Shown here: positions 1-64,000 of the stretch, piece after piece
Layout of the letters: each line of letters begins with the position of its first letter
How positions within the stretch are numbered: the first letter of the stretch is position 1
Assembly: GCA_036172245.1 (NCBI GenBank)
Contig: JAYWIR010000027.1
Coordinates: 2,790,001 to 2,854,000 of the forward strand
DNA: 64,000 nucleotides
Source of the DNA: Raillietiella orientalis
Taxonomy: Eukaryota
Direction: 5' to 3'
The notes under the pieces: generated by a model
Databases searched by the model: none
What the model was told of the DNA's origin: nothing
What the model saw: the letters and a program-made list of their open reading frames with translations, nothing else
Translations under genes and position numbers: made by a program

Positions 1-3000
1 TCATGTCCCTCCACTGCCTTCATAGCGACTTCTATGCTGACGACACTCGGAACGGCTGGGAGTCAGGACGAAGACGCCGGTAAAAGTAGGTTGACCGGTT
101 CGTTTCCTTCTTCGAGAGCAAAGGGTCACGATCACCGAAGGCTTCGTTCTAATTAACGCGGACTCATGATCCAGAAATGACGACGTAGGAGCCAGGAACG
201 AGAATAACCTACATCACTGCTGCCTTTGTGAGGCGGGTGAACCTCACAGTTCGGCTGCGCGGCGACGACCACGGCAGGCCTTGTCGTTCACCACGAGTTC
301 ACCTCGGCTTGGCAGTGGTGGTGGTGCCGGTGCTGCTGCTGTGCCGGGCTTCGGCGGAGGTGCTCGCACGGGGACGAGGAGCGCCTGATGGTGACCACGG
401 ACGGGTGCGGCGTGGACCGCGCGTCGTGCGCCTGCATCCGTGCAGGTTGCGGCACGGGAGGTGTCCAGCCACGCCTGGCAGTGGAAAGGAGCACGTAGCG
501 ACGGGGGAGGAGTTTCACGAGAGGGTACGGACCGAATGTATTGGTGGTGGTGGTTTTTTCCTGGTCCTGGAGCGGCGTTCCTCCTCCCCGTGACCTGACG
601 CTCTTGCCAAGCTTTCGGAACCGTACATGAAGTGGCTGGGTTAATGGAAGAGCTCCAGTGTTTCGCGTGTCTCGGCGCTGTGCGTGACCAAGGCAGCGAA
701 CTTCCGCTCCCGTCCTCGCGTTGAAAATCGGGACGCCGTCGGCCGGTGTTGCCAGCCACACTCTGCTGCAGGTGCAGTGGCGATGCCACAGGAACGGGTG
801 TTCCCTCATGGGGCGGGGGGAAGGGGGAGGGGCTGGAAGAAAAGAAAAGAAAAAAAAAAAAAAAAAAACAGCCCGCACACTTTTCATTTTCGGTCGGCGT
901 CACGAAGATTCAACAAGAACCCGCGCTGTCCTGGGATGAGCGCGTCCCTGCTTCCCAGAGGCCACCGAGATGGCGACAGTTTGGATCGCATGTGTTCCAC
1001 CTTGGTGATTGCACGTCTCGTACACGAATGCTCGTTTTTCTGTGACGATGATCAAATGCCACGGGTACCACGAGGTCCCCGTTCGTGAAAGAAGCTGCAG
1101 CGTCAAGGATCTCCCGCGCTACGTTCGAAAATCAGCCTCCCTCCCCCCTCCCCATCCTCCGTCAGCTGAACTCAATTGTTGCGTCATTTGTTTCCGGAGT
1201 TGGGCACGCGTCACGAAGTTGGTCGGACGATAATAAAATGAAATCCTCCGACCTAACTCCTCCTTCATGAACCCCGCGTACGCCATCGGCCCATAATGAC
1301 CGTTGGACCGAGGCTCTTTGCTCCTTCGTCTTTTCCGCCTGTAACTGCCTCATCACTTCTGTTGTGTAATCAATATGGGGCTCAATCTGAAACTGTAGCC
1401 CGTTTACGAGTCTTTTTTTTTTTTTTTTTTTTTTTTTTCGGCGTGTGTGTCGATGTGTGTTGTAGCTGTTCCTTTGTCGTCGGTCTATTCGGCGGCAGCA
1501 TCCCGGCTGTGCGAGCTCGTCCGGATTTACTTCAGATATCCGTCCGTAGCGAGCGAAATGTTCGTAGTATTTGGTAAACCTCGCGGAATCGATCGTACCG
1601 CTCGGTGTTCAGCCAGGTTTAATCGCATCCCAAGGTTGCGGGAGAGCATCCCAAGGTTGCAGGAGCTCTGGAAAAACCGTGCTCTGAAGGGGATCGATCG
1701 TTTGTTTGCCGGGTTTTCCTCTGGTTTACCTGCGGGGACGGTTCGCCTTTTGCACAGAACTGCAAGCGGTACTCGAAAACAGGAGCAAACTGGCGCTGCC
1801 ATTTGATCGATCTGAGAGCAACGGCAATTTCCTCCCGGCCGCAGTTTTAACAGATGCGTCTTTCCGGATGCATCCCCATTTGCAACTGCGAATTCCTCTT
1901 CTGATTAGCCGTGCACAGACACCCGCCGTGGGAGGGGGGCATCGCGCTCGCCATGGCCGTGTGTCTTTGCTTACGTGCGCTCTTTGGCACACAACTGGTT
2001 GCGTTTATTTCGAGCCCCGCCGTCGGATGGCGCTGACAAGCCTTTTCTTCCGAAATTTTTCGAGAGCATGTGCACGGAGCTTGCGGATGCTTCAAGGTCA
2101 AGGATGTATTTTGCACCATGCCGTGGGAACGCGGATAAAATATTAATTGGAGTTTGGAAGGCAACCGTTGGAGGGGCCTTTGGCATGGATCCGGCTCGGT
2201 CGTGGAGGACCGAGCCGCCGAGAGCGTTCTCGCACGCTCGTTTTGCAGGCCCGTTCCCTTGGTTTCGAGCCGAACACCCAGCGCCACGCTGATACTAATA
2301 ATAGTAACGTCAGCTGGACGCGCTAGCCTACACTCGCGTGCACCGCCATCTTTGCTCTCCTCGTGAACTGGTCGTGAAGTCTTCGAAAGTCACGGGACGT
2401 GGACGGAGGCGGCTGGCGTGATGAATTCCCAGGGAGTTCGCAGTGTTTGCCAGGTACGGCCGGCCTCGCGGAGAGCAGAGAACAGCGGCGACCCCCGCGA
2501 TCTGATTTTACTCTTGTTTTATTTTATTTTTCCTTTCCGTTTCGTCACGTCGGCGCCGCGGGGTCGGTTGGCTGGTTCTGCTTTGCCCCGTCCGTCGCGC
2601 GGCTCCCGTGGTGTGTTTTCCGGGCCACAAGAGTCCTCCTCTCCCGGAAACACCACGGGGCGTGTATGAAGCCCTTCAGGAGGGCTTCGCCCTGGCTGCC
2701 TTGCCCTCTCTCCCCTTCTTTTCCGGAGCCAGTATCACTTGCCAGAGTAAAAGGAGGCCTTTCGTTTTGCAGAGGAGGGTCGAAGAGCGAATTGGGGGTC
2801 AGGGATCATCCCCCGAAGGGACGCGAGCTGCCGAGAGGAAGGGGAACGCAGCATAGGGCCCATCCATCCCACGCGTTTTCCTCCTTCTACCGGCATCACC
2901 ACCTCCCGTGCTATCCCCTACGACCCTGTTTTCCCCACTGCACTGACTTCCGTTCCTGCGGCACTTGCTTCCTTCACGTATCCGGTAAAGGGAGAAGGAG

Positions 3001-6000
3001 AGGGAGGGAGCCGCGGGCGAAGGAGCTGCGGGAACACCGCTCTCTCTCGCGTCTCCTCCTGTGGGCTCACCCAGGGCTGATCGGCTTCCCTTCGCCCACG
3101 AGAACGGTACGGCGTCGGTCTTCTCGCATCCACTTACGTGTGGTCCACTGGAAGAAAGGGAGGTTGTGGGAGAAAACGCTCCGTTCGGTCCCGCTTCTCT
3201 CAGGCGCGCTGTTTTGCTCACTCGACGATGCGAATGACATGCCGCCGCCATCTTGCCCTTTCCCGATCAATAGATCATTCGTGTTCCCCCCTCCCCTTCC
3301 TTTTTCCTCCCAGCAGCCCCGTCCCACCGGATGGATCCGCCATAGTGAGGAGGACGGGGCACTTTACGCCACGCACGCACCCCTGCACGCGGATACGTGC
3401 GTGCTGGTCCTCTCTTCCGGTCGACAGTGCGTTTTGCGTTCTCTGCGGAGGCGGCGCCCCCTCACCCATGGCGACCGTCCAGCTGCTCCCCCCCCCCATT
3501 CCGTCTCTCGGAGAGAGACCGTGGGAGGTCGCGGGCTTCTCTTCCGCCGACGTCCGCGCGCCTCTCCCCGTCTCGGGGAGAACGCGCGGCGCTTGACGGG
3601 ATTTCGTTGCACGCATTGGCGGAGTGTATCGGCGCTCCCGTTCTTCCTCGCCAGCCATTCGAACGGATGTTTTCCGCCGTCGTCCAATCACGTGCCGGTC
3701 GGTGGGGTTTCCCCGCCTCGCGAAGGCTGTCCCTGGCGCGTCTGTGCGATAGGCCGGTCAGGGATACGAAGCCTTCGCACAGGATTCGCTCCCGGCGTCG
3801 GAGGGCTCCGTCGCTTGCAGGCGCCTCGTCGTTGGGGTGACGATGGGGCTCTCTCTCTCTTCCTGCGTGTTCGGAGCCGCAGAGGGGAGGCGGGGGGGGG
3901 GGAGGGGACGAGTAAGAGGGGAGGACTGGAAACGCGTGGAGACAAGGAGCGATGCTGCTGCTGCTGTCGCCGCTTCGCGCGGTTTCGTGCAGCACGCGTG
4001 CTGCCGCAGCACGGCTCTCGCCACAGTCACCCGCACGCGCTTGGACGGCGGGGCGGGAGGAGGGGTTCGTCCTCTCTTCCCTCTGCCTTTTCGTGATCAT
4101 GCAGACCCGCCTTGCGCGGGACGCGCGCTCGCAGCGGCACGGCACGGGATCACCATGACGAAGGGCGAGGTCGCCGCGCGGTCCAGTGGTGCTACTGCTG
4201 CTCCTCTTCCTCCTTTCGCGCTCCCCCTTCTTTCCCGTCAGGACACCCGTCTACGTCCGTTGGTGCCTCGAACGCTACGCGGCCCTGACGTTGCCGTGGA
4301 CTGCGAAAACCATGGTTCTTGAGCGAAGAAGGAAGAAAGACTTTGCCCTCAGCAACGCCTTGGGTCGGCACTCCTTCTCCATCCACTTCCCCTCATGGCG
4401 GCGCGCGCTGCCCGGCTGTTCTCCTATTGCGTTGTTCACGCCGCTGCCCATGACGGCGCTCTCTTCGATCCCTTTACCCCCTTCCTTTTAAGGCGAGCAC
4501 CTCATTCCCACCCCTCGTCCCAGGGGTGTGAGGGACGGACTCTTCCCCTCGCTCTTGTCCGCCGCCACAGGGTGAAGGCTGTGTAGACGTGGAGGACTGG
4601 GCACGTTCCACCCCCCTTCCCCCCACGAGAAGCGCTGCGGTCGGAACCACCTCCGTCACACACACACCACCACCACCTTTCCTTCTCTTAGGTTTCCACG
4701 CGCGATGGAGGTGCCCTGCGTCCTGGCAGCTGCTCCTCCACTCCTTCCCCAAGGTGAGATGCCGCCGCCGTCTCCAGGCAACCGCGGAAACCCTTCCGTG
4801 ACGTTTATTCCTGTCTCGTTGGCAAGAGGAGCCGAGAAGAGCATCCGGCGGGCGGGGGGGGGGGGGAAGAGAGAATGCTGCTGCTGCGTCTGCGAATCCT
4901 CCCTGATCGATGGAGGCGTGCCAAGAGGCCATTCTCGAGGAGGCAGTGGCGGGAGCATCCTCACCGCCCGCCGGGAAGGGAGGATCGTGGAGGGGGGGAG
5001 GGGATGCGAGCTCTCGGCTGCGGCCGCGGAACCTTCCATTGCCGCACAAAGGCGGCCTACCTGCTCCTCGTCCTCCTCTCCAGGTCTGGCGAGCTTAGGG
5101 ATGTCGAGGGGGGAAGGGGGGAGGGCAAAGATGCGCGGATACTTTTCTTTGCACCCACCTCATCCCCTTCCCTACCACAACACGCCCCTTACCCCGACGG
5201 GCGGTGGGGGTCGTCGCCGCGTTGTTCTGAGTCGTGCGAGGAAGCGGAGAGGGCATGAAAATGGCGGCCGCCGAGCGGGTGATGCCAACAGGTTCCGGGG
5301 GAGAGGGGGCACTCCTATTCTATCGGCGACGTTTTGCCCTTTGGAAAGGCGAGGAGGTTGCTATGGCACCTCGAGCCGATCGACTGACCGCTCTCTCCCT
5401 CAGAACTTCCTCTTCTCTCTCTTCGCTTCCTCTTCCACCTCCTCATGGAAGGTGCTCTCCACATCCCCACCCTATACGGGGAGAGGGGCATCCCCGCCTT
5501 GGTGGCTTTCTCGTGTCCGCTGCTATTCCCGGCCCTGCTCGCGAAGAGTGAAGGTCGCGGTCGCGGGAGAGGAGACATCATCGACCCGGGGATGGGAGGC
5601 AGGCAGAAGGTTGAGCGAGCCTCCCTCAAAGCTGCCGGCCCGCCCGCCCGCGAGAGCTTCGTTGCGGTCTCCGCCTCTCGCAAGAGAGGAGAGGGTACGG
5701 CTTTGAGCCACTCGCCCTGCAGGGTAGGGAGGGACGGGGGATCTGCTGGTGGTGCCTTCCTGAGCTTCGCTGCGTCCTCGGAGCGTTCCGTCTCGAGCGC
5801 CACCAGACCCCTGCAGGGAGATGGGCGACCCGAAAACCGGCTCTCTCCAAGCGTCGCCACGTTGGCCGTGGCACTGACACATGGCTGCTCCCAAGTCGCC
5901 CGCGGGGCGTTTTCGGATTGCATTGTTTCCGGCCGCCATGATCTCCTGGAAGAAACTACCGGATTACCGAACAGAACCGTGCCTTTCTCAGCAACGCTTC

Positions 6001-9000
6001 TTCTCCCTCCTGGGAGTGACCCTCGGAGGCCGACGACGCTATTCAGCGCCCTTCCTCCGAGGGAGGACGGGAATCTCCCGGCGAACCGGTCGACACGCCG
6101 CTGCTTGTTCCAAGCGTGCTGGCATGGCCAGCATTTCCATAGAAGACTTCTCGGACGAACGCAGAGCGGGCGCCGCCGTTTCGCTGCTGCTGCCCCTGCT
6201 ACTGTAGCGTTACTTGTTTCCCTCCTATCTGCGCGTCTTTTCCTCCTCCCCCCCTCGGGCGCCCTCCCTCTTCTGCAGGAATGCGCTTGTCTTCGGGTGG
6301 TGGTAAGCGGACGACTTTCGTCGTCTTCCTCGGGGAGGCGTGCTCCTTTGCGGGCGAAGGGGGGGAGGAGGAGGGGGCCGCACCCTGTCTCGCCTTCCTC
6401 GTGCTGCTGCCGCTGCCGCCGACGCCACTCCTCGAGGAGGATGGTTAGGACGCGACCTTTTCTCGTACCTGCGCTGCTGATTCAAGCAGCTGCGACCCGG
6501 TCCGAGGAACTCACTCACTGCACGTTCGAAGTTACCCTGACCTGGTTCACCAGGACGGGGGTACCGGGATTTGCCAGCCATCGCCGTCGATGGCTGGCAA
6601 AGTCCAGCGTGGAACCGGCTGACGGGACGGACTGGCCCAAGCTCCGCTGGCGGAGGACGTTGGGGACCTCGCGTCCGAAACTCTCAGGAGCGCGGCAGTG
6701 GATCGGCATGCGCTGACGGGCATTTCTCCCGCTGCTTTTTCTTCGCCTTTCTTCTGCGTTCCATAGCTCTCTCGTCCGAAGGACTGGGAGAGAGGGGGGG
6801 GGGGGAGACAAGTTGACCGGGAATCCGGACTTCACATGCTGCGTGTATCATTCGTTGTTGCCCTGCATCCCTTTAGAGGGTTCTCTTCTTTGCCCTATCC
6901 GTAAGTGGTTTACGACACGGACGCTTGGTTCTGTTCCTCGAATTCCTCGGAAACTCACATAAGTGTACTGGCACCCCTGTGCCTTCCGAGGGCCTACCTA
7001 AAGGCCGCAGATAAGGAGGCGGAAGTGAGGACCTCATTCCATGGATCAGGGATGCCCCTCTGCCGCCAAGGAGAAAGCGAAGGCGGCGGCCGTGTGGTGT
7101 CGCCCGTCCTGCTGCTTTTTCCGGCTGGCTGCCGCGCTTTGCTCTTCGCCGACGATGGGCGGAAACCGCCCGGTGCGGCGGCGGCGGCATTTCGAATGAA
7201 AAGGGGGCCGCCGACTGCTGCCCCGCAGTTCCGCTGCGGCTTCTCTTCCCCTCTCGCTAGCGAAGCTTCCCGCAGCGACGCCGGAACGGGGTCGCGTGCC
7301 TCACGCATCCGGTCCGCCGCCTTTTCCGCCGAGACCCCTGACCGCAAGCAGCGCTGACGGCGATCCGCGATCCTCCGCGGGAGAACCGCTGCGGCGACCC
7401 TCGACAAACGCACGCACTTTCCGTAGATCCCCCTTCACCCACATCTGCCTGCCACCCTCCACGGCTCGCGTGGCCCCTAGCGACGAGGCGACGCGAGCAG
7501 CATCGTCACCTCGCGCGCACCTTTTCGTGCGTACCCTCCGGGCCTGTGGCTGCTCCTGCGCAAGGCAAGCAATACCACCACTACCCCTACCTCCCTCTCA
7601 TGGGTGTCTCCTGCCCAGCTCCTCACATTGTGCAGGGCACGGGAGCCGAGGCTGGTGCTACGCGTCTTTCTTTGCCTGAGGGTCGTTGATACCTGCTGCT
7701 TCCACGTAGGAGCGTTTCGCAGGTCGCAGGCGTCGTGGATCGAGAGCGAACGATGGACAGCCGCCCGTCCATCCGCTCCCACCTCCTCCCCCTTCTCTTC
7801 CTTTCGTGGAAAGCACGAAACGGGTCGAAGCCGGGGGCACCCGGTGTTGATTGGGAAACTAAGCAGCTGGGTCGCACCTTCCCGTGTCGGCGCGGTCGCC
7901 CAGCCTGAACGATTCCTCCCCCCCCCCCCTCACGCCCCCCATCCCCGCTCTTCAGCTGCGCTAGTAGTTCCTCCATGCACGCGTGGGTGCAGCTGCCTCG
8001 CGCCGCTGGAACGCAGGCTCCAGGAGCGTGTAATCGCCGGCCCGTTCGCACGCCGGATGCGTTGCGTGTGCAGCGACGTAGCGCGGGGTGCACCCGCGCC
8101 GTCTCCGGTACCGAATTTTCGAGCCCCTCCCCCTGTGCAGGTACCGAAGGCCACCCGGCGATGCGCTTCGGGGATTCCCGTGTGCTGTTTCCGGTTTGCA
8201 CGTTCTTGGCTCGCTCTTTCGTCTGCGGCTTCCGCTGCCGTCCTGCAAGCAGGCCGCTCGCTCCCCTATATCGCACCTTTTCCTCATCTCGTGGTCCTCG
8301 CTCTTCCCCCTCCGGATGTAGGAACCATGTGCCTCCAAAGAGCACATCTTCTTGCGACGTGCTTTTTATTTTTTCATCTTTCGTTTTTTTTTTTTGTTTT
8401 CCTCCCTTTTTGCCCGCGGTCTTCCTGCCTTGGATACCACCGCACCCACCGAACGCATTGTTGCGGAGATTGAAAAACCGCGAGCTCGCCGAAAAAATCA
8501 CAGGCCCGTCGTCATGGAGACGGCTCGCATGTGGCAGTCGTGTCACTCCGTTTTGTGCGCAGACGGACTGCGTCCGTCGCTTCCGAAGTGCTCAGTGAGG
8601 TTTCTCGGACTCCGTGTGGTCCATCGTGATGCGCGCACTTGTGCACGGCTTGTGGTCTCTTCCTCGGCGATGTGCGGCCTCTCGACGTGGAAACTTAATA
8701 CTTGCCGTCCGAGAAGTCGTGCTACGAAGGTATGTTGAAATTTTTGTTGGCATCGGAGTGCCTTTAGGTCTCCCTGGCAACCTTCCTTCTGTCATTCCAG
8801 GCATTTCTTGTTTTCTTCTTCTCCATCTTGTAGTTTCGATTCGTGTTTCAAATGCGACGGGCGGGCTTCTTTCTCTCTCTGGTAATCAAAAGGTCGGGTT
8901 TCCCGAAGATTCGACGCACTTCCGTTCCGTTTGGAGGGGTCGTTGCTGCTGTCGTTGTCCCCCCCCCCCCCCTTTTTTTCCAGCTTCACGAACGGGTTGC

Positions 9001-9967
9001 GACGAATGATTCGTAGAGATGATTCTCCGTTCCTTCTCCTCCACCCTTTTGTCCTTCCTCCCCTTGTTTCCTTCCCCCTCATGGTATCGCTGCATCCGAA
9101 CCATTGAATCAAAGGGGCTTCCTTGGAATATTCTGCCGCTCGTAGTTCTACTCCCGGCCTTGTGATTCTTGTTCATGGAGCATTTGCTACGGCTAGGAGA
9201 CAAGTGCAAGCTTTCGCAACTGCCGATGCTTAACCTCCCCCCCCCCTTCTCTCTTCTTCTTCTTCTTGCACTTGGAAAAGCCACGATGTACGAAATGACA
9301 GGTTTCAGAGTGTCGGAAGGCCGTTGTCACCGGTCGAAATTCTCCGATGGTTTCCCCTTCCCGTCACGAAGGCAGTTTCCGAAGAAGGTGTGTGCGCGGT
9401 TCTTTTCCCCCCTTTTTTGTCTTTTCGGAGACTCGTGCGCGAAGGTGGGCGCACTCTCTCTCGAAAGAGAGCTTGCGCGTCAGTGGGAGGGGGGGGGAGG
9501 AGTCTCTTAGCCTGTCGAGAGCTTTCGAGTAGGAAGGGAGGGGGGGGAGGTGCACGGGGCTGCTCAAACAAATCGATTCCTTTTTTCTGTATTTACGCGA
9601 GGATCATCATGTGCGCGCGCGCCATTTTTTCTTCCTTCCCCCCCCCCCCCGTTTTTGTTTTTGTTTCTGCACGTGCAGACACACCGCCGCTTCGTTGCGA
9701 AGCCGCGAAGCGTGCAGCGGGGATCGCCAAAGAGCCGCCGAGCTCTGCAACCCGAGTCTCATCGATCAGCAGCCGCAGCGACCCCATGGAACAACCCATG
9801 CCTTGGCGCGCGCGGTTGCGAACGGTCTCCCTGCTCTCGTATGCGACGAGACGAAGCGCTTGCTCCCCCACCTCCCTCTCACCCTGTGCAGCCTGCTCCG
9901 GCTTCCTTTACCATCCTCCAGCTGTGTCGTGGTTGCTGTGTTGCCGGGAAGCGCCCGTGCTCGCCCG

Positions 9968-9995
9968 CTCGCGCGCGCGCGCGCGCGCGCGCGTG
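9968..9995. repeat. (CG)n alternating tract
   Basis: cgcgcgcgcgcgcgcgcgcgcgcg followed by tgtg. Confidence 0.9.
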
Positions 9996-12900
9996 TGGTG
10001 CCATGTAGGGATGGAGCTCCAGTGACGGCATTTGCTGAACGCCACGTCTAGTTGAAAATTCTCTCTCTCACCCCTGCTTCCCTTCCACAACACCTAGCAA
10101 GCCTTTATATTTGGTTTTCTATTTTTTTTTTTTTTTTTTCCGAAAAAAAAAAAAAAAAAAAGAAAAGAAAAACACACATACAGCTAGCGACCTCCACACG
10201 TTCGTTTGCCTCTTGTTTATTTTTCTTTTTGAATGACGTTTGCCTCGGTCGGTAAGCTCATCTCATCATCTGCTCGCAGCGAAGCCAATCTTCGCCAACG
10301 CCTCCGCCGTGGTGACGGGAGGAGAGGAGGAGGACCGTCCTCCTCTCTTTCGGCGATTTCGGTGGTCCCCCCGTCGAATGGCGAAAGTGTTTGGGGAAAA
10401 AACCCACCGTTGCCGCTTCTGAAAGTCGGGGAGGACAACAGCGCAGGGGAAAATCCGACACGCGGTTCGATCGGCGGAAGGGGGGGGGGGGGAGACTACG
10501 ACAACAATGCTGGCGGCGGTTCCCTAGCAACTTCAGCTGCAAGCACGCGATTATGCTTGCACATGAAAAAAATGGGAGAGGAACCGTCAATAGCAGTTTG
10601 GTGTTTTTTCTTTTTCTGGCTGCTTCGGAATAAAGATTTCCTCAAAGGCAGCGCAGAGTGATTCCCGCAGGAGTAACCTTGATTTCCCCCATGCTCGGAG
10701 GAACGTGCCGGGAACGGTCACCGACACGGGGCATGATTGGGTCTTTACTCCGTTTCCTTACTCCTCACCACCTCCTCTATACCCCTCCATCCCCACTTCC
10801 CCTCCACCACAGCGCCAAGTGCCACTTCCTCTCCGAGAAGCACCTGCGGGAACGACCTGCCTCCGCCGCGAGCGCAGCGGGCGGTTCTCCGTCGAATGCG
10901 CGGATGTCACGTCACGTTCGGATCAGCTGATCGTTGTCGGAAAGCTCGTTGTCGCCTTGTGCGTTCCTCCTGGTCGCTCACCGCAGCCGTGCGGTGCCCG
11001 CAGCGGCAGGGGCCGTTTGGCGGATGAGGACGCGGGCGGCGAATGAGGTGGGCAGGCCCTCCCTCCGCCTCAGAGCCGCTCTCCGCGCCTCCATCCCTTT
11101 CCACGCTGGGTGCCAGCCTGCCGTCGTCCGTCGGCTATCGAGTCCGTTCGGGAGTAACGCTCGCCGCATGAAAGGTTCCCCCCCCCCGGATGGAGCTGCA
11201 CCGCGCGTCCTTCCTGGCCTCCGTCCACCCGGGAACCGGAGTGGTGTACCCGCGCACTCCAGTTCTTTTTCGGAGACGGGAGGGGGAGGGGGCACGAGCG
11301 AGCGGTGCCTCTCCGGAAGTCGTCGGCACGCCGTCTCCCCCCCCCCCAAATCGATTCGACGGAAGGAGGGTGGGAGGTTCTTCCTGCGCTGACCTTCGGG
11401 CGGGCAGTCATTTCCTGACCAGCAGGAGGCAGCTGCGAAGAGATCCCGGAGATGCGGGGCCGTCGAGAGAGGACGACGGTGACGTTGCGGCCCTGCGGTC
11501 GCCGGTGACGCCGCAGGCGGCTGGCCGCCCGCGGCAGTCCCCTTCTCCGTAGCAGGAGGGGCGGGTCCGGCGGCAGGCTTCCTCCTCCTCCTCCTCCTCC
11601 CCCGCCCGCCCGCTCCGCTGCCGTCGCGGCGGCGCAAGACGTCCGGCCGCCGCTATCGATTCCGCCCCGTAGCAACTACGCAGTTTTTCCCCCCGCTCGC
11701 GCGCGCCGGTACCTCGCGGCAGCGTTGCCCTTGGAGAAGGGGAGACAAGGCGGTTCCACCTGGAGACGATGCGCGACGGGAGAGAAGGGGGAGCAAGCCT
11801 TCCCTGCTTCCGTCCCCTCCGCCGTCTCTCGGGGCGGGGATGGAAAGAAGGGCGCCGTGCCCTCTTCGGAGCCACACGCCCCGCCGCCGCCGCATTTCAC
11901 GGAACACCTGCGTCTCATCAGGAAAGAAGGATCCCCTCTTATCCCCACCCCCCACCCACCCCCACCCATCGGTCCGTCGGCGGTGGCAGCGCTATTTAGG
12001 GGTAGCCGTGCGAATACAAATAGCCCGTCGTGCGCGCACGCGCGCCTGCGCTGCGGCAACTTCGGCCCCCTCGCCAACGCTTGGCGCGAAAAAGCCCCCC
12101 CCCCCTCCTCCACCCCTCCTTCTCCAGTTTTTCCGCGTGGCCTTGATCCCGTCAGCTGTTCCGTGCGAGCGCTGGTGACGTCAGCGTTCCAAGGCCAAGT
12201 TCGCGCGAGAACCTGGTAACGAACGGGCGCGCCGGATCGATACGCGAGGGCTGACGAAAGGAAGCGGGCGCGAAGGGAGGGGAGGGGGGCAAGGTAAGCA
12301 AAAGCAGGAATCGTCGCCTTTCCACTGCACCCCTACCCCCCCCCCCCTACCTTCCTCGTCCTCCTCTCAGCACGAGCGCGCGCTCCGCTCCGCTCCTTCC
12401 CCCCCCCCACCCTTTCCCCCTTCCTTCCTGTTTCCTTTCGGCACTTAGAGGGGGGGGGGAGGCGCGGAAGGACCGTCGTGTGTGTGCGCGTGCGCGCGCC
12501 CGCTTGCGGAGGTGTGGCCATAGCTTCTGCTGCTGCTCCTGACAATGATGATGACAGTGATGCGTGAGCGCGCGCGCGTTGCGCCTTTTTCCCTGCTCCT
12601 TTCCCTCGCCCTTTTCCCCTCAAGGACCCAAAAGGAAGAAGAAGGGGGGGGGGGAAGGAGGGGAGGAGGGTTCTTTCCGCTCCCGGCCCCACCCCAGCTT
12701 TCGATTCGCCGTCTCCTCCCTCTCTGTGTGTGTGTATGTGTAAGAGAGAGATGGAGGGGGGAGAGTTCACCCCTCCTCCTCCCCTCCCCCCCTTGGCGGC
12801 GACGGTGGTGGTGAATGAGCAGCGTACACGGAAACTGCGTCTTTGCCGCGGCGGCGGAGGAAGGCTGGTGGCGCCGGTCGGTCCCTGGCGGAGCGTTCGC

Positions 12901-13224
12901 GAAACAACCGCCGTGTTAAATGCGAAGTTTCCATCCGGAGCGTGTGCGCGGCGGCGGCTGCGGCGGCTGCTGCTGCTGAGGCGGCGGCGACGATGACGAC
13001 GAAGAGGATGAGGACGACCACGGAGCTCCGAGCCGAGCGACGAAGAGGACGAGGAGGAGGAGGAAGGGGGGGGGAGAGGTAGTGAAGAGACAGCGACCCG
13101 GTAAGGCGCGTAGGGCGGGGAACACGGGTGGGGGGAGGTAGGGCTGCGCTCTCCCTCCCCCCTCATTCTGGCGAGGAATGTCGGAGATTCCCACTTACCC
13201 TTGCGCTTCCTCTTGTGCTTGCAG

Positions 13225-16200
13225 TGAGCCGCCTCCACTGCGAGAGCGAGTCCTTCAAGATGGACCTCATCCTGGACGTCAACTCGCAACTGTACCCCGT
13301 GGAGCTGGGTGAGTTCCCCCTCCCCCCGCTGCCCCTCCCCCTCCACAACCCCGACGTCGCCGTTGCGCGCACCGCCGCCTCCAGGTGACAAGTTCCGGTT
13401 GGTGCTGGCGACCACCCTGCGCGAGGACGGTTACCCGGACAGCGGCGAGTGGAACCCCCTGGAGACCGGCCCGTCCCGCTCCGACAGCTTCGAGTACGTC
13501 ATGCACGGGAAGATCTACAGGATCGAGGGGGACGACGAGCGCTCCGGGGAGCCGACGTCCAGACTGTAAGTGACCGCCAGCCTTTCTCCTCCCTCGCTTC
13601 CTCCTCCTCCCTCCCACCCCACCCCTTCGTTCTCCTCCTCCTCCCCCGCCTCCCGGCCGAAGAGGGGCGGACGGCGGAGGCCGCGCGGCCCTGCGGGAGC
13701 CACAGCGAGTTCACACGGAGCGCTCTGGACCTGTGAACACAGCTGGTGGTATCTCACCGGTCCGCGGCGCCACGCTGCGGGCGGAAAGTGAACGACAGGC
13801 GGCGCGCTCGCCGGGCACACGGGGGGCACAGGCGGAGGAGGAGGCTCCTTTCCCCCCGCCCCCGCCCTTCGCAATGAGAGAGGGAGAGGAGGAGGACGGG
13901 GGGGGCAAAGGGAGAGAAGCCCTTCCCTCCCCTTCCCCCTCATTCCTGTCGGGGGGGCGCGCGCGGCACCACCAACCACCGTTTACAGTCCGCCGCCGCT
14001 CCCCCTCCTTTTGTCCTCCCGCGGGGCGAGGTCGCTCGGAAACCTCTCCTCCGCCTCCTCCGGTGGCGTTCCGCAGGAGGGCGGCGGCCATCCTGGCTGA
14101 CCAGACCCCTCCCTCCCTCCTCTTCCGGCCTTCCTTCCCTGCGGCCTTACCTCCCCACCCCCCTACCCCTTCCGTCGTGGCGACGCGTGCGCACCGCTCG
14201 CCCGGGCAGATGCTTCCTCCTGGAAGAGCCCGGAACCTCTCTTGGGTTGCTCCCCCTCCTCCTCCCGTTCTGGGTCCGTTCCAGGAGGCGGCGGCGGCTG
14301 GGCGTGAGGGACGAGCGAGCGAGCGCCAGGTGGCGGCAGCGGATATTCACCGGTTCAACGCTGCAGGACCCGCGCCCCCTGGCGGGTAGGACAGGAGCCT
14401 TGCCCCGCCCGAGGCCCCACTCGTGGCGTCTCCCTACCCCCGCCCGCTCCCGAGCCTTCGTGCGGACGGCTCCTTGCAGCTTCCGAGCACTCGCATCGCC
14501 ATCTTGGGACTCACCGAGGAACTGAGTCGCGCGCGGGGTAAATGACGTGAGCGTACGCGCGCTTTTGCTAGCTCCTCCTCTCCTTTCCTATCCCCTATCT
14601 TCCCGAATGGCGCGCGCGGCCTCGGGAGCTGCTGCCTTGCTTCTCCCCCCCCTGACCCCCCCGCTAGTGCTCCCGGGCTTTTCGTTGTCAGGTTAGCCGT
14701 AAGCAGCACTGCACGGGCCACGCTTCCTCCTCTTCTGCTTGCAACCCTCCCCCTCTCCCCCTCCTTTGACTGGGGTTCCCCGCAGAAGGGTAGGCGGAAC
14801 GAAGGGACGGGTCTCTGATCTCCCTACTTTCCCGTCCTTCGTTACGCGGCCGATCCCGCGATGCAGGAGGAAGAGGAGGTGAGGGCCTTCCGCGAGTGTT
14901 TTTCTGGTGACCAGCCGTCCCCTGACGAGAGACTAACCCGGCACGGGGGGTGGGGGAAGGGAGGGAAGGGGCAAGGAGATGGGAGGGCTCAGGGAAGGAG
15001 CGCAGCCGCCCGGTTGGATCACCTGCTCGCACCGATGATGACGTCAGTGCAGACTCTGCATCGTTGGAGCTCGCGCAGGCTGCGGATCCTTCGCGCCGGG
15101 CGAGGCGCCACGTGCGTCGTTCCTGTGCAGCGTTTCTTTCCTCTCCTCCTCCTCCTCCCGGAAATAATTCGGGGAGTGGGGGGAGGCGAAAACGTACGGA
15201 AAGTTCCCGGCGGAAGCTGCCGCTGCTTCTCCCAGCGCCCGAATGGAAAGGCGAGAGGGAAGGGGGGGGGGAGGGAAGGGGGGGAGGAGTTGGTGCCACA
15301 GTGCGAGGCGGAACATTCAGCTGCGAAGAGGTCACGAGGCCTCCTCGTTCTTTGCGCATTTCCGTGTATTCGGCAGCAGAGCCAGGCAGCAGGAGCAGCA
15401 GGGACCTCCTCCCTCATCCTCAACCCCCACCCCTCCCTCCACGAGCGTTCGCGGCATCCGAGAAGACTGGAGGATCCTGCGCGCCGAACCGGCGCTCCCT
15501 TGCCGTCGCGACTTTCCCTGCCTCCAAGAGATGGCCGGTCGCCGGGCAGCGCCGGCGCCGGGTAGCCCAGGCAACCGCCGGGATCTTCCCAGGAGGAGCA
15601 GCGCCCACGGAGAACGCCGCCTCCCTTCCTTTTGGTTGTTGTTGTTGTTTCACCCCCCTCTCTCCCGCCGCACATCGTGCGTTTCTCTCGCACCAATCTC
15701 CCTCCCACTGCGGGTGCGCGGGCCGCGGACCCAAAGATTTCCTCCTGACTGCATGCGTACGTCGCTCCCGTTTCTCCGCGCCCACCTTTTCCCCCTGGCC
15801 AATTTGTGATCAGGTTGCTGCTGCTGCTGCTCTTTGGCTTCGTGAAAACGTTGCGAGTTCTGCGGGTCGTCTTGCCCGAAACCCACGGACGGAAGGAAAA
15901 GGAAGCAATGTAGGCGGCGGTCACGCAGCCGCCGCCTCTGCCGTGACGTAAAAAAAAAAGTGACCAAAGTGTGTGCGCCTCACGGAAGGGAGCAGTAGGG
16001 AGCGGCGGCCTGCCGCGCTTCCCTTGTCCCAAAATCGAAGTGCTTTGTGTGGAGTATTTCAGTGGTGGTAGCACCATCCGTGTCTTCCCAGTGGGTGATC
16101 CACCCCTTTCTGTGCGAGGTGATCGGGCAACCTCGCCTCTGAAGAGGTGATACACGGCGAGAGTTCACCAAGTGGAGGCAAAATGCCGAAGGGCAGTGCG

Positions 16201-16769
16201 CGTACCTGGAGGTGTCCTGTGATGTGAAGAATTGCTTCTTTTTTTTTACTTGTGGGTCAAGTCTGCTCGATGGCAGCCGTAGTCACCAGCTGAAACCCAG
16301 CAGTTACCCTCTGCTTTGAGCGTCAACCTTTCAGTTTGCGCCTGCCAGCTGCAGTCACTACTTTTTGCATGTTTGTGATTTTTCTTGCTTTCCTCCTTTC
16401 TTTTCTTCCCTTCCTCTCCCCCTCTTCCTCCTCCAACTCCCCCCCCCCTTCCCCGAAAGTGACAGACTACTGATCGGAAGGTGTCTATATCAGTGCCCCT
16501 GGCTGGCAGTGTGGTTAGCTGGTTGTTAGATAAGCCGCCTACAACCGCTATCTGCACAGCCGGCGTGTGACGCTGGTTCTCTACAATATTAGCATTTCCT
16601 AATCTTCTGGTAATCAAATTGTCGGTCTTTATCTCATTATGTATGTTGCAGGGCGGCCTACGTGTCGTTTGGAGGTCTTTTAATGCGTCTGCAAGGGGAT
16701 GCAAACAACGTGCACGGCTTCGAGGTAGACAGCCACATATATTTGCTGATGAAAAAATTGGCCTTCTAA
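13225..16769 (+). CDS. POLR2H: RNA polymerase I/II/III shared subunit RPABC3/RPB8, 5'-partial. Exons 13225-13308, 13385-13565, 16652-16769
   Basis: Splicing at GT-AG sites gives (V)[43 protein letters not shown]...[15 protein letters not shown]...[40 protein letters not shown], near-identical to metazoan RPB8; splice phases are compatible. The N-terminal ~24 aa exon was not found. Confidence 0.97.
13690..13765 (+). ncRNA. mir-317: microRNA precursor mir-317 (mature 3p ~13734-13756), in RPB8 intron
   Basis: TGAACACAGCTGGTGGTATCTCA matches arthropod miR-317-3p; partly complementary 5' arm CGGGAGCCACAGCGAGTTCACA at 13694-13715 forms the hairpin. Confidence 0.93.
16498..16567 (+). ncRNA. mir-34: microRNA precursor mir-34 (mature 5p 16504-16526), in RPB8 intron
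   Basis: TGGCAGTGTGGTTAGCTGGTTGT matches arthropod miR-34-5p; star arm ACAACCGCTATCTGCACAGCCGGC at 16541-16564. Confidence 0.95.
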
Positions 16770-16771
16770 TC

Positions 16772-16777
16772 AATAAA
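16772..16777 (+). terminator. polyadenylation signal of RPB8
   Basis: AATAAA 2 nt after the RPB8 TAA, followed by a T-rich tract. Confidence 0.55.
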
Positions 16778-16837
16778 CCGCACATCGAGTTGGAAGCTTT
16801 TTTTCATTATTTTTATTATTATTACCTAGCTACATGC

Positions 16838-17401
16838 TCAGAGGCGCTCTTTGATCCGTGTGTGCGCACTCTCAAAATACTGGAGACGAGTAAGGGCAGC
16901 CTGAGCGCCATCTAGATCCTGGCGCTGGAAACAATCGGCGATCTGCAGCTCCATGTCCGCGATGGCTTTCGTGCATGCATCACGCAGTACTTCCAGCTCC
17001 TTCTCCGTCTGCGCCTCTTCCAGCGCTTCCCTCAGTTCCAGCATCTCCAGAAGAAACTCTGCATCCTCCCCTGATGCTTTCAGATAGGGATCTTTCCCTT
17101 GAAGTTCCAGCAAATGAAAGCCTCTTTGCAACGGGTTGCGCAACACTGTGTATGCCTGATTTACAAGCGTGCACATCATGTGTGCCTCATGCTGTTGCTG
17201 TACATCACCACCCTTCCTATCAGGATGAAACTCCTGCTGGAGCTGATGATGACGCTTTTTGAGCTGTCCTTCATCAACATGAAAACTACGTGCTAAACCA
17301 AATAAATCAAAATAGTCAACGATCCTTGAGGAAGGGCACAGAAAACGCAAACAAAGAACAGGCTGTGGGATGGATAACACCGTGCTACTCATACCACCCA
17401 T
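16838..17401 (-). CDS. HSCB: Fe-S cluster co-chaperone HscB/HSC20 (J-domain plus C-terminal helical domain); true 5' end uncertain
   Basis: DYFDLFGL...LQQEFHPDR (HPD motif)...VNQAYTVLRNPLQRG...EFLLEMLELREALEEA...LTRLQYF. In-frame ATGs at 17401 and 17392; possible 3' splice site at 17326-17325. Confidence 0.92.
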   Translation of the reverse strand: MGGMSSTVLSIPQPVLCLRFLCPSSRIVDYFDLFGLARSFHVDEGQLKKRHHQLQQEFHPDRKGGDVQQQHEAHMMCTLVNQAYTVLRNPLQRGFHLLELQGKDPYLKASGEDAEFLLEMLELREALEEAQTEKELEVLRDACTKAIADMELQIADCFQRQDLDGAQAALTRLQYFESAHTRIKERL

Positions 17402-17906
17402 TTTGTGTGAGTTCCATAAGAAAGCAAATCCCCAGTATTTTTGTTGCTTATCTTCACCTGCAAATATGCAAGACTCTTTCCTTGCTTCAGGAGCTTGGAA
17501 TCAATGCACAACTCATCACCAAGTACAGCTTTTTGTAGAAACCTATTACCCAATCTCACTGTCATAATGGAGGGATGACTTACGACACATTCAGATCAAC
17601 TGATACTCCAGGATTATTTTGTTCTGTGGTGGCTAGACCAAGAGAAGATACCACATCAATCAGACTTGCTGTGAAGCCTCCATGCAGACTTCCACGCAAA
17701 TTCAGGTGCTCTTTGCACACCTTCAAATGGGCTGTGCAGTTCCCTTGCCCAGCAGAAACCAAATGCAGCTAAAATACAGTGTCAGTGAGCACATGGCTAG
17801 CCACCACATTCCTTACGCCTTTCATAACATGACAAAAGCCACCATGGTCTACCATATGTTTCACAGTCTGCTGCAGTAGATCCACAATGGCTCTTTCATT
17901 TCCCAT
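17389..17906 (-). CDS. ACOT13: Acyl-CoA thioesterase 13 (hotdog fold). Exons 17906-17817, 17768-17584, 17542-17389
   Basis: Spliced: MGNERAIVDLLQQTVKHMVDHGGFCHVMKG/LHLVSAGQG...EHLNLRGSLHGGFTASLIDVVSS...PGVSVDLNVS/FLQKAVLGDELCIDSKLLKQGKSLAYLQVKISNKNTGDLLSYGTHTKWVV*. Has N..G.LHGG, GVSVD and G.HTK motifs; GT-AG introns of 48 and 41 nt. Confidence 0.93.
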
Positions 17907-20900
17907 AGCAACCACACCTAGACAGTCCATAGTCATTGAAATGCATTACATACAAAAGATGGGCCAAAGCTATCCCAGAAGGAAACTAGAATCTACTGAG
18001 CTTACTTCAACTTTTGCTTAGGAACATAGCTACTTTATCTTTTGAAAACTCTTGTTGAAGTGGGAGCAATGCTTGAGACTTCCAAGTATACAGTTGCAAC
18101 AAAGGGAAATACGACAAAGAAACAATCAATATGGAAAGAAAGAAATAATTTCCACCTGTCGAATACCTTTCCTGATTTCAATATTGGTCAGCTCCTACCT
18201 TGAAATGCTCACATGCGATTTAAGATAAGTGCTTCTGAAATACCCTGACCTAGCACAGAACAAAAATAGCCTCAATACAGAAGAACAGCACGACATTCTG
18301 ATTATTTACTTTGTGCAGAACGACACATATCCAAAGACCAAATGCAACCATGAGCACAATAATGAATGAAACGAATTGGTATAGGGTGTACCACTAGAAA
18401 AGTACAAAAAATCACTGCTCCAGGCCCAAGCAAGCAAACTTGACAAAGTGTGATAGGTACCCAAAGGATGATTCAGTTGACATGCTCCCACATTTTTTGT
18501 GCACGCAGAAACGCACAGCGATACACCTTATGGAACAATTTCAAAGAGAAACTGATCACTTGGAAGCGTGCCATGAAGTTCGCCTGCTCGCTAGATACGA
18601 ACTCTCCAGAAACTCGGGAGCCAACGCACAACTACATTATTTGCAGATGAAATCTTTGCACACAACGCTTTAGGCAAAAATACCGGGTGCAAAATCCACC
18701 ATACTGCAAGTGCACACATACCAAACCGTGACTTCGTGTCCTTAGATCGGTGGAAACAAGCTCTAAACATGCGAAACGAAGAAAAACAACCTCAAAACCC
18801 ACGAGGTTTAAGGGTTACTTACGATCTGCACTTACCCTGCCACAAATTATCACGAAGACGTAGTTGCTATCGGCGCCTCTTCGAAAATGTACGACTTTTT
18901 CTCTCTTTTTTTTTCCTTTTTTTCCTCGTGACAACACGGAAGTGCGCAGCAACAAATGTTGCCTGGGCAGTGGCAAATGCTCGAACACACAACACGGGCG
19001 GACATGGCGCACCCAACTGGGAAAAGATGTCCAAGAGAAAAAAAAAAAAGCCCCAGGCTTTTCGCACACGGCGCACTCACACTTCAAACACACTGTTTTT
19101 CATCGACGTGTTCGGTTATGATTTACACTTAAGCTGCCCGTGTTTCCTGTGCCAAATGCTGCTTCAAGTAACCCGCCTTCTCTGAAGAGTACAACTCACA
19201 CGGTTGCACTGCTTGTGGATCGTTTGCAACGAAGAACCACATCACGGGCATCCAGATGACACGAAAACGATGTCTCTGACCACCATGGCCAAGGAATAAT
19301 CACCTGGGGCAAACACGCGCCAACGAACATCAATTCGATTGTAAGCAGTGTTGTGACCCAACAGGGCAAAAAACCTTTTTCCCTAATGACTCCGTTTCTG
19401 TTGATGAATGGCCGCGAGTCTCGATCACGGTCAGTTCATTCAAATAGCTAGGTAAATAACCTTTCACCTATTACGTTCACTTGTTCCTTTCCCTACTGCC
19501 ATCGGGCACCAAACGCTTTCTTGGCGCCGTGCCTCCCTTGCTGGAAAGGTCGTGCAAAGCAGAAAAGAAAAATGACAGAAATTCGCAGGAAGATTCCTAA
19601 GCAGAGACGAGCAAAAAGCAACAAGTGTACGAACAAGAAAACTTAGACAGTGCTGGAGGCTCAGACCCAAAAACTGATGAAGAATGTCAGCAAGACAAAA
19701 GCACTCACTCTTCATGAGGAAACGACAAAAGCAAAAACAAAAGGGAGTAGATAGAGTCTTACTATTGATTTCCTAAATGTGATATCAGCGTTACAATCAC
19801 ATATCGAAACGCTCCATAAGATTCAAGTAGTTCATTCGACTGTCTGCGTCTTTGATTACTGCAAGTGAGCGTTCCTCCTACATTTCAGGCTATGATCGTT
19901 GGAGTCCAGTAATTAACAACTTGGTGAAATCATCCTTTCACCTACACATCTCCCAAACTCTCCAGACAGTATTCTCAATGAGTTTTTTTGCTCATCTAGG
20001 ATAATTTTTTTTGTGAGTGTCTTGAATTCACACGGTCTTAACTAGCAATCCCATTGTGAGGAATATGCCAGATGAAAAATAAGAACCTGTTATAGATTGC
20101 TGTTCCTCGGCCACGAAGCCTCAAAATAGATTCGCAACTTGGGGACGAGAACCTTTTGCACGAAACGATATCCTTCTGCAAAGTTGTAGTGTTATTTCTT
20201 CGTTTTCATTCCCAAATGCCCCAAGTTCCTTGACGTGGCGTTTCCAGGGAAATTGAAATTTTCCAGGGAATGCTTAGATTTGTCCCAAAATGAATCAAGC
20301 GAAAACTGGAAATCTTTGGTTCATAGTGCGAGCAGTTCTTTGCAGTCTTTCCATCTCTCTTTCCTTCCGACTGTGTGAGTTTCCACGTGTGTATGCAAAT
20401 ACATATAATGCATCTCTGTTATCATGAATGTTAATTTGGTTCAACGATTCACCCCTCTCTAGTTAGTTTATAGATCGCTTGCTAGTATACAGGTCATGTC
20501 CTCACTGTGCGTGAGGCATCATTTTGATTCCATTTATTCCTTTATTTCACTATTTTTTTTTTTTTTTTACGTGCGTCATTCTCGATTCTTTCATTCTTTA
20601 ATCTCAGGTTCCGATCGATTTTAGTGCTTTTAAACTTTGACCTGAAAAAGCTGGAGTGAAACTTGAGAAAATACAATTTCGATCGAGTAAGGAATCGATC
20701 GAGTTCTTCCAGAGAATGGAAAATGCAATCTACATGCTCTCTATTCATTTTCCTTACTTTCTCTACTTATTTTCTTGGTTCAAGAGCAATGAACTCGAAA
20801 GCCAGGATGAGGCTCGATTCATTTAGCAATATTATTCAAACTACTGCACAATAACTTCCAAACTTCTACTGTTCGAACTTTATGCACATTGTACATAACG

Positions 20901-23900
20901 TGAAAGAATGACGGTTTGAACTAAAAACACTTGAATGCATTAGCCGAAACAAACGCATTTATTCGCTTAACTGCTAAATGAACGAAAAAGTTCTTAATTT
21001 TGATGGAAGGCAGTGAGGATTTGTCGGGATTAGCCCGCGAACACCTCTCCAGGGGAAAACGATGGTGCGCTTAGCAACGTACCTTTATGGTGATTCAAGC
21101 CAAAAATTCCGGATCGATTGAGGTATGGAACTCGCGGCTGCTCTTTCACTTTGATTTGATGAACACCGTGAAGAAGTTGTTACTCCTAACAGACAAAGGC
21201 TGAAGGCAACACTATTTAAGGAATGCAAACTGGCTTGTACATAAGAACGGTGCTGAAGTGAATGATCAAAGAACTGGAATACTGCGATTCAGGAAATATG
21301 ATTTCAAAATACGGGAGCCAAAAAGTACATCGAGACATCGTGGCTTTGTTGCAAGTTTATTCTTAAGAGAATGGAAAAGCGTTTATCATAAAAAATTACA
21401 CGTATAGACATGTAATTTATCTTTTCCATGTACCTGGAGAACTTATTCCAACTTCAGTCTTCCCAAAGCAAGTGTTTCGTCTTGTACAGATCTGGCATTA
21501 TTGAAGCACTGCATTCTACACATGCTTTGCCTTCAATGGTTCAAACGGTCGCTTGGTGTAGCAGTATGGCAGCATCAGGTTGCCATACTGTTACACAGCG
21601 AGTCTTCCTGTGTGTTTCCATCAAATCTCTCGCCTCTGCTTGTCTTCGTCACGAGAGCACTGTTCGCACTCGCATGAAGAGCAGCTACCGGAATCCCACA
21701 TGGTCAAAGTTAACCCATCGATACTCGCTTGAGGTTTGAACCTCCTCAGTTTTCGAGTCTCACCCTCTTGCCTTCCCCCCCGAACTGGCGAATCTGGGTC
21801 TCCTCAACAGTCATTATGAATCTTTGAAAATCCTGTGTCATTCCCGTGTCGTTCCATATTTAGCACACGGACGTGTTTAAGCATCAGTTCGTATTCACAC
21901 TGTTGAATCCAAGATTGTTTTTGAAAGATCGAGTTTGCTGATCCACAACTGACACAATTCCAAAGGTTTTCAAGCGATGGTAGCATCTTGGTAGTCCTTG
22001 GTCGTGGCTGAGCAGGTTCGGTGTGTGATCTTGGTATCTGAGGACGTCGTCCCTGGACAATCTTAATCCTACGTGGGTGTTCGTCCATTTCTAGGCGGCT
22101 TACCCAGCTAATGGCATTTTCGAGCTTAAAACAACTCTGCCTGTATTGTGCCAAAATTCTCCTACAAGATCTCTGCGGAAGACACCCCTTCGCAGTACAA
22201 AGGAAAGAAGAAAGAAAAATCGCATCGACTCTTTGTTCTTCCTTGGTGTAATTTGATCGGGAGCATGTCATCTTTTGCGTGCGCACGCGAAGAAAAAAAA
22301 AAAAAAAACACTGCAAAGTACTGGCTTTTATACACAAGACAAATGAGTCCAGGGTCGAAGCGAAAAAACTTAAAACATGTACTTTGCTTGCTTGTCTATG
22401 CAAGCAAAGTACATGGATCACCTGTATCCTTATTTTTAGACATCCTCTCTTAGAGACGCATAAACTGAAAAGATGGATGGAAATGAAGGCTGCAATTTCG
22501 GTTCCAAACCACACTGTTGAGAATGTAAAAATCCTGCTTTGCCTAAGCTTGGAAAATGGCCACATGACACTCCATCTTCATTGCTTTCCCGCGAAACTTG
22601 AATCGGACATTCAGACGAAACCCATGCAATTTTTGCTTCATCTCACTTTCCGTCACCCAATCATTCCAATTTATGCACCTCCTGCTTTCTAGAAGCTACT
22701 TGAATTTGTGATTTCCCCCCCCCTTCCACAAGTGCTGCGACCGCGATCTAACTTTATGGAAAGAAACTGAGGCATCTACTCGAAAAATAGAAGTAATGCT
22801 GCAGGAAAGCTTCAAGTGCAAGCCGGATGAAGTTCCACAGAGCTTCGAGCCAACTCTGTCATTTTTTTTGGACTGCAACGCTTTATAATTTATTAGTTTC
22901 AAGGAGACTGAATTCTCCCCTATGTTCGATTATTACTTTTCGATGACGGACATCGACTTCCATCGGTCCAGGCCAATGCAAGAGACGGTTGTCATGTGAT
23001 AGTGTGAAGCACACGAGACACAATTCTAAATCATAGGGTTACAAATGTGCAAGGGGAAAGAATGTGCCTTTTTTTTCTTTTCTTTTTCAATAAGGATACT
23101 ACTGATACACACACCGACAGAGAGACAGGTTTTCCCATGCAATGCATAGCACACACACAGTCGGCAGAGAACGAATCAAAGTTCCACGATTGGATTAAGC
23201 TCGTTAGAAATGCTTAGAGCAAAAAAATTGTTCCAAACTCAAGGGCACTTCACGAATGCCGTTTCACCAAATCGGCAAAATTTCGTACGCAGTCGTTCAA
23301 GACAAAATGAAGAAATGAACTGGCAGATGTTGAGGGCCGAGAGCAGACCTAGGGCCCATACAATGCATCTCCGTGGTCTTCGATTTTGCGATCCCTTTTT
23401 CTTTTTCTTTTTTCCGTGCCCATGACTGCTCACGAGCTAAGTGTTTACTTTGGGTACATTAGTGTTTGGGCTTCGGTGCATGACAAACACCTTTATGAGT
23501 CCTTGTTAACCTAGTTTGAATACCAAAGTTCCTTCAAGGTAAACCTGTTGAGGCCAAGTAGCCAATGATGTGCATAAACATGAGATTAAATTTGAATTGC
23601 AATGTAACCCCCTTCAAACTTCCCTGTGAAACGTGCCATCCATAGAACAATCTGATTACATTCTGTGTGGTGTCCACATCACATTCAGTAAAGCTTACAG
23701 ACTATTTAAAACTTGAGGAAAGTTGGTATGCAATATGGATGTTTCCAACATGAGCACTTCGAACACTTCTGTTCCCACTGTAGATGGTTCCCCTGTATGA
23801 AAGCTTGACAGAAAATTTAAGAATTCATGTTCCGAAGTAACACATATTTGCACACGGTAATCGGATTGTTTCGATTACAACGTGCAATTTATTAAGATTA

Positions 23901-24213
23901 AAAAAGAAATGCACAACGAAATATGGACCCTGGGTCTAAGCTTTCAAATACTGATCATGAGTGGACTGATGTAATAAGGAATGCAATAAATAGACTAACG
24001 GATACTTAAAATACAAATCTGATATTCTTATTAAAAGCATGCATCCGACAAGAAGCAAATTCGCTTTTCCTTCTATGGGATATGCAGTGGGCTACTATGA
24101 TGGTCTGCTGTGCTGGTTTACTATCAAGATCTCTGTACTTCCATATGATGAAATTCGTGCCCATACTTTAACAAAATACAAATACCTTGCATTTTATTTC
24201 CTCATGTGCACCA

Positions 24214-27200
24214 TCACATGAAATCATCGGAATCATAACCATCCTGGTTGGAGATCATCTTTTCTGGATCCATGAGGCTGGAATAGCTTCTACATTTTAT
24301 TGAGAACCTGTTATCAATAAATGTAGCAGAACCTCATTTCAGCCTCTTCTTTTTTCCTCTTGTCTTCCTTCCTCTGCTGCTTTTTCTGTTCTTTGAGCAG
24401 TTGCTTAGCCAACAGCCTCTCCTCACAGTCTCTGTGCATGCGCTCTCCTGCCAGATCTACTGACCGCTCCTGACGTGTTCGATTAAGCCTGTTGATTATT
24501 TCATTGCGTCTTCCCACTCCACGTATGACTTTCACCTGATAAGAAAGTAGAAGTCTTCTTAGATAAGAAATATAACCTCTTTTTGATTATGGAAACCAAC
24601 TTGACCAACATCCATGTCTCCAGTTTTCTTCAAGTTGGTCCACTTAGTGTATACAACATCCACAGCATCCATTTTATGTCCAGAAATACTATTAGCCTTC
24701 ACCAATTGTGCTGCATCTTCCAACACAGCAACTGGGATTTCTTCCAAATTTTGATTCTGAAATAGTGGCAACTCTATCCATTTTTCAGCATTCTAAATGA
24801 GTTGGAATAATTGTTAAAAGCCAAATAAAGAGTTTAGTCACAATGACAGGTCAAAGCACATTACATTGAAAGAAAAACCACAGATGCTTCATTTTAACTA
24901 CCATCTGTATACAGATGCCTTAAACTGAACATCCTATCTACCAAAATCTCTGTGAAAATACTCAATATGTCACAGCAAATTATACACATACACTGTTGTG
25001 GAATTTACAAGTTAGCCAATTGGCATTCATTTTGTCACACTCACCTATTATTCCTTACCAGTGTTCCCAAGCATGTGATAGTAATTTATAAGCAATAATT
25101 AGCTGAGGAGAATCTTTTCAAAAAATACCCACGTACTAAAAATCGCATATACTTGAGCATTGAAAATATGTAACAACAACAACAAAAAAAAAACTCCAAA
25201 ATCCATGCTGATTCCCATGGCATCTGAGAATATGGTTGTAGTTGCATGATTACACTCATGTTGTGTCTTCAACTTATACAAGTACATCCCTGTGCAAACT
25301 TTTCCTGTTTTCTTATTCTTCAACTAAATTGATTGCAATTCCAGAAGAGGCACTTGAGCTCCCTTCCTTTCCATCACAAACATACAATACTAGACTGCAG
25401 GACTCCTCTGAAGGAAGCAGCCCAAATCCAACAACTGGCAGTGAATACCCTACTGTATTTACCTGCAATCTTAAAAAATCTAAGCATACATAGTTGGGAT
25501 AACAGATTCTAATCTAACTGTGTTGCCCTAATAATGATCAATCCTTTTTGGTTATTTTCAAGGAAAGTAATTTATGGAAACCAAAGAAATGATGATTTCA
25601 ATATCTGGTCTCCTATTTGTCAAGAAGAATGGCTTACCAATCAACAAGGGAGTTGATTCAACATCTAATATTAAACCATATAGATTTTTTCAACTTGATA
25701 ACCTAGTAAAATTTTGTAATCAAATATATGATCACAATTAAAAGAAGCAAATGAAATCAAATGTTTTGAACCAAGTTTATGGCAAGCAAAAATGAAAATA
25801 CAATCAAAAGCCACCCAAGTTCACAAAGAAACAAACTCACAGCTGTCACTTCAGAAAACAGTCACAGACTCCATTCACTTATGCTCAATCACTTGACCCA
25901 ACTTCCTTTATAAATAAAATCTATCAACTTTTTACTGGAAAAATAAACTGGGAATACATAACTTACACCCTCCCAGGTAGAAAAAAAGAAATTCTGATCA
26001 TGCTTTGCAAACTACACATGAGTTCAGAATTTTTTAAAAATACTTTGAAAATTCATTATTAAGGTGCTTTTCAATGATCAGCTGCAAATAATTCTTTCTA
26101 TTAATTGCCCTCACAAGCACACAAATGCAAATTACGTAGCCATCTAAAATACTGCAGAATGCAACTGTAACTTACTAAGTAGGTTCTCATAGAAGATTAA
26201 AACAAAAAAAACTGTTATTGCAGCACATAAGTTTATTTACATACAAGAGTCATGGAACACCTACCTTTGGTAATCTGATATACACATGTGCTGAGGAAAC
26301 CTTGTCAACATGAAACCACACATCCTCAGGCCAGCCCCATCTAAGCAGCTCTTCATCTACACAAAATGATAAAATGAACTAAATGCATGCACACGTGATC
26401 AAGATACAAGATTTTCTCCACAAAAAATACAGGACTCAAGCAATCCACAAATATGTTTGTGATATGCTTTTTAGCCATGACCCTCCATTAAATCTGAAAG
26501 GCATAATAAAGGAAACGTGACCAACATTATAATAAAAGCAATTCATTCAAAAACAGAATGGGAAAACCCTGTTTTTTTACAATATGAAAGAAATCCGCAT
26601 AGATAATCAAAAATACATATAGGTAAATAATCTAATTATTTTTAAAAATGTAACTAAACTGAAATGACAATACGTGTCTTGAAATTTGGTGGAAAAAGAA
26701 AAAAAAAAGTGCTATCAGTGGTTTGTTTATAACAATCTGCAACATACCATGATTTAATTTTTATTGTTACATCGAGTTAAGCATAATTTACATAAACATC
26801 TTGCTACTCTAAACACACATGCACATTTGGATCTTACTGATTTATCAGGTCAAAATACAGAATTTTAAATCAGTTATAATTTCGATTAATGCACAACAGT
26901 GTAGTCTACATAACGTACAATTCGTCACATAATTACGTTATACCAGCCTCTTGTTGGCAACTACAATTGTCCTGTATTGTGAACTACATCAGGATGATGC
27001 ATTATTAGAGGGAGAGTTTTGAGAACCTCAATTTGCTTGATTTTCAGAATAAAAATGGAATCCCTTTCATCAGATGCTCTTAAGGGAAAATTCAGATATT
27101 TTAAATTGCTTTAAATTTAACGAAAAGGATAAAATTAAATTCATCTGAATAATTTGAACATAATCACTGGAACAGTAAAACCATATGATGTTTACCACTT

Positions 27201-27351
27201 GAAACATCTGGTATTCGAAGATTGGCATAAACTTACTTTCATGTTTATCTGCTCCAACGAAAAGAGTCACGGGAGGATCAACAACTGAAATTTGGTTTTT
27301 GATATGCCAGTAAGTTAGGGTCTTACCATTGCTAGTAAAGAAATACACCAT
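24214..27351 (-). CDS. CCDC25: Coiled-coil domain-containing protein 25 (NFACT-R domain). Exons 27351-27327, 27284-27237, 26356-26265, 24756-24577, 24535-24333, 24289-24214
   Basis: Spliced: [55 protein letters not shown]...[11 protein letters not shown]...[23 protein letters not shown]...[25 protein letters not shown]. All junctions GT-AG and in phase; AATAAA on minus strand at ~24193-24198. Confidence 0.96.
25325..25560. repeat. Dispersed repeat copy 1 (in CCDC25 intron)
   Basis: Visibly aligns with 28465-28690: gcaggactc.tctga.ggaagcagcc, caactggcagtgaat, ctgtattt, gataacagattc, gccct.ataatgatc. Confidence 0.8.
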
Positions 27352-28464
27352 TGGAAACTTCTAGAGAATGTATATTATTTAGAACTGGAATGAATTTTAA
27401 TTGCGATGCCTGTTGAGGATATTTGCTTTCCAGATGTTGACCTCACATGTGTTAAGGTAATGGAAAAAATACCTCACAGTCTCATTAAATGATTTCAGCA
27501 GCCTCTACGCACAAAACTGACAGCTTCCTCGTGCATTTTCTAAAGGTAAAGATTTTGCACACCGCTGGAAGAGAAGTTTTAAAATGAAATTCCTTTTAAC
27601 AATGAAATGATTACTTTAATACACTGGCAATTGTTGAATCACTAATGTACACATTCCCACATGCCACATGGAGATCTTACTAAGCGAATATTATCCCATT
27701 TTGTCACTGGGAAAGTTTCGACACACCAAAATCACAAAATGGCATTACGTGATTGAGAGAAAAATGGTTAATCGAATTTATACACTGTGAAAAATCTCCC
27801 TCTTCCGTGTCTTTTTTCCGTACCTCTTTTCGGCAACAAATAATAGATCACCTAATATCTAAAAAGACATAAAGAAGAGGATAGGTAGACAGTGCCCCGG
27901 AGAATCTTCAGATACATTTATAATCACATTTGTATCCCTGGCAACAGGCAGTTGATCCACATGAGAATCTATCAGCAAAGAGCAAATTATCTGAAGACTT
28001 CCAGAGGCTATAAAGGAATTCAGATGCTTCCCGAGCAGATAAATGCTAAGATTTTTCCGCATTTGTAGATACGGCTGTTCGTTCAGTTCACCTGTAGTAT
28101 GGACTCATCGAAAACCTTTTTTTTTTTCTTTTCCCCCCATTCTATTCTTTACGTCCGTTTCCACGTGGCGAAAATGATGCAGACTTTGTAAACTGGATAG
28201 GAGATTTATATTATCAATACGAGGGAAGCCTGGCCGTTTTTGCAAATAGAAGGGAGACGTGCTTACTCGAATGGCAATTCCTTTTCCTGAGAGGTTCCTG
28301 AAAGGAAAACGTTCCCTTTCGATGTAACACTAGCATTCGCTCTGTTTTTGCATCCCCTGTTGATAAATTCAATTTTACATTTTCCTTATACTCATCATAT
28401 GTTCAGTCGAATTCATTTGTGAATGCACATCTCAGTTTCGTGTCTCCATTTGCTGAAGAAACGA

Positions 28465-28690
28465 AAATGAATTGCAGCGTAGATTCCTGCCTGCAGTCCA
28501 GAAGAGGTTCCAATTCTGGACCGCAGGACTCTTCTGATGGAAGCAGCCTGAATGCAGCAACTGGCAGTGAATGCCCAACTGTATTTGCCACGAAATCTTG
28601 GCGGAATCAAAGCATCCAGAGTTGAGATAACAGATTCGAGTCCAACTGTGATGCCCTGATAATGATCTGTCCCTTTGGGTTTTTCCTTGG
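28465..28690. repeat. Dispersed repeat copy 2 (upstream of CCDC25)
   Basis: Same orientation as, and similar to, 25325-25560. Confidence 0.8.
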
Positions 28691-31639
28691 TCGTGCTTTA
28701 GAAACTGAATTTACCTCGAATTCTCCTCTCTGGGTTTCACCTTTATGCCCTTTATAGCAAACTAACCCACAGGGATAAATCAAATTACAATCCTTCTGGC
28801 CTAATGATAATGATCTTTCAATGGCACACATAAAAGGAGGACAGAACAGTGAGGCCTCTATTTATTTCCGTAACTGCGATTGCGAGCATACATTGAATTT
28901 CAGAGTTCATCTCATACATCTTCCTTAGTGTGCTTCCTATCATCTTCCAAAACCACTACAAGACATCAGGTATATCATACTGCTTAGAGTCCTTTAGCTA
29001 CGTTTTGAAAACTGAGATGCAGGAATTCCAATTCTCAGAACTTCATAAAGCAATCCATTTCCACCAGAAAGTTTTATCAATCGAATTGGATTTTCTTTTG
29101 AGGTTGCCAAACGTACTCACATCGGAAAATCCCATATATCCGACCGATTCGTTGTCTCCTGTTAAATGCTTTACTTAACTTCATGGAAAACTGGAAAAAA
29201 ATAGGAAAAAGATTTCATTCAATACTTATTAAATCTGGTCCCCATTCTAACGCATAATTCTGTCGCCTTTCACTAAAAAATTCCAACGATGGGACATCTG
29301 AATACTTACCAACGTTTTGAACACATGCTCATTTTTTTTTTTTTTCATTTTTACTAATAATACTGGCAAGGTCTTCAGAAAGCAAGAACGAATGATGTCT
29401 CTATTCTGCCGATTCACTAGTTAGTTTGAGAAATGAATGAGTACATTACTTCGCGATATGTATATTGTGATTTAAGATTATATTGTGATTCTCAATAGTT
29501 AGAAAATCACTAGATTCGCTGGCACAAGCCATGGTCTTCCTTTTGACTTATTTCTGAAATCTAGGCTGAGCTCTGATAATCATTGGATTGTGCAATGTTC
29601 CTAATATGTCGTTTCGTCAGGGGGGTTTTTAAATTCAAGAACAATAAATTCATATAATCATGAGTTCATCGATTTGGGGAATCCTTTCGAATATTCTGCT
29701 CGTTAGATTGGTGAAAAAAAGCAAAGCATGCCACACTTTAGAAATATAAGAAACAGTAGAAGTACACCCTTTCTCATTTTCATTTCGGGTTTTTCTCTAC
29801 TAAGCAATAAAAGGAAGAAACATGATAAGAAAGCAATCGACCATTGGGAGATCAAGAATGCAACCAAACCAAGACCTCGTATGTTACCAGTACACTTTCA
29901 AAAGAGAAACAAGATTTCATTTATAATAAGAAATTGAATGCATGTTCCCTAGAGGAATCTTTTGTGTATTGTAGTACTGACAGGCATACTTTTCTACAAT
30001 TTTACAGCTTCCAAAAGTCAAAACGAGCATTAGTCTTGCAGAATCTTTGGAAAGCTGTTTGACAACATAGGTGAAGACTTTGTGCCTATCATTCAACGGC
30101 ATTCAAAATTGAAGTTCATCCTACACCACACTGTGTTTCCAGTTGCCAGTTGTATTGCTGAAAATTACTTGAACTCTTGCTAAATATCTATCAAAGCATG
30201 AACGAATCTGTAAAACCTAACAACGTCGATGCTTGAATACCTGAACTGTTGCATCATGTCTGTTTAGAAAGGATAATCTAATATGACACAAAACAAAGAA
30301 AAAGAGAAGAAGGTTTTTTTTTTTGAAAGATATTTAGACGTCTAACTTGCAGTTGGAATGGTTCCATCGAGTGGTTACGTGATTATTGGAATCGTTATTC
30401 GAAAAGGGGGTTAGAGGATGTCTCGAACCGGCAGAGTAGGAAAAAAAATGCTTCAAAGTCATGGAGTGCCGCGAAAAAAAATTAAATAAAATGCAATACA
30501 AGCATCTCTGACAGTCGTTAAGTCATGTCTCCATAACTAAGCAGCAACAGGCATGGCAGACTGCACAGCCGTTACATCCAAAAGACACAACTTTTGGTCA
30601 CGCATCTTGCGGTGTACAGGAGGTTAAAAAGAAATGGATAGAAACTGATTCAGTTGTTATAAATAAGCAACTACTTTTGTCTTGGTTTCAAGGCTTGCAT
30701 CTGCAACACTAAGGAATTCAACAAGTAGTGCATTGTATCTGAAACATTGCTGAAACATACAGTGATTCAAGATGGTTGCGGCTCTCATCACACTGTGCTC
30801 TGTAGAACCAAAATTGCGAGTGCTCAGTCGTCTTCTTTCAATCTCCAAGAGTTACTTCCGTGAGAGAGGCGGCAAACAGCGCAGATCCATTTATCTCTTC
30901 AGAATGTACCTGGTTTCCTTCACTTCCGCAGGTGGGTTAACAAAACGCTCTTCCTCTTTCTCACTTCCTTCAGCATCGTTTTCCGGAAAAGCAGAAATCG
31001 TCAAAGCAAGCGAAGCTCCAAGTTACGTTGAGGATCTGTTTGGACTGCCACTAAGATTGGGGTCTGGACAAACTGCCTACATGAGTGTCAATCAACTCTT
31101 TCAGCTTATGATTCACATCTCTTCCGACAGAAGAGGTTCCGGAAGGTTCGCTTTCCTCGCCATCACCCAAAGTCTGTTAAAGAGAATGGTTCACTATGCA
31201 GTGATATAAAAGGAGAAATGAAGCCATGGAGCTAGGTTTCAAGATGAGCCGTCACAACACAATCAGCTGAAGACTAGGATGTTTATGTGTGGGACCAGTT
31301 TAGAAAGCCTGCACGGTAGATGTTCAAGCTGCTCAGTGCTATGGCAATGCGATATGGATTCGGTCATCTGTTTCTTGTCAACTGCATTACCAAGAAAATT
31401 CATCAGCCACTGGATTCTGAGATGAAATTTATGAGTATTCCCTCAAAGCCAATCATCTGATGAAGTTTGCTGGCGCAACAGAATTTAAAGCAATTGCGTA
31501 ATTTTCACGGATTCCCACGATGTCACACTGGGCTGCTCGTACCGGTTCTTGTGCACCACTTTGCTTTCCCAAGGGAAACTTGAAATTACTTGTCGGATAG
31601 CTCTGGATCTCAATTTTTCAATCTTCTCCCGTAACGTGA

Positions 31640-32360
31640 ATCGGGGTGCAAGATCTCGTGCAAAAGGCTGAGCAGACCTTTGCGCCGCTTGCCTGGCCGA
31701 GACCTCTGACACCTCGCAACCGACCGGCTCCGTCCGATTTCATCCCAGCCCGACAAAGACCGGAAAGGAAGCCAGGAAAAAGTCGGCTGAAAATCAGCAA
31801 GCTACCGTGTCCAGAGAATCCTCCGTGGGTGTCTTTTTGCTGGATGAGAATCCGCGCGGCAGTGGTGGGGGTGGTGGCAGTCCACGCGTGTGGCAGCCGC
31901 GGCGAACGCGCGTTGCCCTGCTCTGCGCGCGGGAGCTTCTGCCGGGCGCCACACCGCCGGTGGCGACAGCAGCGGCGTCCAGTGGGACAACGCGTGGAGC
32001 GTAGCGGGGTTGCGCGCGCGTCGCGGGCCGTGAGGCTGCTAGTAAGCAACCGGGTGCTCAGGTGACCGCAGTGGTGTGCCCTCGAGTTTCCTCCCTTCTC
32101 TGTCGCCCTTTGAACGAGGAAATTCGTTCCCCTCCCCCCCCCTCCCCCTTTCCCTTCCTTACCTTTGTTTTTGTTTTCCCTTGTGCATGCATGTTTGTGG
32201 ACACGCGCCCTGCCGCGGCTTCGCTTGGCCGTGCGTCTCGCGTGCCACTCGCGTTTCCCGAGATCTGCCGAGTGGTCGGTCGTTTCTACGGCGACGAGCG
32301 TCCGTCGGCAAAGTTTCGTGGGGGGGCAAGAGGGGTGGTCCAGTGGTCTTCTGGTAGAAA
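31640..32360. promoter_or_regulatory. Local GC/CpG-rich island, candidate MPND promoter or 5' UTR exon
   Basis: Abrupt CpG-rich segment inside AT-rich DNA ~600 nt upstream of the MPND ATG, with donor-like GTAAGC (~32042) and CAG|GTGACC (~32061). Confidence 0.4.
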
Positions 32361-32958
32361 GTGAAGCAAGAGGCGTGCACAGGGCAGTTGTGGGTGTTGA
32401 AGCTTCCGTTTTTGCAAACCGAATGGAAGTTCAACCGAGCAGCCAGTCATTTCGGGGCTGCGGGTGTTTCTTTTGGGTTCGCCGCGTAATTTTAGTGTTT
32501 TGAAAGTCGTGGTGGAATTTTGGTCTGTTCCTGCACACCAACGTTCGTTGAAAGTTGGTAAGCAATTCTTGAAATGCATGTCAAGTGACTTTTTGAATGA
32601 GGTCGGGTACTCGTGTAAGCAAATGGAAGTACCGTGTGGTTCAGTGAGTGTGTTGACATGCATGCATGTCTGTGCAGAGTGCTGACCATTTTCTGTTTAA
32701 GGCCACACTTTGGCAAGTTCGTTAAAGTTGATGATAGATTTGAAATGTAAATGACGTTTTCAATATTGAGGTGATCCACATCAGATTGACATGATATGCA
32801 TCAGTCTAGCAAGCTTGAACGAGGAAAATGTTTGATTGGTAGCAGCCAGTCTCTCTTGGGGCAATAGATATGTGGCTTTGAAGAAAGCACGATGAATGAA
32901 TAAGTTTGTGCGTACCCATAGAGGCGTGATTTAGTCTTTGGAAAACTCACAATTTGGC

Positions 32959-34862
32959 ATGAATCCCGAGTTGGAAGATCCAACAAGTATTTTAGAAAAT
33001 ACGTATGGAAACGTATCCCCTTTGCAAAGTGCCAATAGCAACATATTATCCGACAATTATGTGCAAGTGCTATCTACAAATTCTTTTTCTATGCAGTCAC
33101 ATACAGATGATTTTCATAAATCTGTAAATCTCTCCGGAAAAAAAATGGCGAAAAAATTCGAAGATGTTAGTGTGATAAAATCTGCTAATCATAATGGGGA
33201 CAAAATGGCAAACAAAAAGGAAACAGAAATCGAGGATGACAAGAGAGATGGTGAAGAGGAAGATGATGACGACCCCTGTTTTAAAGGTACTGGTGGTGTC
33301 ACGGGACGAGGAGTGACTCTGCAAATGTTGCTCAAAGAACACGTTCTTGAACCCGGAGAAGGAATGTTGACTATCGAATATTTGGTAAAATATCCATTGG
33401 AGTACTGTACGCTTGCATGTATGTGTGGTTCGTTTTAGGGCCAGAAATTTACAGGCGACTTACTGCATTCAGGGAAAATACGATCACAGGAAACTGGACA
33501 TGAATTTAGTTCCCCCAGTGCCTGGGCAATTTCTTGCAAGAAAATCATCAACCCTGAAAAGAAATCAGGATGTGGTTGGGGTTCTGTAAGTACAGATCAA
33601 TTATATTCGAACTGATTTTTTTGGATCAGATCAAGTACAAAGGTAAGAAGTTGGATGCCTATAAAATTCTGTGGTTAAAAAAGAAGCGTGAGAAACTTCT
33701 GAAACAGCCCACACAGACTCCAACTGGTAAGAAAAAAGATGGAGAAGCAAGTGTATGTTTTGTTCAGTTAGTATAGATGAAATTCAGTTAAAAAATCCTG
33801 TCAATTGGTCAGTAGTGCATTATGAAACACTTGGAACCCATACAGCAGAAGTGTAAGAGACAAACCTCTTGGCATTTTTACAAGGTTTTCTTGTAGAGAT
33901 GTACGGATTCTTGTGGAGCCTACTTCATTTTCTGCTGTGGGGAAACTACAACCATTCTCTGTGAGTGTCTTAGGCAGTGCTTTGCTCTTGATGGATTTAC
34001 ATGCTCACCTAACCAGCAGTGAATGTGTTGGTTATATTGCTGGACGTTGGGATGTAACACGCCATCGTCAGTTTTCCTTTTTCTGGTCCCATTTCGGTGA
34101 TACAGTTTCTTCTTTAGATGTAGCTGTGGAAATGGCTATTCCCTGCAAGTGCCAGCTAAATGACAAAGAGATGGCATCTCGAGTAGAGCACGAAGCTTAT
34201 CAGCAGCTGCAGAGTTCAGGCCTATCTTTATTGGGCTGGTATCATACACATCCAAACTTCCCACCTTTCCCTACTCTGAAAGACATTGATCTACAGCTCC
34301 AATATCAACTGCGTATGACAGGTTCCTCTGACACTGCGTATCTGCCTTGTGTGGGTATTATCTGCTGTATGTGAGTGCCCTGGAGACCACTCATGGTGCC
34401 TGCCAGCTCCTTATGTTGGTAGTTTGCAGTCCTCTTTGTTGATGTACTGGGTAACGCCACCTGCCGAGAACCGACCAACAGATTATGGGCGACCAATGCT
34501 AATGGAGTTTTGTTCTTTGCCAGAGCCCTTTCTCCCCACGTCCCTTGAGGAAGAGATGGTATGCTTTGTATCTTTTAATGAATCAATATTCCAGCACTTT
34601 TTTTGTTTTTAGAAGGAGCTGTGTGCTTTCTACCAAAAGCTGTCAGATGCTATCAGCATGCAAAAGACTTTCCAAAATAACGTTACTTATCTCCACAAAA
34701 TGAAGGTTAATGATGCTCGTTTGTGGAGTCTTTGATCGAATTTTTTTTTTTTTCTTTTTTTTTTTTTTTTTACCATTGTAGACTTCATTGAGTACATGGA
34801 TGGTTAGCACAGAAGCCAAACAGCAGCTGACAGCATTCGTGGATAGCCTGTTTCACAAGTAA
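32959..34862 (+). CDS. MPND: MPN domain-containing protein (RAMA domain plus JAMM/MPN+ domain), multi-exon
   Basis: GRGVTLQMLLKEHVLEPGEGMLTIEYL/GQKFTGDLL...FSSPSAWAISCKKIINPEKKSGCGWGS/IKYKGKKLDAYK (RAMA); LLMDLHAHLTSSECVGYIAGRWD and LLGWYHTHP..PP.PTLKD (JAMM); last exon TSLSTWMVSTEAKQQLTAFVDSLFHK* ends at 34862. Some internal junctions are approximate. Confidence 0.93.
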
Positions 34863-35027
34863 ATAGCATTGTGCTCTACATGTTTATTGCATGTATCCTG
34901 TGTAACAATTTTCTGCAATGTGTATTCGAAACCTTGGTAGCAGGATAAGGGCAAAATAGGATGTACAGATCACCATTATTTTGCAAGACCAAAAGCATCA
35001 AAAGCGTGAGGCAAGTGAAAGCGCATC

Positions 35028-36362
35028 TCAGCTTAATCGTCGTAGAGCAAGTCGTTTTTGTGTTGGCCATCGTTGCATTATGTGTTCAATGGTGCGCTTG
35101 GCCAGAATGAGCTTCTCCCGTAACATGTCGATCTTCTGATCAAGTGCTCCATCAGAATCGTCAGTTTTATTAGGGAAACGGCGACTGGCTGCTTTCCTTG
35201 CGTTTCTCGTTGCAGGCAGCGTCCCCGGTCGTTTCCTGTCGATCCCCGTTTTCCCCTGCTGGATGTGGTTGTCGTGGCTGCTGTGTCGGTCGTTCTCTTT
35301 GCCGATTGCATATTCGGACAACGACCGCATGTAGTTTGTCGATGCTGGTTGGTTTTTTGACGGGGTTTCCGCGTTCTCCGAGCTGCCGGCCTCGGACGAG
35401 CTTGTGCTCTCGTCGCTTGCGTTTTTGGAATCCTTCCGGTTCGCGGTTTTGGACGCTGCTTTAAGGCCGTAGGCGTCTTCGTTGTTTTCCATGCGGGGTC
35501 TCATCCCGGGCCAGTAGTGTACGCACCGTTCGGCAAAAGTCTGCGGGCCCGGCGGCGCCTTCTCCTTTGTGAGATTCGCGTCTTTCATGTGCAGGTAATC
35601 CACGTGTGGCTTATAGTAGTATTCTTGAACGTCCATGTTGTAGTCGTATGTTTTCGTCAGGGGCTTCCGCCAGTGCGGTCCAGAGCAGCTTCGAGAAATG
35701 GAGAAGGGATTCTGCATGGTGCTGGCTGGCATGTAGCGCATGTAATCGTTTTTTTCTGTTTTGATTCGACTTGCGATTTCCAGATTCGAGGCGCTCTTGG
35801 TCGGAAGGTAAACAGCGTTGCTTTCGGAGCGTCTGGCAGGACGTGCCTTTTCAGCCATGAATTCCTTGGGATCTGGGCTTGGGCGATCACTCTTGGCGAC
35901 TTTCGGGTCTTCGTTGCCGAGGAGAGTATTCGAAGTATCGTTTCCGCTGCTGGTGTTATCTGTATTGGCCCCGTCCGTTTCGTGGGAGAGCTGATTTTGG
36001 CGGTCCTTTGCATCTTCGTGTATGTGTAGCCTGGGTTCCCTTCCAGGCCAGTAATTGACGCACCTCTCTTCAAAACTTTGTGCTCCAGGAGGCACTTCTC
36101 GTGTGACCTCCTTCATGTCCTTCCTGTACAAAAAGTCGACATGTGGCTTATAGTAGTATTCTTGAACGTCCATGTTGTAATCGTAAGTTTTCGTCAGAGG
36201 TCTTTTCCAGTGCTTGTACGACATGGAGCGATGGATGGTAAACGGATGAGGTTGGTCAAGAATGTCTGGGTAGTTCTTTCGAATTTTCATCGACATGGCT
36301 GTATCCTGAAAAGGGAAACCATCGGGAATTATTCGCGACGTCGTTCGCACATATTCATACAT
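35028..36362 (-). CDS. 444-aa protein with two flightin/miniparamyosin-like WYR motifs; putative muscle thick-filament protein
   Basis: Open ORF with two copies of HW(K/R)(R/K)PLTKTYDYNMDVQEYYYKPHVD(F/Y)L..K....(RE/KE).PPG.Q(S/T)F.ERCV.YWPG, resembling the flightin WYR pattern HW.RP....Y.Y...YY...ID.K....REIP..QTWAER. Start codon may lie on an upstream exon. Confidence 0.72.
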   Translation of the reverse strand: MYEYVRTTSRIIPDGFPFQDTAMSMKIRKNYPDILDQPHPFTIHRSMSYKHWKRPLTKTYDYNMDVQEYYYKPHVDFLYRKDMKEVTREVPPGAQSFEERCVNYWPGREPRLHIHEDAKDRQNQLSHETDGANTDNTSSGNDTSNTLLGNEDPKVAKSDRPSPDPKEFMAEKARPARRSESNAVYLPTKSASNLEIASRIKTEKNDYMRYMPASTMQNPFSISRSCSGPHWRKPLTKTYDYNMDVQEYYYKPHVDYLHMKDANLTKEKAPPGPQTFAERCVHYWPGMRPRMENNEDAYGLKAASKTANRKDSKNASDESTSSSEAGSSENAETPSKNQPASTNYMRSLSEYAIGKENDRHSSHDNHIQQGKTGIDRKRPGTLPATRNARKAASRRFPNKTDDSDGALDQKIDMLREKLILAKRTIEHIMQRWPTQKRLALRRLS

Positions 36363-39300
36363 CTTTCCAAGGATCTTAAAAAAAAAAAAAACTCACGTTA
36401 TGCTTGCGCGCGCGAAAGCACCTATTAAACGACTACTGGTTTCCTGTTCCTCAGGCTGCCCACTGTGGCTGGAAACCAAAAGCTTTGGTAAGCGTCAAAA
36501 AAAAAAGAAGAAGAAGAAGAGGCGGTCTCGAAAGTGATTGTTTTTCCCCCTAATTTCTTTGGGTAATTTTCGTAATTTCTGCCCATGTGGTTTTGGATTA
36601 CGAAATACCATTTCGCCTTTCTGCGGATGCCTTGATTTTTCCGGATATTTGCGCAGTGAGAGTCGGACACTTTGTTTTCGGGATGCAAAGTGGGCAATTG
36701 CTTCAGGACGGAACTTCTGAAAAATCCTTTCCAACTCCCGGCGCGCAGTCATCCCGTTGTGATAGACTTTGCTGCCAACGTGGGTAGCAGCTACCTATCG
36801 TCGTATTTAAAGAGCAGTTTCCCGCAGGACCTGCAATGATGCAGGTATTTTTAGGCATTGCACAGGACGGTTCGTATTTAAAATGTGTTTTTGCGAGTAA
36901 TCGTCATTGATTTCCTCCTCTTGTTTTCCTGCATTTATTATTATTATAATATATATATATATATTTTTTGGGGGGGGGGTCTGGTTTCTGGTTTGGTTGG
37001 CGATGTCTTCTTGCGTGTGCATAACATTCCTCTAGCTTGAAACTATCGGGATTCGTTCGTTTCGCTTCTCCCAAAACTCGAAGGTCATGTTTTTCGGTCA
37101 TGAATCCTTTTGCTGCGTACGCAGAAGCGGGAGAAACTTCTAAGCCCTCTCTTTCAAGTGCTTCGGTTACCAGGAAACATGGCCGCGACACTCTGGTTTC
37201 CTGCTTTCTTCGGTGCGTTCGTAGGAAATTGCCAGATTGGTAAACGCACTCTGGTCCAGAGCTGATGAAGCCTCGCCGCCCGGAACAAAACATTACGCTC
37301 GCACCGAAGACGCACTTGACTGATTCCTTCCCCGTCTCTTCGCCGAACACTTTTCCTCGGATGCGTTCGGTTCAGCCTTCGTGTGCTTGGAAATGAACGT
37401 TGTTTTTCTTGCTGCTGCCTCCATCTTGCCCCCGCAACTGCGCCGGTACGTGAATCGCGCACGATCTTTCGCATCACCGTTTGCGGGCCGAATATTTCTC
37501 CTCCCCCGCCATGATGGCACTTTCAGCCAGTGACACAGTGGATGTGGCGTTTCCAACGAGTCGCCGCTGCATCGTCACGTCAGGAATGCCTTTTCGGTTT
37601 TGCCCTGCCCCCGCTATCCACATCACGCAGGGGTGGTGGTAGCTGCTGCGTACGCTTTCGGTGTGCCCTTCCGCAGATGATGCGGGGGAATGCGAATTCC
37701 TCCTTGAGCGCCGATCTCGTTCCCGTCAGAATGCAGAGCACATGAATGGGTGAGAAAGGGCTGATTCGTGCGTCAGCGCCCGTGATGTTGCCTGTGACGC
37801 AGATCCCTGCTCGGATACCTTTTGAAGGCGGGTGCCCTTCTTTTAGACTGCGCACGAATGACTGCTAATGAGTTGCTGGATTGTGCGCATGGGCTCCAGC
37901 GATTTGCTAATCCAGCGGTTCTCTCAGCCGGCAACCAGCTTGCAAATCGCAGAAAATCCACGGTTTCTCGCGCGTGATCCCTTTAATCATAATATCTGCA
38001 GTTCACACCCAGTCGCTGGTTAGGAAGAAGAGAAGGGGGGGAGGGGAAGACGAGGACTTTTCGTTGTACGCGAAGCAGAATTCCTTCATAGGCAGCGTTC
38101 GAGCATCTCAAGTTCTCCTTCGGTAATTCTTTCTTTCCGCTCGATGCAAAGCTCTGAATGGTGGAAGCTGTCTTCATCCTGTGAAATCATTGTGTAACTC
38201 CCAGCTTCCGTCTTGTGTTCTTCTCGTAACACGTTGAACTTCTACCCTTGAGATTGTGCTGGGAACGCAGGAATCACGGGCTTTTCGCGACCCTGCTCCT
38301 TGCGGGTAAAACGACCAAGCATGCTTCGGAAATCCGCCCGCAGCTTCTCGATGCGTTGAGGTGATTCGAGCGCTGTTGCCCCGTCCACCAAGAGTGCACC
38401 ACATTTCCATTGCATCCTCCCCAAGATTCGTAAGCGATGCGCTGATTGCATCTCTTTCTAGTGACGTCAACAGTGCTTAAATTAACGCAGCAGTGCCTCT
38501 GAAGCTGTGATCCTTAACGTGCTGAAACTCGTCCGCCAAGGAGGATGGGAACTGTGCAGCATGCGTCAAGGAAGAACCAGCGAGCTCATTCATCTCAGTG
38601 GAACGATTTTCAGGACTCTGACACGTCTCTCATTTGTTGTATTAAATGCGTCCGGGAGCTCGCCTGCTTCATCTGGGAGAATGGCTTTTGTCAGGGGTGG
38701 TTTCCGTGGCGTGCCTTCGAATGCCCGCCGCCACATTTAAGGATGTTCAGTTTGATCGGGTGGACACTTTGGTCAGAACCGATTGAATGTGAACGAACGC
38801 ATCTTAAAGAGTCCAGAACTTGAACTGCCGGTTGTTTTCTGTCGTGTTTCGACGTTTGGCCGAGCTGCGAAACTGGAGCCAACCAATGTTTGTCAGTCAT
38901 GGGGACCTTGAGAACACGATGAAGAGTGTCTTGATAGCCCTTTTCGTTATAGGGGAGGAGGAAATACATATACATATATATATATATATTTAACGTGCTG
39001 ACGGGCGCGCTTCATCGCAGTCCGAAGAAACCATCCTTCTCTTCTAGCGTCAAAAAGGGAACTTCCCACTTTTAAATAGCCCACGACTCCTGTCTTTTCC
39101 TACTTTTCCTCCTCCTTCCGAACTCGTGACAGGAATTCTCGCCTCCACTCGTCTCCTTCACCTGAATTGACCAAGTTGGACACCCTATGGCTTTTGCAAA
39201 TTTCACTGCTCTCCGAAGTGGGTGGGTCGCAAAAGTTCCCGGCGTCCGTTTGCAGCTTCGGATAGCAATCGGAAAACAGCGGGAAGGAGAGCACGTGAGG

Positions 39301-42300
39301 CGAACCCGTAGGTCCATGGGGCTGGCAGGCAACTCCTCCCCCAGGAAGTGAGCTGCTCCGATACGCCGCCGGCTTCTTTTCTCCACGCTCGTTCGCCGCC
39401 GATCTCAGGCGCGCCCGTCCGAAATGTGCACTTCGTCGAATAAATGAATGGGCCCACCTATCGTCCGCTCCTACTTCTCGCTGCCGGTGACAGACGTCGT
39501 GAAACGACGTTGACAGTTGCTCCGAGCCCATCAGCACCTCGTGATGGATGCTGCACGCACGCAGACCTCGCCTGGGAAAGCGAATTCTCCATGACGGTTT
39601 TCGCTCCCTTTCGTTGTAGGTTGCTTGGCTGCATGCGCCGACTCCCCTGCCCGGGAGAAGTTGGCGGTTTCGATCCCAACGCCCCGATCTCGGTTGCCTC
39701 GGCAAACGCTGTTTATGCCTTATTTATAATGTACGCAGCTTCGGTCGCACCGAACCGTGTACGACCATCGTGAGGCGTGTGTCAGGCACGGGCTCGTGTC
39801 ATCTACGTAAATGCTCACGCACCATTAATTTCAAGCACCTCAGTGTCGTGTCGAGAAAGACAGCGGTGGTGTACCTCAAACAGTGCCAATGACGTCTAGA
39901 TTTGCATCGTGTTTGTGTGTTTGCTTTTCTTTTTTGCCCCCAACCTCCACGTAAGTGGGGAGAACGCACCTCGCGTGGATGCCCCCCAGTTTTCTGAACC
40001 GAGACCTCGATCGAACGCGCTGTTAGCAGCTTCGACCCAGCCTGGCTCAGCTGCGGCTCTGCGCAGAGGTTCACAGCTCATTGCATCGAGAAGTAGGTCT
40101 TTTGATCACAGCGCCGATAAATAATGGTAAGTTCCCGCCGAGAAGAATGTCGGGCGGGTGAGCAGAAACGAACCACGCGTTCCCAATGCGGCAGGAGAGC
40201 GAGGGCTTGCCGTAGCTACACGGAAATAGCACTTCTGGTACAAAGCAGCGACCCCGTGTTGCGTCCGCGCTGTCTCCAGCGGCAGCGATGGGGAACGGAG
40301 AGGCGCGCGATCTCGCGGGTCCTCGGTATTGCCACGAGGAGCGCAGGAATGGAACGCGGTTTTCGGACACGAGAAGGACCTTTGGCAACGAAACCGAACC
40401 CTGGAAAGGCATTCCGGGAGCTTGCGAAGATTGCACTGATGCAGCGCGCAAGGAGGACGCGCGGAAACGCAGGCGCAAGCGAGTCTCCGGGCACACTTGG
40501 ATTGTGCGGATGCGGAAGACGGGCGAAATTCGCTCGAAGACGAGACACGTCTTTCTCTCTCTCTCGCGCGCGCGCGCGCTCCTCGGAGAATGTTTTGATG
40601 GGTCTCTTCGGAGGCTCGTCGCCGACGCAGCGGGCAGCTGGGGGGGAGAACAGGGAGGGGGGAAGACGGCAAGCGTGAAATGCTGCTCGCGAGCGGCGAT
40701 GAACGAGGGAAACGAAATTCTCGCGCTGCTTGCGAGTAAATTCCAAACTTAACGGGACGGGGGCCACGCTCTAGAGCTCGGGAGGAGAGGAGCGCACCGA
40801 AGCTTCCTCTCTCCCCGTGAGGAAAAGACGAAAGGAGGAAACCAACAGCAGCAAACCAACTGCCACCGGCAACGGACCTCGCTCTCAGCCAAGAGGAAGG
40901 AAGCCGGACGGGGGGCAAAGCGGCTAAAGCTCGCTCCGACGAACTCGGCGTCGAAGGGGCAGAGGGCGCACCGGACCGGCATCTCGCGCGAACAGAAGAA
41001 GGAGGCGAGCAACCCATTCGGGAGGGAGGGGGGAAAAGGACTTGCGCGCCGGTGAATCCAACCAACGCACTCGTGTTGTCATGCTCATCTCGGGCCGCCT
41101 TCTCTCTGCGTCTCCGCTTTGCCCTCCCCCCCCGGCGGGGGTGTGGCGACCGCTGGCTGCAGGGCAGTCTCGGGGACCTTGACGTGGGCCCGTCACAATT
41201 GTCCAACATCCGATTCTTCTTGTACACCAGTGCATCGTCCCGACGGAAAACTTCGTTGACCTCATGGAAACCCAAGCAGGAAGAACGTTAAGGAGCTTGA
41301 CAACCGAATGGACTCCCAGCGTGCCGCAGGAGCAGGAGCCAGATCGCTACGCAACCTTCAGGGACCCACTTGTTGCCGAGGAAAAACTGGCCCGGGGAAA
41401 ACGTCATAGCGCGAGAGAGAAGTGGATGGGCGCTTTCAGCCTACTTGCGTTCGTCGCCTCCGATAACTGAACACGGGGCACTCGACTGATGGCGCTGGCG
41501 CCATCATCAGGCAGGCACTCTTGTTGCCATCTGGATTGGACGTTGCAACTGTCTCTTCGCTGCCAGCTGATCCATCAATGAAGCGAATAGGCGAGAGAAT
41601 AGGTGGCTGTGTGACCACGGTGGCTCGGAGGCACGTGGTTGTCCTCCCCCCTCGTTGCGTAGGTGACCACGTCAGCTCCGCGGGTGGGGATGTTGGGCCT
41701 GCCGTTCGCTCCTCAGAGCCATCCGAAGTGCCGGATGTCCTCCTCCTCCTCTCCTCCCTCCTCGTGAAAGTGGCGGCAGCCCCGAGCCCTCTCCTGTTTG
41801 CCAAGGGTGGGTGTGGCGGGGAGGGAACCCACGCGTTTCCTCTGCACCGGTTCCGCCGGAGGAGCAGGCGGGTTCCGGGCGCCCCAGCTTCGTGCCGCGC
41901 GAAGACGTCACTCGGCCCTGCGAGAGGGCGCGCGCGCGCTCAGCAACGACACGTGCGCCGACTCCACCCTTCCGTCCGTCGCCGCGGGATCCACAAGTCG
42001 TTTCGCGGACCCACCCGCCCCGACCACTGCCCGTACCAGTCTCGGCCGCGAGAGAGACCGGTGACTCGCCCGTGCAAAAGCCAGCGCGCACCACGCGGGT
42101 ACGCACGCACGCACGAGTGAATGCCCGCGGCCGCGGAAAGCTTTTTGCGCAGGTGCGCCCTATCCGCAGTCCACTCGGGGAGAGCAGGACGGGGGAGGCA
42201 AATCCTCCCCAAAAGGGGAATGGGTAGGCAACAAGCAACAAGCAAGTATGGAATACTTACTTGCTTGTTGCTTCACATGGACGTACTGAATGCGGAATGG

Positions 42301-45300
42301 GAGGTGGGTTAGCCGCCAGTCACACGGATAGGCGAGCGGGAATGCCGGCGGGCGTCGGCGTCGGCGTTTTGAGCGGTGGGAGGAAACGAGGTGGCACCTT
42401 GAGGCGGAAGCGACGCCGCCGCCAACGTCGAGCTACCACCTCGCGGAAGGTCCCGGTCCGTAGACCCGGAAATCCGAGGAAGAGACGCCTCGCGGTCCAG
42501 AGAGCACGGATGCTGCGAAGGAAAGGTACGGTTTGGAAATCTGTCCTCCTCTTCCTTCCCCCCCCCTCCTTCACCAATGAAGCAACCATGCTCAGAAAGA
42601 TCCGCACTCAAGGAGACCCATCTTAAGAGCGAGGACGAAGCATTGCCTGGTTACAGCGTCGCGTCCCAAGGCTTGCAGCGATGGTGGCCATCTCTTTTGA
42701 TTCGCTGGGGGAGCTCCGAACGGATTCCTTTTATTTATTTTTGAGGGAGGCGCCTTTCGTTTCGTCTGCTCCCTCGCTGCTCCAGCGTCGCCAAGCAACG
42801 AGGTCGAGTTGCGGACAGGACGGGGGGCGTGCCTGCTTCGCGCGGCGCTGCTTGTGCAGCCTCCTCCTTCTCCCACTCGCTCGGACCGCGTCCCGAAACG
42901 CGCGTGAGAACCCATCGCGGTCGCGTGTCCGGGTGGACCCTGCGAAAGGGGGTCGGGAAGCGGAGCGACCCGTTGCAGGTCCCGTCGAGGGGGCGAGAGC
43001 GCACGAAGGCATGCGGTGTCCCCAAGGGGGGGGAGGAAAGCCGACGACGGAAGGGGGCCGTCCGTGCCGACAGCCCGAGACGAGGCGGGCGGACGTCAAA
43101 AACCAGCTAAGCAGGGCAGGGCAACCAAGGGCGAGCGAGGACCGCCTGCGGGGGGCGCAAAATTCTCTCTCCCCTTTCCACCTCCTTCCCTCCAGGACCG
43201 ACTCGTAAGGATCGGACGGGGTGGGGGGGAATTCGCTGGCTTCCTTCATCCCTCCCCTCTTCCCTCCCTCCCGCTGCCCGTTCGCGCCCGCAGTTCCCAC
43301 CTGGATGCTTCCTCGCCACGTTCACGGGGGCGCCGATGACGATGAGGGGCTGCCGAGGTCGCCGCGCGGCACGGTAAGCTTCCCGACTGGCTGCGGAACC
43401 GGGAAACTCGCTCCAACCTCGGAGGGAGACGCGCTGGCAGCTGCCTCGCTCCCCCCTTCCTTCCTGGCTTCGCCGCCGAGGTCCTCGAAGGGGAGGGGGA
43501 GGGCGGGAGGAGCGTGCGGACGCGCGCGCGCCGCCTTTCCTTTCCTCTCTTGGCAGCGACCCGCCGTTCCGTTTCGCGAGACGGAAAGTCTTTGTGTCCT
43601 TGAATAGAAATAGGCGCAGCCCTGGCTCGTCCCATCCGTTGCCTGGATCCCTGGAAGGAGTCCAGTTTCGTCCTTGGAAACCACCCTCCCCCCCTCACGG
43701 TCCTTGGAGCCTTCCCCTCCGGGGGAAATCCGGGGAAAGCGTGGGGCGACCGCCGCCACCGCCGCTGCTGCGTTCGAGAGCGACGACGGCGACACGGGCT
43801 GCCGCCCGCCTTCCAGGCAGCCCCCAAACACGCAGCTTTCGGGCGAATGGGAAAGGGAGCGTGCGGGTGGGTCGCCAAAAAAAAAAGTGCACAGAGGCCG
43901 ACGGTGTCCTACAGCGCGCACCCTGAGGCAATGCGCGCATCTCCCCACCCGTTTCCTTGGAGAGGCTGCTCCAGGTATCTCTCTCTCCGCCGGAGAGGGC
44001 CGGTGGCGGGGCGCGCGCGCCCTCTCCTTGGAAACGGGAGGCGGCCGGCTGACTTGGTGGCAGGCCTCTCAGTCCTCCCCCGCGAGGCCACACGTCAGCG
44101 CCTCGCGTCCTGGAAATGACGCACCGTGCCGACCGTCGGACTGACCCGACATGCCCAGCAGACTCACGGAATGGGGTCCTGGTGAGAACTCCAGCGAGAG
44201 AGAGCGAATCCTTGATGGTCCCGGCGAGAGACGAGAGCGCGTAGGATATCCCCGCGGAGCACGAAGCAGACGGATGCGGTAACGAGCCAGGGAGGGCAGG
44301 GAGCAGTGGCAACCAAGGGCGACCGAACGCCACATGCAGGCATCCTCCCATTCCTCCCTCCAGGGAATGACCTGAGCCGACGCATGGGGGGGAAGGGGAT
44401 CCGCGCAGGTGGAGAAGGCGGCGGACGCATCCAGGAAGTTCCGGCGCTCCAGTACCGCGGACGAAGGGTCAGAGAAGACGAGTCCATGGCCCGGCACCAC
44501 CAGTGGCTCCGCGGATTCTCCCATTCATTCGCTCGTCTTTGCACCTCCCCCCCTCGAGTCCGCGCCTCGCGGCGGGAGCTGCGAGGAGAAGCGGGCACGG
44601 GTGAAAGAGACGCGCGGCAACTGCTGAGCTGCAGAGAGGAGCGATCCCGGCAGCCTCACGGAAGACGAGGAACGCAGGGAAGCAGCGCCTCTTCGGCACA
44701 TAAAGGCATGGGGGGGCTGGGCTGACGTCCCACCGCGGCGCAAAGTTCCGCTCTGAAGGAAAAGAGGGGGAAGGGCAAAAGCGATCGGCAAAAAGGAAAG
44801 CAGGCGAACAGACACACGTGCATATTCACCCGCTACGAACACAGGCAGCCGTCACACACACATCGACATACAGAAACACGTGCACGGCAGCACCCAGCGC
44901 ACACACCCAGAGGGCGTCACGCGCATGCAGACAGGGGTTGCGCGCGCACCGACCGCACGTCACAATTACCACGCGTACCTCATTTGGTGCTGCTTCTTAA
45001 CCTTTGTCAGCCGCTCCACAATGTGTGTGTCTCCCTTTTTTCTCTTCTTCCTTCTTCCTCGTTCTTCATCCTCTCCTTTGAGCGCGCCAAATTGGACGCC
45101 GTTGTTCTCCCAAAGGGTTTCCAGCTTTCCCGTCATCCAATGTCAAATAGACGTTCCACGTCATGAACGTTAGCGCTTGAGAAATTTGCGGCCCACATTT
45201 CCTGTCAAATTTGGACTGGCTAATGGGGGTCTGGTTCGCGAGGGGGCGAGCGAGCGAGCCAATCGCGAAGGGAAAGGGGAAAGCGGAAAGGAAAAGAAAT

Positions 45301-48300
45301 AAGATAAAAAGAAAATCCATTTTTACGGGCCAATCACGGCAGATGGATCGGAGCGCGCGCACGGATCGGAAACGCGGAGCGGACGGCGGCGAGAGAGTTC
45401 CGCCGTCCGGGTCGTTCCCGGTTTGACCCCTCTCTGCGGTCCCCATCCCGGAGGCGTTCTTTCTCCCCGTCCCCCGCGCTCGAGCAGGTTCCGCGGACGG
45501 GCGCGCACGGTGGCGCAGGCGGCGGGCGAGGCTTCCGCGGAGAAGCAGCAGCAGCGGAACGAAGTCCGGCCCAGCCGGTGGCTCCGGCGCGTGCTGACCG
45601 CGTTCGCCGACGAGAGGGGACGGGGGTTACAGGCGCGCGGGGGGAGGGGGACATCATCATCGCCTGCCTCTGCTTCCGTTCGCAAGCCTCGTGTGCCCCG
45701 CTTGCGCGTCACCAGCGGAAAACATCGGAGCCGACTGCAGAACGAAAAGGAAAAAGTAATATAAAAATGTGCGCGCGAGAGAAAGAGAGAAGTAGGAGGA
45801 AAAGGAAGAGCATGCGCGGCTGCTTGTGAATGTGAGGAAGCTCGGAGGTTGCATCTCGGGTGGAGTTGTGTGGGAGGCCGTCGGACGACAATCGGTTCGC
45901 TGAGCCCCAGTCGTTCTGAAAACGAGGGGTTTCGCTGCTCCCCGATGGTCCAGCTCTCCAGACTCTGAAGATAGCACCGTGTGCGCCAGCAGCAGTTTGG
46001 TCCCTCCTCCAACGGAGGTCCTGGAAACCCCGGTGCGCGCGCGCTCCTTTGCCCTGCGCTCCCGGAGCTACGATGGTGGTGATGGTGATGGCGGTGAATG
46101 TGCCCACCCCCCAACCCCACACCACCACCACCACCACCACGAAGGACGCTGCAAGGAGAGGACGCTGGCGGCGGCAGCCCACCGTGAGAGAGCAAACATC
46201 GACGCGCGCGCGCCCAAGACGGGCGCTGCCAGGGGAACGGCCAAGCACCCCCCTCTTCCGGTTCGCCAACTTTCGGAAGGGGGGACCGGCTCCGGTTCCT
46301 CCCCCTCCCCCTGCGACGAAGATTCGCCGACCTGCCCCCGCCCGCGTCCCTCTCCCCCACACCTTTCGTGGAAGCCCTGCCCTCAGTCGTCTTCCCAACA
46401 GCCCGCGGGGCAGATAACCAGGCAACTCGGAAGCCAGTGCGGGTGGTGTTCGCTGCCCACCATCTGGGTGGCCTCTTGCTGTAGGTGCGGGTGGTTGTCG
46501 GGAGAGGGGGGGAAGAGGAGCTCGCGCGCCGGGAGGAGGTGACCGTTTCCACGGCAACAGTCCCTCGATTTACGATACGATTTACCTCGGTTTACTCCTC
46601 CTCCTCCTCCTCGAGCCGCCCTGATGAGTGGGATCGGAAGGGGGCGGGGGAGATTTCGACTGGACAGCATCCTCCGGTCGATGAGCTACGCCGCCAGAAA
46701 GGTCAGCTGCCGTCCTTCCCCCTCCCCCCCCCCACCTTGCAGATCCTGCGGGAGGGCACGAATCGCAGCCGGCGGGACGAACGACGTGCGGGAGGGCAGG
46801 CACCGTCGGAGGTGGGAGCTGTGCAAGTGGGAAGGGCTGGGGCCCCAAGGTTCTGGCTGCGCTCTTGGTTTCCTCGACTCCGGGGCGGGGTCCCTGCCCT
46901 TTCGCGCGCTTTCTCTGTCCGGTGACCCTGCAAGAAGTCGACCGCGAGCACTCGTGGGCGGGGAAAAGGGAAGGACGTGGTCAAAGTCACCCGGAGATGA
47001 AAGGAGGTCAACGGCAGCGCCCAGAATCGCCCTGTCCCCCCCTTCTTTTTCCCAAGGATTGGAACGTCCCCGCGGGAGGAAGGAATTGGAGGTTCCTCCC
47101 GAAGGGCACGCGGACCTCCCCGTTCGCAGGTGCTCAAGTCGTCATGGAAAGAGTGCCTCCTCCAGGGAAGAGGGGCAGGGGCATCGTTCGCGGTCAAAAG
47201 CAAAGAGGGACCCGCTCGCAGACTTTCCCACGGTCCCTTCCCTCTCCTTACCGTGGTCATCACAGGAGGCACCTTCGCCGCAATCCTCGGATCCATCCTC
47301 GAGAAACGCGCGGACTTTTTACTGACCGCCGGTCGCTCTTTGCACGGCCTCCCGACGGGACTCGGCAGGGAAGCGACGAATCCCCCGAGGGATGGCTCCG
47401 AGGCATCGGGTGAACTCAGGGTGGAGGGCCGCGCCTTTAGCGCTCTCCCGTGGGGACATGGCGAGCCACCGCTTGGGCCGACTTCTCGAGAGCTGCGACA
47501 TGCCGGCCCGCTCGCGCGGGAGGTGCAGGGCAGGGAAGGTCACCGGCTCCCTTTGCCCTTCTCGCCGCTTCCCTCCCACTGCTTCTCCTTTAGCGAGCGC
47601 TGGGATCGCGTCAAGTCGTGCAGTCGCGCTCTCACCCCTCAGGCAGCGCGTCGGCCCCCTCCGGCAGGAGAGAGCCCGGTGGGTGTGCAGGGCAGAAGCC
47701 AGTAGTAGGAAAGGGCAGGCCCTCCACCCCTCCCGCTGACCCCACGCTGAGTGCGCGTCGGCGCGTAGCGACGACTCCGCATTGCTCACACGTGCGTAAA
47801 TCGCAGACGCAGGCGCGCCCGCATCCTGCAGTGCGCAGATGCGTACGCAAGCGCAGCACCCTGGCGCTGGTCGCGCGCGTGAGTGCCGCCTGCGCACTCA
47901 CGTGCGTCCCCAGGCCTCAAGACTCCCTTGCTCCCCCGACCCTCCAACACCCCCCCTCACGGAGGCCGAACGTCCCCCTCCCCGCTGGTGGCACTTTGGG
48001 GATCACGAGCCCTGGTCTCGGTGACCCGCCACAGCAACCCGAGGTCAGCACGCCTCTGCGGAGAAGGCGCGCGTGCGAGCGTCTCCGGCGGGCAAAAGGC
48101 GTGGCGTCCCCCCCCCCCCTCCTCTCCCTCCTTGTCGAATGGGTCGCCGGTGTTTGCCTCCGCCGCCCGCTCGTGCCTCAGACACATCCTCCCTGCAGCC
48201 TGACCACCTCCTGACCTGTCCCTCCCGGCGGGGGACGGGCACTCGTCTAGCGGACTGACGGCGGTTGGCGCGCTCCCTCGGGCTCACCTCGATGTGCGGC

Positions 48301-50244
48301 TGTTGCCAGGTGCTCCAAGCGGAAGGGCAGCTCTTTCTTTCGCGGAAACGCGCTCGGGGCTCACCGCGGGCGGACTCACGCGGGGCCCCTCGCCCTTACC
48401 ACAGTTCCCGGAAGCTGCGGTGAGCAGCTTCCCCTGTTGGCGGCGGGCGAGCGGCGCCAGCGTTGCGCAGCCGCCTGCGTGCCCATCGAGCCCGACTTGG
48501 CCCTTTTTGGCTAGCCTCCGACTCGGCGCGGAGCGACGAATTGCCTGGGAGACGGCGTCACGGGAGGGCTTTTTGGCCTCGCGGCTTTGAAGCGGGGCAA
48601 GGGGCGGCACCCTCCCAAGGGACGCCCCTGGAGGGAGGGCGCTGCGGTTCACCGCCGTTAGGGCCTACTGCCCGACGGGGGGCCGATGCGGGGTCCGTGT
48701 CCCCACTGTCGGGAAGTACCCGCGTCCGGTGACAGCCTCCGAGCATGCTCGTGCCAACCGTGGCGCTAACTTCGGCGAACCTGCGCTCTCCCCCCTTTTC
48801 CCGTTGACGGGGGGATCGAAAGGCTCCGGGACTTCTCCCCGGCGACGGCTACTCCCCGGGGCAAGCCCGTTATAGCGGGAACGCGGATTGCATGTCGTGG
48901 AGCGCACCGTCTCGGGCCGTGAAAAGAAGAGCGAAAGACGCGTCACCGAGTCTCCCAGTCGTCATGGGAACCGACCGGAGCGAGGAAGTGCGCCAGGAGG
49001 CGACTCGCGGGAAGAGGGAGGTCGGGAATTCCGGAACTCCTCCGTTCGGAGTCCCGTTGCGGGTTCAGCCCTTTACCGCGAGAGTTTCATGACTCGGAGG
49101 CTGGGGATTACCGCACGGAACGCCTGAGGCACCTCCTGCGCCGGTCGCCTCCGTACCCCTGAGCGGCACCGGACGCGCGCGCGGCTCGGGAGAGAGCAGA
49201 AGGGACGCGATGCGCGCCAGCCAGGGTTTCCCCTCGGTCCGGAGGGAAGGTGGTGGCGTAGGCGGATCTCCCTTACCAGCGTCAGGCGCGGACGTGACTC
49301 CCCTCCCCCTCGACCCACTGCCTCCCCCGCCTACTTCACCTCTGACCCGAGCCCTGCGGCGACGCTGACGAACCTCCGAACGCGGAGGCGCCAGTGTATT
49401 CGCGCCGGCCCGCAGGACGGGAAGAAGGCCGCTTCTCTGCGGAAAGGTCACCTCCCCTCGCTCGTGGCTGCGACCGAGCTCGCGGTCACGGTCCGAGGTT
49501 ACTTCATCCTGTGCGCTGCCCGGCGGCTTGCTCTCTACTCTCCCCGGCCCTTTGCTGGCTCTGGGGCATCGTCGCCGGCGGCTGCGGAGGCGGCACGGCA
49601 AGTCGGCTAACATCACCGCAGAAACGCTGCGGTGACGTTTGCATCGATGCTCGCGACGAACCCCGGCGCCTCCCGGAACCCATTCGGGACTTCGCGGGGT
49701 GCTCGCAGGGGAACTTCGGTGTTTCCTGGAGGTGGCCGAAGAGAGATTGAGAGGGAGGGGACCGGACAGGACGACCTGAACATGCGCAGACCACCTCGGA
49801 CGTAGCCCTGGAGACGACGGCACGGGACCCACTCGCCATGCCCGGAGAAGGCGGGCAAACGGCATCCTTTTTCCCATTCGCTCTTCCTCCCCGTCGTACT
49901 GGGTCCTTCCGAAGGGGCTGCGCCGACCTGCATGGATCCGCCCCTTCGCTGTCCCGGCAGGAAGTGGCGGGAAGGCCCTACCGTTCCATACCCGAGTGAC
50001 TTTCCTCTCGGGAAGAGCTGCAGCGCGTCCGGATCACACCATTCGCCTCGCCCTTTTCGGAACCCCCCACTTCCCATTCCCATCCCTGACGGGACGCCTG
50101 CTCTTCCCGACTCTTCCCCGCAGGTGAACCTCGTGGGGGTGCTCCCCTTCCGGGGAGAAGGGGCGCCGTCCCCATCCCTGAGGCGGTTGGTCGCTTCGAA
50201 GCAGAGAGGGCGAGGAGGATCGTGGAGGGGGGGGAGTCTGTCAA

Positions 50245-50850
50245 TCCCCGTCCCTACGACAGTCCGTCGACCATCGAACGCAAGCCGGCTCCGCGCGCGG
50301 CTCCTGGCGTTGCCAGTTGGAACCCTCCCCCTCCCGCCACGTGGGGAGGATCGGCTCCAGAGAAATGGGAAGTGCGCCGTGGGTTTCGAGTTCCAACCCA
50401 CCCGCAGGATGGCACCAGTTGGCCCGCGGGCGCGCGGCCGCACCAGTGGGAAGCCGGGTGTCCTCGTTGACCGGTCGAGATCGGAAGTCGACCCTCCGGG
50501 ACCACTTCTAGGACCCTCAAGGTTTCCCTCCAGTTATGCAGATGGAATCCCCTCATCCCCGGGGCAGGGAGGGGCTCCACATTGTTCGTGGAGTTGGGTC
50601 ACCCCCGTGGGAGGTTTCTCTTCTCCAGAGTGTCGGTAGTGCCCCTCGGAGGAGAGCAAACCGGGAGCAGATTCTTTACGGAGGGTCCCCTCAGGAGAGA
50701 ACAAGGAAGAGGTGACTCCCTTCGTAGACAACCAAGGTGAGGGTTTCTCTCCCCCCTTCCCCCAAGAGTCAGGGAGTTACGGACTCCTTCCTCCTGAGCC
50801 TTCCTGGATGGAGTGGGAGGTCCCCTCTCGGGGCACTCCCTAACTTGGAG
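50245..50850 (+). mobile_element. Diverged repeat, copy 1 of a SINE-like family
   Basis: Aligns with 54070-54710: gtgggtttcgagttcc, cgggtgtcc, gaccctccggg, gaacaaggaagaggtg, acggactcc...ccttcctggat. Confidence 0.6.
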
Positions 50851-52989
50851 AGTCACCGCGCGCACACTCGGAAGGCGCAGCAGTTGCCTTGTGAGCCACC
50901 ATGTGGAAGCACCGTCGAGCCTCTCCGATGCCCAACTAAAAGGGCGAACGGTTCTACGGTACTCCTTGAGGACCAAAAGAGAAGACACTCCCTCTCCCGC
51001 CTTCCACCCCACCCCACAAAGCTGGAAGGACAGCAACGAAACGGGAGAACAAACCTACCCCCAAAAAAACCGGGGAGTCCCTACGGAGAGGATAAGAGAT
51101 CGTCGGAATCAGCCGAGTTTCCCGGACCTTGGGATGAAGCTGGCAGTCCCCTCTCCCCACTCTCTCCTCCCCCACGTATGGTGCACCCCGGAAGCGACCT
51201 TCCTAAGAGGTGGACGGTTCTTGAGATCTTAGCGGACCCCAAAGGGGGTCCGATAATATCACCCCACTCCAGAGCAGTCATCTTCTCTGGGGTGTCCCTA
51301 CTAGCCTTTTTTCAAAAAAAAAATAGGCAATCCAGCGGGGGCGCCGCGACGGCACTCTCTTGCGAGGAGTCGGCGGACGTCTCGGTTGACCCCTCCAACG
51401 GCGGAAAGCGCGTCGCGACCAGCGGCGGCTGCGACGAGCCGTCAGTCCGTGCGTGACGAAACGTGGCCGGCCGAAGCCGAGCGCGCTCGTTGTCAGCCGG
51501 TAGAGCCGGGGATCTTGGAGACGCCCCTTAGTTTCCGAAGAGAGCCGTCGAACCGCTTCCCCTCATTCGGATGGACCCGCCCCTCCGCGCGGTCTCTGCG
51601 CGCGGGCTGCTGCCCCATCGGCGCGACCGTGAAGGTGGCGCTCACGTGAAAGCCAACGCCGCGGTCGCGGCTCGCGCAGGTAGCGCTCCCCGCCCGCGGC
51701 GTCAGCCCCCCGTTAGGAGCCGCCGGCGCGCAGCCGGAACCTCCTCCTCTCCCGTTCGAAGGGGGACCTCACCGCGCTGACCGGAGGCGCACTTGTTCGA
51801 CGGAGCTTCGCGCCAGAGGAGGAGCGAGAGGAAGGTGGGAAGGAGGGAGATGGGGGGGGGGGGGAAGGAAGGGGAGGTGACACACACACACACACACACG
51901 GAATGGCCGACCTTTCGCTGCTGGGGACCTTCCCTTCCCCGGCCCCGGAAATTGGAATCGCCTTTCGCGTATGCGCGGCTCCGTTTCCGTGCGCGCGCGG
52001 GCTCGCTGGACCGGAACTGCCAATCCTTTGTTGAGCGGATTCGGGCAAGAAGGCTGCTGTTTCTTTAAGAGAGGACGACGTTTCTCCGAGCCCCCGCAGG
52101 TGAATGATTGCTCCAAAGTGGTGGAGAGGGGGACAGGGGGGCTTTTTTTCGTCTTTTTCCCACCTCCGCTACTCCTCCTCTCCTTTCCCTCTCTCTCCTT
52201 CCACCAGTTCCCGATAACCCGTCGTGCTGCTTCCATAATGAGCCTTCGTTCCTATTCTTTGCAACACTTTATCCATCTCTCGAAGTGCTTCCTGAGACTG
52301 GATGGGACCTGAATTTTTCATCTCAGCTTGATTTTCACAGTTTACGTTATTTTCGATCTTTCAGATTCCATTTGCGTTTCCTAATGCGCCCATATCATTT
52401 ATCAACAGCATCCATATATTACGTCGCTATGGCACCCATCCGACGTATCCGTCACTCCACCCATCATTCCCGCCGTACGATGAAACAGCTTTGCATATCT
52501 CTGCCAAAAAAAAAAAGAAAAAAGAGAAAAGAAAATGCAACTGCTGCTTCGTCAGTTCTCTCCCGGTCCATTAGATGCAACGATCCTCTCATGCATAACC
52601 GGCCGAGTCAAAGAGACCCCGTCGATCACGAGAAGATCGAAGAACCGTTCGGATGCTCATCAGCGCCGCCGTTCGGGCCGGAGCTCCCGGATCAGCGTTA
52701 CGGTTCAGCCGAGTCCCAGCTGCACGGGGAGGGGAACGGCACGAAGAACGGAGGCGGCGCGCGTGGCTGTTGTCTTCAGAGGTCCCGGCGAACTCCGCGC
52801 GGTGGCGGCTCAGGCGTACGGACCGTCCGATCCCTCGATCGTTAATTCGATCGAGGGATCGGACGGACCTGAACTTGCCGGACGATCCGCAGAGGTCCCT
52901 GGCAAGGGAATCCCCCCTCGTTTCTGCCCCTGAAGACAATCCCATTCAGGGAAACGCTTCCGCATTTCCCTGAATGGTGCTCCTCGAAG

Positions 52990-53320
52990 GGAGCAGCGCG
53001 CTTCTTGACACTCTGGAGAAGCAACCCCCGAGGGGGATACCAGCCAGCTCCATGGCAACGGCTCCATTTGCACCTCTGGAGGGGAACCCAGAAGGACTCC
53101 TCGATGTCCTGAAGGGCCCCAGAGGATCGACTTCCAATCCCGGACTGTCAATGGGGTATCTGATTTCCACCGGTGCCTCACTCGAAGCCCTTGGGTCAGC
53201 CAGTGTCGTCCCGCTGGGAGAAACTCGAAATCCATGACTCACTCCATCCCCATTTCTCGGCTTCACCCTTCCCCGGGAGGGATTCGAACTCGCAGCGCTT
53301 GATGCCACGCCCGACGCAGG
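52990..53320 (-). mobile_element. Diverged repeat, copy 2 (inverted) of the SINE-like family
   Basis: Reverse complement reads gcgtggcatcaagcgctgcGAGTTCGAATCCCtcccggggaag, matching 54117-54160; similarity continues to cttctccagagtgtc, shared with copy 1. Confidence 0.6.
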
Positions 53321-54069
53321 CATTGGTGATTCCAGGGAAACCTGATTGTGCAACCGCTGCTGGAGTCCTGCTTCCCGTTTTTGGATAACCGCGACGCTCC
53401 AGTTCTCAGCTGCGTTGGCGCAGCTGACTTCACCTTCGAAAGGGACGTAAACGGAGAGCGTCTCCATGCGAAACGGGGAGTGAGAAGAGGGGAGGAGGAG
53501 GAGGAAGAAGAAAGGAAGAGGAGGAGGTGGAAGGGAGGAGGAAATGCAGTCAGCGCCGTCTGCGTGAGCTGCACGAACCACACCTCTTTCGCGCACTCCT
53601 CGCGAGCTCCTCCTCTCGCCGTCAACGGTTCCACTTACAGTCCTCCATACTTGAACGTGTAGGTAGACGGGAGAGCACCCTTTCGGCAAGCGAGGCAAGT
53701 AGGAGCTTGAGGAAGTCCAGAAGAAATCGGCAAGGTGAGACAGTTCGTTTGAAGCCTGCGGCGTACAAGGCGCGGAAGCGGCCACAGAGGTATGAGCAGA
53801 GAGGAAAAAACAAGAAAGAAAGAAGAAAAAAAACAGAGGAGAAGAGCAAAAAAAAGTTAGTTATTCGGAACCCGAATTCGCTCACACGTCTCCTTACAGC
53901 TGCCCCTGCTTCAAGAATTTGTCGTTCTCGCAACGGACAGGGAGCAAAGTGCTTCTTGAAACGAAGCAATCCGTTTCGTGGCAACGCTGGTGAACCGTGA
54001 GCTGACCTAGGAGAGCCCTTTGACTCCAAGCTTTAGCATCTTGGATTGCCCTCGTGGTTTTGCTGCGCT

Positions 54070-54710
54070 TCCCCGATACTCGCGGCGTCGAAACCGCCCG
54101 CGTTGGCGGCGACCGCGCGTAGTGTCAAGCATCGCGGGTTCGAATCCCACCCGGGGAAGAACCGAAGCCAGCAGTGGACGGTGCGTCGTGGGTTTCGAGT
54201 TCCCCCCGCAGAATGACGCTGGTTGGCCTATTCCTGCGCCGTGGCACTGGAGGAAGCCGGCAACCCCCGGGTGTCCCCGTTGGCTGGCCGGGACTGGGAG
54301 TTGACCCTCCGGGGTCCTTCCAGGAATCAAGTAGCCCTTCGGAGCTGTTCCCCACCTGTTGTGAAAAGGGAGCCGTCCCCTCCCTCGGGATGGGGGACCC
54401 TCTATGGGGGTACCATGGAGCCGGCTGACCGACACCCCTCCACAGGGTCAGAGCTCTGTTCCCTTCGGGGAACGACCCTTCAAAGAAATGGGGAGTTGTC
54501 CTCTTCAGACGAGGAAACAGGGAGCTATACCCTTGAGGGCTCCCTTTGGAGAAGGACATTCCAGGGGCGTCTTCCCGGGGGGTCCCTGCGGAGGGAACAA
54601 GGAAGAGGTGGGGTTCCCCTACCAAGCGTAAGAGAGGAACGGACTCCATTCTCCGGACCCTTCCTGGATTCACAGGGTGGTCCTCTCCCTGGGTCACCAC
54701 GATCTTTAAG
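54070..54710 (+). mobile_element. Diverged repeat, copy 3 of the SINE-like family, with tRNA-like B box
   Basis: GCGGGTTCGAATCCC (T-arm/B-box-like) at ~54134-54148, followed by a body homologous to copies 1 and 2; no complete cloverleaf. Confidence 0.6.
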
Positions 54711-55627
54711 AATCGACACGCGTTGACGATTCAAAGAGCTTCGTGAGCCCCCTGGCAAACGGTTCTTCGCCACTAGGCGAACCGTAGTGTGCGGTCTCGG
54801 ACGGTCGTGGCTTCAGATGGTTGCAAGGGGACCTCGCGAGGAGAGACGTATGCAGTGCCAATATTTACGGCAGTGGCAGCGCCAGCCGTCTGCCCCTTCC
54901 CAAGCAGAACCGGACGTTGCGAACACCACCTCATCGGACGAGGAGAGCGGCGGGTTATTCTCAGCTCTCAAGAAGCCCCCAGGGGACGAAGGGGAACACG
55001 TTCGCGCTGCCTGCTGGCGCGGATGCGTTCCGTCGTGCGCGCCAGGTGTGCAGAATGACAAAGGCGACGACCTTCCTGTTCCGCTTGGTCGCGAGGCAAC
55101 CCTGTCCACCCACTCCCCTTTGAAATAGAATTTCCTTTGCCGGAACAACAGAGGAGCGGAAGCGAAGTCTGCGTGTTGGCCGGAAGTCGTAGCGGAGCTC
55201 TTCCCCTTCCCCTCTTTCCTCTTTCTCGAATGACCATCCGGCCAGGTGCTGCTTTCCGTTCCGGCAAAAAACCCGAATGCTGCTTGCCTTCTTCGATTCG
55301 GAGGCCTCCCGTTTTCCCGCCCGGTCACTCCGGGCCGTTCCTTTGATAAAAAAGGAAACCAGTCGAGAGCGCGCTGGTTTCTAGCCACGACAACAGAAGT
55401 TCAAAGGGGGAGGGGGTCCGACGGCACGCAGACCGGGACAATGGACAGTCCGGAATGGGGGAGGGGCAAGGGAAGAACTCAAACAAACAAAGTGGGTGGG
55501 TGGCTCCGTGCTCACCGCGATCAAAACAAAAAGCACCGGGGAAGTTACGGAACGAAACGCGGGTGGAGAATGAGAAAGAAAAAAATAAAGGGAGACAGAA
55601 GATAGAAGTCACCGGGGTCTGCCGTTC

Positions 55628-58600
55628 TTAGTTCTCCTCAAACCGGCGGTGGATGCCGGCAATCTCTGCCTTCGCTTCTTCGTTCAGATGAGGCCACCTC
55701 GCAGCCATCCTCATGTAGGCGGCTGCCTTCCCGGTGTCCTCCCTTTGCGTCGTCGTCGTCTCCAGCACATGGCGGGCCGTGACGATGGAGCGATGCAACC
55801 ACGTGGTTGCGACCACCGCCCCCGTTGAGAGTCCCCCGGCGTCGAAGAACCGTCGCAGCACATCTCGGGCGGTGTCCTCCCGGTGCAGGAGCGCTGACGC
55901 CAGCCTCCTCCGCAGTTTCTGGGGGAGCACCGCAGTCCAAAAGCAGGCGCTGCGGGATTGACTCCACCGACCCGCATCTGGCGCAGTTCGGGGATGCAAC
56001 CCCTGCGGAAACGAGGGTACCTGAGCTCGTTGCACCGCAATCTCCAGTGTTTCTACGATAGTGGGAACACGGAAGCGTCCAACCAATGGGGAGGGACCTC
56101 GAGTTCTTCGGGGATAGGACTCAACAGTTCGTTCCACCGAAGGAGTCCCGTTGCCACAGCACACGGAATGGTAGAGCCTCCGCCAGCCTACGCGTCTTCC
56201 AGCAGCCAAGGAGTTTCGTCCTTCCCGCGATGGTGCAAGGAAAATCTCACCACGCCGGTTGGCCGCTGTCGTCTCTTGCCCTGAGGGCAGACAGCGCTGC
56301 GGCGAGGGGTGTGGCAGGCAGGGTCGACCACTTTGCTTCGTCTTGCATCACCACGTCCAACGGTTGCAGTAGCAGGTGCCGCAAAGGTTGAAGATCTTGA
56401 GGGCGCATTCCCTGGAATGCAGCCAAGGCCTCCTGCAGCCAAGCATTGCAGTTCGTCAGGGGCAGAAAATCCAAGGCTGGGCTTCCATTGAGGAGGCGAG
56501 TTGCCTCCGCGGGAAGCTGAATCCCCGCATCCTGTAGTAGGTGCCTGGCAGCAAGGAGAGCAACCCTTCGCTGCCGGCGCGTCTCCGCAGGATGACGCGT
56601 GCAGGAGTACACATCAGGGAAGTCCACACCTTAATGCAGAGCTCCAGCTTTCGGAACTGCACTCGCAGCCCGATTGGCCCCAGCGTCAGGATACAAGGAG
56701 GCGTCCTGTTTGGGTGGGTAAGGGTGGGCTTTCCTGCCCAGTTCGCCGGGGCATCCGTCATAAAAATAACAGACGTCCACTTTTTTTTTCTTTCGGCGGA
56801 CTTCTCAGTGTGCAACCAGCACCATCGTCCTGAGCCGGTCTCACTGAACCCGGGGAGCTGTGGCAAGTGCGGGGAACGGAAATTCCAGCTTTTGCACCTG
56901 TTGGTAGACTGAGTTGTCCTCCGGCCCCTGTGGCTGCTCTATTCAACGGCCCTTGCTGCACTGACGGACAATCCCAGGGACATGATGAAGAGCCTCTTCG
57001 TTCGCGATACCTTTCGTTTGTCGCACCCTTAGCAGCTCTTTACTGCTGCCTACGCGGGATTGTGATGCCCTGGAGCGACGTCAGTGCAGGAGAGCTTCAC
57101 GATAGGGACGCCATCTGCTCCGCACTGCGCTTCCTACGGGCGGTAGCAGGATGGCCCTATCTGGGGCACACTCGATGGAACTTGCTGGCATCCTGGAAAG
57201 GATGCAAAGGACGCTCTCCAGCAACCAGTGATCCCTTCCCGAACCCTCCCAGTTTTTTTCATATATTTTTGTTGTTTTATTTTTAATTTTGTTTGTCCCC
57301 CCCTCCTGCCGTGGCGAACCTTGACGGCCTGCGTGCCGGTTACTCGGCAGGTTCCGAACTTTTTCGAACGATTGTAGGGCCGATGGCCCCACACCTGCTT
57401 GTTTATTTTTTTTATAGGAAAAGCCCCGGCGTGACCAGATGTTAAACCACCACGTCCTGAAAAAAGGAAACTTCAAACTCGCCGACTGTCTTCTGGCCCG
57501 GTTGCGCCGATCTTCCGGCACGCATAACGGCAGGCTTGCGTCGGCGGCGAAGGGGAGTCAAAGACCGGAAACAAAAAACAAACCCCCAAAAAAGAAAAGG
57601 GGAAGGGGAGGTTCTTTCGGGCAGGGGGCGGAGCAGATCGAGGAAGGGATCACGGTTCGTTTCAGCAGGTGGTGGTGACGACCTCCGCATCCCGTTCCGA
57701 CGACAGCATCTCCAGCGAGATCGCTGCGGATGCCGTCGTCGCCCGGACAGGGTCACCTCGGAGTGGCGGTCCTCAGGAAGATTCCCGACCAGCGCCCGAT
57801 GGCGCTCCCCTTGCTCCTCACAGCCTCTTCCTGCCGCTGCTCCCCCCCAGAGTATCCTCCTGAGGATGAACGGCACGCGTGGCGGCGAGGCACACGCAGT
57901 GATTCCTTCCCACCCTCCCGGCCGAACAAACCATCTTTTAACTTTCGCTTTCGTTTCGCAATTGAAAATGGTAGAACCACGTGTTCCACCACTACGACGT
58001 GTTCTCATTCTATTTTTATAATAAATGCCCCCGGGCAAATCCGGGTTGAAAGCCACGTCCAGGATCCGTGAAACCTGCCGAACACCGGTGCGAGGGCCGG
58101 CCGGGAATGCTTCGGGGGGAGGGAGGGTCCTCATCCCTGCTCGCTGCCAGGCGTCCTCCGCATCCTGTCTGGGATGCCGGCAAGTTCCATCCGTGTCTTG
58201 CCCAAGTGATGCCACCTCGCGGCGGTCCTCAGGAAGATTCCCGACCAGCAGATGGCGCTCCTACCATCCCGGCCTCTTCCTGCCGTTATTCGAGGCTGCT
58301 GCCATCCCGGCAAAGGCAATGGAGGAACCACGAGGGATGCGGCTAGCGGCAGGGCGGCACGCATCAAAGACCCTGCGTTTCCAAATGTCCCCGGGCCGCC
58401 CACCGGGATTCGAAGGGTCGTCTCCGGACGATCCCAGAAGGGGCTGGGCTGGCATCACAACCTACAGGCAGGTGCGGGAGGGTCCCTCCTTTCCCGAGTC
58501 CACACTCCCCAGTGGCGGAGGCGCGCTTTGCATTGGGGATCCTCCGCTGCAAGAGCAGTAGCGCCAACTCCTGCTGCTCCAGGGAAGGGTCTAGCTGACC

Positions 58601-58800
58601 GTGCAGATGGAGGGCAGCGCCATATCTCCTAGAGGGACCATATCTGCCTTGAGAAGCCGGACTCAAGGTATCAATCTTCAGGTGGGACGCTGGTCTTGCC
58701 AGGCTGAACGAAAGGCTGCCTCCTGGGTGGCCGTGGAGTTGCGGTGGAGCCAGGTCGCGTTGACGACGACTGGTGTAGATCGTCGTCTCAGCTGCCGTAC
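55628..58800. pseudogene. Cluster of decayed copies of an unidentified ORF in both orientations
   Basis: Shared peptides: YMRMAARWPHLNEEAKAEIAGI (-, ~55650-55720), FLRAVAGWPYLGHT/MELAGI (+, ~57130-57190), FLRTAARWHHLGKTRMELAGI (-, ~58170-58235), partial copy at 57700-57850; VVATTWLHRS (~55790-55816) vs VVNATWLHRN (~58738-58767). Confidence 0.55.
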
Positions 58801-59982
58801 CTGCCGGAAAGGAGAAGGGAAGGAACCAAAGGCGACCTTGTCACCAAGGCATTTCGCGACCGACACGACCGGAGGCGGTCCGATGGGAGGGACTTTGCGA
58901 AGCGAAAGTCGGGAGCGGTTCAGTACACTGTCGGATGCTGGGCGCGTGGCAATGCCTCCCGCCCACCCGCTGAGAGCGGGGGTCTCTAAGCTCGCCTGAA
59001 AGTCCACCCTTCTCCCCTGCTGAAAGGAGGGAGGAGCCATGTGGACTGCAAACGGGAAGCCGTTGCCGGCCCAGGGAAGAGGAGCATCGTCGGCAGAGGT
59101 TGCCTTGGCTACTACGATTGTCCGGCACTCCACGGACGGGCTCTGCCGGCGCGGCCAGTTGTCTCGCGTGCAAAAGGGTAGGTGGCGCTTCTTGCTACCG
59201 GGGTCCCGAGGGTTGGCCAAGTCTGCAGCAACAGCCCCCGAGGAAGGATATTGTGTGGTCCTCCAGACGAGCGGATAACTTGTTCCCTCCCCCCTCCTTC
59301 CCTGGAGCGTGGTCAGGAATGGGGAGAATGCGACCCCGGGGTAGGGTGAGGGAGACGCCCTCCCATGCCCACGCATCTGGTTCGCTCTTAGAGAGAAAGG
59401 GGGAGTCCACCTCCGGGTGCTGCTGCCATCTGGCGCCGCCCGGTTGAATTCTCAGCGCAGGGGATGGACAGTGCCCGAAAAAGAGGTGGTATGGGTGGGG
59501 CATCTCGGCCCGCCACCTCCTCGCACGAACTCGGAATCCCAGCCAGGGACCTCCTCTGCTCCCGAGCATCCATCCTCGGGAGGTCAACCGCACCCCTCGC
59601 CCGAGGCTTCGTAATCTGGTCGCTCCCGGTCTGATGGGAGTGCTACGGAAGATGGGGTCCCTGTAACTGCACTTCCGAGCTGGCGGCCGCCCCGAAGCGC
59701 CAATCGCCCGCGTTCGGGCCGTTCGAGAAGGGTAGGAGACCTCGCGGAGGTCGGCGTTCCCCCTCCCCTTTCCTCCAAAGGCGCGCCCAACCCCTTTCTC
59801 CTCCTTCGGGATTCCGTCGACACTCACAACCAGGTTAGAAAGGGACCGGCTCTCTCCTGCCCGCTCGCTGCTGCTGCTGCACCGAGGGTCACAGAGCTGG
59901 GGAGAGTGCAAGAGCGATGCGACGGAAGTTGCGAGGCGGCGCCGTCCTCCAGCGTGGTTGCCGGACCCCGGCGTCTATCCAG

Positions 59983-61560
<1,578 letters not shown>

Positions 61561-62391
61561 GTCCTGAAGCGGCGGCGCGCCATCTCTGGCAGCGGGCATG
61601 GAGCGATGTCTTCATTGGTACTCGTCCAGGTTGGTTCCTTCGGTAAACGAACGGGAAGCATTCCCTGCCCTTCTCCCTTATCCTTCCTCGATGTTTCGCA
61701 TTGCCTACGCTTATTCTAGGCTTCTGCTCTCCGGTGTTTCGTGTCATCAGTGCCAGAGGAAGAGACAAATCTGCTGTCACGGCAACGGAATGCTGTCTTT
61801 GCCATAAGAATAACAGCACAAAGAGATTGATCGCATCTTCCTTTCCCTTCCTTCCTTCCTTCTTTTTTTTTCTTTTTCTTTTTTTCCTTTTTTTTTTACG
61901 CGGAGAGGAGCGCCGGTGTCGTTTTTCCATAAAAACAGGCGCCGCTTACAATCGGACGGCAGCGTCCAGTAAGCTCGGCTTCGCGTTCGCTCGGCTTCCG
62001 CCGCAGCAGCACCTTCGGGAGGTTTATCGCGCGTAGCAAAGGGAGGGATGTCCGAAGCACAGCCTCCCCCCCCCCCCCCCTCTTCCAAACGTGGCGCCCG
62101 CGGTGTGCGTTGCTGCTGCTGCTGCTGCATCCGTCCGTTTCCGCCGGCGGGGCCGCTCACCCGGATCGGACCGAGGCTGCGAGGTCGACGCGGAACGCTC
62201 CTGCGCCCACCGATTCGAGGTGCGCGCGGGGGAGAGCGGAGGGGGAAGGAAGCGCGCGGCTGCATGAGATACCGCGGGCTCCACACTCGCGCGCGCACGC
62301 GGCGACCTACCTACTTACTAACCCACATCGGGCGTGCGAAAAGCGGCCAAGAGCGATATGATCCCACGTGCGGCAAGAAATTAGTTCGGTC

Positions 62392-62448
62392 ATGTCGGAG
62401 AGCAGGCGGGCCGGTGCTGCCTCCTCCGCCTGCGTTCCGTCGTCGCGA

Positions 62449-62479
<31 letters not shown>

Positions 62480-63037
62480 ACGCCTACTGCGAGCGAGCGA
62501 TCAGTCCACGCACGATGCGCGAACCGGCGGCGTCAAGCGGCGGCGGTCCGGACGAAACGTCGACGGCAAGCCAGACGAACTCGTGCGACGGTGATTGCCC
62601 GCGTCCGAGGGCAGGGAGCACGGGCCCGCCCAGCCCCAGGAGCAGCAGCAGCGAAACCACCACCGTGGGCATCGTCATCAACCCGACCACCGGAGGGGAG
62701 CTGCGGTTGAGGATGTGCCCGCAGGATTCGATCAAGAGCCTCAGGAAACTCGTCTCCAAGGAGCTGAAGATCCCCAAGGAGAAGATCTGCCTGCTGTTCA
62801 AAAATCGGTGCGTTTTCACGTTTTCTTTTTTTTGACGTGGATCCCGCGCAGGTGGGCGGGACGGAGGGATCGCATCCAGTTGCTGTGCACCACGAACGCC
62901 TTCCGGGCGCCTCGCGATCTTAACCGAAATCCCTTTGCTGTGTTTCCAGGCACTTGCGCGAGGGAACGCTCGAAGACAACTGCCTGACCGATGGGTGCCA
63001 CCTGACGCTGCTTCCCAGCATCGAAACGGGCTTAACG
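62392..63037 (+). CDS. MIDN: Midnolin (stuxnet-like), N-terminal Ubl domain, 3'-partial. Exons 62392-62807 and 62950-63037
   Basis: IVINPTTGGELRLRMCPQDSIKSLRKLVSKELKIPKEKICLLFKNR/HLREGTLEDNCLTDGCHLTLLPSIETGLT matches the midnolin Ubl pattern (TTG..., KVPKE..LL, DG..LTL.P..E.GL); GT-AG intron; later exons not seen in the window. Confidence 0.88.
62449..62478 (+). repeat. (GCC)n trinucleotide run encoding poly-Ala in midnolin
   Basis: About 10 consecutive gcc units inside the midnolin ORF. Confidence 0.85.
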
Positions 63038-64000
63038 GTGAGTGCGCTCCTGCGGGACGAGTTTGTCCGGTTCACCCCTTCGGACCTTTTTATTTTTTTT
63101 AATTTTTCCCCCTATTTTCCTCTCCGACCGAAGAAGAACCAGGCACCCCTGACGCGCGCGCGCGTTTCGTCCGCAGGCTGGCTTCGTGAGCAGATGGAAG
63201 AACGGTACCCTAGAAATCCGCGTCGCGATGTGCACACGCACACAAAGGAACGGGAGATCGGATCTCGGCAATAAATCAATCCCTGCGCCAGCATCTTTTT
63301 TTCCGGAAAAACCCTGCAAAACGTCTCATTAGTGCTGTGTGTGTGTGTGTGTTTTCCTTCTTTCCTCCCCCCCCTCGGTGACGTAACAATCGGGAATGTT
63401 TGCTGGAACAATCGGAGACGGATTTTCCCGCCCTCTCGGAGAGGCGACCGCCGCGTAGGGCGAGGAGGCACTCGGAAGGGCAAAAACGGAAAGTGCCGCT
63501 CTCGCGAACGGATGCTGAAGCCGCTGTAATTTAATCCTGTTAGCGTTAATAACCCAAAACGGCGCCGAGGGAAAGCGAGTTTCGCAGGCGAAATTGTCAA
63601 GTGGTCAATTCCTCCCCCCCTCCCCCTTTTTTTTTCTCTTTTTTTTTTTTTTGAAAGCACGATTTCCTCCTTCGAGATTGAATCATTTTTTTTCTTTTTT
63701 GGTTGAGTGGGAACCGTGCGTGCCGAGGATATGCGGAAGAAAAAGTTCGGGGGCTGTGGTTGGACTTTCCTTTCGCGAAAAGGGAAGCAAACCCAAGATG
63801 GAAGGATAAGGAATGGGTCAGTATCAGATCCCACCGTCCTCCTCTGGAGCCCCGCACTTTTTGCCGTCGATGGCTTCCCCCCGGAGCGTCTGATGCCGGG
63901 TAGTAGCTGACCCCCTCTTTCCAGAGAGTTCACCTCTTGAGTTCCGTCGAAATGTCGGGAAGCGAGGCAGACAGCAGCCCACTTCTTATTTACGCGCAGG

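Follow-up and report, generated by a model that had tools for sequence, protein, structure and literature searches.

On the minus strand of the analysed window (64,000 nucleotides of the Raillietiella orientalis genome), the stop codon of an ACOT13/THEM2 gene overlaps the start of an intact HscB open reading frame (ORF), and the first canonical polyadenylation signal lies beyond the stop codons of both. We consider it probable that ACOT13 transcripts read through HscB to this common signal, so that the locus would form a single transcription unit, with one 3' end and a structurally dicistronic mRNA. As to translation, we tentatively propose, at somewhat under even chances, that the HscB protein comes mostly from a second, shorter RNA with its 5' end inside ACOT13, upstream of 17429.

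Structure of the ACOT13 and HscB genes

Each of the two ORFs is an intact representative of its family. The ACOT13/THEM2 gene (17906-17389, minus strand) has three exons and encodes 142 codons from an ATG at 17906 that lies in a strong context (G-3, G+4). Exon 1 (17817..17906) contributes 30 codons and ends in phase 0. It is followed by intron 1 (17769..17816, 48 nt, GT..AG), which is spliced out in an RNA contig of a relative described below. Exon 2 (17584..17768) carries the hotdog core, its last 2 bases being a partial codon; compared with solved structures, it matches THEM2 residues 29-88 (E 3.8e-13), and the coding part of exon 3 (17389..17542) matches residues 91-137 of 140 (E 5.4e-09). 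The Pfam 4HBT domain was found on exon 2 and on exon 3 when each piece was scanned separately. The predicted intron 2 (17543..17583, 41 nt, GT..AG), which lies outside the RNA contig coverage, is the sole splice that preserves both the reading frame and the THEM2 alignment. The protein ends in THTKWVV, followed by the stop TGA 17391-17389; since the alignment of exon 3 reaches residue 137 of 140, this stop is taken as the natural C-terminus and no further exon is expected.

The HscB ORF (16838..17401, minus strand) is intronless and consists of 187 codons followed by the stop TGA 16840-16838. An intact HscB frame opening at ATG 17401 or 17392 had been claimed from the letters of the window, and the domain content bears this out. 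The J domain (17123..17317, residues 29-93, Pfam DnaJ 3.6e-07) has its HPD motif at residues 59-61, and the C-terminal domain (16850..17068, residues 112-184) covers positions 1-74 of 74 of Pfam HSCB_C (PF07743, E 2.6e-15). Among solved structures human HSCB comes closest (1.3e-22, in an alignment that extends through residue 201 of the human protein), with E. coli HscB and yeast Jac1 ranking behind. Among 1.8 billion proteins the best HscB representatives are 27-43% identical to the ORF, and the top two named ones belong to the unicellular holozoans Syssomonas and Sphaeroforma. A scan of metagenomes for DNA of relatives returned a single locus with a J domain 30% identical, which was no useful relative, and a search for longer or fused relatives of HscB found none, a weak negative.

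Homology to the HscB family starts at residue 25-28 of the ORF, which is the position of an acceptor-like site at 17324 discussed below. The 28 N-terminal residues include 2 Arg and 6 Ser/Thr and lack acidic side chains, a composition compatible with a short mitochondrial presequence. An N-terminal CxxC...CxxC zinc-binding domain is present in 56 of the 81 HscB representatives of at least 200 residues and in none of the 68 shorter ones; it is absent from the ORF. Between 10 and 32 kb none of the six frames encodes a CxxC...CxxC peptide; when the 81 long representatives were used as tblastn queries, matches outside the ORF did not rise above chance level, the best of them (E 0.003) lying in a low-complexity GC-rich stretch. 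Because the nearest sequences are eukaryotic long forms, the ORF looks like a long-form HscB that has lost its zinc finger.

The stop/start junction

The overlap of the ACOT13 stop with the HscB start, the central claim of the original prediction, is confirmed at the coordinates given there. It occupies 17389..17401 on the minus strand and holds two in-frame HscB start codons, ATG 17401-17399 and ATG 17392-17390. The second shares bases with the ACOT13 stop in an ATGA at 17392-17389, and the first, 10 nt before that stop, has the context CACAAAATGG (A-3, G+4). Relative to ACOT13, HscB is read in the -1 frame, which is already open at 17500. The third frame has a TAG (17387-17385, minus strand) about 4-5 nt beyond the ACOT13 stop, and both frames other than that of HscB stop within 16 nt 3' of ATG 17401.

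RNA contigs from a relative and selection on the ORFs

RNA evidence was drawn from one metatranscriptome run (X1, 0.05 share of words), five contigs of which were placed on 16000-20000. They derive from a relative that is 93-97% identical to the window, with values as high as 100% for the RPB8 exon; they leave 17430-17607 and 16786-16939 uncovered. No 5' end of an RNA with HscB alone was seen among them, and contigs of this kind cannot show RNA ends. Each of the five falls on predicted exons, and splicing is seen in all three that reach an intron. In record 5, ACOT13 intron 1 is gone and 17817 is followed directly by exon 2. Records 1 to 3 lie on the last exon of the neighbouring RPB8 gene, and in records 1 and 2 an 18-nt loose end before 16652 corresponds exactly to 13548-13565, the 3.1-kb RPB8 intron having been removed. 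This placement on exons, together with the splicing, indicates that record 4 is also derived from RNA.

Record 4 (490 nt, 33 differences, 1 gap) is colinear with 16940-17429. It is unspliced across the stop/start junction and across 17324, of which it includes 105 nt upstream, and it bridges 40 nt into the ACOT13 coding exon; exons 1-2 are joined to HscB in no contig. In a relative about 93% identical, HscB is thus present on an RNA that extends into the ACOT13 coding sequence. Obligatory splicing of HscB at 17324, which had been named as an outcome that would count against a dicistronic gene, is contradicted, at least for the relative, by this unspliced contig. In record 4 the A-run 17401-17404 lacks one A, possibly an error at a contig depth of 3.4. 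If the deletion is real, the ACOT13 of the relative would end at TAG 17387-17385, with the overlap kept and the exact ATGA lost.

Within HscB, 26 listed differences from the relative divide into 13 synonymous and 13 non-synonymous, on 92.7 synonymous and 333.3 non-synonymous sites (pN/pS 0.28, p 0.0014). Counting the 7 unlisted differences of record 4 all as non-synonymous raises p to 0.017. In the relative this frame is uninterrupted by stops or frameshifts between 16940 and 17400. The HscB ORF evolves under purifying selection, and a decaying pseudogene is unlikely in view of this ratio and of the uninterrupted frame. In ACOT13, 7 of the 10 listed differences are synonymous. The locus is a juxtaposition of two real, selected genes and no chance overlap of ORFs.

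Polyadenylation signals and one transcription unit

The first canonical signal 3' of both stop codons is an AATAAA at 16812..16817 (minus strand), 21 nt past the HscB stop. Between 18100 and 16600 on the minus strand AATAAA or ATTAAA occurs only at 16817 and 16684; the claimed absence of AATAAA between ACOT13 and HscB therefore holds, the minus strand from 18100 to 16817 having neither hexamer. Fifteen weaker poly(A) hexamers were found, the only one inside the HscB ORF being AAAAAG at 17260. An A-rich run follows the HscB signal. On the opposite strand, the last exon of the convergent RPB8/POLR2H gene (16652..16769, plus strand, stop 16767-16769) is identical to mammalian RPABC3 at 34 of 37 residues; the preceding RPB8 exon ends at 13565, and the stop codons of RPB8 and HscB are 68 nt apart. 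RPB8 has its AATAAA at 16772, 3 nt past its stop, and one X1 contig ends 8 nt beyond this hexamer, which indicates that canonical signals and short 3' UTRs are used at this locus.

Because no poly(A) signal belongs to ACOT13 alone, its transcripts should continue through HscB. With only one signal for the pair, the most economical reading is a dicistronic ACOT13-HscB mRNA, and the two genes would then form one head-to-tail unit. The proposal of one mRNA for both proteins stands in part: the lack of a separate poly(A) signal and the relative's RNA spanning the junction favour it, and leaky scanning, one of the two translation routes offered with it, does not withstand the 10 intervening ATGs. 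The further statement that a promoter would have no room is an interpretation; the genes do overlap, but a promoter could sit within ACOT13.

Routes to HscB translation

Counted from 17951, 14 ATGs precede the HscB start, 10 of them after the ACOT13 start. Their density between the ACOT13 start and 17401 is about that expected by chance, with no depletion. Leaky scanning was rejected on the strong context of the ACOT13 ATG and on the 10 further ATGs before 17401. The animal MOCS2 mRNA may be read by leaky scanning; at ACOT13-HscB the intervening ATGs argue against such a route. UGGGA is the TURBS motif, and none was found on the minus strand from 17389 to 17900. The predicted RNA fold of the 121 nt before the junction was no better than that of shuffled sequences (z -0.10). 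In motif or in structure, a TURBS-like upstream tethering element was thus not found before the junction.

Hand-over of ribosomes from ACOT13 to HscB is disfavoured because the upstream ORF is 142 codons long, 10 ATGs intervene, UGGGA is absent and the fold is unremarkable. Under the shorter-RNA proposal, most HscB would not come from ribosomes that have just completed ACOT13. The 5' end of this RNA could be set by an internal promoter within ACOT13, or by a spliced leader if the lineage trans-splices (for a spliced-leader RNA gene there were 0 Rfam matches in the window, and the X1 contigs carry no leader). Ordinary scanning on it would reach ATG 17401 or ATG 17392, and the product would be a short HscB of Jac1/bacterial architecture, with a presequence-like N-terminus, a J domain and a C domain, and without a zinc finger. 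Several observations weigh against an internal start. A coupled design would be expected to have features such as the tight ATGA, the third-frame TAG and the favourable context (A-3, G+4) of ATG 17401. The out-of-frame ATG 17417 would be present on a transcript starting at 17542-17430, and a start upstream of 17516 would add the ATG there. Animal dicistronic genes with the second ORF solely on the dicistronic RNA also exist, Drosophila Adh/Adhr being one, which likewise counts against it.

True dicistronic translation, in which the ACOT13-HscB mRNA is the only template and 40S subunits remain after TGA 17391-17389 to reinitiate at ATG 17392 or 17401, is possible but rather doubtful. It is favoured by the ATGA overlap of 4 nt, the further strong-context ATG 9 nt before it, the poly(A) signal missing between the ORFs, the relative's contig colinear over the junction, the selection on the HscB ORF and the early stops in both other frames after ATG 17401. 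It also has precedents in the human RPP14/HsHTD2 bicistronic mRNA (PMC4705651) and in cellular overlapping downstream ORFs reached by reinitiation, which are cited in the excerpted text of PMC10275272. According to the same excerpt, however, viral reinitiation after long ORFs with AUGA overlaps depends on a TURBS element upstream, structured and complementary to 18S rRNA; at ACOT13-HscB the upstream ORF is long, and neither UGGGA (minus strand, 17389 to 17900) nor an unusual fold was found. The shorter A-run of the relative, if real at its depth of 3.4, would moreover shift the ACOT13 stop and leave the exact ATGA unconserved. Such a mechanism would give a low, fixed HscB:ACOT13 ratio. The termination-reinitiation route of the original prediction thus fits the geometry and gained no positive evidence from these searches. 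Its strict form, in which HscB has no promoter of its own and is made only by ribosomes restarting at AUG(A) after the 142 codons of ACOT13 with no TURBS-like element, we hold to be unlikely, a shade more so than the route in general.

Three further explanations were weighed. The acceptor-like site (17324..17350, minus strand) has a strong pyrimidine-rich tract and an AG at 17326-17325, with 17324 as first exon base, and its phase equals that of the end of ACOT13 exon 2. HscB could therefore be entered from one or more upstream exons or by alternative splicing into 17324, in which case ATGs 17401 and 17392 would not be the real start: either ACOT13 would be nested in a first intron of HscB, or ACOT13 exons 1-2 would be spliced to 17324 in an in-frame fusion of 253 residues. 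That HscB homology begins exactly there, that most long eukaryote-type HscB have the CxxC...CxxC domain that the ORF lacks, and that 6.6 kb upstream of ACOT13 hold no recognised minus-strand exon all suit this idea. We nevertheless judge it improbable: the relative's contig is unspliced and continues upstream of the site, the zinc-binding peptide did not turn up in the six frames and the tblastn matches were at chance level, the frame is open upstream with two ATGs in usable context, a CTRAY-like branch point is absent from the 50 nt before the site, and 17324-17399 has 1 listed difference from the relative, a synonymous one at 17333. The same missing domain can be read in another way, as the mark of a young retrocopy, truncated at its 5' end, that sits in the 3' UTR of ACOT13 and is transcribed only as a passenger, with a canonical zinc-finger HSCB doing the work elsewhere. 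The ORF is intronless in the company of the intron-bearing ACOT13 and RPB8, the poly(A) signal is followed by the A-rich run, and identity to any representative is just 27-43%; the pN/pS of 0.28, the uninterrupted frame of the relative and the intact HPD and full-length HSCB_C nevertheless make a retrocopy of this kind quite improbable. Nine short repeat families were found with no target-site duplication among them; the 13-nt repeat D5 flanks the ORF, but its 5' copy is within THEM2-aligned ACOT13 sequence. As to the origin of a working HscB, the missing introns and zinc finger and the A-rich run give a hint of retroposition into the 3' end of ACOT13, for which no target-site duplication provides support. 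Lastly, ribosomes could shift into the -1 frame at the A AAA run (17404-17401) and make an ACOT13-HscB fusion of about 325 residues. This would exploit the -1 position of the HscB frame, open from 17500, and the A that precedes the Lys codon AAA, where a one-tRNA slip would read into ATG GGT. It is very improbable, as the canonical X XXY YYZ heptamer is absent, no stable structure was found downstream or upstream, and longer HscB-related proteins were not found, the last being weak evidence.

Comparison with known systems

The ACOT13-HscB pair joins a known class, that of overlapping or dicistronic nuclear gene pairs. In the literature search no paper was found on ACOT13-HSCB as a bicistron, nor any under 'dicistronic' with Hsc20. 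The pair resembles human RPP14/HsHTD2, a bicistronic mRNA of unsettled mechanism as described in the excerpted text of PMC4705651. In each, the '3' UTR' of a nuclear animal transcript, probable in the case of ACOT13-HscB, contains a further complete ORF whose product is known or predicted to be mitochondrial, one partner is a hotdog-fold acyl-thioester enzyme, and both ORFs exceed 100 codons. The pair differs in that the hotdog protein of the human mRNA is the downstream one and its partner an RNase P subunit, that no ATGA overlap is reported in that excerpt, and that translation of HscB is predicted only. MOCS2, cited in the excerpt of PMC5817353 and with its mechanism unsettled, is likewise an animal mRNA with two long ORFs in overlapping frames; its two conserved products act in the same pathway and, as MOCS2A and MOCS2B, are the subunits of a single enzyme, whereas a functional link between ACOT13 and HscB is speculative. 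Reinitiation in caliciviruses and influenza B (AUGA or UAAUG plus TURBS, as excerpted from PMC10275272) shares the stop/start overlap after a long ORF and the expectation of less downstream protein; ACOT13-HscB is cellular, and an upstream UGGGA and unusual fold were not found there. As a protein, the ORF product is like the short HscB/Jac1 type in its J domain, HSCB_C and short N-terminal peptide, and yeast Jac1 and E. coli HscB align over its whole body, but its sequence is nearest to eukaryotic long forms (human HSCB, Syssomonas, Sphaeroforma).

If HscB is translated from the ACOT13 mRNA, the locus would add to the few cellular examples in which reinitiation after a long ORF is efficient, and it would involve two well-known conserved proteins. 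It would then be a natural test case for TURBS-like elements in cellular mRNAs, whose existence is a question raised in the excerpted text of PMC10275272. Were reinitiation the only source of HscB, the ACOT13:HscB ratio would be fixed and acyl-thioester metabolism would be coupled to Fe-S cluster delivery. Translation from the ACOT13 mRNA would also suggest, as speculation, that a hotdog acyl-CoA thioesterase and the biogenesis of Fe-S clusters are linked, which echoes the acyl-ACP/LYR-protein/HSC20 connection and the RPP14/HTD2 bicistron. If a nested promoter is used instead, ACOT13 and HscB would be ordinary overlapping tandem genes, and the main point of note would be an HscB without zinc finger and introns.

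Surroundings of the locus

The corner occupied by ACOT13, HscB and RPB8 is very tight in an otherwise non-compact genome. Upstream of the 6.6 kb preceding ACOT13, the nearest minus-strand Pfam match is an NFACT-R_1 exon at 24562-24792, the one match among 150 ORFs scanned from 17950 to 32060. An MPND-type RAMA+JAB gene is also present in the window; an exon of it matched only the JAB family, and a search for longer proteins related to this exon found none, a weak negative. This gene and the RPB8 exon make an animal lineage likely, as the original prediction had it. The GC content drops from about 0.66 to 0.48 around 16 kb.

Coding context of the ACOT13/HscB locus

The overlap between the stop codon of ACOT13, the minus-strand gene for a THEM2-type hotdog thioesterase, and the start of the ORF for the Fe-S co-chaperone HscB was examined in a relative, about 93% identical, known from RNA-derived contigs of metatranscriptome run X1. 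The A-run directly 5' of the HscB ATG (17401-17404, minus strand) is A3 in the relative's contig whereas it is A4 in the window. If real, this shorter run would move the end of ACOT13 in the relative to a TAG at 17387-17385. Both non-HscB frames meet a stop within ATGAGTAG. At the other end of ACOT13, two ATGs lie at 17930-17936 (minus strand), in frame with the ACOT13 ATG and 24 and 30 nt 5' of it; as candidate starts they would lengthen the protein by as many as 10 residues. In the relative, the contig begins at 17920, short of both ATGs.

HscB is convergent with the plus-strand gene RPB8/POLR2H (parts at 13400-13565 and 16652-16777), the two stop codons being 68 nt apart, and the RPB8/POLR2H AATAAA lies 3 nt 3' of its own stop. 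The last intron of this gene (13566-16651, 3.1 kb) contains a sharp fall in GC, and GC3 is very rich in the exon 5' of it but not in the last exon.

Base composition and other coding regions

GC is 0.55-0.68 in the flanks (1-16000 and 40000-64000), where long low-complexity ORFs occur in all six frames, and 0.33-0.52 in the 16-40 kb block, home of the recognisable genes. Such a contrast inside 64 kb is unusual. A Pfam scan of 150 ORFs from 17950 to 32060 yielded one match only, a single minus-strand exon with an NFACT-R_1 domain (24562-24792, E 8e-14). Two large exons at 32935-34374 (plus strand) belong to an MPND-like gene; they encode a JAB/MPN domain and also match RAMA weakly. The open frame of 454 codons at 35028-36392 (minus strand) matched no Pfam family; it is internally duplicated, the motif KTYDYNMDVQEYYYKPHVD being present twice. 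Ankyrin repeats identified with Pfam at 60847-61539 (plus strand) belong to a GC-rich multi-exon gene, and adjoining frames, judged by eye, look like candidate PH and ArfGAP parts.
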